Shown: positions 1 through 64,000 of the stretch, in pieces
How positions within the stretch are numbered: position 1 is the stretch's first letter
Layout of the letters: each line of letters opens with the position of its first letter
Source of the DNA: a virus
Virus record (IMG/VR): IMGVR_UViG_3300045988_051365
Reading direction: 5' to 3' (one strand)
Length of the DNA: 64,000 nt
Made by a program: the position numbers and the translations under genes
The notes under the pieces: generated by a model
Databases searched by the model: none
The model's input: only the letters and a program-made list of their open reading frames with translations
Told to the model about the DNA's origin: nothing

Positions 1-1951
1 TCTTCCTTAGCCAATTGAAGAACTTAATTGCAGACAACTTGAAACACATAGAACCAGCATGTTGTATCGGATAGTTAATAGATTGCTTCATGGAATCAGA
101 TAACCTTCTTCTCAAATGCTGTGAGCTTGTCTTATAATAATTGTCCCCATTACGCCCTAGCATATACTTAGCTTCAGGAGACCCAAGTTCACTGTCGATT
201 TTACACAGATTGTCCCAGTCATATATAAATGCCTTATGCTTAGTAATAGGATTAAGAAGGATATATCCCTTATCAAGGACATCTTCTCTCCTAAACTCCT
301 GATATCTCTTTAGTCCAGAGAAACCAGACATATAGTTATTATATACTTCTTGAGCTCTTGCCTTAGTAAGACCATAATTCTTCATTAAAGTGTTCCAATC
401 TCCACCATAATTAAAACAAAATTCATACCCTTTAGCAGCATCTCTAAGAGGTTTATATTTAGCTTTAACTTCAGATAGTGGAGTGTCATCGGGGATGTCT
501 GTAAATACTATTCTGGCAGTTAGACTGTGTAAGTCACCACTACCATAGATAAGCTCTTCCAACATCGCCTTATCATTGGCAATAGATGCCATTAAGAAAG
601 ACTCCTGTCCTTTATAATCACAACTAATCCATTTATACCCAGTATCAGAAATGAAACACGACCTAGTAAATGGGTCATGCGGCAAATTCATTAAAGACGG
701 GTTAGTAGCGGATAACCGCCCAGTATCAGCTCCTAATTGAAAATAGTCTGGATGAATCCTACCACTTACTGGATTAATTTTATCTATGAACTTCTGTCCA
801 AAGGTATCAACTAGAATTTTAGCCTTCTTATATTCTACATAAAGAGGAACTATACTACACTTATGTGCTTGTGGCTTTATCAACTTAATATCAGCAGATT
901 TCTTCTTCTGCTTAGTTTTAGCATCAATGGTAGTACAATTAAGTCCCAACATTTCAAATAGTGGAACTACTTGTTGACTACTAGACCAGTTAATGTTACA
1001 CTTAGCTGAAGCATCAAATCCACTGAACAAATCGCCTTGTAGATTCTTGGTAACATATGGGAAAGGTTTGTCATATTCATAGTGAATTAATCCGGTTTGC
1101 GGATTACAAACTCTCTTTATTTGTCCCATATGAGGGCCTACTTTGTCAAATAGTTGATTCTCATGCATAATGTCCACTTCCTCTGTGCAGGCTTTAATAT
1201 AGCCTTCAGAAGATTTATGTTCATTATAATAATTTTCAACCCACTCGTTAAGCTTAGCTTCTGCTTTATTAACTTCCTCCTTATCTCGAATCATTTTCTG
1301 CTTCCATTTTACTGGGTCAAGTTTAGCTCCACAATATTCCATATAGGCAATTACTGGGGTAAACTTCATTTCAAATTCGGCAGCTTTAGTTAATTCCTTC
1401 TTCTCTAATTCTGCATCTTGCTTCTCTTTAATCTTAGTAAGATACATAACATCACCAGCAGCATATTGTACCACTGGTATGGTTAATCCTTGAGTGATAA
1501 TCTGCCCTCGAACAGTTTTATCAATATCTATACCAAGATAGTTATCAGCTGCCGCTTTTAAAGAAAGACTATGAAACTGGGGAGGATAGCCAAGATAGAG
1601 TAACTTCTCAGCAATCATTCCATCCCATACATTATAAGGAACTATTTTATGGTGATATAAAAACCTTAAATCAAATGCAATATTCCAACCTAAGAAAGTC
1701 TTAGTAGGGTCTTCAAGGACACATTTAAGCTTCTCAATTGGAATAGTTACATTGTCAACAACTATTTGGTCTTCCCCTAAACCATACTGAGTACACAGTA
1801 ATGGTTTTGTATAGGGGTCTAAACCAGCAGTTTCTGAATCATATTCTACCCAACTATGTGGCATAATCATGTCTATAGCATCAGATAGAGATAATTCCTT
1901 ATAAGCGTCAGTTTCAAATAGTGACCTTTGATTACTGACTAGATATATCAT
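1..1951 (-). CDS. Family A (PolA-type) DNA polymerase with N-terminal 3'-5' proofreading exonuclease. The C-terminus runs off the window start. Possible DpoZ-type enzyme.
   Basis: There are no stops in the minus frame from 1951 down to 1. My own translation starts MIYLVSNQ... It shows Exo I (EYDSETAGLD), Exo II (GWNIAFDL) and Exo III (YAAGDV) motifs. It also shows the PolA motifs RLSATNPSLMNLP (motif A region), YKPLRDAAKGYEFCFNYGG (motif B) and NYPIQHAGS. The ATG at 1951-1949 overlaps the TGA of the upstream ORF (ATGA). Confidence 0.85.
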   Translation of the reverse strand, partial: MIYLVSNQRSLFETDAYKELSLSDAIDMIMPHSWVEYDSETAGLDPYTKPLLCTQYGLGEDQIVVDNVTIPIEKLKCVLEDPTKTFLGWNIAFDLRFLYHHKIVPYNVWDGMIAEKLLYLGYPPQFHSLSLKAAADNYLGIDIDKTVRGQIITQGLTIPVVQYAAGDVMYLTKIKEKQDAELEKKELTKAAEFEMKFTPVIAYMEYCGAKLDPVKWKQKMIRDKEEVNKAEAKLNEWVENYYNEHKSSEGYIKACTEEVDIMHENQLFDKVGPHMGQIKRVCNPQTGLIHYEYDKPFPYVTKNLQGDLFSGFDASAKCNINWSSSQQVVPLFEMLGLNCTTIDAKTKQKKKSADIKLIKPQAHKCSIVPLYVEYKKAKILVDTFGQKFIDKINPVSGRIHPDYFQLGADTGRLSATNPSLMNLPHDPFTRSCFISDTGYKWISCDYKGQESFLMASIANDKAMLEELIYGSGDLHSLTARIVFTDIPDDTPLSEVKAKYKPLRDAAKGYEFCFNYGGDWNTLMKNYGLTKARAQEVYNNYMSGFSGLKRYQEFRREDVLDKGYILLNPITKHKAFIYDWDNLCKIDSELGSPEAKYMLGRNGDNYYKTSSQHLRRRLSDSMKQSINYPIQHAGSMCFKLSAIKFFNWLRK

Positions 1952-2172
1952 GAAACCTCAATATCAACAGTACTAATATCAACATCTCCTAAGCTACTAA
2001 GTGCGGCTTGTATTCTGCTCTTAATAGCTTCTATGGCTTCATCTATATCCAAATGTCCGTAATATTCATACCATGCTAATCCCTTAGCATTTATGTCAAC
2101 TTTGAAGACTTTCTCTTCTACATTATAAGGAGCAAATGGGTCACGTTCTGCTCCAGCTGGTAAATTACTCAT
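1948..2172 (-). CDS. Hypothetical 74-aa protein. Its stop overlaps the polymerase start.
   Basis: ORF in the track. ATGA overlap with the polymerase gene suggests translational coupling. Confidence 0.5.
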   Translation of the reverse strand: MSNLPAGAERDPFAPYNVEEKVFKVDINAKGLAWYEYYGHLDIDEAIEAIKSRIQAALSSLGDVDISTVDIEVS

Positions 2173-2232
2173 TAATTAATAGCTGTTAGAATTAATAATA
2201 AGTAATCTGTCCACAGACCTCGTCACCGAGTC

Positions 2233-2856
2233 TTAATCAGCTGTATCGAAATACAGCAACGTTGGGTTATCTTTCTGTATATCTATAGAATCCAGATTCC
2301 TAATAGCTAGCTGTTGGGCAAACTGATTAGTATCGAACCCTATCGTTATAAGATGATAACCATGTGCAGTTGGAATTACATGTTTAACTTTGATGTCTTG
2401 TGCACCTCTACAACTATTAACAATTTCTATGATTGTGTTAAGATAGTTCTCGTCCTTACTATCAACATCCACAACCCATAGCGGCTTGTAGCCTCTAGCT
2501 CTAGTATGCCCACAAGATGAATCCCAAATGCGATATCCTCGATAGCAGTTGCCTTCTTGGATTAGTTTGGCATACTCTTGTATAGCAGTACATGCCACTT
2601 CTTCAGCATTACGTCTATTCAAGGTAATGTATGCTCTTGCATGATTGCTCTGGCACAATTCAGTAATTTTAGCTCTTTTGCGCTCTAGCTGTTCCCTACT
2701 GAATATATAGTAAGTTTTAACAGTCCTATATCCGTTATTACCAGTATCAGTAACACAGCCGTCTTTCTTGCGTTGTATAATTTGCAAGAAATAGAACTCA
2801 TCTGAATTATTAAATTCCAGAATGTCTAGTATTTGGTCAAAATTATCTATTACCAT
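2233..2856 (-). CDS. Hypothetical protein, 207 aa
   Basis: Long ORF in the collinear minus-strand block. No motif I can name. Confidence 0.5.
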   Translation of the reverse strand: MVIDNFDQILDILEFNNSDEFYFLQIIQRKKDGCVTDTGNNGYRTVKTYYIFSREQLERKRAKITELCQSNHARAYITLNRRNAEEVACTAIQEYAKLIQEGNCYRGYRIWDSSCGHTRARGYKPLWVVDVDSKDENYLNTIIEIVNSCRGAQDIKVKHVIPTAHGYHLITIGFDTNQFAQQLAIRNLDSIDIQKDNPTLLYFDTAD

Positions 2857-3076
2857 TCTTCTCGTCTTTAATTTCGTAATACCTGTCTATGGTAATGAAG
2901 AACAGAGCTAAACAGAAACATTCTGCCATTAAAGCAGGACATGCAAACAGAGCTACAAGCCCAACTATCATTCCTATTAACATCCAAGGTGCTGCCATAG
3001 CAAGCAAATTGCGTATAGTAGAATCATCGAAATTACTTCTTAGCCATTTGTTCATATCGCTTATCCCTTTCTTCAA
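2843..3076 (-). CDS. Small membrane protein. The track start is a TTG, and an internal ATG (MNKW...) is possible.
   Basis: Hydrophobic stretch AMAAPWMLIGMIVGLVALFACPALMAECFCLALFFI, likely two transmembrane helices. Confidence 0.45.
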   Translation of the reverse strand: MKKGISDMNKWLRSNFDDSTIRNLLAMAAPWMLIGMIVGLVALFACPALMAECFCLALFFITIDRYYEIKDEKNGNR

Positions 3077-3340
3077 TTACTGATAATGGTGATACTCCAG
3101 GTTCTAAGGTTTCAATAAGTACAAATCCATTCTCTGGTGTAATCATTGATTCCTTCTCACTTACACTGCCCTTATACTTCTCACCATAATCCCCCCTCTA
3201 CCTTCTTAGTAGCGGGATTGATATCTCCCCAATCTGAATGTCCTCCAATTGGTTCAACATAGTATTTCCTACCAGTCACTAATGATTGATATATAAATCT
3301 ACCAGTGTCATCAGTGTTCTTTAGAAATCGTTTCTCTAAA

Positions 3341-3517
3341 TCAGTCATTTGGAACTACATCTAAATCTGTCAAATAAAATGCATTGTCGTTTAAATCTCT
3401 TTGTACGAAGTATCCGTTAACTTCGACAGTTTCTCCTTTAAGAGTATGTATAGTTACTTCTCTGTCTTGGTCATACTTTTGGAGAATTTCAATCAGTTGT
3501 CCTACAAGTATTGCCAT
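3341..3517 (-). CDS. Small ORF of 58 aa, not in the track. It begins TAATG-overlapped with the Pnkp stop.
   Basis: My own translation is MAILVGQLIEILQKYDQDREVTIHTLKGETVEVNGYFVQRDLNDNAFYLTDLDVVPND. It ends in ATGA overlap with another 55-aa ORF. Confidence 0.3.
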   Translation of the reverse strand: MAILVGQLIEILQKYDQDREVTIHTLKGETVEVNGYFVQRDLNDNAFYLTDLDVVPND

Positions 3518-4443
3518 TAGAACTTACCCTCATTCGGTTGTAGACAAATCAAGCCTTCATTTCTCCACATCTCCACACACTTACAATTGTCTTCAAGTAC
3601 GAAAGGTATATAGAACTTGCCTTTGATATTATCCTCATACAGTTTCTTCTTACATATAGGACCAGCAGTAAAGCTCTTAGCAGGACGCATGAGAAGTATG
3701 TCAGGATGCAACCAATTGTTCTCTAACCACTGTTCCGTAGCTTTACGAACTTCAGGAGTATCCTCTCTACCAGTTAGAATTATTAACTTAGCTGGATAGT
3801 TATCACAGAAATTTCTAATAAGCTCAATGACAGGAGTAATAGGCTCATCAGTAAGCATACCTTCAGCTGCACCTTCTCCGTAGAAGGGACGGCCACTAGT
3901 ATTTAAACATACAGTTGCATCCATATCTACTATGATTGCTGCTGGTAGGTTAGTGTCTTGAACTAGTGTTCTAGCTTTAGCAGCCATGATTTCTTCATGA
4001 ATTATGAAGTCTTTATAGCGTCTCCAGGTCTGCCTAATAACCTTCTCACCTATAGGATGTTCTCTTTTAGCATCACGACGAACACACTCATCTACGGGAA
4101 TCCAGAAATCTTTGTATTCAATTTCATACTTCCAATCGTAGGTATAATTCTCGTTAAAGTCCTTAACCATCTTCTCTAACTCTGCACAAGTCTTAGGATT
4201 AAGGTTCATATTATCAACTACAATATTATAACCTTTCTCCATACTATAAGCTAGTACAGTGTTATAAGTTGCAGTGACAACATTCTCTCTACTAGGAACC
4301 CAATAGTCTCCTAACATGTTACGAATATCGTCATTGTTAAATCTTACTCTATGCTCCGGGTCTTCATGACACCACTGCTTAGCAAAACTAGTTTTGCCAC
4401 TTCCCTGAATTCCTCTACAGATTACTAATACTCTAGTTTCCAT
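3517..4443 (-). CDS. pnkp: Polynucleotide 5'-kinase / 3'-phosphatase, T4 PseT-like
   Basis: N-terminal P-loop CRGIQGSGKTSF. C-terminal HAD phosphatase motif IIVDMDATVC (DxDxT). Length and domain order match T4 Pnk. Confidence 0.85.
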   Translation of the reverse strand: METRVLVICRGIQGSGKTSFAKQWCHEDPEHRVRFNNDDIRNMLGDYWVPSRENVVTATYNTVLAYSMEKGYNIVVDNMNLNPKTCAELEKMVKDFNENYTYDWKYEIEYKDFWIPVDECVRRDAKREHPIGEKVIRQTWRRYKDFIIHEEIMAAKARTLVQDTNLPAAIIVDMDATVCLNTSGRPFYGEGAAEGMLTDEPITPVIELIRNFCDNYPAKLIILTGREDTPEVRKATEQWLENNWLHPDILLMRPAKSFTAGPICKKKLYEDNIKGKFYIPFVLEDNCKCVEMWRNEGLICLQPNEGKF

Positions 4444-4841
4444 TAATCAATATTACATAAAACATCACTAAATCCGCTATAATCTAAGTCAGCTAAAATG
4501 TCTCGTATAAATGATATGTAATCTCTAGTACTTTGTAAATCCCGTATATACTCTTTAGTGGATATTATCTCCTCTATAGATTCGGGATTACCATAACAGA
4601 ATTTCTCGTATTCTGTACGTCTAGTTTCTGCTTTAGTAATGTCAGCATCAATGTCTTGAATTACTGATTCAACATCACTAATAGTGAGTTTAGTATACTT
4701 CTCCTCATTACCAGCATATGCTATATTGAGATTGTCAGAGAATCTCTGATATACCTCGTTAGACCTACTAAATGATTGAAGTAGTAACTTCTCCTCCGGA
4801 TGTGCCCTAGGCACTAAGTAAAATGATAAATAACTACTCAT
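4443..4841 (-). CDS. Hypothetical protein, 132 aa
   Basis: ORF. TAATG overlap with the pnkp start. Confidence 0.5.
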   Translation of the reverse strand: MSSYLSFYLVPRAHPEEKLLLQSFSRSNEVYQRFSDNLNIAYAGNEEKYTKLTISDVESVIQDIDADITKAETRRTEYEKFCYGNPESIEEIISTKEYIRDLQSTRDYISFIRDILADLDYSGFSDVLCNID

Positions 4842-5614
4842 TTCTCGTTAGTTGGCTTAAGCCATAAATTGGTCTTACTAAAGATATAATCTCTAAGTCT
4901 TGGAAGGTAATCAAGATATGTTAAGGTTCTAATGGTATTGCATCTAAAACACTTAATCAGTTCCTCTCTAATTCTCTCCTCTGACACTACTGGCATTTTA
5001 GAATCATAATCATATAACACCATAGCTTGCCAAGTTGTTTGCTCTATTGTGAATCTCTTAGTAACCGCAAACCTAATGGCTCTAAGTATCCTAAGAGGGT
5101 CATCATCGAATGTTGTTACAGGGTCAAGGGGAGTTCTTATCAAAGCATTCTTTATATCATGCTTACCATAAAAGTAATCAATGATTTTTCCAGTATCGGG
5201 GTCTTTAGCCATAGCATTGATAGTGAAATCTCTGCGTGATAAATCATCATACAGATTTCCTGGTTCTACTATAGGAGTCCTAGTACCTGGAACATATCCT
5301 ACTTCCTTTCTAGCCATTACAAAATCTGCTACACCCTGGTACTTGTATCCTCCTGGAAACTTAGCACGTATAGTATAGCAATCTGGAGTTACTAAGAAGA
5401 TTTCAAAGCCTTCTTTCCTCAAATGACTTTCTAACATAGTGAAGACTGCATTAGTAGTATTTGGATAGATTCCGTCCACCAAACATTGTGCTTCCTCTAT
5501 ATTACGCAGTAACTCCTCACTGGGCACAGCAACATAATCAACATCCTTATTGGTAAGACCTAGGAGTTCATCTCTAATCTTACCGCCTACTTCATAAAAT
5601 TTAAAATCTTCCAT
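4838..5614 (-). CDS. cca: tRNA nucleotidyltransferase (CCA-adding family, class II). Short form with head and neck domains only.
   Basis: Motifs GGKIRDELLGLTNKDVDYV (GGxxRD...DxD), RRDFTINAMA and DPLRILRAIRFA. Confidence 0.8.
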   Translation of the reverse strand: MEDFKFYEVGGKIRDELLGLTNKDVDYVAVPSEELLRNIEEAQCLVDGIYPNTTNAVFTMLESHLRKEGFEIFLVTPDCYTIRAKFPGGYKYQGVADFVMARKEVGYVPGTRTPIVEPGNLYDDLSRRDFTINAMAKDPDTGKIIDYFYGKHDIKNALIRTPLDPVTTFDDDPLRILRAIRFAVTKRFTIEQTTWQAMVLYDYDSKMPVVSEERIREELIKCFRCNTIRTLTYLDYLPRLRDYIFSKTNLWLKPTNEK

Positions 5615-5874
5615 TAATAAAAATAATCTGATTCAACTTTCTGAATAATCTTCTCTCTGCTTCCTTTTAGACTATAGCCACTACGTTCGTTGCTACGTTC
5701 GTAACAACTAAAGTATTCTAAAACTTCATGTACTAAAAGATTAAAACTATGATTCTCGAAGTGATGCCCATCCACATCAATAGACCAACCACATCCATCT
5801 AACCACCTATACACATTTAGATGCTTACCATTAACATGATTCGGAAGGTTTGCTAATAGTGACAGATTATCCAT
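5614..5874 (-). CDS. Hypothetical protein, 86 aa
   Basis: ORF in the collinear block. Confidence 0.45.
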   Translation of the reverse strand: MDNLSLLANLPNHVNGKHLNVYRWLDGCGWSIDVDGHHFENHSFNLLVHEVLEYFSCYERSNERSGYSLKGSREKIIQKVESDYFY

Positions 5875-5893
5875 TCTCTAATATTATAACAAT

Positions 5894-6286
5894 TTACCAG
5901 TCATACACACAACCGATTACTTGCTTCTCTTTAACGAACTCATACAACTCATTAATACCTTCATCCCATGTTATATCTGAATATGGCACATAAGAATAGT
6001 CTCCATGTTCTCCGTCTTTAAAATAAGACTTGTCCATATAGTTCATATATTTAACAGTTGAATACCTATCAAAGTAATCATAGCTATCCATGAAAGTAGG
6101 AAGTTCTATCCAAGGAGCTATTGGTAATAAATCATAGACAGTCAGCAGGTCAAGAGCTACCTCCTTAGAGATAGCTCCTTCGTCTGCCTTCTTAAATATT
6201 TCTTTAGCGAACCCAGCCTTGAACTGGTTCAATTTCTCCTTCATCGACTCTAGAGTCCGAATTTCTTTGTCTAAGTCTTCCATCAT
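5894..6286 (-). CDS. Hypothetical protein, 130 aa
   Basis: ORF. Confidence 0.45.
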   Translation of the reverse strand: MMEDLDKEIRTLESMKEKLNQFKAGFAKEIFKKADEGAISKEVALDLLTVYDLLPIAPWIELPTFMDSYDYFDRYSTVKYMNYMDKSYFKDGEHGDYSYVPYSDITWDEGINELYEFVKEKQVIGCVYDW

Positions 6287-6587
6287 ATATTAATATGAGT
6301 TTATCAAATTCTTCATCTGTTCCTTCATAAGGAGTAATTTTATAGTTGTAGTAATCTTCCCACTCGATACTATCAACTACCTGTCTTATAGCTTCTTCAG
6401 TCATGTTATGATATTCATAACCTTCTGTAGTAACTATAAACGAATCTGGAACTATACCAACTGCAATTTCAAAAGCGTACGCATCAGCTGCATTGTTCAT
6501 GTCTTCATCAAACAAGCTCTCTGCGTATGCAGCATATCCACTATATGTTTCGAAATCATTAATGCAAGTTATAATATACCTGTTCAT
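6204..6587 (-). CDS. Hypothetical acidic protein, 127 aa
   Basis: ORF. Overlaps its neighbours in different frames. Confidence 0.45.
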   Translation of the reverse strand: MNRYIITCINDFETYSGYAAYAESLFDEDMNNAADAYAFEIAVGIVPDSFIVTTEGYEYHNMTEEAIRQVVDSIEWEDYYNYKITPYEGTDEEFDKLILIYDGRLRQRNSDSRVDEGEIEPVQGWVR

Positions 6588-7972
6588 TGGTCAGATTCTA
6601 TATCAACTTCACCTTTATCTAATGCTTTAGATTCTGCAAATAAGAATCTATTACATTTTAACTTATATGCCCCAGACAGACCGTCTTCTATACGAATTAC
6701 TATACCTTCATGTGGCACATCATTGTGACACTCCGGAGATAGTTCTTCCATGAAGAAATTCTTGTCCTCGGCTAATCTTTGTATGAAATTCTCATTCCAG
6801 TGTTCAGATACAGATATATCCGGATATAAATCCTTCGCATATCCATAATACAGTTCTGTTACCGGAGTGAGGCCCTTATCTTTACACCATTGTTGCACTT
6901 GTCTAGCACTAAATTCATACACTATTCCGTCAGGATTAGTATAAGTAATACGGTACACTCTGATACCAAAATGCACATTATACTTATATGGAGTAGTTTG
7001 AGTAGTAGGGTCCCATATCGGCATATCGTAACCATAATCATAAGCTTTACCTCCCATTGACTGAATTGCTCCTCCAGTAGGAAGCCAGCCTATAATTTCA
7101 TAATAAAGAGTTAATCCTTTAGTTAAAAATGGCTGTAATACTTTATGAGCTTCTCCCCACACATCACAGCCATAGTAACCCTCACTAACTTCCTTATTAT
7201 AATATTGGTTCTTTACAACCTTTCTAGAGGACCACAGATAGTCGTATGCAGTGTCAGGTACATAGGTAAGCCAGCCAGCCACCTTGTCTTTCCACTTCAA
7301 TTGCCTTTTGCATAACACATCTGCTGATATTCCAGACGTGCCATGAACTTTACTAGTAATACTAATAATGTCGTTTGGCTTAATTATCCATGGACACTTC
7401 TTAATAAGAATAGTATCGTAGTGGAATCTAAACTGATTGTCAACTAACTTGCTCAACCCTTTAGGCTGTTTACCAGTTCTAGTTTTATTGCTGGAGCCAG
7501 AAGTTCTATTCTTTAATACGTACTTCTTACAAATAAACAGGTTTCCTACCCTATCAAATTCAGTGCCGGCATCTATTCCAGTTACAGCTTCGGTATGTCC
7601 AAGAGAGCTTATCCATTTAGTAATGGACTCTATAGACATAATAAATCCTTCTGAAACATGGCCCTGCAACTTAATAATCTTCACTCTTCCGTTATCTTCG
7701 AAATACCCAGGTGCTGCCTCCTTGTCAGCATTCAGCTCAATATGTCTGAACTGGTTATTAGCTGACAAGAAAGAATAGTCAATAGCACATCCTATAGGGA
7801 AATACACATACATTCCAGGTTCTGTATCTTTACTAACCGAAATAGTATATCCGTCTATATGAGCACATTTAAGACGCTCGCACTTAGGGTTTGGGTGTGG
7901 TGTAAAATCGTGGATTTCTACAATCTTAGCACAATAGTTAATATTGATTTTAGGTGATTGATTTAATTGCAT
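6584..7972 (-). CDS. ATP-dependent RNA ligase (Rnl2-like nucleotidyltransferase motif I) with an N-terminal extension
   Basis: KVHGTSG matches the KxHGT lysine-adenylation motif of Rnl2-type RNA ligases. The gene sits beside pnkp and cca. Confidence 0.55.
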   Translation of the reverse strand: MQLNQSPKININYCAKIVEIHDFTPHPNPKCERLKCAHIDGYTISVSKDTEPGMYVYFPIGCAIDYSFLSANNQFRHIELNADKEAAPGYFEDNGRVKIIKLQGHVSEGFIMSIESITKWISSLGHTEAVTGIDAGTEFDRVGNLFICKKYVLKNRTSGSSNKTRTGKQPKGLSKLVDNQFRFHYDTILIKKCPWIIKPNDIISITSKVHGTSGISADVLCKRQLKWKDKVAGWLTYVPDTAYDYLWSSRKVVKNQYYNKEVSEGYYGCDVWGEAHKVLQPFLTKGLTLYYEIIGWLPTGGAIQSMGGKAYDYGYDMPIWDPTTQTTPYKYNVHFGIRVYRITYTNPDGIVYEFSARQVQQWCKDKGLTPVTELYYGYAKDLYPDISVSEHWNENFIQRLAEDKNFFMEELSPECHNDVPHEGIVIRIEDGLSGAYKLKCNRFLFAESKALDKGEVDIESDQ

Positions 7973-7999
7973 TCAAAACTAGTCAATAATTGCTTACAG

Positions 8000-8203
8000 C
8001 TAATCTTCAGCTAGACTCCAATCTTGACTTAAAATGGCATCAGGAAACCACTTAGTAACAACGTAGTACTGGTTAGAACCAGATATAGGAAGACAGATGA
8101 TATTGCCTTCCTTCATTCTGTAACGTCTCTTACTTGAGCTGATAACTGTCATACCTGCTCTCATCATAGATAAAGCTTCTCCAAAGTCAAATGTCTCGTT
8201 CAT
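8000..8203 (-). CDS. Hypothetical protein, 67 aa (TAG stop)
   Basis: ORF. Confidence 0.4.
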   Translation of the reverse strand: MNETFDFGEALSMMRAGMTVISSSKRRYRMKEGNIICLPISGSNQYYVVTKWFPDAILSQDWSLAED

Positions 8204-8220
8204 AATCTTATAAATTAAAA

Positions 8221-8523
8221 TTAAACAATCTTGTAGGATGATTCAACATATTCGTAAAGCTCATCCAATGTGCTTATAATTTCTTTACCCTCTTCGTCAT
8301 AGGCTTTTATATCTGGGTCTCCGGCTTTCTCGTAAACCCACCACATAATCCAGTCTATGCCTTCGTCAGTATAATTCTCCTTAAATATGGCCATAGCTAT
8401 ACATTCAGCATTACTGACTATATCACTGTCAGCAATATCAATTCCCATTTCAGACAATTTGAAACATCTGGAGTTGATAGCTTCCAATGAATTTACTACT
8501 TCTATAAAGTTCCCTTTTACCAT
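8221..8523 (-). CDS. Hypothetical protein, 100 aa
   Basis: ORF. Confidence 0.45.
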   Translation of the reverse strand: MVKGNFIEVVNSLEAINSRCFKLSEMGIDIADSDIVSNAECIAMAIFKENYTDEGIDWIMWWVYEKAGDPDIKAYDEEGKEIISTLDELYEYVESSYKIV

Positions 8524-8714
8524 ATTACACCTTTTAATTGTTCTTGAATTTCATTAATAGTCTTACTGTCATAACCTCTAAGAAGGTCTCTATAGAAATC
8601 AAATACAGTTTCATATAGCTGACTTTTATCCTCCTCTGATAGAGTATTCCCTACCAGAGAAGTCAATAAGTCTGCCACCTTAGCGCTTATAGATATTGAA
8701 GTTTTGTTAATCAC
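8517..8714 (-). CDS. Hypothetical protein, 65 aa
   Basis: ORF. Confidence 0.4.
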   Translation of the reverse strand: MINKTSISISAKVADLLTSLVGNTLSEEDKSQLYETVFDFYRDLLRGYDSKTINEIQEQLKGVIW

Positions 8715-8962
8715 AGATACATCAATGCGTTAGATAGTATTTTAATTAACTCTGCATCAGAGAAATCATCTACATTTAATAGTGTTTCTCTAATAACAAA
8801 GACATCATCATCTGGTTGATAATGCTTCCGCATAATATCAATCACATCATCTTCATTCCTAATTAATGTACTTCTTTTATATGCAACGTCTGATTCGTCG
8901 CGATATTTAAAGAACTCCATTTTAGGTTCGCCTTGCTGCCTATATACTACAATGTAATTCAT
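8711..8962 (-). CDS. Hypothetical protein, 83 aa
   Basis: ORF. Confidence 0.4.
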   Translation of the reverse strand: MNYIVVYRQQGEPKMEFFKYRDESDVAYKRSTLIRNEDDVIDIMRKHYQPDDDVFVIRETLLNVDDFSDAELIKILSNALMYL

Positions 8963-8964
8963 AC

Positions 8965-10173
8965 TTATTCATAGTCTCGGATGCACTTAAGTACTGGTTG
9001 TAATGGTCTGCCATCGTCAGAGTAGTAGAAATACTTGACAGTAGCCATTTTACCGATAAGTTCATCCATTCTGTCTAGATATTCATACTTAAGTTCTCTA
9101 GGTCCCATAGGCTTGGCTTCAAATTCCTTACCAGCCTGAGTCTTACATATGAACACCATATCTTCAGGACGTAATCCGTCACTATAGCCAACAATCTCAA
9201 ACTCGTCGTCTTGATACATTTTGACTTTAATCATGGCATTAGTACGTCCTCCATAGTTATATGGTTTGTCCGGGTCTCTAATAACTATACCTTCAAACCC
9301 TTCGCTGACATATTTATCATGAAGCTTCTGAATGTTAGTCCACCCTACTACTTCCTCTTCTGGAACTATTCTAACCTTCAGGTCATCTTCATTCCAATTA
9401 GCATTAGGGTCAAAATCCACAATTCTAAGTATAGGAGCTATTTCGTCAGATATATAATTCCACCTTTCCTGTGCTGTCATATTAGCATCCATGGTATCAT
9501 AGATGTAATATTCCAATTCATTGCAGCGGGATTCTCCAGATTCTAATCTTGCTGTACCACTTATATACTGCAAGCTTCGACCGTGAATGTAAAGTTCACC
9601 ATCGAGAACCAAATCTGGCATCTTATTAAATAACTCTATCATCTTGGGATGTGTTCTTAGGTGTACTGTAGAAGCGTCATAATCGCCACCTCCCCGACTA
9701 GCAGATACTATCTCTCCGTCCTTTAGATAGAAAGAACATCTGACACCGTCTATCTTACGAGAACCTAGCCAGTACTTGATTTTATCAAATACCTTAGTAG
9801 CTACCTCCTCGTACTTCTTGGCTTTCATATGCTTCTTAAATCCATTTGAATCAGTAACACCCTCACCTAGGTGTTCTTCAACAAATGCTGCAACTGCCTT
9901 CGCATCCTCTATGTTAACAGAGGACGGAAGTAGCTTATAACCCTTATCTGTATACTTCTTTAGATGAGAATTGTACTCTAACTTAGCCTGTTCTGCAACA
10001 GTCCTTTTGGCTTTGCCTTGGAATATCCATATCTCTGGCTGCACAGTTACTTTGCCACCATACTGATAAGTCTTTCTTCTTATAACAAAGCCATGTTGGG
10101 CATCATCCCATTCGCAACTAATCTCGACTACTCTAGTTTTACCCTTGTTGTCTTTAGTTACTAATTTATCCAT
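8965..10173 (-). CDS. ATP-dependent DNA ligase (T7/T4-like)
   Basis: Motif I KIDGVR (KxDGxR) around residue 150, within SRKIDGVRCSFYLKDGEIV. Size fits the small phage ligases. Confidence 0.65.
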   Translation of the reverse strand: MDKLVTKDNKGKTRVVEISCEWDDAQHGFVIRRKTYQYGGKVTVQPEIWIFQGKAKRTVAEQAKLEYNSHLKKYTDKGYKLLPSSVNIEDAKAVAAFVEEHLGEGVTDSNGFKKHMKAKKYEEVATKVFDKIKYWLGSRKIDGVRCSFYLKDGEIVSASRGGGDYDASTVHLRTHPKMIELFNKMPDLVLDGELYIHGRSLQYISGTARLESGESRCNELEYYIYDTMDANMTAQERWNYISDEIAPILRIVDFDPNANWNEDDLKVRIVPEEEVVGWTNIQKLHDKYVSEGFEGIVIRDPDKPYNYGGRTNAMIKVKMYQDDEFEIVGYSDGLRPEDMVFICKTQAGKEFEAKPMGPRELKYEYLDRMDELIGKMATVKYFYYSDDGRPLQPVLKCIRDYE

Positions 10174-10324
10174 TTAAGATTTCAAAAGCCCTCATTGCAC
10201 CTTCGATATAATCTGCGGCAATTGCTTCCACTGCATCGTCATGTTCATCTGCATCACACACGCAAGATTTAGCATACTGTTCAGCGTCTTTCTCAATGGT
10301 TTCTACAAATTCTTCGTAATTCAT
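10166..10324 (-). CDS. Small acidic ORF of 52 aa, not in the track. Its stop overlaps the ligase ATG.
   Basis: My own translation is MNYEEFVETIEKDAEQYAKSCVCDADEHDDAVEAIAADYIEGAMRAFEILNG. Confidence 0.3.
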   Translation of the reverse strand: MNYEEFVETIEKDAEQYAKSCVCDADEHDDAVEAIAADYIEGAMRAFEILNG

Positions 10325-10335
10325 AATTTGTTGTT

Positions 10336-10557
10336 TTATACGTCAGTGTCTAAATCATCTACAGTTAAAGGCTTATTACACTCTTGAATAAGGTTTCTAG
10401 CCAATTCATCCTGTTTAGCTTTCAATTCCTTAATCTTCTCCATAGTCTCACTCATCGCCTTCGCATGATTAGCATAGGCATTATTAAGTGTCTGGATTTC
10501 CAATCCTATATCGGATATGGCTTTACTCTTCTCGATTACTTCTACTGTACTTATCAT
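10336..10557 (-). CDS. Hypothetical coiled-coil protein, 73 aa
   Basis: ORF. Confidence 0.4.
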
Positions 10558-11090
10558 TTCTCACCGGTATGCCCAAATCCACCTTTACGCTCTGTTTCAT
10601 CTAATCTAGCAACTTCTTCCCATTCAGCCTTAGCTACAGTTGTGAATACCAATTGAGCTATACGTTCTTTATCCTCAATCCATACTGCTTCATGTCCTTG
10701 ATTAATAAGAATAACGTGCATTTCATTCCTATAATCTGCATCTACAGTGCCAGGTGTATTTAATACAGTAATTCCCTTCTTTAAAGCTAAGCCACTCCTA
10801 GGTCTTACTTGGCACTCATAAATAAACTCGCAATCTGAATCAGTAGTGGGGAGAGCAATCTTTAATCCAGTCGGGATAAGTGCTCTAGCTCCTGGGTCAA
10901 GACGCAGCATAGTTACTTTATTGCCGTCCATTTTAGGTGATGCAAACACAACTTCGCAATCACCATAAGCTTTAATAGGATTGTCAACTGTTACTCTACT
11001 GAAGTCTGCACGTATATCCATACCTGCTGACATAGGAGTTTCATACTGGGGAAGTTTGTTATTCGATAGATTAATTACTTGAACTTTCAT
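10554..11090 (-). CDS. dut: dUTP diphosphatase (trimeric dUTPase)
   Basis: Motif 3 [29 protein letters not shown]. Also MSAGMDIRA. Confidence 0.9.
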
Positions 11091-11595
11091 TGAACGTAAA
11101 TGAATAAATTGAGTTTATAGTTGTGAATCTTTTATTCTCCCAGTCAATCTCAATTACATTAGATGTCTTGAACCATCTATCATTCGAATTAAGTTCTAAA
11201 GGAGCACCTTCTATAAATGCTTTAGTATATCCAGACTCCTTATGACCTTCTTCAATTCTAACGTTATTGGTTCCCAACACTTTGGTGATAGTCATAAAGC
11301 CCTTCTTACCATTGGTAGCAAAGTAGTCTTGCAGCCAAGTATGTACATGATTTGCATTACATTCACCAGCTTCTGTATAAAAAGCTTTGATTAATGTATC
11401 GTTATCATCATATATAGCCAAGAAAGGATTCTCTCTAGCACTACAGCTCCCTTTAATCTTGAAAGCCTTCTTGCGTTCCTTATAATGATTCACGTCATAA
11501 GTTTCAAAATTAAATACGTAACCGTTCATTGTTGATAGTGCGTCCTTAAATGCATCAGGACGTTGGCTATCATAAACATACTTAAATGTTAGCAT
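11071..11595 (-). CDS. Hypothetical protein, 174 aa
   Basis: ORF. Confidence 0.5.
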
Positions 11596-11987
11596 TCAAC
11601 AATATAGTATTTAGGAAATAATATTCCATCTAGTTCCAGCTCTACTTCTTGAACAACATCAAATACATCAAATATGTCATTATAGTAAGCTGCTGCCATT
11701 TCCTCATCAGTGATTCTAGTAATGGCATTATCTATCGACTGGTCAGCTAATTTGCTAGCTAACATTCTACGATAGTTATCAACGATTCTACATGCCTCGT
11801 GTTCAGTTAATATGTAGAATATCTTACCATTTATATGATATTCATATATTCCTGGCCATATGCTCTCTTCCTCTGTACAAAGAGTGTATACTTCTGGCAT
11901 GTCTAGTTTATAAGCTACCATGTATAATCGTTCTGGATGTTCAAATCCTCTACATAGAGCTTCGTTTACAAAATCTGAGTAATTCAT
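11589..11987 (-). CDS. Hypothetical protein, 132 aa
   Basis: ORF. Confidence 0.5.
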   Translation of the reverse strand: MNYSDFVNEALCRGFEHPERLYMVAYKLDMPEVYTLCTEEESIWPGIYEYHINGKIFYILTEHEACRIVDNYRRMLASKLADQSIDNAITRITDEEMAAAYYNDIFDVFDVVQEVELELDGILFPKYYIVEC

Positions 11988-11992
11988 AGGTA

Positions 11993-13357
11993 TTAAGTCA
12001 ATACATAAGCATCTGTTTTAGTTCTTGATAAAGATACATATTGAAGCTGTCGTAGTTCTAATAAGTCTCTATCCAACTTAAGATTACCGGTATCTACAAA
12101 CACATTATTGTAAGAGCTGCCTTGACTCCTATGTGCTGTTATAGCGTATCCATAATCAAAAGTTTGTGGCTTAATTACTCTATTATCAAATAACAGTGGT
12201 ACTGGGGTTGCAAAGGACTTAGTCATGTCAAAATACTTACCCCATAAATATCCAGATTTAGTTCTATTACCCCACCTTTTCGCCTGTATAGCATCTAGCC
12301 TTATAGACTCAATCTGTTGTGCCAAAGTTTGCAGGTAGTCTGGATTTATGTCTGTTGGGTCTATTATGAATACGTCTAATAGCCGTCTATCAACGCTATC
12401 ATATAATCCCAATTCGAACCCTGGAAGTCTAGTAAAATGAGGTACATTCCTAGTGGTTCTTCTAATGCTTGTAATTATATAGTCTGAAGAGTTAAAGAAC
12501 ATTTCTCCATTATATTCAAAGTTCTCACAGCCAGTTAGAAACTCGAATTTATGATAAGGTTCATTGTCATTGTATAGTATTCTGCGTATACAATCATTGA
12601 ATCCTTTAACTCGCTTATTAGTATAAGCTATCAGCTTAGTATAATTTACATCATTATGCTTTATTCCATGATTAATCTTATTAGCTGCATCAACCATAAA
12701 CTGCTTAGTGTCATTATAACAAATGAGAGAACCCTTCTCTCCCATTCGAGTTTCGAATTTAGATATAGGATTCTCTCTTAATGTTAATAATATTGGTGCT
12801 AATGCTGTATTCTCGTCTTGCCTAAATATCTTGGTTAGACGGACAACATTTTCATGACTAAACACTTTACTAAGACCTCCGTTCTTAACTGGGGCAATCT
12901 GTGCAACATCCCCTATAAATAAGATTTTGCACTGATGTGTTTCACAATAGTCTACAAGTAAATCATAAAGTTCATCACTAACCATAGATGCCTCATCAAT
13001 GATTATTAGTCCTTTGTTTGGAATGTCTCCCATACCATCGGAATAGAACTTCAAGTCTTTATAGTCTAAATTAAATATATCCAGTTTAGGGGAAAGTGCT
13101 AGCAGTTTATGTAATGTAGTAGCTCTATAGCCAGTAGCCATTTCAAGTACTGCTTTGGCTTTATGAGTAGGAGCACACAACTTAAAGAATCTACAACCTC
13201 TAGTACTATCTAGATATTGTACAAATTCATTCATAACAGCTGTCTTACCTACTCCTGCATAGCCAGTAAGAACTAATATCCTATCTGGACTATCTAAAAA
13301 CCTAATCATTCTATCTATAGCATATAGCTGTTCGTCTGACCAAGCTATTGTACTCAT
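11993..13357 (-). CDS. SF1 DNA helicase, Dda/Pif1/RecD-like
   Basis: Walker A LTGYAGVGKTAV. Walker B LIIIDEASMV. Confidence 0.8.
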   Translation of the reverse strand: MSTIAWSDEQLYAIDRMIRFLDSPDRILVLTGYAGVGKTAVMNEFVQYLDSTRGCRFFKLCAPTHKAKAVLEMATGYRATTLHKLLALSPKLDIFNLDYKDLKFYSDGMGDIPNKGLIIIDEASMVSDELYDLLVDYCETHQCKILFIGDVAQIAPVKNGGLSKVFSHENVVRLTKIFRQDENTALAPILLTLRENPISKFETRMGEKGSLICYNDTKQFMVDAANKINHGIKHNDVNYTKLIAYTNKRVKGFNDCIRRILYNDNEPYHKFEFLTGCENFEYNGEMFFNSSDYIITSIRRTTRNVPHFTRLPGFELGLYDSVDRRLLDVFIIDPTDINPDYLQTLAQQIESIRLDAIQAKRWGNRTKSGYLWGKYFDMTKSFATPVPLLFDNRVIKPQTFDYGYAITAHRSQGSSYNNVFVDTGNLKLDRDLLELRQLQYVSLSRTKTDAYVLT

Positions 13358-13935
13358 AGTTCTCTATTCCAAAATCTAAAGGTAATATCCTTTAATTTAG
13401 GACCGTCATCAGTCATTATCGTTTTATATAATCTCTGATTGGTATTTGGATTATCAAGTGGTCCACATTCCTCTATGTAAGGTCCTAACTTGATGTAATC
13501 GAAATTGTACAAATCAATTTCATCTGCCAATGTAGCTCTACCACTATACCACCCAATCTTTATATCAAGTGGTACTGTTTGCTGCCATTCCATTTCTGTT
13601 TCGGCAGGAATGGTTACTTTGGGAAACCTAATTTCCTTATGAATAGTAAACTTATCAGCCGTTTTAGTGGTAGTTAACGTCCTTACTAATCCAGCATAGT
13701 GATTAATGAGCTTAGGGTCGTTATCGCCACCCATAAAGCAAATGGCAGTAATTCCCTTATTCTCATTAATAAGCTTCTCTATTCTAGTAATAGTCAGGAC
13801 TTCCCCAACGTCTCCTGCCAAGTAAGAGCTATGACAGCCCTTACAATGACATGGACAATTGGATATGTTTATGGCTAGTGTAGTCTCATCAGGAATTTCC
13901 CTGAAGACTATATCGAAACCTACATATTTAAGCAT
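13354..13935 (-). CDS. nrdG: Anaerobic ribonucleotide reductase activating protein (radical SAM)
   Basis: CPCHCKGC contains the CxxxCxxC radical-SAM cluster motif. It lies immediately downstream of nrdD with overlapping coordinates. Confidence 0.8.
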   Translation of the reverse strand: MLKYVGFDIVFREIPDETTLAINISNCPCHCKGCHSSYLAGDVGEVLTITRIEKLINENKGITAICFMGGDNDPKLINHYAGLVRTLTTTKTADKFTIHKEIRFPKVTIPAETEMEWQQTVPLDIKIGWYSGRATLADEIDLYNFDYIKLGPYIEECGPLDNPNTNQRLYKTIMTDDGPKLKDITFRFWNREL

Positions 13936-15994
13936 GAGTGTAAAATCTTCTACTAGCTTCCTCCTGTCTTGCCTGACTGAAGTTACTAATACGTTTCAAA
14001 TAACCAATAACTCTAGTAGCATAATCAACGTTCTTACTCCCACATTTTGGACATTCCTTGAGATACCTTTTATCAATATGTCCACAATCATTACAAATAG
14101 TATTTGGAATATTAAATGTGAAATAATTAGTGCCATTGACTGCTGCCACTCTCAACAAGTTACGATACTGTTCCTTACTAAGATGTTCATCGAGATTCAT
14201 ATGCAATGCACTACCTCCGTCTAAGTATTGTACATATTCCTTGCCATGTAATTTGAACTTGTCAAGTACGGTAAGAGATGTGTCTTCAACAGCATAGAAA
14301 TAGCTATTATAGCAATCTCTAGGAACTACATAACCTGCTTTCCTGTCCCAATTAGCATGTTTAACCCCAAGGTTCTCTGCTGGAACAAATTCTGTGTTAA
14401 ACATTAACTCCTTAGTTCTCGCTTTACGATTTTCATCACTGATAGTTTTAAGGATAGATTGCATAAACTCTCTATAAGTTGGATTATCATTAACTGGGAT
14501 TCCTAAGAACTCCGCAGCCTCAATAACTCCATTAACACCTATAGTCAAATACTGCTTCTTCATATCAATGAATCCAGCTGTATATACAGTAAGCAACCCG
14601 TCTTTTAAATAGTCTTTAAGCAATTCATTATATGCTGTTTGGAACTTATGAACTTTCTTCACATTCTCACGCAAATACTCAATCATATCATACCCATTAT
14701 TAACTGCATCCTGAACTAGCCTATTGATATTTAAGGTCATTACTGACTTACTACCAGTAGCAATACCACCAGCTCCAAGAGAATAACTGAATTGATTATC
14801 AGTAACCTCATTACGAAGTCTGCAACAGGAAGATAAGGAATCAGGACTATCGGACATATAAGTAAAGAACGAGTGTCCTTTGCTATACATCTCTGCTGTA
14901 AAGTCTGCATACTCTTCATCAACAACATCCTCTCCGTTAGTTAGAAGCGCCATGGTCTCAACAGGGAATGTAAGAATACACTTAGTACGTTCCTCATTAA
15001 ACCATTTAGCAAATTTCTTCTGCAACCAACTAAGAGATTCCCATTGAGGTTGTGTACCGTCTGGGAAATAGAACTCTCCAAAGATACCTTCAAAGTAGTT
15101 CTTATCAAAATAACTGATATTCCAGAATACTGATTGGAAGTTACGAGCAGCTGCTGGCTGATTGATTGAATATACAATCTGCTGGAACTTCTGCTCTAAC
15201 GTCTTGTCAATATTTCTGTGTTTGTCAACCATTTCCTCTGGACGTTTCCAGTAATCATCACCCCACTCTTTACGAGCAAAGTAATCAAAGTACATTAGAA
15301 ACTCTCCAGTTGCTACTGCACCTGCAAATTGAGAACTAATCGCAAATACCAGATTAACGAACATGCCACAGAAAGAATCCAGGTTCTTGGGTCTGGCAGA
15401 CAAACCTCCAATTGGCTGTAACCCCTCCAATAGAAAGGGATACATAGTGATAGCCACGCAGTAGGGCATAATCGATGTTTCATCATGCTTATAAAGTAAA
15501 TGTTGTTCCAGCATACGGATATATTCCTTAGCTAGCTCCTCTCCATATAACTCTCTGATTTTATCAGTAAGAATTGCACGATTTACCTTAATAACATCAC
15601 CTTTGAACAATTCTCCATTTAAGGTTACAATGTTCTTCTCGGTAACATTAGCATTAGCATCGTATTTACTACCAGTTGCGGCATTCTTGGCTTTAGCATA
15701 GTCTTTAATGAATTGTTTCTTTTCATTTAAAGCCCTGCTCTCTGCCCTTTTACGCCTGTACAAGATGAATGCCTTAGCAACATCATAATAATCACATGCC
15801 ATAAGAGCTTTCTCTAACTGGTCTTGAAGCTCCTCAACTGAAACTATGTTGTTAATATACAACTCATCTTTAATATCCTGAAGAATATCAGAATCAATTG
15901 GTTCGTTAACAGCGTTAAATGCCTTAGTAATTGCGGCATCAATCTTATTAACGTCGAAAGGTTCTACTTTTTTGTCTCTCTTAATTACTAACAT
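13928..15994 (-). CDS. nrdD: Anaerobic ribonucleoside-triphosphate reductase (class III)
   Basis: 688 aa. C-terminal zinc ribbon CNDCGH...CPKCGS followed by the glycyl-radical motif RVIGY. Confidence 0.9.
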   Translation of the reverse strand: MLVIKRDKKVEPFDVNKIDAAITKAFNAVNEPIDSDILQDIKDELYINNIVSVEELQDQLEKALMACDYYDVAKAFILYRRKRAESRALNEKKQFIKDYAKAKNAATGSKYDANANVTEKNIVTLNGELFKGDVIKVNRAILTDKIRELYGEELAKEYIRMLEQHLLYKHDETSIMPYCVAITMYPFLLEGLQPIGGLSARPKNLDSFCGMFVNLVFAISSQFAGAVATGEFLMYFDYFARKEWGDDYWKRPEEMVDKHRNIDKTLEQKFQQIVYSINQPAAARNFQSVFWNISYFDKNYFEGIFGEFYFPDGTQPQWESLSWLQKKFAKWFNEERTKCILTFPVETMALLTNGEDVVDEEYADFTAEMYSKGHSFFTYMSDSPDSLSSCCRLRNEVTDNQFSYSLGAGGIATGSKSVMTLNINRLVQDAVNNGYDMIEYLRENVKKVHKFQTAYNELLKDYLKDGLLTVYTAGFIDMKKQYLTIGVNGVIEAAEFLGIPVNDNPTYREFMQSILKTISDENRKARTKELMFNTEFVPAENLGVKHANWDRKAGYVVPRDCYNSYFYAVEDTSLTVLDKFKLHGKEYVQYLDGGSALHMNLDEHLSKEQYRNLLRVAAVNGTNYFTFNIPNTICNDCGHIDKRYLKECPKCGSKNVDYATRVIGYLKRISNFSQARQEEASRRFYTHA

Positions 15995-15997
15995 TAA

Positions 15998-16777
15998 TTA
16001 GAAGTTTAATATGTTTCTTAGTAATAGAGTCTTCTCTGCTCTATTCATCAAATCTTTACCCTTGTCATTACTAATTAGCTGCGTAAATGCATTGTACACA
16101 GTAAACATATCCACCTCATTACCCACTCCAATATAATATGAAGAATCTGGGTCCTCAAACATAGAACTATACGCCTTAGTAACAAGGTCTGTTCCTATCT
16201 TGACATCTCCATAACCTACATTATAAACCATATGCATAGCATTTCTTTGCCATTTGCCTAAGTTTAAACTTACTAAATCGTCTTCAGCTTTCCATGTAGT
16301 ATTATGAAGATTCTCCAACATCAGCTTTATATCAGAAGTCTGACTTAATAAATACTCTACAGCTTTATAATTCAAGGCTTCTTCTGAATTAACTGGCTGC
16401 ATTTGAAGAAATTCTGGGTCAAATACACAGAGATTTGTACATGCTCTGTTAAGTGCCCCTCTATAAATCTTGGCTACTGGCTTACGAACATCTAGTCCGT
16501 AGACCATGCCAATAACTTCATCATGATTGTCAAAGCTGCAACTCTCTGGCATTACAGCTTGAATCAATACACGATTATATGTAATATCATCTGCATTAAC
16601 ATCTCCATCGACTGTCCTAGTGACCTGTTTAGGCAATTCTACTTCAACTATAAAGTCTTTAGTAAACTTGGACATTCTTTCAATAAAAGGCTCTACATAG
16701 GCAGCAGTTGGTAAATATGCTCTCTTACCTATTCTAGTAGCCTTACCATTCATGAGTTGGTCAATACTTATTTGCAT
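15998..16777 (-). CDS. Hypothetical protein, 259 aa
   Basis: ORF. Confidence 0.5.
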   Translation of the reverse strand: MQISIDQLMNGKATRIGKRAYLPTAAYVEPFIERMSKFTKDFIVEVELPKQVTRTVDGDVNADDITYNRVLIQAVMPESCSFDNHDEVIGMVYGLDVRKPVAKIYRGALNRACTNLCVFDPEFLQMQPVNSEEALNYKAVEYLLSQTSDIKLMLENLHNTTWKAEDDLVSLNLGKWQRNAMHMVYNVGYGDVKIGTDLVTKAYSSMFEDPDSSYYIGVGNEVDMFTVYNAFTQLISNDKGKDLMNRAEKTLLLRNILNF

Positions 16778-17946
16778 TCTTCGTTTGTTGTTTGATTATC
16801 AAGAAGTTCTCTGGTCAAAACTTCCCACACATCTTCATCATAACGAATCTCTATTAATTTGATATTATTGTCTTTACAATATTGCCTAACATACTCGTCA
16901 CGAGCTTGTTGTCGCTCAAATTTGAAAGACCCGCCAAATGCCATTTTAGGATTATAATGTTGAATGCCATTATATTCCACAAAGGTATTATATTCTGGTA
17001 AGTAAAAATCAATATAAGCGTGTCCAGAGGTGTTAATCTCATTAGGCACTTGGATAGTGTATTCCCTTATAAATTTAATTCCATTACTTAACAAAATGTT
17101 ACATACCTCTTCTTCGCCCTTTGAACTTGAGCAGCTAGGGCAGCCACTACCTTGTATATGGCTATTTGGAGTCTGCCAAAATTCACCATGTTCAGGGCAT
17201 ACAATACAGACCTTTGTATGACTATCGTTGTACTCTACTCTAGAATAATCATAACGTGTGCCATGAATGCGTCTGGCATCCTTTAGAAAGTCATCTAAGG
17301 ACTTCTGCATATACTTTGCATGACTTTCAGCAGAGCATTTTGGACACCCTTTATACCTAAGAAAGTGGTTAGGAAGGACTTCAAAGTCACCGTGTTTGGG
17401 GCATGTTATAACTATTCTAGTATCCCACCCAGTATATACAGTTTTACTATAATCTAAATCTGGGTAGTACTCCTTAAATTTCTTTATGTAAAGGTCATTA
17501 AACTTTTTAAGTCTTTCTTCCTCTTTACATTTCAGACATCCTACACCTCTCGATAGAGTGCCAACACGGGCCTTAAATTCACCATGTTTAGGACATACTA
17601 TGGTAACATACCCTCTAGTGCCATTATATTTGACTTTAGAGTAATCATAATTATCCCCAAACATGTCACGTAAACGGTTAATAAATTCTTCATTAGATAA
17701 TGAAAGCTTGCTACTTTTAGCTAATGAAGCACACTCAGGACAACCATCCCCTCTAGAAATATGCAATCCGGATATAGCTGTAAAGTCGCCATGTTTCGGA
17801 CAAGTGATGATTATTCTATCTCTACTTCCAGTGTACACAGATTTAGAATAATCATATTTATCTCCATGTTTAATTCTAGCTTTATTAATCCATTCTTCAG
17901 TAGTAAGTTTCTTAGGCATTATAGTAATAATTCTGACATTAAGCAT
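16768..17946 (-). CDS. Putative homing-type endonuclease. Five tandem zinc-ribbon repeats plus a C-terminal DUF559/Vsr-like PD-(D/E)xK domain.
   Basis: Repeats have the form ...KHGDKYDYSK-VY-G-----I-CPKHG-F------(S)-G-GCP-C. C-terminal IDFYLPEYNTFVEYNGIQH resembles the DUF559 motif. Confidence 0.6.
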   Translation of the reverse strand: MLNVRIITIMPKKLTTEEWINKARIKHGDKYDYSKSVYTGSRDRIIITCPKHGDFTAISGLHISRGDGCPECASLAKSSKLSLSNEEFINRLRDMFGDNYDYSKVKYNGTRGYVTIVCPKHGEFKARVGTLSRGVGCLKCKEEERLKKFNDLYIKKFKEYYPDLDYSKTVYTGWDTRIVITCPKHGDFEVLPNHFLRYKGCPKCSAESHAKYMQKSLDDFLKDARRIHGTRYDYSRVEYNDSHTKVCIVCPEHGEFWQTPNSHIQGSGCPSCSSSKGEEEVCNILLSNGIKFIREYTIQVPNEINTSGHAYIDFYLPEYNTFVEYNGIQHYNPKMAFGGSFKFERQQARDEYVRQYCKDNNIKLIEIRYDEDVWEVLTRELLDNQTTNEECK

Positions 17947-17952
17947 AGTTTA

Positions 17953-18144
17953 TTATCTACAATACTTCCATACATATCCATACGCTGTACTATTTTGACC
18001 ATTTGCACAAGCATAAATTGTCTTCCTTTTGTAATCAGTCCCATTTTCAATAGAATTTATACTGTCCCATACTTTAATTAAATTTCCATCCAAATCATAT
18101 TGTTCTATAGACTTGGTTTTCTTCACAGGAGAAACCTCTTCCAC
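17953..18144 (-). CDS. Hypothetical protein, 63 aa
   Basis: ORF. Confidence 0.35.
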   Translation of the reverse strand: MEEVSPVKKTKSIEQYDLDGNLIKVWDSINSIENGTDYKRKTIYACANGQNSTAYGYVWKYCR

Positions 18145-18310
18145 AGAATACCTCCAAATGAATCCCCCAGCAGACTTGTATCTACCTTTTAAACAGTTAC
18201 TAAATTAAATTTAAAATTTTGTTCGTCCATATATTAATAACTTTTTGACAAAGTTACTAAACAATATGGACGAATCAAAACTATTTGTATGGAATTATAG
18301 AATTTCTAAC

Positions 18311-19885
18311 TTAGGACTTAGCTGTGATTAATCCATCTAATCTATTACCAGCTTCGTCGACAATAGAATAGTCACAGCTCCAACATGTATTTCCAAAATT
18401 CTTGTGAATCCATTCGGAACTTCCAAATAATGAACCAACTGACTTATAGGTAAATCTTCTACCGTAAGTGGTAGCTGACTGATGTAAATCTCCTTTTACA
18501 AAGACTACATTACCAGTGATGCCCTTATTGTCCAAATATTCATTGATGAAATTCTCTGTCTTCACGTCAAGAGTTAATGGTAGATTCTTGAACATGTCTT
18601 TATTATCTTTACCATGACACATTACATAGGTAGTTTCATTAAGAGTAAACTCTCCTATGAACTTGTCAAATACTTGACATTTAACATCAAACTGTTCTAA
18701 TACAGCAGCTAATGCTAAGTTAGCAGCATAACCAAAATCACCATCATGATTGGACTCGCCAACACAATAATAATACATATTGGTATGCTTTACATTCTCT
18801 ATCAGAGATTTAACAAAGCTAGTCATTAACTTAATATAAGTTTGCAATTGCTCCTTATTGCTCATGTTTTGAGCCAGTTCATGACCACCTCTTGTAGTTT
18901 GTCCATTATATCCGTCAAGAGAATCTCCAAGATTGCAGATAACTATATTCTCAAACCCACCACCAATGTAATAAGCTTCAGTATATACTCTCTTTATAAT
19001 CATGTCAAATCTCTTCTTCATTTCTTCTTCGTTATAAGGATTCTGATAAATAGATAGAGGAGACACTGTGGCTCCAGTATGAATATCAGACAACCATATG
19101 ATTAGGTCTTTGCCGTTAGAAATTGTCGGCATACGTCCCCAGTCATACAGATTATTGAAGTCTAGCCCTTCTATAAGAGCTTTGCCGTCAGCTATTTTAG
19201 CTTTCAGTTCGGCATTCTCCATGGCATACTTCTTAAGTAGTCGCTCGTTATTCTTGATGCGTTCTGCTTCTATGCCCCTTAGGAAGTCATTCTCCTTCTC
19301 CCTTAGTTGCATATCTTTAAGCTCGTCAATAGTATTCTCCTCAATAACATGAGGAGCAAATGGTGCTGCGGCTTTAGTAATATTGAAGACTTTGAGAATC
19401 TTCTTAAACTCCTCTAGAGAATATTCAGGGAAGCTACGACTTACTTCTCTTTGTGTTATGGATGAACCATAATAAGAGTAAAGTCTATGAATCATATTCA
19501 TTTCATCCCTAGTAAGACTGCCAGTAAATGGTGCTTTGTCTCTTAGCGGGATAGTGAATTGATACTTAACAATCTTACCTTCATCATTTCTGACCAATGT
19601 AATCTTGCCAGTACTAGTTTCCTCCTCTTCAGAAGATGTCACTTCTTCCGATTTAGAACGACGTATAATACCTCTCTTGCTAACCTTGTCATACAGACTC
19701 ATTATCACGTCGTAGGATTCCTTGTCGATACTGCCATCAGCTATATCTTTGTTTACTACCTGTTTCTTTACCCAGAAGTAATTCTGTGGAAGACCTACTT
19801 GTTCTGCATAGGCATTTAAACTAATGTTCTGTTTTAAAACTTCTTGTAAGTGATTGATTAGCTTGATAATTGTTGTTTCTCTCAT
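18311..19885 (-). CDS. Calcineurin-like metallophosphoesterase with N-terminal extension. Possibly Mre11/SbcD-like.
   Basis: MPP motifs LSDIHTG, NLGDSLDGYNG and GESNHDG. Confidence 0.7.
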   Translation of the reverse strand: MRETTIIKLINHLQEVLKQNISLNAYAEQVGLPQNYFWVKKQVVNKDIADGSIDKESYDVIMSLYDKVSKRGIIRRSKSEEVTSSEEEETSTGKITLVRNDEGKIVKYQFTIPLRDKAPFTGSLTRDEMNMIHRLYSYYGSSITQREVSRSFPEYSLEEFKKILKVFNITKAAAPFAPHVIEENTIDELKDMQLREKENDFLRGIEAERIKNNERLLKKYAMENAELKAKIADGKALIEGLDFNNLYDWGRMPTISNGKDLIIWLSDIHTGATVSPLSIYQNPYNEEEMKKRFDMIIKRVYTEAYYIGGGFENIVICNLGDSLDGYNGQTTRGGHELAQNMSNKEQLQTYIKLMTSFVKSLIENVKHTNMYYYCVGESNHDGDFGYAANLALAAVLEQFDVKCQVFDKFIGEFTLNETTYVMCHGKDNKDMFKNLPLTLDVKTENFINEYLDNKGITGNVVFVKGDLHQSATTYGRRFTYKSVGSLFGSSEWIHKNFGNTCWSCDYSIVDEAGNRLDGLITAKS

Positions 19886-19959
19886 TTCTGAGTTAAAATT
19901 AGATAGCCTTTCGGCGCTTATATAAAACCTAATCTCTTTTAGTTATGCACATCTGAATA

Positions 19960-20002
19960 AAAAGAAAAGGGACTACCTTATTCACATAAGATAATCCCTT
20001 TG
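19960..20002 (-). terminator. Candidate intrinsic terminator downstream of gene 20030..20566
   Basis: Minus-strand hairpin AAAGGGA...TCCCTTT followed by TCTTTTTATT. The loop is long (about 20 nt), so confidence is low. Confidence 0.3.
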
Positions 20003-20029
20003 ATATTTAAAGTCAATAGAAGTTAAATT

Positions 20030-20566
20030 TTATCCTTCGACCCCAAAGCAGATGTATGTACCTATCTTAGCTGATTTTGACGGAGTGTGTTTTACTTCAA
20101 AAGCACCGTCTTCGCCTTCAACTACAGCCTTGATGTACTTGCAATAGATATCGCCAGTATAACCTTTCTTAGTGTAAAGTTCCTTAGCGATTTCTTTGGC
20201 TTTAGTTTTAGTTTCAAAGTTCAAGAACAATACTTCACCAGTTGCAGGATTGATTCCCTGATAGCCAGTTTTGTATTTACGTTTACCTTTCTCGTTCTTG
20301 ATGTCACGCATAGTATAAGGACGTTCACGAGTATCAGCAGAACCTGCTTCAAATGTGATAGAACATCCGATGCCAGCAGCAAACTTAGTATGCTTAGCCA
20401 GATACTCTGCTTCAAATTCCTTCAAAGCTTTCTCTGAAATAGGTTTACCAGCTGTCTTCCATGCCTGAGTTGCATCACGAATTACTTGGAAAGGTGCTTG
20501 TGCGATTGCTTCTTGTTTAGTATAACCTTTTACTTCTACGTTCTTAAAATTTACTTGGTTTGTCAT
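20030..20566 (-). CDS. Hypothetical protein of 178 aa, probably highly expressed given its long structured leader. The start is trimmed to the ATG at 20566.
   Basis: The track ORF extends to 20767, but only MTNQVNFKN onward reads as protein. Confidence 0.5.
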   Translation of the reverse strand: MTNQVNFKNVEVKGYTKQEAIAQAPFQVIRDATQAWKTAGKPISEKALKEFEAEYLAKHTKFAAGIGCSITFEAGSADTRERPYTMRDIKNEKGKRKYKTGYQGINPATGEVLFLNFETKTKAKEIAKELYTKKGYTGDIYCKYIKAVVEGEDGAFEVKHTPSKSAKIGTYICFGVEG

Positions 20567-20697
20567 AATTAATTGGAATTTAAACATTAGTTCATTGTCA
20601 TATCTCTTTGTTATTGTAGTACAAAGGTACTGCTTTAATAGTAAACTACCAAACAGTTCTAATGCAAAATAATCTAAATTTAATTCTATTAATCTGA

Positions 20698-20714
20698 CTC
20701 TCCTTCGAGAGGAA
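20698..20714 (-). terminator. Short hairpin CTCTC-CTTC-GAGAG downstream of gene 20786..21043, within the long leader of gene 20030..20566
   Basis: Perfect 5-bp stem followed by an A/T-rich tract on the minus strand. Confidence 0.3.
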
Positions 20715-20785
20715 AGCGTTACAAAGATACTACATTTCTTGTAACTACACAAGTAAATTGCCAACAATTAGTGAGTTAATAAGAT

Positions 20786-21043
20786 TTAACTATTATCGTT
20801 TGGCGGAAAGCAAAATTCATTTTTAGTCATTTGCTCCCATGTGTCTCGACTTTCCTCGTAGAACTTGTCCACGATTTTGTCAGAGCGTTTCTCTATTAAT
20901 CCTGCTGCCCATAACAGCTGGTGGAAACGCATATCGGGATGTTTCCTGGCTAATACTTCCAAACTATGAATTATAGCCATGTTATTCAAATATCTGTCAT
21001 GTACCATAATTAAAATGGCGTTTCTGGCGTAGTAGGTTCCCAA
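20786..21043 (-). CDS. Hypothetical protein, 85 aa
   Basis: ORF. Confidence 0.45.
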   Translation of the reverse strand: MGTYYARNAILIMVHDRYLNNMAIIHSLEVLARKHPDMRFHQLLWAAGLIEKRSDKIVDKFYEESRDTWEQMTKNEFCFPPNDNS

Positions 21044-21402
21044 GGAAGCTCTTTATCAAGAATTTCATTAATCTTAGCAACCATATCTTTAGCCGATTTT
21101 AAATCAAATGTCAAGAACTCGGTAGTGTTTCTCATAAAATCATCACATATAACTGCGAGGCCTTTAAGAAGACCCTCCGAATTATGACTTTCTTTGCCCT
21201 GTCTAATCTTCTGGATTACTTGCCAAGTAGTTGCGTTAGGAGTTTTGTTCCTAGCTTGCTTAGTAAGAAAGCATATTAGTGATATTAAAGCGAACTTAGT
21301 TCCTATATCACAGGCCAGACATCCTAAACTGAAGTACTGCTTGTAGTATTCCTTCAAATCATTCATAGTAGGCTCATAGTATTCCATCAGCATCGTATCC
21401 AT
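21010..21402 (-). CDS. Hypothetical protein, 130 aa
   Basis: ORF. Confidence 0.45.
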   Translation of the reverse strand: MDTMLMEYYEPTMNDLKEYYKQYFSLGCLACDIGTKFALISLICFLTKQARNKTPNATTWQVIQKIRQGKESHNSEGLLKGLAVICDDFMRNTTEFLTFDLKSAKDMVAKINEILDKELPWEPTTPETPF

Positions 21403-22411
21403 AAAGCTCGTAATATGCTACACGCCTCAACAATGTAGTAAATTCAGTAAAACCCGACAACATATGACCATTATTAACAGGAAACACTCCAGACCTAAAA
21501 TCCGGAACTGTTGATACCACTAACATATTAGCCTTAAGTGTGGGCTTTGCCTTATATTCATTCTCTATGTACAATTTCAGCATCCACATATACATAGCCA
21601 TTTGCCTAGCATAGTGATACTTATCAAAGCTCTCATGAAACTTAGTGAGATAATGTCCACTAGTCTTCAAGTCATTGAGAACTAATTCATTCGACTCTGG
21701 ACTGTATGTAAAATTATCCAACTTAGCTTTTAGTTTGAGAACCTTACTAAGACCATTATGCTCAACAAGCACATCTATTAATAGTACAGACTCATTCTTG
21801 GAGATTGGCTTCTCTAATAAATAGTCTGGATTCAATAAGGATTGTATTTGTGGATTACATTCAACTGATACAATACATTCTCGTAGTTTGTCTCTAGATT
21901 TAGCATCAAGATAAATTGGAACCTTATCTGCAACATATTTGCTGCCCCACTCATAAGCTGTGCGTTGAGCATAATAGTTCTCGCATTTTATGCGCAGAGC
22001 ATCCATTTTGTCTTCATCCATTTTACCTTTATAATAGCTAATCTTGTCAGACGCTACTACTATCTCATCCTTAGTAACAACACCATTAGCTATAAATAAA
22101 GGATACAGCTCATCAGCCATGAATCCGGCTTTAGCTGTTGGTCTATCTACAGACTCTACAAGAATAAAAGACTCTGGTTGCAGTACTAATTCATGTACTG
22201 CCGAACCAAAGTACAGCGAATCGGAGTATCTTCCATCAGCACCCAGTCCTGCTAAATAAGCTTCTGGGCTACCTCCTTGTTCTGGGTTTATAAGCTTCAA
22301 TCTAGAATTACTAATGTAATCAGAATAAGCTTCACTGAAATACTCCTCATCACTTATCTCAAGGAACTTGATAGTTTCAATTAGTGGTGTAATTTTAATG
22401 TCTTTAAGCAT
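21374..22411 (-). CDS. PD-(D/E)xK recombination exonuclease, RecB/lambda-exo/Cas4-like
   Basis: LVLNDLKT matches the D-E-K core. ARQMAMY matches the RecB-family QxxxY motif. Confidence 0.55.
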   Translation of the reverse strand: MLKDIKITPLIETIKFLEISDEEYFSEAYSDYISNSRLKLINPEQGGSPEAYLAGLGADGRYSDSLYFGSAVHELVLQPESFILVESVDRPTAKAGFMADELYPLFIANGVVTKDEIVVASDKISYYKGKMDEDKMDALRIKCENYYAQRTAYEWGSKYVADKVPIYLDAKSRDKLRECIVSVECNPQIQSLLNPDYLLEKPISKNESVLLIDVLVEHNGLSKVLKLKAKLDNFTYSPESNELVLNDLKTSGHYLTKFHESFDKYHYARQMAMYMWMLKLYIENEYKAKPTLKANMLVVSTVPDFRSGVFPVNNGHMLSGFTEFTTLLRRVAYYELYGYDADGIL

Positions 22412-22907
22412 AACTCCTCATGAATTGATAAGCATCTATAATCTCATCTTTACATAAGGAGAATACTTTAAACATAGGAAAGTCAATAGTCCTTTCTGTA
22501 TGCATTAATAATGCAGGCAGTCCAGAACGTTGACATTTTAGTACGTTACTTAAAGAATCGTCAATAAAGACATCCACTTTACCTTTAATCATATCAGCCT
22601 TATTACCGTGTTGGTAATACATTTGATAGACTGGTCTATCTGGGAATCCATTTCGTCTTAGCCATTCTTTAGTCCAAGTTTTATTGTTTACACGTTTAGT
22701 GCAATATAATTCCGGAACAAAATCAGGTCTGTTAACTACTTTGAGATTTAACCAGAAGTCTCTGTCCTTACTAAGAATACGTTGTACATTCCTAGTAATC
22801 ATGCTATCTTCAAGCATACGTGGATTACTAGCTGTATCGAAGTACTCACAGTAAGCACCCCAAAAGTCAGCTAGACAATCGTCAATATCTAAACCTATTC
22901 TAAACAT
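22404..22907 (-). CDS. 5'(3')-deoxyribonucleotidase (HAD superfamily)
   Basis: N-terminal IGLDIDDCLADF (DxDx[T/V]-LADF), typical of the NT5C family. Confidence 0.7.
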   Translation of the reverse strand: MFRIGLDIDDCLADFWGAYCEYFDTASNPRMLEDSMITRNVQRILSKDRDFWLNLKVVNRPDFVPELYCTKRVNNKTWTKEWLRRNGFPDRPVYQMYYQHGNKADMIKGKVDVFIDDSLSNVLKCQRSGLPALLMHTERTIDFPMFKVFSLCKDEIIDAYQFMRSYA

Positions 22908-22926
22908 TCATTGTCATCTTGTACGA

Positions 22927-23148
22927 CTAGAACTCTTCTATATCGTATATGTCACCAATAATTATCTCTTTGTCTTTAGCCATAGTACCTGCCAGTTCAT
23001 CATAATCACCTGGAGGGTCTATGTCATAATCTGTAATGAATAAGTCAATAAACTTATCCTCAGCTTCTGTAAAGCTTCTAGCTCTTACCTTCTCTAGCCA
23101 TAAATCACCGTCGTCCAGACTATAACAAGGCAGAATATAAGTGTTCAT
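22927..23148 (-). CDS. Hypothetical protein, 73 aa (TAG stop)
   Basis: ORF. Confidence 0.4.
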   Translation of the reverse strand: MNTYILPCYSLDDGDLWLEKVRARSFTEAEDKFIDLFITDYDIDPPGDYDELAGTMAKDKEIIIGDIYDIEEF

Positions 23149-23259
23149 CAGCAGATATAATAATTAAATGATTCAAGATTTAGTAAGTCAAGATGTGAAT
23201 ATATCAAATTTGCCATAGGATATTCTAATCAAGCATTACTAAACAAAGAAAGCCACAGA

Positions 23260-23655
23260 TTACTCCGTAGCCTTCTTAATAAGTTCATAAAAGAAATCTT
23301 TACTCATCATAACGTATTCTCCGTCAGAGCCCATGTTTACTCCCTTGTCAATCTGCTTGTTCCAGATTATTACTAAGGGTCTGTCTTTACGACCACATGT
23401 TTTGATAATTTCAGCAATAGACGGTGTGTTCTTAGTACATTTACATTGTACGTAACATGGCAATTTGTCCTCGGTTTCAGCTATGTCAATTTTAGCATCG
23501 TCCAGATTCTTGGACTCACTACGAGATGACTTTAGGCCTTTATAACCAAGTCCTATCAATTCCTTAATAATCTTAAGTTCATAATTATTACCTTTACGTT
23601 TAGCATATGCACCGTTACGTTTCTTCTTCGGTTTTACTTCTTCAGTGTTCTCCAT
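23260..23655 (-). CDS. Holliday junction resolvase, archaeal Hjc-like PD-(D/E)xK
   Basis: KGNNYELKIIKELIGLGY...DDAKIDIAETEDKLPCYVQCK fits the Hjc pattern G..E...L...G...D.....E.K. Confidence 0.55.
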   Translation of the reverse strand: MENTEEVKPKKKRNGAYAKRKGNNYELKIIKELIGLGYKGLKSSRSESKNLDDAKIDIAETEDKLPCYVQCKCTKNTPSIAEIIKTCGRKDRPLVIIWNKQIDKGVNMGSDGEYVMMSKDFFYELIKKATE

Positions 23656-24638
23656 GCCCTTTCAATTAAATTAAGTGTCTTCTCTCTACCATATTTAGCA
23701 TGAAAGTCAGATATATCTTTAGCTCCATAAGACCTAGGAATGAAGATGCAGTCTATGTTAAACTTCTTTCTTATCTGGTTCATGTTATGAATGCCAGGCA
23801 AGTCATTATCATAGAATACAACTATCTTCTTAAATCTTTTACTCAACTTCTCGAATTGAGATTCAGTTAAGAATAAATTCTCTGAATTAGGAGCTATTGC
23901 AGTAATTCCTAAAGAATATAGACACATAACGTCTTTCATACTCTTAGTAACTACTAACAAATCGCCTTCTGCCGGAAGCTGATGTGCTCCCTGTAACATG
24001 ATAGACTTCCAGTTAGATAGAAACCGTGTAGTTCCTCTTTCTCTAAATGGAAAGTAGATTCTCCATAACTCAACCCCTTTATCGTTCTTACCACGATAAT
24101 AGCCAAACATGGGATTCTGTGGACCAGTAGTGGCATAATAACTGCCATTTAAATAGACAGCCTTGCAAGAATAGACTCTGAATCTCTTCAGAATCTCCTT
24201 AGTAATGCCATATTGTGCCCACCACTGTAGTTCAGATTCAGTGAACTCTTGTACATCAGCTCTTATAATCGCAGGTCCATCGTCCTTAAATTCAGACTTA
24301 CTTGCGACTACAGGCTTATTGTTCTTAGGTAACGTTTTATGAGTTATATAGCCAAAGTCGTTAGCAATTATTTGCAATGCTTTATAATAAGTACAACTAT
24401 ACTTATACATAACCACACTAATGAAATTACCATAGAACTGTCCGCTGAAGTCATTGAATATGATGTCTCCAGACGCATTCCTATAAAAGGAACACGTAGG
24501 AGAATTATCATTTCTCAACGGAGATTTAAACAACCCTTTCTTAACTGGGATTCCTAGATAGTACTCAAGATAAGTTTCCTGAGTCTGCCTTTCAAGTAAA
24601 TACTTCTTAGTAATTTTAGGTTCATATTCCAATACCAT
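23634..24638 (-). CDS. DNA primase (Toprim domain)
   Basis: LLVVTKSMKDVMCLYSLGITAIA and IVVFYDNDLPG resemble Toprim E...DxD. It lies upstream of the DnaB-like helicase. Confidence 0.5.
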   Translation of the reverse strand: MVLEYEPKITKKYLLERQTQETYLEYYLGIPVKKGLFKSPLRNDNSPTCSFYRNASGDIIFNDFSGQFYGNFISVVMYKYSCTYYKALQIIANDFGYITHKTLPKNNKPVVASKSEFKDDGPAIIRADVQEFTESELQWWAQYGITKEILKRFRVYSCKAVYLNGSYYATTGPQNPMFGYYRGKNDKGVELWRIYFPFRERGTTRFLSNWKSIMLQGAHQLPAEGDLLVVTKSMKDVMCLYSLGITAIAPNSENLFLTESQFEKLSKRFKKIVVFYDNDLPGIHNMNQIRKKFNIDCIFIPRSYGAKDISDFHAKYGREKTLNLIERAWRTLKK

Positions 24639-24685
24639 ATTATTTCAATGTTTAATGTTTGAACCTCAAATTTACTAATTAATTA

Positions 24686-25369
24686 TTACACTTCAAAGTC
24701 AAGGTCTGCGTTATCTGTGGCTGCATCATTAGATGCTGCAAAATCGTCAGAACTTGTACCAGGCATGTCAGTAGGGCCGTTACTCTTCTGTTTATTCATC
24801 TGACTGATTTCATAGTCAGAGAAGAATACTTTGTCTCCTAACCAGTTGTTAGAGATATATGCATCACCTGCTTTACTGATATTGACGAAATAAGGCAGAC
24901 AAGGTTCGCCTTTCTTATTAGCAATCAGCTTCAGATTAGTATGCTTATTAACTGCATCCTTAGTGATGTCGGCAAATGTCTTTACCAATTTCTCAAACTC
25001 TTCCGGAAGAGCAAAAGTTTTAGTTTTAAATGCTTCATATTTCTTAGGAGCAAGTTGTTCTCCAATATGAGCTAACATAAATTTAAACTTCTCAAAGTTG
25101 GACGGACTTTCACGTTCAACTCCATTGTTAGAGCTTACTTGTCTTACATCATCTCCCTCTTTAGGACAGAATACTGTTTCTTCATAAACACCATTCTCAT
25201 TCTCGAATGAAATTCTCATGGTTTTGTACACTGCGTCAGGGTCTTTCTTACCCTTAAACTCATTAAATGTTATTCCCTTGAAGATAACATCGTGGATTTC
25301 CCATGGTTTCAGTCTTGGTTTAATAGATGATGTACCGTTCGTGTTTGTTAAGTTGAAATTCATTGACAT
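24686..25369 (-). CDS. Single-stranded DNA-binding protein-like, with acidic C-terminal tail
   Basis: Ends in the acidic tail DNADLDFEV. Position between primase and helicase fits. Confidence 0.45.
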   Translation of the reverse strand: MSMNFNLTNTNGTSSIKPRLKPWEIHDVIFKGITFNEFKGKKDPDAVYKTMRISFENENGVYEETVFCPKEGDDVRQVSSNNGVERESPSNFEKFKFMLAHIGEQLAPKKYEAFKTKTFALPEEFEKLVKTFADITKDAVNKHTNLKLIANKKGEPCLPYFVNISKAGDAYISNNWLGDKVFFSDYEISQMNKQKSNGPTDMPGTSSDDFAASNDAATDNADLDFEV

Positions 25370-25381
25370 AGTTTATAAGTA

Positions 25382-25942
25382 TTAAAGTTCAAAAGTTAAT
25401 GGGTCAATCTCTTTAGCTGACTCATCTCCAATCTCTGTGTCTAACGGCAAATCAATGTTGTCGCTTTCATCTTCTAATACCTCTATGTTATCTACTTCAG
25501 GCTCTTCCGGCCTTTCAGCATTACCAACTAATACGAAGAGGTCGTCTTGACCTTTCATCGTAGTTACTGTAAATGTATCGCCATACTGACGTAGCATGTC
25601 ATTAGCTTTACCTCTACAGCTGACAGACAGACTCTTAGTAAGTTTGTTTCCACCTTTGGTTCCAAAGGCTTCATCAGTTCCTATAACGGGGAAAGTGATT
25701 CCGTCAATTTTCTGATATTTAATACTAAGTCTATCTTCCCAAGCAACTCCCATTAATTGGGCAGCTGCTTTATTAAGTATGTACTTGTTAGGGTCTAGGG
25801 TAATTTGCGGTTCAGATGTCTCTGGAACCTCTTCCTTGACTGTTCTAGTCTTTACTTCTTCTTTGACAATTTCCTGCTTTAGAGATTTATACTCTCCAGT
25901 AGCTGGGTCAAAGTCCAAAGTTAACAGCATTTTAACTATCAT
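25382..25942 (-). CDS. Hypothetical acidic protein with an SSB-like C-terminal tail
   Basis: C-terminus DPLTFEL resembles the neighbouring protein's DLDFEV tail. Confidence 0.45.
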   Translation of the reverse strand: MIVKMLLTLDFDPATGEYKSLKQEIVKEEVKTRTVKEEVPETSEPQITLDPNKYILNKAAAQLMGVAWEDRLSIKYQKIDGITFPVIGTDEAFGTKGGNKLTKSLSVSCRGKANDMLRQYGDTFTVTTMKGQDDLFVLVGNAERPEEPEVDNIEVLEDESDNIDLPLDTEIGDESAKEIDPLTFEL

Positions 25943-26631
25943 TCTCCGTATTCAAATTTATTGATTGTGTCAATCACCATCTTCATATTAGGTTCAACAT
26001 ATAAATCAGGGAAACATCCTGCGGTACTTCTACAAGTATCTGGACCAAGTGACCTTGTTCTGAATTTATAGTCAACCTCTTCATCATTTACAATCTTCTC
26101 TGCATACAGCAAATAATTAAACAGTCCATCTATATTAACAGACCTATCCAACATCTTTCCAGTAGTAAATAACTTATATTTAGGGTCATAGTCGTTACCG
26201 TCATTTACAATATGAGATATGAACACTACAATTAAATCCTCTCTAAGAGTCATAGCCTTCATTATTAAATCATAATAGTGCTTTGCAAAGTCAATATGCT
26301 TATCATATCCTTTCTCCGCACTTCTAGACATCACCTCTTGTGAAAGAAGATAATTACTATCGTCAATTACTAAGACCTTAATCTCTGGCATTTTAACATT
26401 AACTACATTCATGATGTTCATCACTTTGGCAAATTCATTGCTGAAATACCAATTTCCAACATAGTTCTTGTCTTTGTCCTGAGTTAGCTTCTTGTAATTC
26501 TTCCTAAATCCTGGAATTGATAATTGTTTAGGAGTACAGCTAATGATAAATGTCTCCTTTGGGTTTAAATACTGTAGGGAACTAGACTTACCACTTCCCG
26601 AAAATCCTCCAAGTCCTATAATTTGGCTCAT
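25939..26631 (-). CDS. P-loop NTPase. Possibly a RecA-like/Sak4-like recombination ATPase or helicase loader.
   Basis: Walker A GLGGFSGSGKSS. Walker B VLVIDDSNYL. Confidence 0.55.
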   Translation of the reverse strand: MSQIIGLGGFSGSGKSSSLQYLNPKETFIISCTPKQLSIPGFRKNYKKLTQDKDKNYVGNWYFSNEFAKVMNIMNVVNVKMPEIKVLVIDDSNYLLSQEVMSRSAEKGYDKHIDFAKHYYDLIMKAMTLREDLIVVFISHIVNDGNDYDPKYKLFTTGKMLDRSVNIDGLFNYLLYAEKIVNDEEVDYKFRTRSLGPDTCRSTAGCFPDLYVEPNMKMVIDTINKFEYGE

Positions 26632-26635
26632 TAAA

Positions 26636-27727
26636 TCATAATGTTATGGTTACGCGTAAATCATCTTTCTTAGTTCGTTCTATCTCGACTTCCCTGTCTG
26701 GGAAATCAATAATAGTCCAATCTGGATTCTTATACTTGTCATAATCATTGATTTCAGACGCAGACGGAAGCTCTTTAAAGATACCACACCTACCATAAAA
26801 TCCTACACCAATGGCTACGTCAGACGCACCAAATCTATTCTTAAGAACCAATAATGACCTGAAACCATCCTTTAGCTCTTTAATGCAATATCCTCTATAT
26901 GTAGACAATTTGCTTCTAAATGGATTAAATAATACCAATACTACATTGGCATCCTCACTCGGAGAACCACTCTCTTTTAAATCTGACAAATCAGGTTCTT
27001 GCAAGCCTTGTTTTAGTCGTTCTGCATTATTAGCATTTCTATTGAACTGCATAATATTGATTGGAGATATCTTACATTTATTTCTAAATGAGACACCATA
27101 TGCCGATATTGTATCAATCTCCTCTTTCTTGCTACGACCCAACTGTGGTCTCACTAAGCCTAAGTGGTCAGTAATTACTGCGATAATTTGTTTCGGATTA
27201 TTAAGTTCATAAGTATCTTCATCAACAAAGGTTCCAAATTTCTTTAAATCCTCTATGATTAGAGACTTATACTTCTCTGAATTGAGAGTGCCGTCATGTA
27301 TTATTAGTCTGTCCTCTATAGATTCTAGCCATGGAATACATTCCTGTACTAACTCATAATCCTCATTAGAGAGTGTAGAGTCCTTGCCTCTAGACAATAA
27401 CTCTTTAAAAGATATTTGTTTACCATATGTCTCATATATATGAAGAGAGAGCAATTTAGCAAGTAACTGCTCAGCACTCATCTCCAAAGAGAATATAATA
27501 AACTGAACATCCTTATCAGAATCAGAGTCCAGTAGAGCCTTATATATAAAGGAGTGAAGCACGAAACTAGTCTTACCGTTACCAGTTCCTGCGGCAATCA
27601 GGTAATAGGTCTCTTGAGTTAATCCGTCAATTATATGCTCCAGCTTAGGCATTCCAAGTGATAACCCTTGATTGTCACCTTCTCTACCTCTTTTGATAAG
27701 TTCGATTAGTCTGCTAGTATATGTCAT
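26636..27727 (-). CDS. Replicative DNA helicase, DnaB-like
   Basis: Walker A IAAGTGNGKTSF. DnaB-like IIAVITDHLGLVRP. Confidence 0.75.
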   Translation of the reverse strand: MTYTSRLIELIKRGREGDNQGLSLGMPKLEHIIDGLTQETYYLIAAGTGNGKTSFVLHSFIYKALLDSDSDKDVQFIIFSLEMSAEQLLAKLLSLHIYETYGKQISFKELLSRGKDSTLSNEDYELVQECIPWLESIEDRLIIHDGTLNSEKYKSLIIEDLKKFGTFVDEDTYELNNPKQIIAVITDHLGLVRPQLGRSKKEEIDTISAYGVSFRNKCKISPINIMQFNRNANNAERLKQGLQEPDLSDLKESGSPSEDANVVLVLFNPFRSKLSTYRGYCIKELKDGFRSLLVLKNRFGASDVAIGVGFYGRCGIFKELPSASEINDYDKYKNPDWTIIDFPDREVEIERTKKDDLRVTITL

Positions 27728-28347
27728 AGTTCCGTCATAGTATCAAACACTAATTCTTCATATGTTCCATCTTTAAACTTCTCGATGCCTTCCCAAGCCT
27801 TAGACATTATAAAGTCAGCAATGTTGACATTTATCAGATTACATTTGTTCTGCTTAGCCCAATTGACTAACTCTATCACTCTTTTATGATTCTCAAGTTT
27901 CCATCCTATATTCTTGCCATATCTAAAGAACATATCTTCCAAAGTGTTAAACTTCTTAGACCAGTTCTTTAAACTATACTCCCTACCATTAATAATGACA
28001 ATATCTGGGTATGCTTCCCAGAACTCTCCTCCCAGGTCTCCGGAATACTTTCTATAATTCTTAATGAAGTTTTCATTAAAGATTACAGATTCAGGGTCAA
28101 ACGTCTGACCCTCTGCGGGAATTTTATACTTCTTAGTAATGACTCCCTTCACCTGTAGACTTAATAATACGTCTCTAAGGCGGGTTTTAGTTATTGGCAT
28201 TCCCAGATATCGGATGAGGGAGTCTTTATGTCCCTCTTCTGGTTGTGCCAAGAATAGCAACTCAATCATTAACAACTCCTCAGCAGTAAGCCTATACTGC
28301 TCCATTATTAACAACTGATTCTCTATTGTTAAACTTAATTTCTCCAA
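27724..28347 (-). CDS. Hypothetical protein. Possible helicase loader or replication initiation factor.
   Basis: ORF coupled to the helicase gene. The call rests on position only. Confidence 0.4.
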   Translation of the reverse strand: MEKLSLTIENQLLIMEQYRLTAEELLMIELLFLAQPEEGHKDSLIRYLGMPITKTRLRDVLLSLQVKGVITKKYKIPAEGQTFDPESVIFNENFIKNYRKYSGDLGGEFWEAYPDIVIINGREYSLKNWSKKFNTLEDMFFRYGKNIGWKLENHKRVIELVNWAKQNKCNLINVNIADFIMSKAWEGIEKFKDGTYEELVFDTMTEL

Positions 28348-28400
28348 GCGTATTGATTAATAAGTAAATAACTTACTAATCTATCAGCTGTGATACTTTG

Positions 28401-28625
28401 TTATTCTGATTTCTCAGTGTCCTCAATCACATAAGCTTCGCCTGCTACTTCGTAAGGAGCTATAAACTCTTTAAAGAGTTCTGTCTGCCTTGCTACCATA
28501 GCCTTGACGTCATAGATTCCACCTTCAAATTCAATTTCACCGTTTTCGTTGACACCACTAGCATGAATGATACTATCAAACGTGTTAGTAAGCATTACAA
28601 GTTCAAGCAATCTTTCAGTTGTCAT
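28401..28625 (-). CDS. Hypothetical protein, 74 aa
   Basis: ORF. Confidence 0.4.
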   Translation of the reverse strand: MTTERLLELVMLTNTFDSIIHASGVNENGEIEFEGGIYDVKAMVARQTELFKEFIAPYEVAGEAYVIEDTEKSE

Positions 28626-28685
28626 GTAATTTTAACCGTTAAGGATTACAAAGATACGATAATCTTGTTACATTTCAAAACGAAT

Positions 28686-28886
28686 CTACTTAAATTTCAG
28701 GCTCGTAATAAGACTTTGCACATCTAGAGGGCTACGCTCTAAATGCACAGACATCATGCAAATACGATGCTCTGAATGCTTCTCTAACAGCTCTAATAGC
28801 TTAACAGCATCAACATCAGTAGATACTGTTGAAGTTCTATCAGGCTGCCCTTCAGCACCTATGTTGCAATATAACACTCTAAACAT
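28686..28886 (-). CDS. Hypothetical protein, 66 aa
   Basis: ORF. Confidence 0.35.
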   Translation of the reverse strand: MFRVLYCNIGAEGQPDRTSTVSTDVDAVKLLELLEKHSEHRICMMSVHLERSPLDVQSLITSLKFK

Positions 28887-30160
28887 TAGAACCTAAATAT
28901 CATTTTAGTTTCTTTGTTCTTCTTAGGAGTAAATTCTCGCCCTTCTAGTAGATTTAATAAATCAGAATCGGCTATAGTAATATAATCCTTACTACCAGTA
29001 CTCTTGCGAAACCATTCTTCTTCAACAGTTCCCTTGATTACTAAAGTAAAGACTTCCGCTACTTTATTCTCTGCCTTTCTAATAACTCTACCTATTCTTT
29101 GTGTTTTAGACGTAGGACTGGAATCATATCCAAGAATAACGGCTACTGACAGTCCTGGTATGTCAGCTCCCTCATCTAACATCTTAGAAGTATTAAGTAC
29201 TCCCACAGATGCTGATTTAAACTCCTCTAAAGTCATCCTTCCCTTCTTCTTAGTTTCCTTACTAGATAGTACCTTACCATACTTGATTTGTTCAGCAATC
29301 TTGATTGTCTTACTGAAAGTAATACATTTCTTGTCCTGCCTATGCTCAAGTATCATATTTGTAAGTTCTATCTTTTTAGGATGTTCATAAATGAACTTCT
29401 TCCTTGCCTGTAAAGTCCTATTGAAACCCATAGCATGAATTAGAATGGTCTTATTAAGAGCTTTCCATTCATCTGGTTTCTTGTCGAAGTCGGGAAGCAT
29501 AGTTTTAGCTAACTCAATTCTCTTCTGCCATTTAGTAGCACAAGCCATAGCAAGTGTAAAATCATGACCGAAGAAAGCAAAATGCTCATAAAACTCTCTA
29601 TTTAACTCATAGTATTTGTCTAGATTGTCTACTTCTACCATGACTTTGTATTCTCTGTAAGGAGATAGCCAGCCTCTAGCAGTAGCTTCACTAACATCTA
29701 CTCTATCAACTACTGGACAATACTTCTTGATATAACTATCCTTACCGTCTAGTCGTTCCATAGTTGCAGTTAAACCTAGAATTATTTTATACTTGACTAC
29801 TTCAAATACCTTTCCAAACAGGTCGGAAGCATATTTATGACATTCATCAAGTACTAGCAAATCACATGTCCACTCATGTTTCACAACAGAGTTTATTATT
29901 AGTACCTCGTACACCATTGGGACTTGCTGCTCTGTTAAATCACTAAGCCATTGTCTCTGTAGTGCATCAGTAGGTACTACTATTATAATTCTTCTACCAG
30001 GATTCTTAGCCAAGAATCTTTTCATACACATAATGGCAGTTCTAGTCTTACCGAAACCGGTACAATAGACTAAAGAACCACGCAACTTATTATCTACCCA
30101 ACGTTGAACACCAATTACTTGGCGTTCATCTCTGCTTACGTTTCCGAATAAGTCTGCCAC
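28886..30160 (-). CDS. SF2 DEAD/DExH-box DNA helicase (UvsW/type-III-res-like)
   Basis: Walker A CTGFGKTRTA. DExH box LLVLDECHKYA. Confidence 0.75.
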   Translation of the reverse strand: MADLFGNVSRDERQVIGVQRWVDNKLRGSLVYCTGFGKTRTAIMCMKRFLAKNPGRRIIIVVPTDALQRQWLSDLTEQQVPMVYEVLIINSVVKHEWTCDLLVLDECHKYASDLFGKVFEVVKYKIILGLTATMERLDGKDSYIKKYCPVVDRVDVSEATARGWLSPYREYKVMVEVDNLDKYYELNREFYEHFAFFGHDFTLAMACATKWQKRIELAKTMLPDFDKKPDEWKALNKTILIHAMGFNRTLQARKKFIYEHPKKIELTNMILEHRQDKKCITFSKTIKIAEQIKYGKVLSSKETKKKGRMTLEEFKSASVGVLNTSKMLDEGADIPGLSVAVILGYDSSPTSKTQRIGRVIRKAENKVAEVFTLVIKGTVEEEWFRKSTGSKDYITIADSDLLNLLEGREFTPKKNKETKMIFRF

Positions 30161-30313
30161 TTGTTATAGGCTAAGCCCTTAATTAATAACTCATTTGAAT
30201 CTATTACCTTGAACCCTGTTATTTAATATTAGTAAATTCTCACAAGTTACGTTAAGCAGCTTATACCTACTACATAGTAATCTGGATTAACTGTGGTCAG
30301 CATCCAGAGTACA

Positions 30314-31156
30314 TTATAAAGTATAGCCTTTAGCATCACATACTAATTTAATTTGGTTCTTGCGAGTTTCCCACTGAGATATATGGAACTTCACTTCATC
30401 TTCCAAAGAATACAAGATTCTATTTCTAAGAACCTTTAATTGGTCAGTAGTTAGTTCTGTATACTTCTTACTCTTCAAATTAACCATAGAACGAAGCTGT
30501 GAATAGCTAAGTCCTTTAGGAGTAACATAAAGAGGCATTGTGGGCTTCAGACCTAGTCTTTCCTTCGCCACTTCAATCTTATCTCTTATCTGACCTGTCT
30601 TAGGGTCTTTCTCCACTAAGTCCTTGCTCTCTTGAGCAGTGAACCATAGACCTTGCTTGAGAATAAATGTAAGAGTAATGTGTTGTTTGTTGAACTTTCC
30701 CAGTCTGTCCAAACAACCTTCGCGTACTGTCTCTGTTGGAATGTCTCCAAACTCTTTAGGACAGCCGCACATAGTTCCTTCAATTGGATACTCTTTCGGG
30801 TCTATACCGTCCTTATTAATATCCAAGAAAGAGACTAACGCCTCTAGGAACTTAAACCTTGGCATATGCTGCTCCTGTTCTAACCAGCGCAAGAACAATT
30901 CTGCGTTACAACGCTGACGCTGGTCTTTAATAATGTCCAATAGAACATAACGACCAGGATAGTCCTTGTTAGTATTATAGAGCATAGAATCACAATGTGC
31001 ATAGAAATTACGAAGTTCTTCTTCAGTACAATCAACCAAGCGTTTCTCCTCTTGTACTAAAGCTCCATTTACTTCTTGCTTACGACCCTTCCAAATGAAA
31101 GAGTTGATGTCATTATTCTTTCTATCGATAGCTGATGCCAATTTCTCTCTGAACAT
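30314..31156 (-). CDS. Hypothetical protein, 280 aa
   Basis: ORF. Confidence 0.5.
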   Translation of the reverse strand: MFREKLASAIDRKNNDINSFIWKGRKQEVNGALVQEEKRLVDCTEEELRNFYAHCDSMLYNTNKDYPGRYVLLDIIKDQRQRCNAELFLRWLEQEQHMPRFKFLEALVSFLDINKDGIDPKEYPIEGTMCGCPKEFGDIPTETVREGCLDRLGKFNKQHITLTFILKQGLWFTAQESKDLVEKDPKTGQIRDKIEVAKERLGLKPTMPLYVTPKGLSYSQLRSMVNLKSKKYTELTTDQLKVLRNRILYSLEDEVKFHISQWETRKNQIKLVCDAKGYTL

Positions 31157-31212
31157 AGATATATCATATTAATTTTAGATAATGGTCTAATCTCGTTAAT
31201 TTAGATAATCTT

Positions 31213-31518
31213 TTACAGTATAATCTCACCTTCTGGTGGTTTCTCATAAACAAAGTCTTCGAAATATATATCGGTATATTTATACTTCTCAAAGGAGTCA
31301 GTGATGGGATTATACCATGTGTCTTCCCCTGCATATACTTCCTTACATTTCAAATACCCGATGTCACCAACTCTTAAGAATGGACCTTCCCAGTTAGGAC
31401 ATCGGGTACACATTTTATATGTGCCGTTTGACAAATCTTTGAATGCATAGACTATATAGCCACCAGCATCTTCCTTACTAGCTAGTAATTCAACGCGTAT
31501 GGTATATTGAATCATCAT
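31213..31518 (-). CDS. Hypothetical protein, 101 aa
   Basis: ORF. Confidence 0.45.
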   Translation of the reverse strand: MMIQYTIRVELLASKEDAGGYIVYAFKDLSNGTYKMCTRCPNWEGPFLRVGDIGYLKCKEVYAGEDTWYNPITDSFEKYKYTDIYFEDFVYEKPPEGEIIL

Positions 31519-31721
31519 TCCGAGCCCACCAGCTCATTTTGTCGTTTATTAACCCCACCGTCTTTATAATGCACACAACCATACTTGGCGAAATCACAAA
31601 CACTGCGCTCAATACCTCTGAAACAGGGATATCTAGAACAGTCTTTGCAAGTTCTCTCGGGGTATTTGTACTTTACTCCATCTCTGTCCTTATCAAAACT
31701 GTCAGATAGTTTGTTCGCCAT
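31515..31721 (-). CDS. Small Cys-rich (putative zinc-binding) protein
   Basis: CKDCSRYPC...CDFAKYGC. Confidence 0.4.
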   Translation of the reverse strand: MANKLSDSFDKDRDGVKYKYPERTCKDCSRYPCFRGIERSVCDFAKYGCVHYKDGGVNKRQNELVGSE

Positions 31722-31750
31722 GTTCCGAATAGTAGTTTGCCAAGAATTTG

Positions 31751-32164
31751 CTATTTAATCAGTAAGGCTAATAATAAGCCTACACTGATAGCAAATCCTC
31801 CTATTGACAATGTAGTTAATCTCTTGTTCTTTTTGTTCATCTTAGCTATCTGCTCCCGTTGCTTACTAATAGCTTCATCATACATCTGCATTTGCAATTC
31901 TGCTCGTGCTAGTTGTTGAAGTCTTATACTATCAGTTTTAGCATAGTTAGCAGTTAGTAATTCATAAGATGTAAGCTGTTTATTGAGTTCAAACCTCTCT
32001 AGCTTAAGCTTCTTATGCTCCAGAAATATAAGGTTACTAGCCTTTAATTGCTGTGGAGTAATCACAACTAAAGAGTCATCTACCAGCTTGGGATACATAT
32101 TCTGCGAAGAAAGATGCATCAGCGGCAATAGACTGATTAGTAATATCAATAAGCTCCTTTTCAT
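31751..32164 (-). CDS. Membrane or secreted protein with an N-terminal signal-like segment and a C-terminal TM segment. Possible lysis-associated protein.
   Basis: N-terminus MKRSLLILLISLLPLMHLSSQ. C-terminus LSIGGFAISVGLLLALLIK. Confidence 0.45.
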   Translation of the reverse strand: MKRSLLILLISLLPLMHLSSQNMYPKLVDDSLVVITPQQLKASNLIFLEHKKLKLERFELNKQLTSYELLTANYAKTDSIRLQQLARAELQMQMYDEAISKQREQIAKMNKKNKRLTTLSIGGFAISVGLLLALLIK

Positions 32165-32393
32165 ACCAATTATTAATAGTGTCTATCTTACCTTTAGAAT
32201 TGGTAATGACACTAATTAGACTGTCGTTAGTAATTTCTAACTTCCTTACTTCCTTATTGAGCGAGTCTATAGCTTGCTCATATTTAATGTTGTCAGGAAT
32301 AACTACTGTGTTTCTATCCTTGCAAGCCCATGCTATACCAAGGCATATAGCAGCAGCAATCACACCTCCAACGAAAGCATCCTTAAATTTCAT
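32076..32393 (-). CDS. Type-II membrane protein (N-terminal TM). Possible spanin-like or holin-like.
   Basis: AFVGGVIAAAICLGIAWAC transmembrane segment. It overlaps the downstream gene out of frame. Confidence 0.4.
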   Translation of the reverse strand: MKFKDAFVGGVIAAAICLGIAWACKDRNTVVIPDNIKYEQAIDSLNKEVRKLEITNDSLISVITNSKGKIDTINNWYEKELIDITNQSIAADASFFAEYVSQAGR

Positions 32394-32917
32394 TTCTGAG
32401 ACTGATAGTAGTTATAGATATCATAGATAACATCCACTCTATCATTCTTAGAAGTTAATAAGGTATCCAAGCATGTACGTTCTTCATCAGACAGTGATGC
32501 TTCCAGTTCAACCATTTTACGTCCTTCTTCATAGATAGCCTTAGCTGTATCATATCCTTTCAGATACTTGCCAGGGCATTGTTTGAAGAATGCTACTTCC
32601 TGGTCAAGAAGAGCATTAACTACACCACGGTTAATCAATCCGGGGTCAGTACTGTACAGAGCATGATTATGTAGTTTACGAGCCTTACCAAGAGCTATTT
32701 GAACTCCCATATTCTCATCAAACTCATCTTCTGGTTGACATACAGATACGCCAATAGACAGACATTTATCACTTAAGAGTGCATCTTCATCCCAGTTCTC
32801 TGTATCTGGGTCAATTTCAGCACATACTTCTTGTGACAATGCAACCATTACGAACTTACGTTCCATGCCAGTAAAATCAACAAAACTGTCAACTCTATAC
32901 TCAACTCTTTCTTTCAT
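32390..32917 (-). CDS. Hypothetical protein, 175 aa
   Basis: ORF. Confidence 0.5.
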   Translation of the reverse strand: MKERVEYRVDSFVDFTGMERKFVMVALSQEVCAEIDPDTENWDEDALLSDKCLSIGVSVCQPEDEFDENMGVQIALGKARKLHNHALYSTDPGLINRGVVNALLDQEVAFFKQCPGKYLKGYDTAKAIYEEGRKMVELEASLSDEERTCLDTLLTSKNDRVDVIYDIYNYYQSQK

Positions 32918-32981
32918 AAACTTGTAGATTAAATGTTTCTAAATGTAATCTCTTTAGATAAGTTAATCTGATTATAGGCAA

Positions 32982-33623
32982 TTACTTGCGACCTAGACCA
33001 TTATAGAAATCAAGTATTGCATTCTCTTTACGAAGCCAAGTAGCCTGTTCTTTAGCCATATCAAGAATAGTACGACTAATAGATTCTTCTTCTACTTGCT
33101 CTTTAACTAACATACCTTCATCCTCATCCTCTCCATTCAACCATTGGAATGTAGCCCAATCACTCTCTTTTTGAGCTTGGTCTACAATCTTATTAATACC
33201 ACGAGTAGTCTCAATCTCCCTATCTACTGTGGCAGCAAAGGGCATGACTCTATCAGTGATTTCAACATTAATGGCTGGAACAGGCGGATATTGGAATAGA
33301 GCATCGTTAGTGGTTAGATATTCAAATATCCAAGAATGATGCAAATATTCTTCCCTAGCACGACCTCTCCAGTAAATACCTAGCTTTGGTAAACCCTCTA
33401 CTTCAAAGTAATTGGCAAAGGTCATATACAGAGCATGGTTGGCAAGTTCGGCTGACATCTGTTTTACCAACATCTCAACCATTACAGTTGATAGTGGGCA
33501 AACACGTCTAGACTTATCAATCACCTGCTCTGTATACTTCATAGTAGGTTCAGCACCTACGGTTTGAACTCCTTCGCTTGTCTTCTCCTGTATTGGATTT
33601 CCGTCTTTGTCTAGCATTCTCAC
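32982..33623 (-). CDS. Ferritin-like protein
   Basis: SAELANHALYMTFANYFEVEGLPKLG...EEYLHHSWIFEYL resembles the ferritin A/B-helix diiron-site pattern E...Y...F....L.G...EE..H. Confidence 0.5.
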   Translation of the reverse strand: MRMLDKDGNPIQEKTSEGVQTVGAEPTMKYTEQVIDKSRRVCPLSTVMVEMLVKQMSAELANHALYMTFANYFEVEGLPKLGIYWRGRAREEYLHHSWIFEYLTTNDALFQYPPVPAINVEITDRVMPFAATVDREIETTRGINKIVDQAQKESDWATFQWLNGEDEDEGMLVKEQVEEESISRTILDMAKEQATWLRKENAILDFYNGLGRK

Positions 33624-33894
33624 GTTCTAACACTTTAAAATTGTTGTTCATTAAATAATCTAGGGGAGCTGCTAGCCAAGTAATATACTTAGCACATGTA
33701 ATCTCATCGTCGACTTTAATAAACTGCGATTCCCTTACCTTAATAGGCTTATCAGTAGTATAGAACTTAGAACCTACACATTCTACCCTATCCTTCCTAA
33801 TGAGGTATAGTTGTACTTCATATAGAAAGGAAGGATACACTGTTAGTTTAACGTCCCCAGAATGGTAAACAGTCGGGGGCGTAGGTTTTGCCAT
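33550..33894 (-). CDS. Hypothetical protein, 114 aa
   Basis: ORF. Confidence 0.4.
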   Translation of the reverse strand: MAKPTPPTVYHSGDVKLTVYPSFLYEVQLYLIRKDRVECVGSKFYTTDKPIKVRESQFIKVDDEITCAKYITWLAAPLDYLMNNNFKVLERENARQRRKSNTGEDKRRSSNRRC

Positions 33895-34306
33895 TCCAAG
33901 AATATTTAGTAACCTGGGACTTCTCTGTCTTATATTTACTTAATAAGAAAGGGATGTCAGATTGAATACATTTATGGCTAAATGTGTTCTTTGGTATAGG
34001 TTTGTTGGTCTTTGGATTCATTTTACCAGTAGTAAAGTTACCACCCTTTACATACACGACCAGAGTTCCAGGAATAGGAATAGATTTGGCAGGAGCCGGC
34101 CATTGATAACTTGGAGCGGGGAATCGTCTATAGCGTTTCCACAACTTACGTTCTTTAGGAGTTTTACTCCACACACTTGGGTCACGTGGTGTTACAGACG
34201 GCTGTCTTAAATGCTCTGCCACCATGAAAGCATCATCGGTCAAATCCTTGATTCTTAGTCTTTTGAATCTCTCCTCTGGAGTCTCTTTGATAGTTTCCTT
34301 CTTCAT
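33848..34306 (-). CDS. Hypothetical basic protein, 152 aa
   Basis: ORF. Confidence 0.45.
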   Translation of the reverse strand: MKKETIKETPEERFKRLRIKDLTDDAFMVAEHLRQPSVTPRDPSVWSKTPKERKLWKRYRRFPAPSYQWPAPAKSIPIPGTLVVYVKGGNFTTGKMNPKTNKPIPKNTFSHKCIQSDIPFLLSKYKTEKSQVTKYSWNGKTYAPDCLPFWGR

Positions 34307-34336
34307 TACTGATAAGTTTAATGAGTTAAATATTAG

Positions 34337-34513
34337 TTATTTACCACGTTTGGTATAAACTGCCCCACAGACATTACATTTGTAAAGCCTGTTGTCATAA
34401 TCGAACAGCGTGTGAGTAGTATCCCTACCACACCTTGCACAATTCATTAACTTAACAGATTCATACACCTTCTTCGGCTTATGAGGTGCCGTACCTTTCT
34501 TACGTGAAGCCAT
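34337..34513 (-). CDS. Small zinc-ribbon protein of 58 aa, not in the track
   Basis: My own translation is MASRKKGTAPHKPKKVYESVKLMNCARCGRDTTHTLFDYDNRLYKCNVCGAVYTKRGK. It carries CxxC...CxxC. Confidence 0.4.
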   Translation of the reverse strand: MASRKKGTAPHKPKKVYESVKLMNCARCGRDTTHTLFDYDNRLYKCNVCGAVYTKRGK

Positions 34514-34516
34514 AGC

Positions 34517-34789
34517 TTAAATTCCTTTAGTTAACTCTTCTAATCTAGTTACTTCTTGTTTGTAATCTTGAATATATTCTTTCAGAGACATGGCATCTGG
34601 GTGCTTACACTCTATTCTATAATCCGCTATTCTTTGAAGACATGCAGATATGGGAAGTCCATAACCAATTACTTTAAACTCCTGACGTTCTCCGTCCTTA
34701 GATTTAATAGTCTTTAGTATAGATAGGTCCCAGAAGTGTAAATTGTCACCTACAGATTCCATTCTAAAGTCAGCTTCTTCAATAATCAT
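34517..34789 (-). CDS. Hypothetical protein, 90 aa
   Basis: ORF. Confidence 0.45.
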   Translation of the reverse strand: MIIEEADFRMESVGDNLHFWDLSILKTIKSKDGERQEFKVIGYGLPISACLQRIADYRIECKHPDAMSLKEYIQDYKQEVTRLEELTKGI

Positions 34790-34818
34790 ACTTGATTATC
34801 CGTAAAGTTAGTATTAGT

Positions 34819-35031
34819 TTAATCTGATTGTTCTTCTAATACCTTACCTATTAGCCATAAGTATAAGAATGGTGATATGACTGGACATGTCATCCACCAA
34901 CCTACATCCTCCTCTACGACTTCCCAGAAGTATTCTTCATCCAAGTCGTAGTATGCAAGCATGTAGTTCAGTACAATGTTTAGTAAGTAAGACACACCAT
35001 ACAGTGCGAGCACTATTAATATTACAATCAC
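34819..35031 (-). CDS. Small membrane protein, 70 aa
   Basis: Two hydrophobic segments. Confidence 0.4.
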   Translation of the reverse strand: MIVILIVLALYGVSYLLNIVLNYMLAYYDLDEEYFWEVVEEDVGWWMTCPVISPFLYLWLIGKVLEEQSD

Positions 35032-35504
35032 AATTTCTCTTTCTCTACTCTAAATTGACAACATAGTTTCTGCAACTCGAGTATGACGGGTTCTAAGGTA
35101 CTAACACCCTTAACCAACACTGCTCGTTGGTCTACCGTCCTTCTAGCTAAATGAGATTGGACGCTGGAAACAGCATCTTCGTATCTCTTCTTAATAAGGT
35201 CTCTATTCTCGAAATACTTGGGAATTTTACCATGCAGATATATTAAAGCATCTAATGCCTTAATAAGTTCCTTATGGCTCATAGAAGTAGATATTCTGTC
35301 ATAAATAAATACATATCTATCAACTCCGTCTGGAATGATATTTATATATTTATCAGTTTCAGTTCCTTCTCTTCCTACATGGTCTGCTAACCTCACAGTA
35401 GCAGAGAATCCATTTAATGTGTAGTACTCCGAATCTCCCTTATAATTAGTAGAAGTAAATCCCTTCCTCTTCAGCCACGCTTTTAGTTTGCTCAACCCTC
35501 TCAT
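35028..35504 (-). CDS. Hypothetical protein, 158 aa
   Basis: ORF. Confidence 0.5.
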   Translation of the reverse strand: MRGLSKLKAWLKRKGFTSTNYKGDSEYYTLNGFSATVRLADHVGREGTETDKYINIIPDGVDRYVFIYDRISTSMSHKELIKALDALIYLHGKIPKYFENRDLIKKRYEDAVSSVQSHLARRTVDQRAVLVKGVSTLEPVILELQKLCCQFRVEKEKL

Positions 35505-35751
35505 CTTGTTTAATCTTCTTTTCCACCTTTCGAAATATCAAGTCTCCGTCAAGTGGACATCTACACTCCATAGTACAGTCACTGGCTTTAAAGTAACAGC
35601 CAAAGCACGCGCAACCACTGTCAACGATTTCTACCGGACTGCCGTTTACAGTGATAAGGTCTCCTGCCTGTAAAATGGGTATTAATTCATTGTCTTCGTA
35701 CTTAAATTTCTGCATATCTAAAGTTAAAAAAGAAGGGCCAAACCCAGACAA
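35446..35751 (-). CDS. Hypothetical Cys-rich protein, 101 aa
   Basis: ORF with CACFGCYF...CTMECRC. Confidence 0.4.
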   Translation of the reverse strand: MSGFGPSFLTLDMQKFKYEDNELIPILQAGDLITVNGSPVEIVDSGCACFGCYFKASDCTMECRCPLDGDLIFRKVEKKIKQDERVEQTKSVAEEEGIYFY

Positions 35752-36021
35752 TCACTAGAGTAGACCTTACCTCATTAGAAGTAAAGAATAATCTAATAAC
35801 TAATCTGAATTTGACCCTAAACGGCAGTACGAATATCGTTCTGCGCGATTAGCACTACATTAAATATAACGTAGCCTAAAGTCCGTTATCATAAACTGAT
35901 AACAATAATGCCTGTACTTGGCATTAGGTGTGTTGCTAGGAGCAACGAAGAAGAGCCTACACCCCCCCAGTGATATTCTGGCTGGAATGTCTATTCCATA
36001 ACCTATCACCATACATAAGAA

Positions 36022-36390
36022 CTATTCAAAGTAGTCTGGGAACTTATCTTTTAATATTTCAGATATGTCCACGCCAGTCAGTTCAGCCATAGATAATTCT
36101 TCCAACATTGCGTCCTCAGAATCGTCCACACTACCGTCAGCGCTATCAATAAGATTGAGCAGTAATTGAGCTTTCTCATCAGTCAGCCCGTCTTGCGCCC
36201 ATTTACCTACTACTTCTGCAAAGAATTCATCGAACTCATAAGAAGTTTGCTCGTCTTCATCAGCGATTGCATTCTTCTTGGCAAACAGTTCTTTGATGTC
36301 TTCATCTGTAATAGTTCCGGCTTTATCATAAGCCGCGTTCAATGACTCTATAAGAGAGTCTTGTTCATCGAATGTCATTGTTGTTAACAA
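36022..36390 (-). CDS. Hypothetical acidic protein, 122 aa
   Basis: ORF. A perfect palindrome lies just upstream. Confidence 0.5.
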   Translation of the reverse strand: MLTTMTFDEQDSLIESLNAAYDKAGTITDEDIKELFAKKNAIADEDEQTSYEFDEFFAEVVGKWAQDGLTDEKAQLLLNLIDSADGSVDDSEDAMLEELSMAELTGVDISEILKDKFPDYFE

Positions 36391-36412
36391 TTAATGTTAA
36401 GAACATGTGAAT

Positions 36413-36432
36413 AGTCTATTCACACCAACCCT
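36413..36432. promoter_or_regulatory. Perfect 9-2-9 palindrome TGTGAATAG-TC-TATTCACA, about 25 nt upstream of the 36390 start codon. Candidate operator.
   Basis: Read directly from the sequence. It sits in a 150-nt intergenic region containing at least four more hairpins. Confidence 0.4.
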
Positions 36433-36543
36433 CAAGGGCTTAAGATAATGTATGGTAATCAAATCACCATTACAGCAGTGGGGACTGCTTAAACAGGCAT
36501 TTCACTCTCAATTATGCCTGTGGTTATGTTAGAATAAAGAAAT

Positions 36544-36867
36544 TCACTTCTTCCAGGATATGAATAGATATTCTCCAACTAAGCCAGGATATCCTTCTTT
36601 ATCAATAACCTTAACGAAGAATCGTTTATCTTCGTAGTATTTAAGGATTTCATCCTTGGCTTTAGCTACATCATCATTCAAATCCATAACAAGACTAAAG
36701 TAATTGTTCTCACTCTTAGCCTTAATAAGTTGGTCAGTAGTATCTAGAAACCTCTTAATTAGAGTTTCTTGTGTCACCACTTCATTGTAAGTGGCAACTG
36801 AATATGCCTCGTCCGCATTCATAGATTCACCTTCCAACAATTTACCAAAATTAAAGATATTCTTCAT
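36544..36867 (-). CDS. Hypothetical protein, 107 aa
   Basis: ORF. Confidence 0.5.
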   Translation of the reverse strand: MKNIFNFGKLLEGESMNADEAYSVATYNEVVTQETLIKRFLDTTDQLIKAKSENNYFSLVMDLNDDVAKAKDEILKYYEDKRFFVKVIDKEGYPGLVGEYLFISWKK

Positions 36868-36887
36868 AATAACTAATAATTGGTTTG

Positions 36888-36961
36888 TGACTCAGGTGGG
36901 GCTCTAACCCACAACCCTCTCCTTAGGACGGAGATGCTCTATACTATTGAGCTACTGAGCC
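36888..36961 (-). tRNA. tRNA-Arg (anticodon CCT)
   Basis: Manual fold. Acceptor GGCTCAG/CTGAGTC, D stem GCTC/GAGC, anticodon stem TCTCC/GGAGA with loop GTCCTAA. T loop TTAGAGC is atypical. Confidence 0.55.
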
Positions 36962-36968
36962 TTGAAAG

Positions 36969-37328
36969 TTATACGTTAATATTCCCAGTGTGTCTGCCTT
37001 TTACTTTAACAGAGTTAGCATCAATGTCTCCTTGTACATTACCACCAACCTCAATACTGTTAGCTTCTATAGAACCTCCCACATTGCCTTTAACACTATT
37101 ACCATGTACAGCAAATGCGTCTCCGTCAATATCACATGTGTTGCAGTTAAGCTCTTTTACGTTACCAGTAAAACTGATATGTACACTATCCTTATTCGTT
37201 TCAGATATTAATTTACCATTTACGTAAATTTTACGCTTGATTTGTGAGATAGTGATATTGTCCTCTTCAATGTTATAGGACTCATTATCAATAAATAACT
37301 TATTCATGATTCTTTTTATCCAGTTCAT
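36969..37328 (-). CDS. Bactofilin-like (polymer-forming beta-helix) protein
   Basis: Repetitive GNVKE..C..CDIDGDAFAVHGNSVKGNVGGSIEANSIEVGGNVQGDIDANSVKVKG pattern, typical of bactofilin/DUF583. Confidence 0.5.
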   Translation of the reverse strand: MNWIKRIMNKLFIDNESYNIEEDNITISQIKRKIYVNGKLISETNKDSVHISFTGNVKELNCNTCDIDGDAFAVHGNSVKGNVGGSIEANSIEVGGNVQGDIDANSVKVKGRHTGNINV

Positions 37329-37927
37329 CTTCCTTCGTAATACTTAATCAGTTTATCAAATGCTTCAATCCTAGCATTATGACCCTTCTCGTCATCGGGA
37401 GTCCACCAAAATGCCTTACCATACCTGTCTTTAGGTGCGCCTAAGAACTCTCTATTGAACTCTGGAAACATAGCAACTACATCACGTTCATCATAGATGT
37501 TGATTCCTCTTTCTGTGCCAGCCATAGCATGTTCAATGCAGAAACACATTCCCCAGTATTCTGAATGGTCTTCAAACAGCTTCTTAGCTTTTAGTAAGAT
37601 AGTGTGCTTATTGGTTCTTTCTGTGTACCAATGGATGAGTTTATCGAAGGCTATAAGCCTGTGTTTCTTCTCATCTACGGGCCACCAGAAGACAAGTCTA
37701 GCCACTTCTTCTTGTTTGACATTACCTCCTAGAAACTCTGGATTAAACTCCGGAATTAGTGTTACTAATTCATTATAAGAGGGAGGTATTCCTTCTTTAA
37801 ACACTCCGTTGAATGCTTGCTTCATATAGTGGCACATACCACCATTCTTATCACTACCTGGCTTTGTATCTTTATCGTACAAGTCTTTAGCAGTCTTTAA
37901 TCTTTTAATAATTTCTAAGTTAGTCAT
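37325..37927 (-). CDS. Hypothetical protein with an internal tandem duplication
   Basis: Two copies of the PEFN(P/R)EFLG...FWW(P/T)(V/P)D(E/D)(K/E)(K/G)H..(I/R)(A/I)(A/E)FDKLI..Y module. Confidence 0.5.
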   Translation of the reverse strand: MTNLEIIKRLKTAKDLYDKDTKPGSDKNGGMCHYMKQAFNGVFKEGIPPSYNELVTLIPEFNPEFLGGNVKQEEVARLVFWWPVDEKKHRLIAFDKLIHWYTERTNKHTILLKAKKLFEDHSEYWGMCFCIEHAMAGTERGINIYDERDVVAMFPEFNREFLGAPKDRYGKAFWWTPDDEKGHNARIEAFDKLIKYYEGR

Positions 37928-37947
37928 CTCTTTCCTTATTAAGTTAG

Positions 37948-38019
37948 TAGTCCCAGGCAGAGTCGAACTGCCATTTCAGGTTCCGTAGACCAGCGTTCTA
38001 TCCATTGAACTATGGGACC
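37948..38019 (-). tRNA. tRNA-Arg (anticodon ACG)
   Basis: Manual fold. Acceptor GGTCCCA/TGGGACT, D stem GTTC/GAAC, anticodon loop CTACGGA, T arm GGCAG-TTCGACT-CTGCC. Confidence 0.75.
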
Positions 38020-38165
38020 ATACAGGAAGCAATTCCGATTTAACGGCCGCCCTTGCCAGTATCACGTACTGGGCTTTTCACGTGGACGGTCTGTCAGCAT
38101 AACTCACAGTATTACTTACATGCTTCCTTTAATTTTAGCCTCTTCCAGCGCAAGAGCACTTATAG

Positions 38166-38432
38166 TCACTCTTCGCCATAGTACATCAAGTATAGTACCT
38201 GCTGACGCAAACCATATCTACGTGTAACCACGTTAGCTTCCGCTCTCCTGGAAAGCGCAGCATTGATACTCCTCTTGAGTTTATCGGCATCAAATAGCAA
38301 ACCAGTCACTCCTACTAATCCATTAAGCTCATCAGCGCAGATGTAATCTACTGCTTCAAAGAGCTGGGCTTTAGTTTCAGAGCTGTTCACCTTCTGCCAT
38401 TTCTTTATTTCCTTCTCGAAGTCCATAATCAA
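38166..38432 (-). CDS. Hypothetical protein, 88 aa
   Basis: ORF. Confidence 0.45.
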   Translation of the reverse strand: MIMDFEKEIKKWQKVNSSETKAQLFEAVDYICADELNGLVGVTGLLFDADKLKRSINAALSRRAEANVVTRRYGLRQQVLYLMYYGEE

Positions 38433-38803
38433 TTAAGTGCTTCAAGTTCTTTAGCTAATTCTTCCAGAGATTTGCCTTCGAGTTCAGCGTCTTGTTTCTT
38501 AGCCATAAGGTCAAGAATCTTCTGACGCTTAGCTTTCTTCTCACTTTCAAGTAGACGGTCTTCCTGTTCTTGCAACTTAACATCAATAATGTGTTTTGCA
38601 ATATTGAATTTCAGTTCAAGTTCGGTAGTGTCTTTAGTCCGGGTTTTGATGAAGCTTTCAGTTTTAGACTCTTGCAATTTCTTGTTAAGAGCAATTGCAA
38701 TATTGTCAAGTTGAATTAAGGGTAAATCCCACAAGTCTTCAACAGAAAGAACTCCACGTTGCGTGTTAAAACGCAATTTCATTCTAGATGCTTTCTCAAA
38801 CAT
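38429..38803 (-). CDS. Hypothetical coiled-coil protein, 124 aa
   Basis: ORF. Confidence 0.45.
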   Translation of the reverse strand: MFEKASRMKLRFNTQRGVLSVEDLWDLPLIQLDNIAIALNKKLQESKTESFIKTRTKDTTELELKFNIAKHIIDVKLQEQEDRLLESEKKAKRQKILDLMAKKQDAELEGKSLEELAKELEALN

Positions 38804-38805
38804 AA

Positions 38806-39744
38806 TTATAGCATTAAATTGTTAATACGTTTATATTCTTCAAACACTTTGTCCTCTGATTCTTCTCCCCACATACTGTGAATGAGAATACCATAAGCAC
38901 AAGGCTGGTACACAATAGGGTCTACTGCCTTCTTAGTGATTGTAACCTCTGGATTGTTTAATTGACTAGGAGGGCAAGCTACAAATAGCTCATTTCTACC
39001 TATCTTAACAGCATCAAAGGAAACTATGTTAGGGTAGCTAAAAGCCTTTACATCAGCAGGAAGGCCGGGATTCTTGTTAATTATACTAGACAGCCTGAGT
39101 GTGCCTTCTATATCAGGGCCAATAACTATGTGATTGTGTGATTCTATGTATTTCTTCAGATTGTTCAACATAGTTTCACTGTCATTGTATCCGTAGTTAA
39201 TACCTGTAACATAATAATACGCCCCATTAGCATACTCCAACCCTAAATCAGAGAACATTGGTCCTTCACCATTAAGTTTACGCTTAACTTCTAAGATTTC
39301 TCTAATATTACGGTCAGGAATCACTCCAGTGTACTGTTTTAGTAGACCTTTGACAAGTTTATACTTCTTACAAACATCATCAAATTGTTTAGAGCCAACC
39401 AGAAGAGTACTCTCTCCGAATACCTCTCTTGCACGCTTTACGAAACTAAATAAGTTTTTAGCACGCATGGCATCCAGAGCTATCTGATTATATTCAGATA
39501 TTTTAGCCTGTAATAGCCTAGCATTCTTTGAGCTACCTAGCCCAGCATCAACCAACGTGTTGTATTCTCTTACTAATGTATCTCTATTAGGAATATCAAC
39601 TGATGTCTTGGAAACAGAACGTAGATATTCCTCCATACATAAAGCAAGAGCCATAGCTATGTTGGACTGAATAGTCATCACCGGCACGTCAACCACTTCT
39701 GGAGTTATAACTTCAGAATCATTGCGTTTTAGAAATCTAAACAT
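38806..39744 (-). CDS. Paralog family member A (conserved C-terminal ...IHSMWGEESEDKVFEEY)
   Basis: Shares architecture and C-terminal motif with 41761..42627 and 46868..47719. Confidence 0.55.
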   Translation of the reverse strand: MFRFLKRNDSEVITPEVVDVPVMTIQSNIAMALALCMEEYLRSVSKTSVDIPNRDTLVREYNTLVDAGLGSSKNARLLQAKISEYNQIALDAMRAKNLFSFVKRAREVFGESTLLVGSKQFDDVCKKYKLVKGLLKQYTGVIPDRNIREILEVKRKLNGEGPMFSDLGLEYANGAYYYVTGINYGYNDSETMLNNLKKYIESHNHIVIGPDIEGTLRLSSIINKNPGLPADVKAFSYPNIVSFDAVKIGRNELFVACPPSQLNNPEVTITKKAVDPIVYQPCAYGILIHSMWGEESEDKVFEEYKRINNLML

Positions 39745-41756
39745 CAGAAATTGACTTTTAAAGTTCTACTAAATGTTCCGTCCACTTTAACAATAACGGA
39801 ATTACGCATAGTAGATGAGAATCCTAATCCACTCAATTGATGTTCTTGGTAAGGAGTCTTCATCTTATCAGCTAGAACCTCAAATACCTTACGGTGAGGA
39901 GTTAGCTCACTGTTAAGATATTCGTTAAAGAATCCACGAACAGGCTCCGGATTCTTGCAATCATCCAACATAAAGAAGTAATGTTTATTGCCAATACCCT
40001 GCTCATCCCAATAATTGGGAGACAGCATCATCACGTTCACCTTATGGAACTTGTTAGTATCAATATTCCATAGGCTTACTGACGAATGGCTAGTACTGGG
40101 TATTAGCTCTCTTATTTGGATGCCTTTAGATTTACTGTAAGTAATCTCGGCAACCATGACATTCTCTTTATGTTTAACGGGTTTGTCATAGACAAATTGT
40201 CGGACTTCTCCATTGTGTTCTATTTCCAATGTAAATCCTGTATCAACAGATTCTCTACAATGAAAGTTATTAACATACACAACATACTTACCTTCAAGCA
40301 TCTTGCGTTCGTTAACCCATATAATGTTCTCAACGGGTTTGCGAGTTTTGCCATATCCGGCATTTTCATCCACGTCTAGCTTACCACCACTTCTGCCAAT
40401 TCTGTTGGAGTAATAAATTTCAAGATTATTAGGTTCAACGACATGCAAATCCAAGTCATCATAGTTAGACCATGCCAACGAACATCTTAAGAAACCTTCA
40501 GTCTGACCACCAGCAGCTCTTACTTTCTCTTTAATAGAATCAGCTACCCCTCCATTATATGTCCAAGCAAAGTTGTTCGGCCATTTAAATAGATTCTTAG
40601 CATCCTTGTTAACAGGAGCTGTAAGAGTTACTAAGTTATTGGACAATCTACTTTCCATTAACACTTCTATGTTAGTGGCAGTGGGTACCACATTAGCAAT
40701 GAAATCATCAATGCTAATTTCAGTTAACTTGTCAAACTTCTTAGGATTAACTTTAGTGTCTGCGGCCAGTTCTTCGAATATATTTCCAGCCATTACCTTC
40801 TTGGCATCACGATTAGCAAATATAACATTGTTGACTGTTATATCCTCTAAGGCAGCATGTCTACGAGGTAGAGAATCCATAAGACCTAGTTCCTGCACTT
40901 TCTTCTGTGCTTCCTCAATCATTCTTTTAGTAACAATTGACTTAGGTCTTTGATAGTTCTCTGGAGCCATGATACGTTCGTATGCAGTCACACAATCGTC
41001 CAGTTCAAGTCCTGATGATATATTTACCAACAATGTACCAATTGCCGTATTACGAATGCGTGCACATCCTACACGATTGAAGTTTGCCCAACACCAGTTG
41101 TCTTTCTCTTCATCAGGTAATGAATCATAGTGTCTTTTATGACCCAGGAATACACTTAAGTCATTTTTAAACTGTTCTCCTCTATATAAAGCATTCTGAC
41201 CTATTAAGTCCAGAACTGTTTCTATAGAATCGATAGTTAATTCCTCCAGTGCACGTTTGAACACTTCCTTAGTTGTGCGTAAAGTCCCCATTACAGCAGA
41301 TACGGATTCAGTTCCTGTATACACCAATTGATTTGGCATATGATAGTAAAGATGATTCCAGGTAATTACTTTAGGACCTTGCAAACTGTCAATATAGGCA
41401 TTGTTTCTATCAATTCCTAGTTCATAATCACGAGTGATAAAAACATCTACAACTGGTTTTGATTTCACTAATGCATCGAGATTTCTAGCTACAGTAGCAT
41501 AAGGTTCATCCAACTGTAGGTTCTCCCACATGGTTACTACTTTATTGTCTTTAATGGCGACAACTCTACCATAATGTCTGATATAATGTTTACAATTGTT
41601 GCAATTATGAGACTGTCTCTCTTCCTCCGGAAAGGAATTAAGGTAACAATCCCATAATGCATCCTTGTCTACATTAGTCAGAAAGAGCATGTCTACACCA
41701 GCAGCTAGTTGATTAAACTGCGCATGGACTGCTCTTTTAAACTTGAGAAATTCCAT
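39744..41756 (-). CDS. Large hypothetical protein of 670 aa, flanked by paralogs A and B
   Basis: Long ORF with no motif I can assign. Confidence 0.6.
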   Translation of the reverse strand: MEFLKFKRAVHAQFNQLAAGVDMLFLTNVDKDALWDCYLNSFPEEERQSHNCNNCKHYIRHYGRVVAIKDNKVVTMWENLQLDEPYATVARNLDALVKSKPVVDVFITRDYELGIDRNNAYIDSLQGPKVITWNHLYYHMPNQLVYTGTESVSAVMGTLRTTKEVFKRALEELTIDSIETVLDLIGQNALYRGEQFKNDLSVFLGHKRHYDSLPDEEKDNWCWANFNRVGCARIRNTAIGTLLVNISSGLELDDCVTAYERIMAPENYQRPKSIVTKRMIEEAQKKVQELGLMDSLPRRHAALEDITVNNVIFANRDAKKVMAGNIFEELAADTKVNPKKFDKLTEISIDDFIANVVPTATNIEVLMESRLSNNLVTLTAPVNKDAKNLFKWPNNFAWTYNGGVADSIKEKVRAAGGQTEGFLRCSLAWSNYDDLDLHVVEPNNLEIYYSNRIGRSGGKLDVDENAGYGKTRKPVENIIWVNERKMLEGKYVVYVNNFHCRESVDTGFTLEIEHNGEVRQFVYDKPVKHKENVMVAEITYSKSKGIQIRELIPSTSHSSVSLWNIDTNKFHKVNVMMLSPNYWDEQGIGNKHYFFMLDDCKNPEPVRGFFNEYLNSELTPHRKVFEVLADKMKTPYQEHQLSGLGFSSTMRNSVIVKVDGTFSRTLKVNF

Positions 41757-41760
41757 AATC

Positions 41761-42627
41761 TTATAAAGGTTTGATATTGTCGAATATATTGTCCTCGGCT
41801 TCTACTCCCCATTTAGAATGAATCATTACTCCTATTGGAGTTACTTGAAACACAAATGGGTCATTATTGATAGGAATAATCTTCCTTTCCGGAACTGTAA
41901 ACTGCATCGTTTCATTCATTTCTTCAATAGGAGCGGCAATGAATAAGTCAGCACTGCTACATTCTTTTGAATCAGCAATGTTCACATCATGTGCCTTGGC
42001 TTTATTAAGGATATGAAAGAATGGATATGCATTCATTCTAGCCTTATTTCTACTCAAATACATAAGTCCAATATGGGAAGGTTCCTGCCTAATGAAGTAC
42101 CTTCCAACCGGATAGGACATGCTATCAATAGGCATAGGGTGAGTAGCAACTTGCATACCAGTAACATACCGTAAAGGTGAACCGTTTCCGCTATAGTTAA
42201 CATACTCATTTGCTTCAAGTGCTTGAGCAGTGGCCATTACCTTAGAGATTTCATCAATGTTCTCGTCAGGCACAGAACCTTTATAAGCTGATAGTCTTCC
42301 AACAACTAATCCATACTTAACATTCAGATTAATGAAATCCTCCTCCTTAAGTATCAATGAGCCAGGAAAATGTCTTTGCAAGAAGCTATAACATTTTAAA
42401 ACTTTAAGGTCCTCTTCCGAAGTGATAGCATCACCTACTTCTTTAGAATTAGTAAATCCTAAAGCTTTCAGTTTGACAGCCTTATCAACTAGTTGATGAT
42501 TCGGATTCAGACCCTTAATAGTCTTCATGTACTCTACAGCCATTAGAGTATAAGCTAATTGCACTTCTTGGGCTGTGAATCTCTTTGTGCCTACAGACGT
42601 ATCTGTAGAAGGACTAAAATTGTTCAT
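41761..42627 (-). CDS. Paralog family member B (...GVMIHSKWGVEAEDNIFDNI)
   Basis: See 38806..39744. Confidence 0.55.
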   Translation of the reverse strand: MNNFSPSTDTSVGTKRFTAQEVQLAYTLMAVEYMKTIKGLNPNHQLVDKAVKLKALGFTNSKEVGDAITSEEDLKVLKCYSFLQRHFPGSLILKEEDFINLNVKYGLVVGRLSAYKGSVPDENIDEISKVMATAQALEANEYVNYSGNGSPLRYVTGMQVATHPMPIDSMSYPVGRYFIRQEPSHIGLMYLSRNKARMNAYPFFHILNKAKAHDVNIADSKECSSADLFIAAPIEEMNETMQFTVPERKIIPINNDPFVFQVTPIGVMIHSKWGVEAEDNIFDNIKPL

Positions 42628-42747
42628 AATTACTTTTGTTTAACTGAACCTGGTCTGGTAGTAGCTCTCTTAAATGAATCAGATTGCTTATCCCACCAAG
42701 CCTGTCGGTCTTTAAGACGTTGTACTTTCTTCTTGTATTTCATAGGT

Positions 42748-43173
42748 TTATCCTATTTCGTTACTAGCATTATAAGCAAGCTTGTCGGCTTCCTTATTAT
42801 GTTCATCACTTGCGTGACCTTTACACCACTCAACAGACACTACTTTATGCCTGTTCACAGCCTTATCAAGACGTTCCCACAAATCAGTATTGGCTTTCCT
42901 CTTCCACCCTTTAGTAAGAGTTCCTACAATATACATAGAATCTGTTACTATTGTAATTTCGGAAGGTTCCTTTATGGATTCCAGGGCAACTATGACAGCC
43001 ATTTGCTCCATTCGCTGATTGGTGCTGTTCTTATACATCTTACTGTATTGGAATATCTTTTTGTCATCCTCTAAAATGACAAAGCCTATTCCCCCTTGAT
43101 TTCTCGCAGGGGAATAGGCACCATCACAATATACCCTATACGAGTGTTTAACAGTATTCCCATTTAAAGCCAT
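42748..43173 (-). CDS. rnh: Ribonuclease H (RNase HI-like)
   Basis: YCDGAYSP...GGIGFVI, EQMAVIVALE, TDSMYIV, and WCKGHASDEHNKEADKLA with the conserved D/E/D/H/D residues. Confidence 0.8.
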   Translation of the reverse strand: MALNGNTVKHSYRVYCDGAYSPARNQGGIGFVILEDDKKIFQYSKMYKNSTNQRMEQMAVIVALESIKEPSEITIVTDSMYIVGTLTKGWKRKANTDLWERLDKAVNRHKVVSVEWCKGHASDEHNKEADKLAYNASNEIG

Positions 43174-43696
43174 AACATGTTTTAGCTTTTCCTTTACAGC
43201 AATCAGATATGTGTCTATGAGACTTAATACCTAAAGCTCTAGCTGCTTCTCTGATTCCATTCCAGACATTAATAATTTCACCATCTAAAGACACCTGTTT
43301 AACTCTAATCTTCTTGGCTTCATTCATCTTCTCTGGGATACGACTGTAATGATTGTTATAGCACCTGGAACACCACTCCAGATTGGAAACTCTATTGTCG
43401 GTCTTAATTTCGTTTATATGATTTATATCTGTAAATCCGTCGGGGTTTGGTATAAATGCTTCGGCAACTAATCTATGAACATTCCTGTTTCTACGAGTTT
43501 TGTTCTTAGTTAGCATAACTTTCACGTAACCATTACCACTTCTGGTAGGAGCTAGTATTTTACCTTTGACCAGGCGTGTTTTACCTCCTCTACAACCAAC
43601 AATTTTATCGTAGCTTCTCACATTACCTAACGTAGAAACTTGATAGAGTCCTTCATATCCAGTAATATCCTTCCACTCTTCAGACTTACTAGACAT
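43148..43696 (-). CDS. HNH homing endonuclease (NUMOD4 + HNH)
   Basis: NUMOD4 motif WKDITGYEGLYQVSTLGNVRS. HNH core HRLVAEAF...INHINEIKTDNRVSNLEW. Confidence 0.75.
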   Translation of the reverse strand: MSSKSEEWKDITGYEGLYQVSTLGNVRSYDKIVGCRGGKTRLVKGKILAPTRSGNGYVKVMLTKNKTRRNRNVHRLVAEAFIPNPDGFTDINHINEIKTDNRVSNLEWCSRCYNNHYSRIPEKMNEAKKIRVKQVSLDGEIINVWNGIREAARALGIKSHRHISDCCKGKAKTCYGFKWEYC

Positions 43697-43704
43697 GAAT
43701 AAAA

Positions 43705-44235
43705 TTATGCGTCGGCATTAGGATTCTCAACAAAATCCTCATCATCCTCATCTTCTTCGGTTTCGGATATGACATCCTCATCAATAAGATGCTTAACCCA
43801 CATACCTAAGATAAAGATGACATAGAATTTGTCTTCCTCCTGTTTGTAGTTAACCTTGTCAGAGACTTCATTAACTACATCTAACATTGTGAACTCCTCT
43901 TTAGCTATAGCATCATCAGCTATAGCAGACATTTCTTCTACATAAGGTCTAGCCTTCTGCATCGCTTCGTCAAAACTCTTTACTAAGGCTATGCCTTCAT
44001 CACCTCTAATCTGCATAGCAACAGATAGAGGTTGTTGCAATTCATTTCTAAAGAAGCCCAAATAGAAAGCTTTCTCTACATTTCCGTTCACGAAGTCATT
44101 GAAAGATTTAGCTTTCATTACTTCTTCTACTTTGAAATCAATTTCTGATACGTCTCTGATTTTGTCCATAATGTTATGATAGCAACCCACCAATCTTCTC
44201 GGCCATGGCTGTTGCTTTGTTAGAAACTGCTTCAA
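43705..44235 (-). CDS. Hypothetical acidic protein, 176 aa
   Basis: ORF. Confidence 0.5.
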   Translation of the reverse strand: MKQFLTKQQPWPRRLVGCYHNIMDKIRDVSEIDFKVEEVMKAKSFNDFVNGNVEKAFYLGFFRNELQQPLSVAMQIRGDEGIALVKSFDEAMQKARPYVEEMSAIADDAIAKEEFTMLDVVNEVSDKVNYKQEEDKFYVIFILGMWVKHLIDEDVISETEEDEDDEDFVENPNADA

Positions 44236-44425
44236 GGTTTGCAGCTTCAGTTTGTAATTCGATAATCTCTTGTTCTCTAACCTCTTTCTCTGCTTGAGCT
44301 CTAGATGCTACCTCTTTAAGATTGGTAACAGCTTTCTCAAATACATCAATAATCTTAGCTGATTCCTCGGCTAGTGAGGTACTTGTTACTTTAGCCGGTT
44401 CGGCTGATTGTTTCTTTCCAAACAT
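44174..44425 (-). CDS. Hypothetical coiled-coil protein, 83 aa
   Basis: ORF. Confidence 0.4.
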   Translation of the reverse strand: MFGKKQSAEPAKVTSTSLAEESAKIIDVFEKAVTNLKEVASRAQAEKEVREQEIIELQTEAANLEAVSNKATAMAEKIGGLLS

Positions 44426-44457
44426 CTTATAGGATTAGAATTACAGGGTTCAGGGTG

Positions 44458-44540
44458 AGCGGCTGTCGGGAATCGAACCCAATCTATCACTTGTGCGCAT
44501 ACTAAAATTAGTGATGTGCCCTCCTTTACACTACAACCGC
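44458..44540 (-). ncRNA. Aberrant tRNA-like gene. It has canonical acceptor, D and T arms but an 18-nt anticodon loop.
   Basis: Acceptor GCGGTTG/CAGCCGC. T arm TTGGG-TTCGATT-CCCGA. Anticodon stem ATCACT/AGTGAT encloses AATTTTAGTATGCGCACA. No 11-nt excision restores U33. Confidence 0.4.
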
Positions 44541-44807
44541 ATGGAGCAGTGGTTAGAATACTAATAGTCAAACACTAATAGTCATTCCTAAAGAGGTGTT
44601 CTGCAACCACCCCACAGTCAGCGCTAAACTGCACGTCTTATTACATACGCTCAACTCTGCTTTAGTTGTCATCGCTGGACTTTATTTAACCCAGATTCCA
44701 GCCTGGTCTATACTCGTTTCCTTTTAAGCTTACCACACTTAAGGCATACTAACAGATATCTGATACAGTCAGTATAGCTAGTCTTAGCTATTATACTCCA
44801 TTCATGC

Positions 44808-45227
44808 CTACATGCTCGCTTCTCTAGCCATTTTTTGAATAGTTCTTTCATAATCAATTCGTTTTACTAATGGATATAACTGTCCGTAGCCGTGATTAAC
44901 TGTTATACACCTAGATGTTATAGACAGACGATAGTGAGCATTGTTAATTTCGTTAGTAAGATACTCCATAGGTACAGGAGTTACTCCGTCACTAAATGTA
45001 ACAGTTATGCCCGCTTCTATATCTTCTACACTCTTAGTAAGAGCATCTAAGCTACTTTGAATTTCTGCATATCTAGGATTAGGAATCTGCTCCGTCTCTA
45101 AATGCATAAAATGCTTAGATGTTTCACCTATATAACCTCCTTTGCTACTTAGAGGAGTCATAGAGTTTCCCTTCTCTGAGGTTCTGAAGGATTTTCCTTC
45201 GGTCAATAGTCTCTCCTTGTAATGCAT
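44808..45227 (-). CDS. Hypothetical protein, 139 aa
   Basis: ORF. Confidence 0.5.
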   Translation of the reverse strand: MHYKERLLTEGKSFRTSEKGNSMTPLSSKGGYIGETSKHFMHLETEQIPNPRYAEIQSSLDALTKSVEDIEAGITVTFSDGVTPVPMEYLTNEINNAHYRLSITSRCITVNHGYGQLYPLVKRIDYERTIQKMAREASM

Positions 45228-45597
45228 CGGCTTTAGACATTAAATATACAAAGTTTAATCTCTCTTCCATGGTAGAGCCATTACTTATCCTTTCAAACAA
45301 GGTTAACTCTTGCCCATTCTTGTAGTTATAGTAAGATATCAACTCATTATATCTGACAGTCTTACTATTCAGTGAAGCTATAGTCATTGGATATCTTCTT
45401 AGCACTACTCCCCTATATAAATCAACAAGTTCACCCAATGAGTTGGCAATCTTTAATAACCTAACTACATTGGGTGAACCGTGTTTCTTGTACCTAATAG
45501 CATAACTCTCCAGAGCAGCATCCCAATCATGGAATACATGTTGAGCTTGAGTTAAATCAATCTCAACTATTTTGCGCAGGAACTCTTCTATAGTCAT
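45145..45597 (-). CDS. Hypothetical protein, 150 aa
   Basis: ORF. Confidence 0.5.
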   Translation of the reverse strand: MTIEEFLRKIVEIDLTQAQHVFHDWDAALESYAIRYKKHGSPNVVRLLKIANSLGELVDLYRGVVLRRYPMTIASLNSKTVRYNELISYYNYKNGQELTLFERISNGSTMEERLNFVYLMSKADALQGETIDRRKILQNLREGKLYDSSK

Positions 45598-45775
45598 ATT
45601 AATTAGATATTGTAGGTGATGTTAACTTGTCAATCAGATTCTTCATTGCTTCTTCACCAGCAGCAAATCCCTCAGAATATCCAATTTTATATGCCTTCTC
45701 TACTGTATCAGTAACAGCAGTCATAATTTCATTTCCTGCAAACTGTTCTTTTAGCTGTTCTAATAGTTCTTTCAT
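45598..45775 (-). CDS. Small ORF of 59 aa with a strong AGGAGG ribosome-binding site, not in the track
   Basis: My own translation is MKELLEQLKEQFAGNEIMTAVTDTVEKAYKIGYSEGFAAGEEAMKNLIDKLTSPTISN. GGAAGGAGGATTT lies immediately upstream of the ATG. Confidence 0.4.
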
Positions 45776-45800
45776 AAATCCTCCTTCCTTTAATTATTAG

Positions 45801-45884
45801 TGGCTGGAACGGGAGTCGAACCCGCACAGGCAAATGCCCAGTAGAGTTTAAGTCTACCTCGGTTACCAATTACGACATCCAGCC
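45801..45884 (-). tRNA. tRNA-Leu (anticodon TAA), type II
   Basis: Acceptor GGCTGGA/TCCAGCC. Anticodon arm GTAGA-CTTAAAC-TCTAC. Long variable arm. T arm GCGGG-TTCGACT-CCCGT. Confidence 0.8.
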
Positions 45885-46118
45885 ATACCCTTATACTGAC
45901 ATCATGACCTTAATTACAACTACAATTATCATTCCTATAGTGCTTATAGCAGCTACACTTAAGAATATTTTAACCCATTTGCAGTCACAATCCCATATAG
46001 TTAGTAACATAGCTATTAGTGCAGCCACAAATGCAATGACTACAGTAATCATTAATGCTGTTTCCATATCAATCTCTTACTAAGTCTATCCAATTAATTA
46101 GGATATGATATAACCATC

Positions 46119-46514
46119 TCATAATACGTAATCGCAATAAGTGTCAACGAAATCTTTAGCTTCTTTTAACCCGCATTTAGCAGATTCTTTTACATGCTTA
46201 ACTGCTTGTAGTTTGGAACCAGTCTGTACAAACTGTTTCATCTTAAAGAAGTCTTCACATGACAAATCAATTGTGTTATTCCAACGCTTCTTATAAGCAA
46301 GCATTGCGTTATTGTACTCTTGAGGATGCTCTGTCCAAGTAATTTGTTGGTCTAAAATAACTGTACAAGTTCCGTCAAGAATGTCATATTCTCTACTCTC
46401 TACAGTAAATTTGCCTTCTTCTAGAACTACTGTATCAGTAGGAAACGGAATCATCTCTGGTGAGATTGATACCTCTTGTACTACTTTATCATCTTTTACA
46501 AATTTTACAAACAT
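46119..46514 (-). CDS. Hypothetical protein, 131 aa
   Basis: ORF. Confidence 0.5.
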   Translation of the reverse strand: MFVKFVKDDKVVQEVSISPEMIPFPTDTVVLEEGKFTVESREYDILDGTCTVILDQQITWTEHPQEYNNAMLAYKKRWNNTIDLSCEDFFKMKQFVQTGSKLQAVKHVKESAKCGLKEAKDFVDTYCDYVL

Positions 46515-46539
46515 AATCTTTAAGTATTAATTAATAACG

Positions 46540-46613
46540 TGGCGAGAAGTGGGCTTGAACCACCAACCTTGCGATTATGAGTCGCACGCTCTAGCCAGTT
46601 GAGCTATCTCGCC
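46540..46613 (-). tRNA. tRNA-Met (anticodon CAT), elongator-type or Ile2
   Basis: Acceptor GGCGAGA/TCTCGCC, D stem GCTC/GAGC, anticodon loop CTCATAA, T arm GGTGG-TTCAAGC-CCACT. Confidence 0.8.
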
Positions 46614-46867
46614 ATTAATAAGAACATAAAGCTCATCGTGTCTACATCGTTACCAATGCAACCTTAATACCTCCCGTTTGCTTCACTGCCGGCTAGTCTG
46701 GCTTTGTCTCCTTATGTTCTTATATATGAATAATCCGCCTGGTAGGGCTGCGAGCTGCCTTACCAATTATTGACGTCAGCTAATCTATGGAATAGCACGT
46801 CTGCTAAACTGAAATAGCCCTATAGTCATTTCTACACCTACTCACATTTAAGTGGTGGATTATATGT

Positions 46868-47719
46868 TTATCGGTATTTATCGAACATGCTGTCTGATGC
46901 TTCTTCTCCCCACATAGACACGATAACAATACCTACTTTGGTAGCCCTAAATACTATTGGGTCTTCTAACCTTCTTTTACGGTCTTCTTCAGCTTTAGAG
47001 AAGATTTCTATGCGAATATTATTCTCCATAGTATCATAAGGCGCGGCAATTAACCAAGCACTATGGTCTAGATATGAGGTGCCAAGATGTAGGTAATCTT
47101 CCTCCTTATAACTTCCACCTATAGACCTCATGTACTGATAACCACGGTCAATACCTTTGAATACAAATGGGAATCTAGAGAAATACTCAACAAGCCGTTT
47201 GGTCATGTCCTTAGACATTCTTGAATCTATTCTCGCAGCTTCAACCCAACTGACGTAGTTAAGATTTAAAGAGTTCAAAGCGTTAGAAGCTTTTGCTATT
47301 TGTGATACATTCTCACTTGGAATGAATCCGCTGAAGGTCGATATTGGACCACAATACAAATTGTACTTCTTCAGGATTGCAAAGAAATCCTCGTAAGTTA
47401 CAACCAGTGCATCAGGATACGATTCTTTAATACAGGATGTCATTTCGTTAACCTTCTTCAGGTCTAATTTCTCTGGGCCTAAAGCTGACTTATACTTCTT
47501 AGACTCGAGAATAGTCCTAAGGGTATCTGCATTCTTAGTTCCACCCAGACCTGCTGCTTCCAACTTACCAAGCTCCTCTTTGATTTGCTCGGAATTGTCA
47601 AAGTCTTGATTGCCTTCTACGTACTTCTTATAGTACTCCATAGATGCTGTTACTAAGGCTAAACGTAACGCATCTGCACTCAATTTCTCCATACTATGAT
47701 AAATGTTCTTTAATATCAA
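46868..47719 (-). CDS. Paralog family member C (...GIVIVSMWGEEASDSMFDKYR)
   Basis: See 38806..39744. Confidence 0.55.
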   Translation of the reverse strand: MILKNIYHSMEKLSADALRLALVTASMEYYKKYVEGNQDFDNSEQIKEELGKLEAAGLGGTKNADTLRTILESKKYKSALGPEKLDLKKVNEMTSCIKESYPDALVVTYEDFFAILKKYNLYCGPISTFSGFIPSENVSQIAKASNALNSLNLNYVSWVEAARIDSRMSKDMTKRLVEYFSRFPFVFKGIDRGYQYMRSIGGSYKEEDYLHLGTSYLDHSAWLIAAPYDTMENNIRIEIFSKAEEDRKRRLEDPIVFRATKVGIVIVSMWGEEASDSMFDKYR

Positions 47720-48152
47720 TCATGTATTTTATACCTTCAATTATCACACATGCTAGCCCGCCAACGAGCATAATGAAGTATAATGCAACAATTAGTGGTT
47801 CCCAACCAGTCCCATAATCACTTCTATTAAGATTAAAGCTAAGCCTATTAGGCTTGTTATTAATAAAAGCTCTATCATAGGTTGGTTTGTCTACACGTAG
47901 TTTAAACTGATTGTCTCTACCGTCAGCTATTAGTGTAAGCTCATATACAGTATGCGTCTGTTGATTAACTGTTTCGGTATAACAGTCCTTAGCAACTACT
48001 GTAGTCCACACAGGTTTGTCAATACAGGTTTCTTTAACTAGGTTAGATTTACATCCTCCTAGTCCTACTAAGCACACCACCAGCCATATTACTATCAAAG
48101 TTGCATGTCTGAAAGTGTTAGCTGACGGTCTCATATCAACAATTGTTGGCAT
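47694..48152 (-). CDS. Membrane protein with an N-terminal TM/signal segment and a C-terminal TM segment
   Basis: N-terminus LIVIWLVVCLVGLGGC. C-terminus LIVALYFIMLVGGLACVII. Confidence 0.5.
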   Translation of the reverse strand: MPTIVDMRPSANTFRHATLIVIWLVVCLVGLGGCKSNLVKETCIDKPVWTTVVAKDCYTETVNQQTHTVYELTLIADGRDNQFKLRVDKPTYDRAFINNKPNRLSFNLNRSDYGTGWEPLIVALYFIMLVGGLACVIIEGIKYMIDIKEHLS

Positions 48153-48331
48153 CCTCTGTCAGTAATTTAGTTGCTTTATCCATTCCTAACTCGTAAGCTT
48201 CAGCAATTAATACTGCTGCGCTTGCTATTGAAAGCTTACCACCGTTGTCCTCTGCTACGTTAGCTGCATTTTCAAGCAGCTCACTTAAAGTTTCTACCAT
48301 AATTAAATACATTTAATAGTTAATAATCTAG

Positions 48332-48413
48332 TAGGGTAGGTGAGACTCGAACTCACACGCCCGAAGGCACTTGGGCCTAAACCAAGCCTGTCTGCCAATT
48401 CCAGCACTACCCC
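48332..48413 (-). tRNA. tRNA-Leu (anticodon TAG), type II
   Basis: Anticodon arm CTTGG-TTTAGGC-CCAAG. Variable arm TGCCTTCGGGCGT. T arm GTGAG-TTCGAGT-CTCAC. Acceptor has G1-U72. Confidence 0.7.
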
Positions 48414-48417
48414 ATTG

Positions 48418-48636
48418 TTACTTCATCAAATTGATAAATTCATCTTCATGTCCTCTATAGTATCGCTGAAGATATGCAATATACACGGCTTCGTCCTTAA
48501 CTATTTGAGGGAATTTGGATTCAAATTGTTCTACTTTCTCTTCTCCTACTATACTTACATGAAAGTCTCTAGGTGTGTTATCCACCTTAGTTGCAGACAT
48601 TAATAAGACTAATAGGAATATCAATAAATGTTTCAT
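48418..48636 (-). CDS. Small secreted protein (signal peptide)
   Basis: MKHLLIFLLVLLMSATKV N-terminal signal. Confidence 0.45.
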   Translation of the reverse strand: MKHLLIFLLVLLMSATKVDNTPRDFHVSIVGEEKVEQFESKFPQIVKDEAVYIAYLQRYYRGHEDEFINLMK

Positions 48637-48683
48637 TTAGTTGTTAATAAAAGGAGAGCGAGATTGCTCTCGCCCTCCAAGGT

Positions 48684-50141
48684 TTATTTGTTGTCCTTCT
48701 TCTCCGTAGAATAGTCCTTACGGTCGAGTTCCCACTGATACTCACACATCTGAGTGATTGCTTCAAGCTTCTCTGTACCCAGAACGAGTTTGAGAGCATT
48801 TACCAATCTTTCAGCCGGAGTTTCCACAACAGCTTTCTTGGATGCAAGTCCAAGTTGACGTTGATAAGATTCAACGCTAGCTTTGATATGGAACGATGTT
48901 ACATGGGTTTCTTCTGTAAAGATGAGTTTGGATTTGGTTGATTCAACGATTTCAGCCATAAATGCCGGAGCAATTTCAGCTTCTTGAATGTAGTTACATA
49001 CTTCACTCAAATCATCGTCGATTGTATATCCTTCTTCAGCGGTGAAGGTAGAACGGATGAATTTCTCCGCAGTTTCAGCGTCCAGGCAGTCCATGGTAAT
49101 CACAGAGCCGATTCTCTTACCTCTTAAGAAGGTAGGTTCAATCAATTCAATGTGATTAGTAGTGAACAAGGTGATTACGTTCATGTCTTTGGTATCACCA
49201 CCGTCCAGAGTATTCAGGATGTCCTGCATAGCAGCATCTCTGTTACCTCTAGTTACTTGGTCAATATCTTCAACAAATACAACAACACCATGACCCGAAC
49301 GGTCAACAACTTTACACATGCGCAGAGTTTCTGCAAGAAGAGAAGGATTCTTCAAATACACGAACGACCAACCGTTTGTTACAGCATCTTTAGCCAGCTT
49401 AAATGCCAGCAAGGTCTTACCTGTACCATATTTACCTTCCAGCAAACAACCATACTTCAATGGAATACCTTTAGCCAGACATTTCTCTGGATACAAGATT
49501 CTTGAGCGTAGCGGTTGCAATTCAAATTCAGTCTTCTTAGAAAGAACCATGAATTGTTTCTCAATGCCGGCAAGTGTCATGATAGTAGGTTCAGACAGAT
49601 TGCTGATTTCCAAAGCCTGGTTTTTGTAGATAGATTCTGATGCTAATAGCTCTTTAGTTCTGTCAACAATGTCATCAATTAATGACTGGTATTTGAACTG
49701 GCATTGTCCTTTAATAAGGAGCAAATGACGGTCATTGTCATAGTTGATGTTGATTTCAGAATCTTCTCCCAATTCTTCAAGGCTAATTTTACCAAACGGA
49801 ACTTTGGTACGAGAACCGTCTGCCAGAACAACGTCTACGGTATCAATGTTGCTGTTTCCAGAAGGACTGTTATCCTCCTTACTAACAGCAGAACCGAAGA
49901 TTTCATTGATTGCTCTGTTCAACTGATATACACCGTCTGGTTTCCAACAAAGAAGCGAGTATTTGAAACTTGCCATTTTCTTGGACTGTTTGATTTCACC
50001 TTCGATGAATCCCAGAGCATCAGCATACTTCACATTGCTTTGGAGCACTTCAATCATTCTCTGTTTCTGAGTTTCCTCGTACTTGTTAACTCTCTGCTTA
50101 ATAGCAGCTGTAGTTCCTTGCGGAATAATGTTCTTTGCCAT
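48684..50141 (-). CDS. AAA+ ATPase (classic Cdc48/FtsH-type AAA module) with an N-terminal domain
   Basis: Walker A EGKYGTGKTLLAF. Walker B VVVFVEDIDQV. Sensor-1 LFTTN. Arginine finger RGKR. Confidence 0.8.
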   Translation of the reverse strand: MAKNIIPQGTTAAIKQRVNKYEETQKQRMIEVLQSNVKYADALGFIEGEIKQSKKMASFKYSLLCWKPDGVYQLNRAINEIFGSAVSKEDNSPSGNSNIDTVDVVLADGSRTKVPFGKISLEELGEDSEININYDNDRHLLLIKGQCQFKYQSLIDDIVDRTKELLASESIYKNQALEISNLSEPTIMTLAGIEKQFMVLSKKTEFELQPLRSRILYPEKCLAKGIPLKYGCLLEGKYGTGKTLLAFKLAKDAVTNGWSFVYLKNPSLLAETLRMCKVVDRSGHGVVVFVEDIDQVTRGNRDAAMQDILNTLDGGDTKDMNVITLFTTNHIELIEPTFLRGKRIGSVITMDCLDAETAEKFIRSTFTAEEGYTIDDDLSEVCNYIQEAEIAPAFMAEIVESTKSKLIFTEETHVTSFHIKASVESYQRQLGLASKKAVVETPAERLVNALKLVLGTEKLEAITQMCEYQWELDRKDYSTEKKDNK

Positions 50142-50144
50142 TAC

Positions 50145-50417
50145 TTAATTAGGTTTATTAATCTTATTTACTTCTTTAATGATTGCCTCACAATTCTCTC
50201 TTGTTGTAGTTAAACAACCAAGTTGAATAATAGAACCGTCTTGAGTGATAGTCAGGTTCTTCTCTTCGATTGTTTCCCTACACAAACCTCCTCTGATAAT
50301 TCTTTTAATGAGTGGAAAGGGTAATATAGTATTCTTACAGAATATCATATTCTTGCCTTCCACATAAATGACATCGTAGCCGTCAATGCTACCTACTACC
50401 TTACTCATTCGATTCAA
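50145..50417 (-). CDS. Hypothetical protein, 90 aa
   Basis: ORF. Confidence 0.45.
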   Translation of the reverse strand: MNRMSKVVGSIDGYDVIYVEGKNMIFCKNTILPFPLIKRIIRGGLCRETIEEKNLTITQDGSIIQLGCLTTTRENCEAIIKEVNKINKPN

Positions 50418-50429
50418 CTATTAACTGTG

Positions 50430-50503
50430 TGGGCCCGGCCGGACTTGAACCGACAACCTCCTGATTATGAGTCAGTTTCTCTAACCGATTGAGATACGGG
50501 CCC
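50430..50503 (-). tRNA. tRNA-Met (anticodon CAT), second copy. Possibly Ile2 or elongator.
   Basis: Acceptor GGGCCCG/CGGGCCC, D stem TCTC/GAGA, anticodon loop CTCATAA, T arm GTCGG-TTCAAGT-CCGGC. Confidence 0.8.
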
Positions 50504-50599
50504 CGAACGCCCATGTTTACTCACAATTAACAGTTCTCAAAGAGTAGTGTTGTTAGTGACTTCATGATAAATTCTATTTTAAACTGAAATAATTAGTAG

Positions 50600-50671
50600 T
50601 TGGGCTACCAGGATTCGAACCTGGGCTACAAGAGCCAAAACCTTGTGTGACTACCACTACACCATAGCCCA
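50600..50671 (-). tRNA. tRNA-Gln (anticodon TTG)
   Basis: U1-A72 acceptor TGGGCTA/TAGCCCA. Anticodon arm CAAGG-TTTTGGC-TCTTG. T arm CCAGG-TTCGAAT-CCTGG. Confidence 0.75.
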
Positions 50672-50692
50672 GTAAAAGGAGTCCGAAGACTC

Positions 50693-51760
50693 CTAAACTA
50701 ACTTATCGAATATCATGGGTTGTATCGACATCCATAAATTCGCTAGCATTTCTTGCTCTGCGTCAGATGCTTCATCCCAATGTGATACGTACAATTTCTC
50801 CGTTCGTTCATTCCTATAAGGAACTTTAAATGAACGGTTAATGCGTACACTGTGTGCGAATAGGTCTTTGTCGAAATCAATAGCCCTAAGCGTCTTCTGG
50901 AAATCGTTGAACTTATTATTAGGGTCATCGACATCCCTAACAGACATTCCAGAAGGAAACGGGCCGTTACCATGCCTTGTTATATAAGGACGAGTTACAT
51001 AACAAGTTTGGATTTCTTTACGTATACCTGCTTTCCGCAACAGCTCGTAAGCGTTTTGTGAAGTTGTATTAGACGGAGTACAATAAGGCATTATGCCGAA
51101 TCTTTGGTCAAGCAATATTCCCTGTGAACCCTCAAACACTAGGTTATCATAATTCAACAAGCAATCTTCATTAACCGTACCTGTATGTAAGAAATAAGCA
51201 TGTGCTAACCTACACCAGTTGTCTAGGTCTATCGAAGGATATTTACTAGACATGTTGTAATAGTTATCCACTATGGCATTTAGTTTCTCACGCAGTATGT
51301 AAGGATTCATACAATCTACAACTGTTAAGCTGTATCCTGCCTTAACTCGGTCCAAACAAGCTTTAAACCCTGTACCTACAGTACCATGTCGTAAGTTCTC
51401 TTCGTTATTAACTTGGGAATAGACATCGAAGGGAATTACAACTTGGCAGTGAGGGTGATACTGAACAATGGGACGAACTCCCATTTTAGCTAAGTCTGCA
51501 CCCTCCAACATAGAGGTAATTGGGTCTACAGTACAGTATTCGGACCAGTACGTCGGCACTCCAAGTAAGGTTCCGCTGCCAAAGTTACTAAAGGTATGCA
51601 TCATGTCTCCATGCTTTACAGTATGTCCTACTTGATGTCCACCACTAAACCTGACTACTAATACAGACTCTCGCTTACCTATGTACTTGTTACATAAGTT
51701 GTGAACTGTCTGTCCCTTACCTTCGTCTCCAAAGAATGTTCCTAATACAATACTAATCAT
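50693..51760 (-). CDS. Adenylosuccinate synthetase homolog, short archaeal-type. Candidate PurZ (N6-succino-2-amino-2'-deoxyadenylate synthase).
   Basis: 355 aa, versus about 430 aa for bacterial PurA. It carries GDEGKGQ (P-loop with the catalytic Asp), GGHQVGHT, and FEGSQGILLD...TPSNTTS, which are PurA-family signatures. Confidence 0.8.
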   Translation of the reverse strand: MISIVLGTFFGDEGKGQTVHNLCNKYIGKRESVLVVRFSGGHQVGHTVKHGDMMHTFSNFGSGTLLGVPTYWSEYCTVDPITSMLEGADLAKMGVRPIVQYHPHCQVVIPFDVYSQVNNEENLRHGTVGTGFKACLDRVKAGYSLTVVDCMNPYILREKLNAIVDNYYNMSSKYPSIDLDNWCRLAHAYFLHTGTVNEDCLLNYDNLVFEGSQGILLDQRFGIMPYCTPSNTTSQNAYELLRKAGIRKEIQTCYVTRPYITRHGNGPFPSGMSVRDVDDPNNKFNDFQKTLRAIDFDKDLFAHSVRINRSFKVPYRNERTEKLYVSHWDEASDAEQEMLANLWMSIQPMIFDKLV

Positions 51761-51766
51761 TTCAGT

Positions 51767-52699
51767 TTAATAAAATTTGTCATTACTATCAGACGGCACA
51801 TCTTGCCATTCCTGACTAACAGAAGCACTAGGAGCTAAGCCTTCAACAGGCTCCTCATAGTTCTCTTTAATTGCGGTGACAATCACCTTGTCTACTTCTC
51901 CAGATGTACATGTCAATACATTTTGTCCAAGTAAAGTCTTCCAAGATTCAGCAACCCTTGAGCCATGACTGGCATTAGTAATGTGAATGTGGAATACATG
52001 GTACTGTTCCTTTGCTTTGTCAAGAGCTTCTTGACAAGTAATGGTTTTAGCACCTTTTTGATACCCTAGAACACGTTCCAAGTAACATCCCTCTACCTTA
52101 TCGAGATTTGGTTCATCTCCAATAGTAAATAGGAATCCCTTAGTGTGTCTTTCAAACCAGGAATCAGTTTCAGTATGATAACCCGCTACGATGTGAGATA
52201 GTAGATAGCTTTCACCTCTATTACCTCCTCCTCCACCTTCAATCACGAATGACTGTAAAGTGTCAAGGATTTTAGCTGTATCAGACTCAAACTGACCAAT
52301 TTGAATTGGATATCGGTCATAAACGTGGTCCCCAACTGCCATAAACATGATTTGTGGGTCACGCACACCTAGTTGAATGAGAGAGTCCATAATCTTAGGG
52401 AATTGGTCTCTAATCATTTCATAAGGTGTGTCCACCATTGAACCAGTAACGTCTAGCGCAATGATTATCGGAGTAGAGAAAGGATGTTCTTTAGAATCAC
52501 GAGATTCACGAACACCCACGTTAACCATTTCTTGCCTTATCTGCGTGTTATACTGCCTAACATTGTTGTTAAGCGATGCAGCAGTATTACATGCATTAAT
52601 GGCAGGGCTCTTAAAGAGTTCATCCCTAGTGGAGGTATATAAACCCCTACTGCCGGCCTCTACATCATAAGCAATTCTAGAATAACTACCTGCTCCCAT
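51767..52699 (-). CDS. von Willebrand factor A (vWA) domain protein
   Basis: MIDAS motif IIALDVTGSM (DxTGS), followed by a GGGGN stretch. Confidence 0.6.
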   Translation of the reverse strand: MGAGSYSRIAYDVEAGSRGLYTSTRDELFKSPAINACNTAASLNNNVRQYNTQIRQEMVNVGVRESRDSKEHPFSTPIIIALDVTGSMVDTPYEMIRDQFPKIMDSLIQLGVRDPQIMFMAVGDHVYDRYPIQIGQFESDTAKILDTLQSFVIEGGGGGNRGESYLLSHIVAGYHTETDSWFERHTKGFLFTIGDEPNLDKVEGCYLERVLGYQKGAKTITCQEALDKAKEQYHVFHIHITNASHGSRVAESWKTLLGQNVLTCTSGEVDKVIVTAIKENYEEPVEGLAPSASVSQEWQDVPSDSNDKFY

Positions 52700-52702
52700 A
52701 AA

Positions 52703-53083
52703 TTATTCATTTACAGTTGCAGCAGCGTCATCTTTCACGTCATCCAAATTAATGGATTCTGATGCATCAGCGGGAAATTCTTCTGCATCGACTTGCATAG
52801 CTAGAGCAAGTTCAATCTTTGCAACACGCAGTTTACGTGCCAATTCATGTCTTGTTCTTACCCATTCAGCCGGATTCAGTCCTTCTCCCGGATTCAAAGA
52901 GTCTCTTGATTTAACAGCCAGGTCATTGTGTTTGTTGATTTCTCCCTGAATGCGAAGTACTTTCAATTTACAATCCTGAACAAATCTGTCTTCCTCGATT
53001 TTAGCCAATTCATACAGATTCTGCGCTCTTGCATCAAGTACACTTTGTCCACTCTTACTTAATTTCTCTTTAAAACTGCTCAT
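52703..53083 (-). CDS. Hypothetical coiled-coil protein, 126 aa
   Basis: ORF. Confidence 0.45.
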   Translation of the reverse strand: MSSFKEKLSKSGQSVLDARAQNLYELAKIEEDRFVQDCKLKVLRIQGEINKHNDLAVKSRDSLNPGEGLNPAEWVRTRHELARKLRVAKIELALAMQVDAEEFPADASESINLDDVKDDAAATVNE

Positions 53084-53170
53084 TTACACTTACATTTAAC
53101 ATGTTAAATTCAATAAGCATCTCTGTGTGGTAATTTATAATCTAACTGTAATCATCTAGGATTACAATCG

Positions 53171-53243
53171 AGCCACCTTAGGGACTCGAACCCTAAACAG
53201 CCGCATTACAAGTGCGGTACTCTACCAATTGAGTTAAGGTGGC
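53171..53243 (-). tRNA. tRNA-Thr (anticodon TGT)
   Basis: Acceptor GCCACCT/AGGTGGC, D stem ACTC/GAGT, anticodon arm CCGCA-CTTGTAA-TGCGG, T arm TAGGG-TTCGAGT-CCCTA. Confidence 0.85.
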
Positions 53244-53301
53244 ATAAACAGGAGACGATGTTACCAAGTGTGCTGACATCTCCTTTGTAAATCAAAGAAA
53301 G

Positions 53302-53374
53302 CGGTGCATACGGGATTCAAACCCGTGGTCTCCTCATAGACAGTGAGGCATCCTAATCACTGAACGAATGCACC
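53302..53374 (-). tRNA. tRNA-Asp (anticodon GTC)
   Basis: Acceptor GGTGCAT/ATGCACC, anticodon arm CCTCA-CTGTCTA-TGAGG, T arm ACGGG-TTTGAAT-CCCGT. Confidence 0.8.
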
Positions 53375-53679
53375 ATGAAGCTTGCTTAACCTACCCTCGA
53401 AACCTATGCTTGGACTTGCAATCAGTTATTCAGATATTGTCCCTTCCCGCTAGCTGAGTCATTCTCTTACTGTAATCGTGTGTCCAACTCACAATCACTA
53501 TTCAGATGTGCCAAATGGGACATGGCAATTCATAAAAAGTGGGTGCTAGCCGTTTCTATCCCACCATTGCGTACTACAGCGCTAGCTACCGTCTAAGCTC
53601 CTATCCCTTACGTCGCCTTAGAGTGTACATGATTATTATTGCCTAACCAGTTACCTGATTGGAAGGATTATGTACGAGG

Positions 53680-53752
53680 TACAGCTAACGGGACTCGAAC
53701 CCGTATTTTATGCTTGAGAGGCATATTACCTAACCAGTTAGTAGATAGCTGC
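53680..53752 (-). tRNA. tRNA-Glu (anticodon CTC)
   Basis: Acceptor GCAGCTA/TAGCTGT, anticodon arm TATGC-CTCTCAA-GCATA, T arm ACGGG-TTCGAGT-CCCGT. Confidence 0.75.
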
Positions 53753-54036
53753 GTGTTAAATAGTCGTGAGTAGTTAATTGCAACTATGACAAAATTAAGA
53801 TTAAAGCCAAAGACCAGCCTATTGCTATCTAGGGCAAAGTCAAAGGAATTTTTGTAACTTCGCAATAGACTGACAGGGTTTGAATTAATAATACTTAATT
53901 ATGCTGGAAATCGTCCCTGTATGGAATACAGAACACGATTAATTTGTCGACAATGCATCGACTAAAGTCTTTGATGCAATTCATACTACTCACGCAAAGC
54001 TATGTTAGAATCCAATGAGATTCAAGACTATAGCAC

Positions 54037-54930
54037 CTATTTATCTGGATTGGAAATCTTAGTTAGTAACTCATAAGTTGCTTGTAACTCATTAGGAATT
54101 ACTATCTTAAGTTCCAATAGTTTCTTACGTTCTTCAACTTTCCAAGTTTCACATTGTTGAGACAGGGTTTTGGCATCCAAATTGAATCTATCAACAGCTT
54201 GTTTATAAGCCTGATTGACTTCATATTCAGAATCCTTTACCATTTTATCAATCTTGAACTTAATCTTATTAAGTCTAGCTGATATGTCTCTGTGTTTCTG
54301 CTGTAATGCAAAGAATGTATTCTCTACCTTATCGCTACTAACAGACGGGTCATACGAGTACACGATTGTGTCAGTACCAGAACCTTCAACTTTAGTAGGA
54401 TTAGTATAGGCATCCATTAAAGCTCTACGGGCATTTGCAAACGGACGCATCGGATGAATATACTTACCAATAGCAGATGCTTCTGCTTCTAGTCTGTAAT
54501 ATTCCATACGTTCTGCAATGCTCAATGAAGCAATTGCTTCCTCTTCGGTAAGGATATGACCCTTAATCGGGGTGTCCAACTTGAATCCAGCTACATCTGT
54601 AGCATATACATCCCAAGTGTACCTGTTAATAATTTCAAGTTCTTCTTCTCTAGCCTTAATAGCTTCACGAATCCATGCGCAGAAGGCATTCATATTAGCA
54701 ACTTCTTGAAGTAATGTAGGTACATTATCAAGATATGCCTCATTTCTACCTGTCTTTACAGTCCTGGAGTTACCTCCACTTAACAAGCTAATATTAACAT
54801 TCACAAACCCTACAGAATCTAAAGCTTGTCTATTAGATTCCACTGTCTCCTTAGCTATATTAGCCAGGTGATTGGCAGAAGTTTGGGTTAATCCCTTCTC
54901 GCCAAAGAATACTTTGTTACATTCTTTCAT
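54037..54930 (-). CDS. Hypothetical protein, 297 aa
   Basis: ORF. Confidence 0.55.
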   Translation of the reverse strand: MKECNKVFFGEKGLTQTSANHLANIAKETVESNRQALDSVGFVNVNISLLSGGNSRTVKTGRNEAYLDNVPTLLQEVANMNAFCAWIREAIKAREEELEIINRYTWDVYATDVAGFKLDTPIKGHILTEEEAIASLSIAERMEYYRLEAEASAIGKYIHPMRPFANARRALMDAYTNPTKVEGSGTDTIVYSYDPSVSSDKVENTFFALQQKHRDISARLNKIKFKIDKMVKDSEYEVNQAYKQAVDRFNLDAKTLSQQCETWKVEERKKLLELKIVIPNELQATYELLTKISNPDK

Positions 54931-54959
54931 AAGCTGTAATTATTAATTCATTACTAATG

Positions 54960-55032
54960 CACTGGATAGGGGATTCGAACCCCTGTTTACGCATCGAAAG
55001 TGCGTCGACCTAAACCACTAGTCGAATCCAGT
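54960..55032 (-). tRNA. tRNA-Glu (anticodon TTC)
   Basis: Acceptor ACTGGAT/ATCCAGT, D stem GACT/GGTC, anticodon arm ACGCA-CTTTCGA-TGCGT, T arm AGGGG-TTCGAAT-CCCCT. Confidence 0.8.
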
Positions 55033-55040
55033 ATACCTTA

Positions 55041-55361
55041 TTAAGCTTTCCAGAATACAAACTTATTGCCTTCTGGACATCTTACATACTTCACATCAAA
55101 ACCATTCTCTCGATATAGAGGTTCTACATCTAACCAATGGTTCTTAATTACTTCTTCTTCAGTTAAACCTTCAGATGCTACATAGGCTATTACATCTGAT
55201 TGCTTAAATTCAGAAGCTTTACCACTCCAGTTCTTAACTATTAAAGTATTAAAAGCTAAGATAACTGCATCAGGAATAGATTTTAAATCTATACTCCTCA
55301 ATTCTCTTGAATTTAATACCTTCACCATAATTCTAATAATTAGGTTAATAATGATTTTCAC
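55041..55361 (-). CDS. Hypothetical protein, 106 aa
   Basis: ORF. Confidence 0.45.
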   Translation of the reverse strand: MKIIINLIIRIMVKVLNSRELRSIDLKSIPDAVILAFNTLIVKNWSGKASEFKQSDVIAYVASEGLTEEEVIKNHWLDVEPLYRENGFDVKYVRCPEGNKFVFWKA

Positions 55362-55380
55362 AAACTCTTATTAGCCAGCG

Positions 55381-55468
55381 CGGAGAGTGCTGGATTCGAA
55401 CCAGCGGAACCCTTTTGAGGTTCGGTCCCTTAGCAGGGGACTGGTTTAAGCCACTCACCCAACTCTCC
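55381..55468 (-). tRNA. tRNA-Ser (anticodon GCT), type II
   Basis: Acceptor GGAGAGT/ACTCTCC, anticodon arm GTCCC-CTGCTAA-GGGAC, long variable arm, T arm GCTGG-TTCGAAT-CCAGC. Confidence 0.85.
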
Positions 55469-55555
55469 AATCCACAGAAGACTTATTTATGCTATATCAA
55501 TCGCTTATGATTACCTCAATGCTGTAAGTCTTCTTAGAAATTCACTGTAAAAGGA

Positions 55556-64000: not shown

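Follow-up and report, generated by a model that had tools for sequence, protein, structure and literature searches.

A human-gut phage, probably a Bacteroidales phage of about 117 kb, carries in a region that appears to be a conserved early or middle one a contiguous set of genes for a kinase-phosphatase (Pnkp), a tRNA nucleotidyltransferase of CCA-adding type and an RNA ligase predicted to be of the Rnl5 type. We put at roughly 0.55 the probability that this block keeps RNA, most plausibly tRNA, functional, with Pnkp and Rnl5 healing and sealing broken molecules and a separable CCA part completing the phage tRNAs. The window analyzed is a 64,000-nt stretch, read on one strand, of the IMG/VR record IMGVR_UViG_3300045988_051365. 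The features considered are the following:

1..1950, minus strand: family A DNA polymerase, N-terminal part, context (open frame 1-1957, running off the window)
3517..4443, minus strand: predicted Pnkp, bifunctional polynucleotide 5'-kinase / 3'-phosphatase of T4/Pnkp1 type, 308 aa (Pfam, PHROG, alignments with proteins of solved structure, motifs)
4443..4841, minus strand: small ORF of 132 aa between the CCA enzyme and Pnkp (no family match)
4838..5614, minus strand: predicted tRNA nucleotidyltransferase of class II and CCA-adding type, 258 aa, with head and neck only (PolyA_pol, phrog_24229, motifs A-E)
5614..6587, minus strand: three small ORFs of 86, 130 and 127 aa separating ligase and CCA enzyme (no family match)
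6584..7972, minus strand: predicted ATP-dependent RNA ligase, Rnl5 type, 462 aa, N-terminal OB and C-terminal nucleotidyltransferase domains (predicted fold and motifs)
8965..10173, minus strand: ATP-dependent DNA ligase, context, where the tightly packed block starts (Pfam DNA_ligase_A_M, E 4.3e-16; phrog_114, E 5e-49)
36887..63412, minus strand: 23 tRNA genes in an array, without encoded CCA (ARAGORN)

The RNA-repair block is tightly packed and flanked by the DNA ligase and the family A DNA polymerase, whose translation contains 3'-5' exonuclease and polymerase A motifs; genes for a helicase, a primase, an exonuclease, NrdD and a dUTPase lie in the neighborhood. The three enzyme ORFs occupy exactly the positions given in the initial annotation, all on the minus strand, and are probably co-transcribed. 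Scans for sigma-70 promoters and terminators returned sites no commoner than in shuffled sequence, Bacteroidales promoters being outside the coverage of the scan. The 132-aa ORF overlaps both neighbours, at its start and at its stop, and has no match in Pfam, PHROG or NCBIfam; family searches with the 86-, 130- and 127-aa ORFs likewise gave no match.

T4-type Pnkp enzymes work on DNA ends as well as RNA ends; T4 Pnkp removes a 2',3'-cyclic or 3'-phosphate to leave a 3'-OH, and turns a 5'-OH into a 5'-phosphate. Judged by its sequence, the ORF at 3517-4443 encodes an intact kinase-phosphatase of this type. It covers the whole Pfam HAD_PNKP profile (positions 1-143, 88.8 bits against a cut-off of 27.6), matches AAA_33 over its N-terminal kinase (E 3e-14) and belongs to phrog_505 (E 1e-56). 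It aligns over its full length with Pnkp1 of the Capnocytophaga Pnkp1-Rnl-Hen1 complex (4xrp, E 8.7e-32), its closest solved relative, and with T4 Pnkp (1ltq, E 7.8e-15), a member of the same family with which it shares both active sites. The kinase P-loop G11-IQGSGK-T18 is present, D38, R41 and RRDAKR 122-127 align with the T4 catalytic residues D35, R38 and R126, and the DxDxT nucleophile motif of the C-terminal HAD phosphatase reads D173-M-D175-A-T177. Both domains and their active-site motifs thus bear out the initial call of a T4 PseT-like enzyme. Capnocytophaga and the presumed host of the phage belong to the same phylum (Bacteroidota), but the phage module lacks the cognate Rnl and Hen1 2'-O-methyltransferase that characterize the bacterial system.

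The ORF at 6584-7972 had been proposed to encode an Rnl2-type RNA ligase. An RNA ligase it appears to be, but its architecture is that of Rnl5. The curated Rnl5-type profile did not recognize the protein: TIGR02306 (RNA_lig_DRB0094) gave 25.9 bits over residues 17-119 only, below its cut-off of 151. Searches against solved structures, with the single sequence and with a 38-sequence profile, returned only chance matches to antibody chains, and the family was therefore assigned by predicted fold. The modelled chain has an N-terminal OB domain of tRNA-binding, Trbp111-like type and ends in a nucleotidyltransferase domain, without any C-terminal appendage; this is the Rnl5 signature. Motifs I, III, IV and V (K208VHGTS, with K208 as the motif I lysine; YYE292IIG; HE422G423IVIR; YK437LK439) are invariant in 38 homologues. 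Fold and motifs place the protein in a divergent phage clade of Rnl5 (phrog_968), about 120 residues longer than DraRnl/NgrRnl, with 18% identity, a disordered linker (155-169) and insertions. An Rnl2 identity, as in T4 Rnl2 or the kinetoplastid RNA editing ligases, was rejected on the missing Rnl2-type C-terminal domain, the accessory domain being the N-terminal OB fold; the Rnl1 fold with its tRNA-specific C-terminal domain was not found either.

To our knowledge, DNA repair is the only known physiology of Rnl5 ligases, whose physiological role the literature calls unknown, and for this reason replication-linked nick repair is a real, although unlikely, rival to RNA repair. Pnkp would then clean 3'-phosphate/5'-OH ends, and Rnl5 would seal nicks with a ribonucleotide 3'-OH end, such as might arise when gaps are filled with rNTPs, both acting with the DNA ligase and PolA on phage DNA while the CCA enzyme rides along as an unrelated passenger for tRNA maturation. 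The position of the genes between DNA ligase and PolA, amid those for helicase, primase, exonuclease, NrdD and dUTPase, would suit this, as would the action of T4-type Pnkp on both DNA and RNA; on the other hand, a dedicated DNA ligase already adjoins, the OB domain of the RNA ligase is of a tRNA-binding type, and tRNA repair is the classical role of a phage Pnkp and RNA ligase. The biochemistry of Rnl5 also speaks for nick repair: it seals 3'-OH/5'-phosphate nicks in duplexes in a Mn2+-dependent reaction that requires RNA on the 3'-OH strand (PMC4408790, PMC5397189), and accepts DNA as the 5'-phosphate strand and as the template strand (PMC5397189). A DraRnl knockout is radiation-sensitive and delayed in genome reassembly (PMC5397189), which favours DNA as the target.

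The third ORF (4838-5614) is, from its motifs, a class II tRNA nucleotidyltransferase with every catalytic motif but reduced to head and neck, as the initial annotation had suggested. The PolyA_pol head was detected with an E of 4.8e-18 and phrog_24229, a profile of length 245, with an E of 7.6e-66. When 34 homologues were aligned, the carboxylates D24, D26 and D97 proved present and invariant, motif A reading GGKIRD 10-15..D24-V-D26; motifs B (RRDFTINA 127-134), C (D146..G150), D (the amino-acid template, DDDPLRILRAIRF 170-182) and E (ERIREELIK 213-221) were invariant or nearly so. The protein ends 37 residues past motif E, without C-terminal body and tail, and all 34 homologues are likewise short (244-285 aa). 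Its AF2 model (pLDDT 87.2) has CCA-adding enzymes as top Foldseek matches, with a TM-score of 0.65 when normalised to the query and 0.46 when normalised to the target. The role of the flexible loop and the tRNA-binding body and tail domains of class II enzymes have been described (PMC8563995). Residues 102-126 can be aligned, gap-free, with the stretch of the Planococcus CCA-adding enzyme that holds this loop; a loop of normal length is by itself no proof of A addition.

Head, neck, motifs A-E and flexible loop are common to the phage protein and the class II enzymes of Geobacillus, Planococcus (6ibp/6qy6) and Thermotoga, whereas the phage protein lacks their tRNA-binding body and tail; in it, motif A is followed by a variable insertion of 20-45 residues, and the peptide LWLKPTNEK is conserved at the C-terminus. 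Many tRNA-rich phages have an annotated homologue. One that is just as short, at 244 aa, is gp032 of Cellulophaga phage phi4:1, whereas the enzyme of E. coli phage 4MG, where a short form near tRNA genes had been expected, is full length (417 aa), with no tRNA gene within the 40 kb examined. In the literature we found no biochemical study of a phage CCA enzyme without body and tail. The 132-aa ORF, downstream of the CCA gene, was considered as a split-off body/tail and rejected, as it has no family match and is missing from the majority of the relatives in which the CCA gene is retained.

ARAGORN counted 23 tRNA genes in the window, slightly fewer than the 25 or so first estimated; the large array itself stands. 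Their tails continue from N73-C74 with other bases (C74 in 23/23, C75 in 1/23, full CCA in 0/23), and tail calling was verified on mutated tails. Bacteroidales chromosomes show the same pattern, with C74 in 45/45 tRNA genes and no encoded CCA, and C74 is found in 23/23 tRNA genes of phi4:1; C74 was accordingly rejected as a phage-specific cue for a "CA-adding" enzyme. Our literature search yielded no report on C74 in the tRNA genes of Bacteroidota. A suppressor tRNA hinted at TAG read-through, and ORFs in the window were not appreciably longer under read-through.

Phage and host tRNA genes alike lack CCA, so that ordinary maturation already calls for a CCA-adding activity. The phage enzyme is thus more simply explained by completion and maintenance of phage tRNA 3' ends than, as first proposed, by defence against nucleases that clip them. 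The fuller form of that proposal, a single counter-defence module in which the CCA enzyme answers nucleases or toxins that clip or modify 3' ends, Pnkp and ligase repair anticodons and the tRNA array adds a further layer, seems to us less probable still than nick repair. The three genes are contiguous and co-oriented, tRNA-targeting defences are widespread and CCA-adding enzymes can rebuild trimmed 3' ends (PMC7824862), yet no host 3'-end nuclease was identified, and in phi4:1 the CCA gene has neither an RNA ligase nor a Pnkp gene next to it, with no Cellulophaga phage among the ligase matches listed.

Comparison with related phages separates a stable core from a variable insert. The block is syntenic across about 80 related gut-phage contigs, with DNA ligase in 76/80 loci and PolA in 69/80. 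The constant part is the RNA ligase with Pnkp, the latter occurring in 72 of 75 evaluable loci, while the CCA gene is present in 61 of 78 evaluable loci and missing from the module in 17, an argument against a single counter-defence module. Contigs whose module has no CCA gene include IMGVR_UViG_3300045988_081504, _057014 and _083081; contigs bearing the ligase number 1776 in all. That the module can do without it agrees with nick repair, but in most relatives this tRNA-specific enzyme is wedged precisely between ligase and Pnkp, and Mycobacterium phage 244 has this Pnkp-ligase pair outside any replication context; both points tell against nick repair. The 132-aa ORF occurs in only 28/80 loci and is therefore not an obligatory partner; the 86-, 130- and 127-aa ORFs are also poorly conserved (29, 36 and 28 of 80). 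No locus among the 80 has a tRNA gene within 10 kb of the ligase. In the search for tRNA genes of relatives without the CCA gene, a single-protein query with a PurZ-like protein returned only 98-100% relatives, and an alignment search with a 670-aa protein of the tRNA region, together with a tRNA-Glu 24-mer search, returned other clades and no CCA-less contig.

The variable small ORFs between the genes, the changing gene content of the ligase-to-Pnkp interval and the coming and going of the CCA gene could also mean that three independent auxiliary genes simply gathered in a part of the early region that tolerates added genes. We regard such uncoupled co-location as the least probable reading, given the exact biochemical complementarity of Pnkp and ligase and an adjacency that is retained over deep divergence and recurs in actinobacteriophages.

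Most likely, then, Pnkp and Rnl5 heal and seal broken RNA, most plausibly tRNA. If the phage Pnkp behaves like that of T4, it would leave 3'-OH and 5'-phosphate where metal-independent ribonucleases have produced 2',3'-cyclic or 3'-phosphate and 5'-OH termini. The ligase would adenylylate itself at K208, hand the AMP on to the 5'-phosphate and join the two ends; like its closest structural relatives, it would act on duplex-held nicks with an RNA 3'-OH strand. A candidate substrate is an anticodon loop cut, perhaps by a host anticodon nuclease, its halves held together by the anticodon stem. On the 23 phage tRNAs the CCA enzyme would supply, or replace when lost, C75-A76 or the whole CCA, supplementing the host enzyme. 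The T4 pathway, in which Pnkp/PseT and Rnl1 reverse PrrC cleavage of tRNA-Lys, likewise follows a heal-then-seal logic and is encoded by a lytic phage. A bolder version is doubtful, falling a little below the counter-defence module: the head-and-neck protein would be a minimal CCA- or CA-adding enzyme that reaches tRNA through the Trbp111-like OB domain of Rnl5 or through Pnkp, in a joint complex mending both anticodon-loop breaks and 3' ends. If true, it would be the first case of an Rnl5 ligase with a physiological substrate made of RNA.

Heal-and-seal RNA repair and phage CCA enzymes are textbook knowledge or already catalogued, and sets comprising RNA ligase, Pnkp, CCA enzyme and tRNAs have been described in phages before, so that the module itself is ordinary. 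Its interest lies in the deep conservation of the Rnl5-Pnkp pair, which often has a tRNA-specific enzyme encoded between its two genes: found in hundreds of abundant gut-phage contigs, the pair offers a tractable test of whether Rnl5 acts on RNA, DNA or both. A widespread class II CCA-type enzyme without body and tail also raises the question of how tRNA is recognized, and may provide a minimal scaffold for enzymology. In jumbo phages, RNA-repair sets of like composition, with an ATP-dependent RNA ligase, a PNK-HAD kinase-phosphatase, a CCA-adding enzyme and numerous tRNAs, were read as protection from RNases of the host (Iyer et al. 2021, PMC7824862). That text names Rnl1, Rnl2 and RtcB rather than Rnl5, and the present module differs from those sets in being physically contiguous and in residing in a non-jumbo gut phage of about 117 kb.

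The window shares 93.8% identity, over the 6 kb tested, with MT835470.1 ("Bacteriophage sp.", 117 kb, human faeces, unannotated), and its weaker DNA relatives are phages of Bacteroides, Prevotella and Cellulophaga. Its G+C content is 35-41%, and nearly all genes lie on the minus strand. The three ORFs that the initial annotation had proposed as a tRNA end-healing and sealing module were all found where it had placed them. Pfam and PHROG matches revealed that replication and nucleotide-metabolism genes surround this module, including those for an ATP-dependent DNA ligase, dUTPase, a Dda-like helicase, NrdD, exonucleases, a primase and a DnaB-like helicase. The genes used as landmarks are as follows.

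1-1957, minus strand: family A DNA polymerase (PolA), an open frame that runs off the window
3517-4443, minus strand: putative polynucleotide kinase-phosphatase (Pnkp), 308 aa
4838-5614, minus strand: putative tRNA nucleotidyltransferase (CCA enzyme), 258 aa
6584-7972, minus strand: RNA ligase (Rnl), 462 aa
8965-10173, minus strand: DNA ligase
13928-15994, minus strand: NrdD gene

An HNH/homing-endonuclease-like ORF (16768-17946, minus strand; phrog_559, E 3e-83) sits just upstream of NrdD. Between the DNA ligase and PolA, neighbouring genes share 1-14 nt or leave gaps of at most 104 nt; a single apparent overlap of 83 nt probably reflects a mis-called start. A scan of this stretch detected no terminator-like site between genes on the minus strand, with terminator counts no higher than in shuffled sequence. 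Given this tight packing and the lack of intergenic terminator-like sites, co-transcription of the module with the polymerase is plausible. In relatives, the identity of PolA falls to 35-45% while the small ORFs on either side remain at about 70%, a sign that the replication module may be mosaic or subject to mobile-element activity.

The Rnl ORF matched phrog_968 "RNA ligase" (E 8e-41). Pfam and NCBIfam matches were weak and confined to the N-terminal 100 residues; the OB domain of PHA02142 was matched with an E-value of 0.0045, and TIGR02306 (RNA_lig_DRB0094) with 25.9 bits, below its cut-off of 151. No related solved structure was found by sequence, using either the single sequence or a 38-sequence profile. 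We therefore relied on architecture: a confident AlphaFold2 model built from alignment A1 (pLDDT 85.6, pTM 0.81) displays the signature of Rnl5, namely an N-terminal OB domain and a C-terminal nucleotidyltransferase domain without C-terminal appendage, in a family defined by NgrRnl and Deinococcus DraRnl (PMC4408790). Motifs I (K208-x-H-G), III (E292), IV (E422-G423) and V (K437-x-K439) are invariant. By fold and motifs it is an Rnl5-type enzyme and not the Rnl2-type ligase initially annotated. Since architecture and motifs fit Rnl5 but the curated sequence model does not recognize the protein, it represents a divergent Rnl5 clade, with about 120 additional residues in a disordered linker and insertions. 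Taken alone, its OB domain resembles tRNA-binding OB modules (3bu2, PheRS beta, MetRS-C, CsaA and Arc1p). The family is large, with 1776 homologues (E <= 1e-5); the top scorers come from contigs of gut phages, several of which are 100-190 kb long. In GenBank, 379 phage records contain a member; most are of actinobacteriophages (where it is annotated "RNA ligase"), but Lak megaphages and XacN1 are among them too.

The Pnkp ORF matched Pfam HAD_PNKP (88.8 bits, cut-off 27.6), a P-loop kinase domain and phrog_505, and aligned over its full length with Capnocytophaga Pnkp1 (4xrp, E 8.7e-32) and T4 Pnkp (1ltq, E 7.8e-15). It has the kinase P-loop, D38/R41, the RRDAKR segment and the phosphatase motif D173-x-D175-x-T, and with them every sequence hallmark of a T4-type Pnkp. 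These features bear out the proposed T4 PseT-like kinase-phosphatase and predict a bifunctional enzyme.

The third protein matched the PolyA_pol head domain and phrog_24229, as well as solved CCA-adding and A-adding enzymes (E about 1e-20), and is a class II tRNA nucleotidyltransferase. An alignment of 34 homologues (244-285 aa) showed (near-)invariant motif A (GGKxRDE...D24-V-D26), third carboxylate D97, motif B (RRDFTxNA), motif C, motif D template (DDDPLRxLR..RF) and motif E (ERIREE..K); the catalytic carboxylates D24, D26 and D97 are thus kept. The stretch from the basic/acidic pair to motif B aligns without gaps to the flexible loop in the CCA-adding enzyme from Planococcus and, considering the role of this loop (PMC8563995), CC-only activity is unlikely. 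The protein ends 37 residues past motif E, and its model (pLDDT 87.2) gave TM-scores against class II enzymes of 0.65 relative to the query but only about 0.46 when normalised to the targets, which have 370-420 residues. It therefore has a complete catalytic core of head-and-neck size but no body or tail, the domains that make up the tRNA-binding site of class II enzymes (PMC8563995), in agreement with the truncation initially noted. This short form is the rule in the window's phage family and is shared by gp032 of Cellulophaga phage phi4:1 (244 aa), whereas other phage enzymes, for instance that of E. coli phage 4MG, have the full length. Nearly all 34 short homologues keep a C-terminal LWLKPTNEK peptide (4838-4867, minus strand), predicted to be disordered (pLDDT <50), which may be a docking or interaction motif. 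In phi4:1, the short CCA enzyme gene immediately precedes gp031 (comparison segment L102, 8731-9882), annotated "polymerase" and matching a PARP catalytic domain (cd01437/PF00644); the next gene encodes an ATP-dependent DNA ligase, and a macro-domain protein is encoded elsewhere in that genome.

We compared 80 IMG/VR loci in which ligase identity ranges from 100% down to 54%. Gene order is retained: DNA ligase, small ORFs, Rnl, (small ORFs), CCA enzyme, Pnkp, small ORFs, PolA. Pnkp followed the ligase in 72 of the 75 loci that extend far enough, while the CCA gene was present in 61 of 78; in the 17 loci lacking it, about 700 bp filled with unrelated small ORFs separate ligase and Pnkp. Rnl5 and Pnkp therefore form the constant unit, with the CCA gene as an accessory insert. 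Conservation of the module's small ORFs across loci is poor, and none matched a family in Pfam, PHROG or NCBIfam. The pairing recurs in Mycobacterium phage 244, where about 270 bp separate a polynucleotide kinase gene from that of a same-family ligase, and neither is part of a replication cluster.

Because the chemistries of Pnkp and ligase are exactly complementary and their pairing is conserved, we favor a reading (probability about 0.55) in which Pnkp would heal breaks with 2',3'-cyclic or 3'-phosphate and 5'-OH ends, the Rnl5 ligase would seal them, most plausibly in tRNA cut in the anticodon loop, and the CCA enzyme would finish or renew tRNA 3' ends. That the three genes are merely co-located is most improbable. 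The main rival, repair of nicks in nucleic acid within the replication module, finds support in the preference of Rnl5 enzymes for duplex nicks with an RNA 3'-OH strand, DNA being tolerated elsewhere, and in the sole recorded in vivo Rnl5 phenotype, radiation sensitivity with delayed genome reassembly; whether Rnl5-like ligases repair DNA, RNA or both is unknown according to the same authors (PMC5397189). Yet the tRNA-type OB domain and the tRNA-specific gene wedged between Rnl and Pnkp argue for tRNA repair, as does comparative genomics of phage RNA-repair sets (PMC7824862), and we consider the rival unlikely.

The tRNA genes bear on the CCA enzyme. ARAGORN called 24 tRNAs between 36.9 and 63.4 kb, against the approximately 25 initially counted; 23 are credible, and the sole plus-strand call, tRNA-Arg(tcg) at 55365-55441, overlaps tRNA-Ser(gct) (55380-55468, minus strand) and is probably a false positive. 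A check confirmed that ARAGORN lengthens a tRNA call no further than the tail fits NCCA. C74 follows the discriminator in all 23 credible genes (strand C frequency 0.156), with C75 in 1/23 and CCA in none. Close and distant relatives share this pattern (C74 in 148 of 160 distinct genes of one distant clade), as do phi4:1 (C74 in 23/23, CCA in one) and Bacteroidales chromosomes sampled via a 16S-targeted scan (C74 in 45/45 genes, CCA in 4/45). Since the chromosomes show it too, C74 without CCA is a property of the host lineage that the phages did not invent. It has the look of a signal for 3' processing across the Bacteroidota, on which we found no paper.

Each phage tRNA therefore needs CCA-adding activity merely to mature, and the host must already supply such activity. 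Most simply, the phage enzyme would finish the 3' ends of the phage's own abundant tRNAs and keep them intact, and the same chemistry extends naturally to the repair of ends that have been trimmed. The integrated counter-defence module first suggested, directed against host tRNA nucleases, is accordingly less favored and quite improbable: the data do not require the CCA enzyme to be a dedicated defence against 3' clipping. An amber-suppressor tRNA with anticodon CUA (63340-63412, minus strand), called "Pyl" by ARAGORN, adjoins a tRNA-Met. Read-through of TAG lengthens no ORF noticeably in the window; any stop-codon recoding would therefore affect late genes outside it.

The module differs from the T4 Pnkp-Rnl1 system, and it is not the bacterial Pnkp1-Rnl-Hen1 system either, which has another kind of ligase and includes a Hen1, looked for here and not found. 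All its components belong to known families, as members or structural members, and phages combining RNA ligases, PNK-HAD proteins, CCA enzymes and tRNA arrays have been described (PMC7824862). A minimal CCA enzyme that relies on partner proteins within a complex repairing tRNA ends is very doubtful; if true, this reading would also mean that Rnl5 has an RNA as a physiological substrate.

Other genes lie amid the tRNA array. An AAA/STAND-like ATPase (485 aa, 48684-50141) and an SPFH/Band-7 protein (653 aa, 55556-57517), both on the minus strand, are interspersed with tRNA genes. A short adenylosuccinate-synthetase homologue (355 aa, 50693-51760, minus strand; PF00709 E 8.8e-35, phrog_1211 E 2e-46) is PurZ-like, which makes a 2-aminoadenine (Z) genome possible; in that case the family A polymerase (1-1950) might be of the DpoZ type. 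Inside the array, a 670-aa protein (39744-41756, minus strand; phrog_1735, E 1.9e-261) has no Pfam domain but is conserved very widely, with 6989 representative homologues (E <= 0.001), and shows invariant Cys, His and Asp columns. Two relatives of it (97% and 50% identity) and two distinct tRNA sets occur in the 270-kb IMGVR_UViG_3300045988_069849; this contig probably joins two related phages in a chimeric or concatenated assembly.

Follow-up and report, generated by a model that had tools for sequence, protein, structure and literature searches.

A conserved tRNA-like RNA with an 18-nucleotide loop at the anticodon position, in a leader-tRNA slot of human-gut phages

The DNA analysed here is a 64,000-nucleotide stretch (the window) of IMG/VR virus record IMGVR_UViG_3300045988_051365, from a large uncultured phage with ~28 true tRNA genes in its array. 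The 22 to 24 tRNA genes of the window, which include a CUA suppressor, occupy the minus strand from 36.9 to 63.4 kb, and among its other gene products are NrdD, a DnaB-type helicase, a primase and a DNA ligase. A degenerate tRNA-Asn-like gene lies at 61172..61240, and the window type has no tRNA-Pro. Searches of the region with blastn and megablast against 50,697 phage records (GenBank phages) gave no match. Relatives are found in metagenomes only, on contigs of 172 to 317 kb, and every contig with a named source comes from the human gut. Shine-Dalgarno-like motifs precede only 5 of 39 long ORFs, which suggests a Bacteroidota-like host. On the same strand and in the same array as the true tRNAs lies a tRNA-like element with the following parts.

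44458..44540, minus strand: tRNA-like RNA gene, 83 nt (RF00005, 38.5 bits; the cloverleaf is the minimum-energy fold; 21/21 pairs kept relative to the sister lineage L121)
44540..44534 / 44465..44459, minus strand: acceptor stem
44531..44516, minus strand: D arm
44514..44510 / 44491..44487, minus strand: anticodon-position stem, 5 bp, with a sixth pair possible
44492..44509, minus strand: single-stranded loop AAUUUUAGUAUGCGCACA, 18 nt, replacing the 7-nt anticodon loop
44482..44466, minus strand: T arm
44458, minus strand: discriminator U; C74 is next, at 44457

Read along the minus strand from 44540 to 44458, the element is GCGGUUG UA GUGU AAAGGAGG GCAC A UCACU (AAUUUUAGUAUGCGCACA) AGUGA UAGA UUGGG UUCGAUU CCCGA CAGCCGC U. 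The canonical acceptor, D and T arms described in an earlier, sequence-only reading of this DNA are all present, the T arm having the 7-nt loop UUCGAUU and the variable region being the 4 nt UAGA. The anticodon stem given there as ATCACT/AGTGAT can be drawn with five or six pairs. The 18-nt loop is likewise seen both in the sequence and in the alignment to the Rfam tRNA model RF00005, which treats these 18 nt as an insert in place of a 7-nt loop. The covariance search with Infernal and Rfam, which the same reading had suggested as a check, aligns this model end to end (model positions 1-71) at 38.5 bits, where the gathering cut-off is 29 bits, with E = 4.7e-6 in a 2-kb search. A run on the whole window with fast filters had missed the element, and the 2-kb search recovered it. 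No Rfam family other than tRNA matches it at E <= 10. Default ARAGORN makes no call for the element in the window; to obtain one, the program has to be run in intron mode or with its threshold lowered. RNAfold gives the cloverleaf with an open 18-nt loop as the minimum-energy fold, at an unexceptional energy (z = -1.6). A scan for sigma-70 promoters and terminators near the element found none on the minus strand. With a score above the cut-off and stems maintained across lineages, the element is structurally a member of RF00005.

Its acceptor stem, D arm with GG, T arm with UUCGAUU and N73-C74 context are shared with the true tRNAs of the phage. In every one of these, as in the element, N73 and C74 are encoded and CCA is not. 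The features of a decoding tRNA are absent from the anticodon position, where there is no 7-nt loop, no U33, no R37 and no anticodon. It had been claimed that no 11-nt excision restores U33, and this holds for the window sequence, because position 33 becomes A, G or C in every contiguous deletion of that length, in both registers of the stem.

The element is surrounded by other conserved features, one of which is a second unannotated structured RNA, a newly recognised five-hairpin leader.

44542..44675, minus strand: conserved leader RNA, 134 nt, with five hairpins enclosed by the closing stem GCGAUGA/UCACUGC; its last bases are ...UCCA, 1 nt ahead of the 5' end of the tRNA-like gene
44708..44851, minus strand: small CxH...CxxC ORF, 47 aa, upstream of the leader; homologues at 8401..8550 in L121 and 7528..7701 in lineage L122; PHROG 7696
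44426..44457, minus strand: conserved trailer CACCCUGAACCCUGUAAU..., separating the tRNA-like gene from the ORF after it; also found behind tRNA-Leu(UAA) in sister phages
44174..44425, minus strand: coiled-coil ORF, 83 aa, always linked downstream of the slot
45800..45884, minus strand: true tRNA-Leu(UAA) of the phage, with no leader here, 1.3 kb upstream of the tRNA-like gene

When the intergenic regions of the lineages are aligned, conservation is seen upstream of the element as well. The leader motif GGGGTGG-TGCAG-nnn-ACCTCTTTA retrieved 47 IMG/VR contigs. In the fold that RNAalifold predicts from 14 distinct leader sequences, compensatory changes occur at 14 of the 33 pairs. A covariance model of the leader finds exactly one copy per genome region. 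The leader matches no Rfam family at E <= 10, and its motif was not found in 185,579 bacterial and archaeal genomes. We considered whether it derives from a borrowed host tRNA-Leu leader and rejected this origin, because the motif is missing from these cellular genomes. The sequence-only reading had placed a 240-nt ORF-free structured region at 44572..44807. A structured RNA with covariation does exist there, at 44542..44675, but the region is not free of ORFs, since the conserved 47-aa ORF lies at 44708..44851 on the minus strand.

A more distant sister group, with genomes of ~185 kb, carries the leader directly followed by tRNA-Leu(UAA) or, in one contig, by tRNA-Leu(UAG). Other arrangements in this group are leader, HNH homing-endonuclease gene and tRNA-Leu(UAA), or leader, an extra element of ~100 nt and tRNA-Leu. 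In several genomes the leader and the tRNA are parted by an HNH gene or by 100 to 130 nt of extra sequence. Where tRNA-Leu(UAA) is the occupant, a CACCYUGAA trailer and the coiled-coil ORF lie downstream, as they do in the window. The tRNA-like gene occupies the slot held by tRNA-Leu(UAA) in sister phages. The leader-tRNA slot is modular, and its occupants include tRNA-Leu(UAA), tRNA-Leu(UAG), two tRNA-like forms and homing-endonuclease insertions.

Nearly identical copies of the element occur in 24 contigs from IMG/VR and 33 from metagenomes. Three sites vary among these 57, namely an A-to-G change at position 2 of the loop, a G-to-A change at position 14 of the loop, and a G-to-A change in the T stem that turns a U-G pair into U-A. 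Diverged relatives were retrieved with the neighbouring 670-aa protein and then searched with a covariance model of the element. This gave a homologue in the sister lineage L121, GUGACUAUGGUGUAAAGGAAGGCACAUCACUUAAUUUUAGUAUGCACACAGGUGAUAGACUAGGUUCGAUUCCUAGUGGUCACA, at 82.7 bits. L121 is 67% identical to the window in the 670-aa protein and 67 to 68% in adjacent proteins. All 21 pairs of the cloverleaf are retained between the two, and five of them are changed on both sides (three in the acceptor stem and two in the T stem). Apart from a one-sided change from U-A to U-G in the anticodon-position stem, that stem and the D arm do not vary. The loops differ by one substitution and one inserted U, the loop (AAUUUUAGUAUGCRCACA) having 18 nt in the window and 19 nt in L121. 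Overall, the central 52 nt of the element show 4 differences, whereas the flanking trailer is ~72% identical by a manual count on the alignment and flanking DNA is ~70% identical. The D arm, the anticodon stem and the 18-19-nt loop are the best-conserved parts of the element in the two lineages.

A rough test with a simple binomial gives p of ~0.01 for conservation of the loop, a figure of modest statistical weight, since the big loop is present in two deep lineages only. Pattern scans of IMG/VR and the metagenome collection for a sibling with the same anticodon stem or D arm and a normal 7-nt loop yielded only the two big-loop lineages and chance matches in coding DNA. Compensated stems and a near-invariant loop amid diverged flanks indicate that the element is a real RNA gene under selection on both fold and loop sequence. 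The suggestion that it might be a pseudo-tRNA is, in the sense of neutral decay, contradicted by the five compensatory pairs and by the 4 differences in the central 52 nt next to flanks of ~70% identity.

A third, reduced form occupies the same slot in lineage L122, whose proteins are 61 to 62% identical. This element has 71 to 72 nt and reads CGCCAUU-AA-CAAUCGUUUUGAUCGGGU-CCAC(AGUACGCGUA)GUGG-C-AGGGG-UUCGAAU-CCUCU-GAUGGCG-A. Its acceptor and T arms are intact, its D arm is reduced to a mini-hairpin, and changes within the lineage are consistent with pairing (G-U to A-U or G-C). The second hairpin has a 10-nt loop that resembles the big loop only in AGUAYGCG. The features that persist in all three forms are the acceptor/T minihelix and a hairpin that exposes AGUAYGC. 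The big loop may thus be dispensable; alternatively, the L122 form has a reduced function.

Features tied to aminoacylation identity differ among the three forms. The discriminator is U73 in the window, A73 in L121 and A73 in L122, and pairs 1-72, 2-71 and 3-70 are GC-CG-GC, GC-UA-GC and CG-GC-CG, respectively. Where true tRNAs of the phage have orthologues in these lineages, the discriminator and the top acceptor pairs are in most cases unchanged, as seen for Gly (GCG..CGC|U), Cys (GU..AC|U) and His (GUG..CAC|C). The variation of N73 and of the top acceptor pairs argues against a fixed aminoacylation identity for the element. A Gly identity was considered for the window form, whose G1-C72, C2-G71, G3-C70 and U73 are like those of the phage tRNA-Gly, and was rejected since L121 and L122 differ. 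The true tRNAs nearest to the body of the element are phage tRNA-Gln(UUG) and the tRNA-Ala(UGC) of the window, the latter with the same TCACT/AGTGA stem, and no clear parent was found among the true tRNAs compared.

The element is conserved, structurally validated and most likely a non-decoding tRNA mimic, located in the modular leader-tRNA slot of a clade of human-gut phages. As to its function, we tentatively favour, with somewhat less than even confidence, an RNA that is processed and CCA-tailed like a tRNA, does not decode, and acts as a bait or decoy or in another way through its loop. The tRNA-like arms and the N73-C74 context shared with true tRNAs suggest that it undergoes the same processing and CCA addition. 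It would be excised by RNase P at the 5' end and trimmed at the 3' end, and the tailed product would be a stable L-shaped RNA of ~86 nt. The unstructured loop of 18 to 19 nt, presented on an invariant D arm and anticodon stem, could then serve as the working surface, and the RNA, built on a tRNA scaffold, would be a bait for a factor whose normal hold is on the anticodon arm of tRNAs.

Further genes of the window give this possibility a context.

3517..4443, minus strand: polynucleotide kinase-phosphatase (Pnkp); Pfam HAD_PNKP 4.7e-25 plus AAA_33
4838..5614, minus strand: CCA-adding tRNA nucleotidyltransferase-like enzyme; Pfam PolyA_pol, and NCBIfam CCA tRNA nucleotidyltransferase 4e-31, below the curated cut-off
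6584..7972, minus strand: RNA ligase; PHROG 968 'RNA ligase' 8e-41

Judging from these matches, Pnkp, RNA ligase and the CCA-adding enzyme constitute a predicted tRNA repair (healing-and-sealing) kit of the phage. Together with the near-complete tRNA set of the same genome, they are classical counter-measures to anticodon nucleases. Phage T4 answers PrrC-type nucleases, whose classical target is tRNA-Lys, with Pnkp and RNA ligase (PMC3014915), and one proposed role of phage tRNAs is to counteract anticodon nucleases (PMC10264068). The specific mechanism that we find most attractive, while assigning it a low probability, is that the bait would titrate or block a host tRNA-directed defence nuclease. 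The loop starts A-[AUUUUAG], which matches U33-UUU-A37 of tRNA-Lys, and the loop of the phage's own tRNA-Lys is CUUUUAA. With 5 of 7 bases alike in AU-rich surroundings, this match may be a coincidence. Among the possibilities raised from the sequence alone, that of a mimic, decoy or regulatory RNA best fits the invariant loop on a tRNA scaffold, the variable acceptor identity and the tRNA repair kit, 'decoy' being what we infer from this combination. The phage clade is found in dozens of human-gut metagenome assemblies and carries Pnkp, RNA ligase and the CCA-adding enzyme. Both the element and its leader are short, well delimited and directly testable.

Several more specific roles for the loop were considered and rejected. 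A kissing dimer through the palindrome UGCGCA is incompatible with natural variants and with L121, which carry UGCACA. For a mimic of a T4 RegA-type operator, agreement with the SELEX consensus given in PMC3014915 is limited to 8 of 15 positions, and a RegA was not identified. The AUG in the loop opens a frame of 16 codons that ends at the UGA of the trailer in both lineages. Since the L122 type has no comparable frame, we regard this mini-ORF as a side effect of tRNA constraints. Pairing of the loop with hairpin loops of the leader is limited to palindromic matches of 4 bp, at chance level.

A different explanation, which we judge unlikely, is that the element is only a processing module, a degenerate tRNA kept as a site for RNase P and RNase Z that releases the leader and the downstream mRNA from a polycistronic transcript in the manner of tRNA punctuation or of MALAT1-mascRNA, its loop having no function. 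The element follows the conserved leader after 1 nt, in a slot filled by true tRNAs in sister phages, and its acceptor identity is not conserved. Acceptor and T arms make up a minimal RNase P substrate, and L122 retains only these, its D and anticodon arms being remodelled. However, the parts that are best conserved between the window and L121 (D arm, anticodon stem and 18-19-nt loop) are not needed for processing. Adjacency of leader and tRNA is also not required, given the HNH gene or the 100 to 130 nt that separate them in several genomes. Moreover, a deletion variant (L002/L109) has lost most of the leader together with tRNA-Leu(UAA) and a tRNA-Met, but retains the element.

An antisense RNA on a tRNA scaffold, in which the 18-nt loop pairs with an RNA of the host or the phage, stability and processing being all that the tRNA body provides, seems to us improbable. 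An invariant, unstructured loop of 18 to 19 nt on a stable scaffold is what such an RNA would present, and tRNA scaffolds do stabilise inserted RNAs. However, no complementary site above chance was detected in the 64 kb of phage sequence. The complement of the loop does not occur in the window either exactly or with 3 mismatches, and a duplex-energy scan of both strands of the window gave a best value of -20.3 kcal/mol, compared with -20.2 for shuffled loops. A search of both strands of 185,579 genomes for the exact 18-mer of the loop gave 5 hits, which is fewer than expected by chance. Two of the five are sense-strand coding sequence in Paludibacteraceae.

The suggestion of a non-canonical intron leads to a further alternative. 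Under this scheme the element would be a tRNA-Val(CAC) with a mini-intron of 13 to 14 nt in the 5' half of the anticodon loop (44496..44508), which an endonuclease would cut and the phage Pnkp and RNA ligase would rejoin, the endonuclease being a host anticodon nuclease or an unrecognised phage enzyme. In intron mode (-i), ARAGORN does call tRNA-Val. In the window it draws the stem AUCAC/GUGAU and removes the 13 nt AUUUUAGUAUGCG (44508..44496) to give tRNA-Val(CAC) with the loop UACACAA, and in L121 it removes 14 nt to give tRNA-Val(AAC). An alternative cut of L121, made by hand, produces a perfect UU-CAC-AG loop with A73. No tRNA-Val is present in the arrays of the three lineages that have the element (window, L121 and L122), and the sister group with tRNA-Leu in the slot has Val(UAC). 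Enzymes of the Pnkp and RNA ligase type have been reported to be able to complete tRNA splicing (compare PMC1920235), and this healing-and-sealing half of a splicing pathway is encoded 37 to 41 kb away in the same window. A precedent for the cuts is RloC, a bacterial tRNase that cleaves the anticodon loop twice (PMC2610378).

Much of the evidence nevertheless points away from splicing, which we consider very improbable. ARAGORN arrives at a tRNA-Val once an intron of 13 or 14 nt is modelled, but the loop of the window form, which is the abundant one, would be UA-CAC-AA and keep A33, with U73. Comparison of UACACAA in the window with UUCACAG or UUAACAG in L121 implies that the length of either the intron or the final loop must differ between lineages, and no single excision yields a canonical loop in both. 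The only drawing that resembles a bulge-helix-bulge (BHB) motif was made manually and is very weak, having in the window a UAA bulge, a 4-bp helix UUUU:ACAA with a U-C mismatch, and a CGC bulge, and requiring a 4-nt bulge in L121. No splicing endonuclease was seen among the scanned ORFs of the window, and an L122-type element could not be matured by such an excision. GUG accounts for only 15% of Val codons, and the lack of tRNA-Val counts as a single event common to one clade, not as independent evidence. The phage is of bacterial type, and we know of no protein-spliced tRNA intron in bacteria or their viruses. The proposal of an intron-containing tRNA is thus backed by the ARAGORN call and remains weak in view of A33 and U73, the lineage-inconsistent excision and the lack of a convincing BHB. 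If it were true, proteins would catalyse tRNA splicing in a bacterial virus, perhaps in connection with the defence activity of the host, and it would no longer hold that the tRNA introns of bacteria and their viruses are all self-splicing.

Least probable of all is a relic without function or an element that acts at the DNA level, such as a tRNA pseudogene left scarred after a mobile element had inserted and excised, an attP-like core or an operator. HNH genes and short insertions do have a hotspot in the slot, the window does contain the truly degenerate tRNA-Asn-like gene at 61172..61240, and the start of the loop, ACUAAUUUUA, resembles the 5' edge of an HNH cassette in lineage L142, but five compensatory pairs with none broken across ~30% flanking divergence, a near-invariant loop, the presence of both tRNA halves and the absence of an integrase nearby all argue against it.

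The conserved tRNA mimic can be compared with several known systems. It is like canonical phage tRNAs (RF00005) in its 7-bp acceptor stem, D arm with GG, UUCGAUU, 4-nt variable region and N73-C74 without CCA. It is unlike them in that its loop has 18 to 19 nt instead of 7 and is without U33, R37 and an anticodon, and in that its discriminator and top acceptor pairs vary by lineage. Intron-containing pre-tRNAs of archaea and eukaryotes, which are spliced at a bulge-helix-bulge (PMC4090602), also have an insert in the anticodon loop that is comparable to the 13 to 14 nt seen here, and the phage encodes healing and sealing enzymes. In contrast to those pre-tRNAs, the element has no convincing BHB, is accompanied by no endonuclease that we could see, and would give a non-canonical product in its main lineage. 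The self-splicing group I introns of bacterial tRNAs have ~200 nt or more and a P1-P9 core, whereas the insert has 11 to 14 nt and matches no Rfam intron.

Like tmRNA and the bacterial Y-RNA-like YrlA, the element combines a module of acceptor and T arms that imitates tRNA with a replaced anticodon arm. Unlike them, it is a plain closed cloverleaf, and its 3-70 pair in the window is G3-C70, not G3:U70. An ARAGORN search for tmRNA was negative for the element, and no Rfam tmRNA or YrlA model matched it at E <= 10. MALAT1-mascRNA and MEN-beta are eukaryotic nuclear RNAs with tRNA-like modules for 3'-end processing. As in MALAT1-mascRNA, the cloverleaf lies directly 3' of a longer structured non-coding RNA, the leader at 44675..44542 ending 1 nt before the element, and an RNase P cut is predicted to set the upstream 3' end. 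The differences are that the loop at the anticodon position of the element is its most conserved part, and that leader and tRNA are separable in relatives.

Phages are known to use RNA against host defences, in the form of RNA anti-CRISPRs and pseudo-ToxI. These RNAs and the nuclease-resistant phage tRNAs (PMC10264068) imitate an RNA ligand of the host or of its defences, or counter defences that cleave tRNA, and the element is a candidate for a similar role. The published nuclease-resistant tRNAs are functional replacements with point changes in a normal 7-nt loop, unlike the element. We found no report of a non-decoding tRNA decoy in the papers searched. Because the documented cases of counter-defence by phage tRNAs are working replacement tRNAs, the element would be the first candidate for an RNA decoy or bait among them. 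The tRNA region of T4 also yields small RNAs of unknown role (PMC3014915). Such small RNAs resemble the element and its leader in being RNAs other than tRNA within a tRNA cluster, presumably matured along with the tRNAs. No relation in sequence was detected (blastn, 50,697 phage records), and the element forms a complete cloverleaf while its leader is a five-hairpin junction. The element belongs among the tRNA-like non-coding RNAs.

The 134-nt leader that precedes the tRNA-like gene is a previously unannotated RNA. It does not correspond to any Rfam family, and no instance of the motif was found in 185,579 cellular genomes. The leader is restricted to the clade of the window phage, where it occurs in one copy per genome. 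Its 3' end reads ...UCCA, and a single nucleotide separates it from the tRNA-like gene; in the sister phages, a more distant group, the gene downstream of the leader is instead tRNA-Leu(UAA).

44542..44675, minus strand: structured leader RNA, 134 nt, with a closing stem, five hairpins and 14 covarying pairs

The junction between leader and tRNA is an insertion hotspot, at which related contigs carry three kinds of additional sequence.

L142 7800..8330, also L143 and L157 (three contigs): HNH endonuclease gene
L148, L150, L158 and L159 (four contigs): stem-closed element of ~100 nt (ACUAAGAGG...CCUCUUAGU)
L121 8645..8758: extra sequence of ~115 nt

The HNH cassette of L143 adjoins a 5' fragment of tRNA-Leu. 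A natural deletion of ~2.2 kb in L002/L109 (contig IMGVR_UViG_3300045988_035487) has left hairpin P4 of the leader joined to the 283-aa ORF of window 46868..47719, with the microhomology TGTGGGG at the junction. Although the greater part of the leader is lost, together with a tRNA-Met, the tRNA-Leu(UAA) gene and several ORFs, the tRNA-like gene is retained.

The following protein-coding genes surround the element.

44708..44851, minus strand: conserved 47-aa ORF with a zinc-ribbon-like pattern, CxH...CxxC (PHROG 7696)
44808..45227, minus strand: 139-aa ORF, compared with ORFs of L121
43148..43696, minus strand: NUMOD4/HNH_3 homing endonuclease gene, ~760 nt downstream of the element
41761..42627 and 46868..47719, minus strand: two paralogues, 283-288 aa, not assigned to a Pfam family

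The 47-aa ORF lies directly 5' of the leader and has homologues in L121 and L122, two diverged lineages that also carry forms of the element. A deletion that fused two ORFs seems to have produced the 139-aa ORF; their L121 counterparts are separate and intact (94 aa, 6985..7269; 390 aa, 7266..8438). The NUMOD4/HNH_3 gene is missing at the syntenic position of L121 and L122, and is therefore a mobile insertion. The 283-288-aa paralogues are scattered within the tRNA array.

Elsewhere, the window encodes a clustered tRNA repair kit and a homologue of adenylosuccinate synthetase.

3517..4443, minus strand: Pnkp (kinase and phosphatase)
4838..5614, minus strand: CCA-adding-type nucleotidyltransferase
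6584..7972, minus strand: RNA ligase (PHROG 968)
50693..51760, minus strand: adenylosuccinate-synthetase homologue, 355 aa (PHROG 1211; weakly NCBIfam PurZ)

All tRNA genes of the window encode the discriminator and C74, and none encodes the full CCA, which is consistent with reliance on the phage-encoded CCA-adding enzyme. The 355-aa homologue matches PHROG 1211 ('2-aminooxy adenylosuccinate synthetase') and, weakly, PurZ, a hint from sequence that the phage may substitute 2-aminoadenine for adenine.

Other tRNA genes and calls in the window are also unusual.

63340..63412, minus strand: suppressor tRNA with anticodon CUA (ARAGORN label 'Pyl')
55365..55441, plus strand: tRNA-Arg(tcg) call by ARAGORN
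61172..61240, minus strand: tRNA-Asn-like gene (Rfam tRNA match, 38 bits; no ARAGORN call)

The suppressor tRNA suggests UAG read-through or reassignment in part of the genome; ORFs of the window are intact with table 11. The tRNA-Arg(tcg) call lacks Rfam support and overlaps tRNA-Ser(gct) on the minus strand (55380..55468), and is probably a false positive. Odd calls are also found in relatives (L196 2126..2200, L222 457..531 and L223 4523..4595): a 'tRNA-Leu(caa)' of 75 nt that lacks a long variable arm, a tRNA whose loop is 6 nt and whose anticodon is called as 2 nt, and a third whose 8-nt loop carries the 4-nt anticodon uaaa. The tRNA-Asn-like gene has the anticodon GUU (Asn) and a T loop collapsed to GCGAG-U-CUCGC, and sister contigs carry an intact tRNA-Asn at the matching position (L194 11510..11582). 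The gene in the window seems to be a truly degenerate tRNA, and as such provides a useful contrast to the tRNA-like element.
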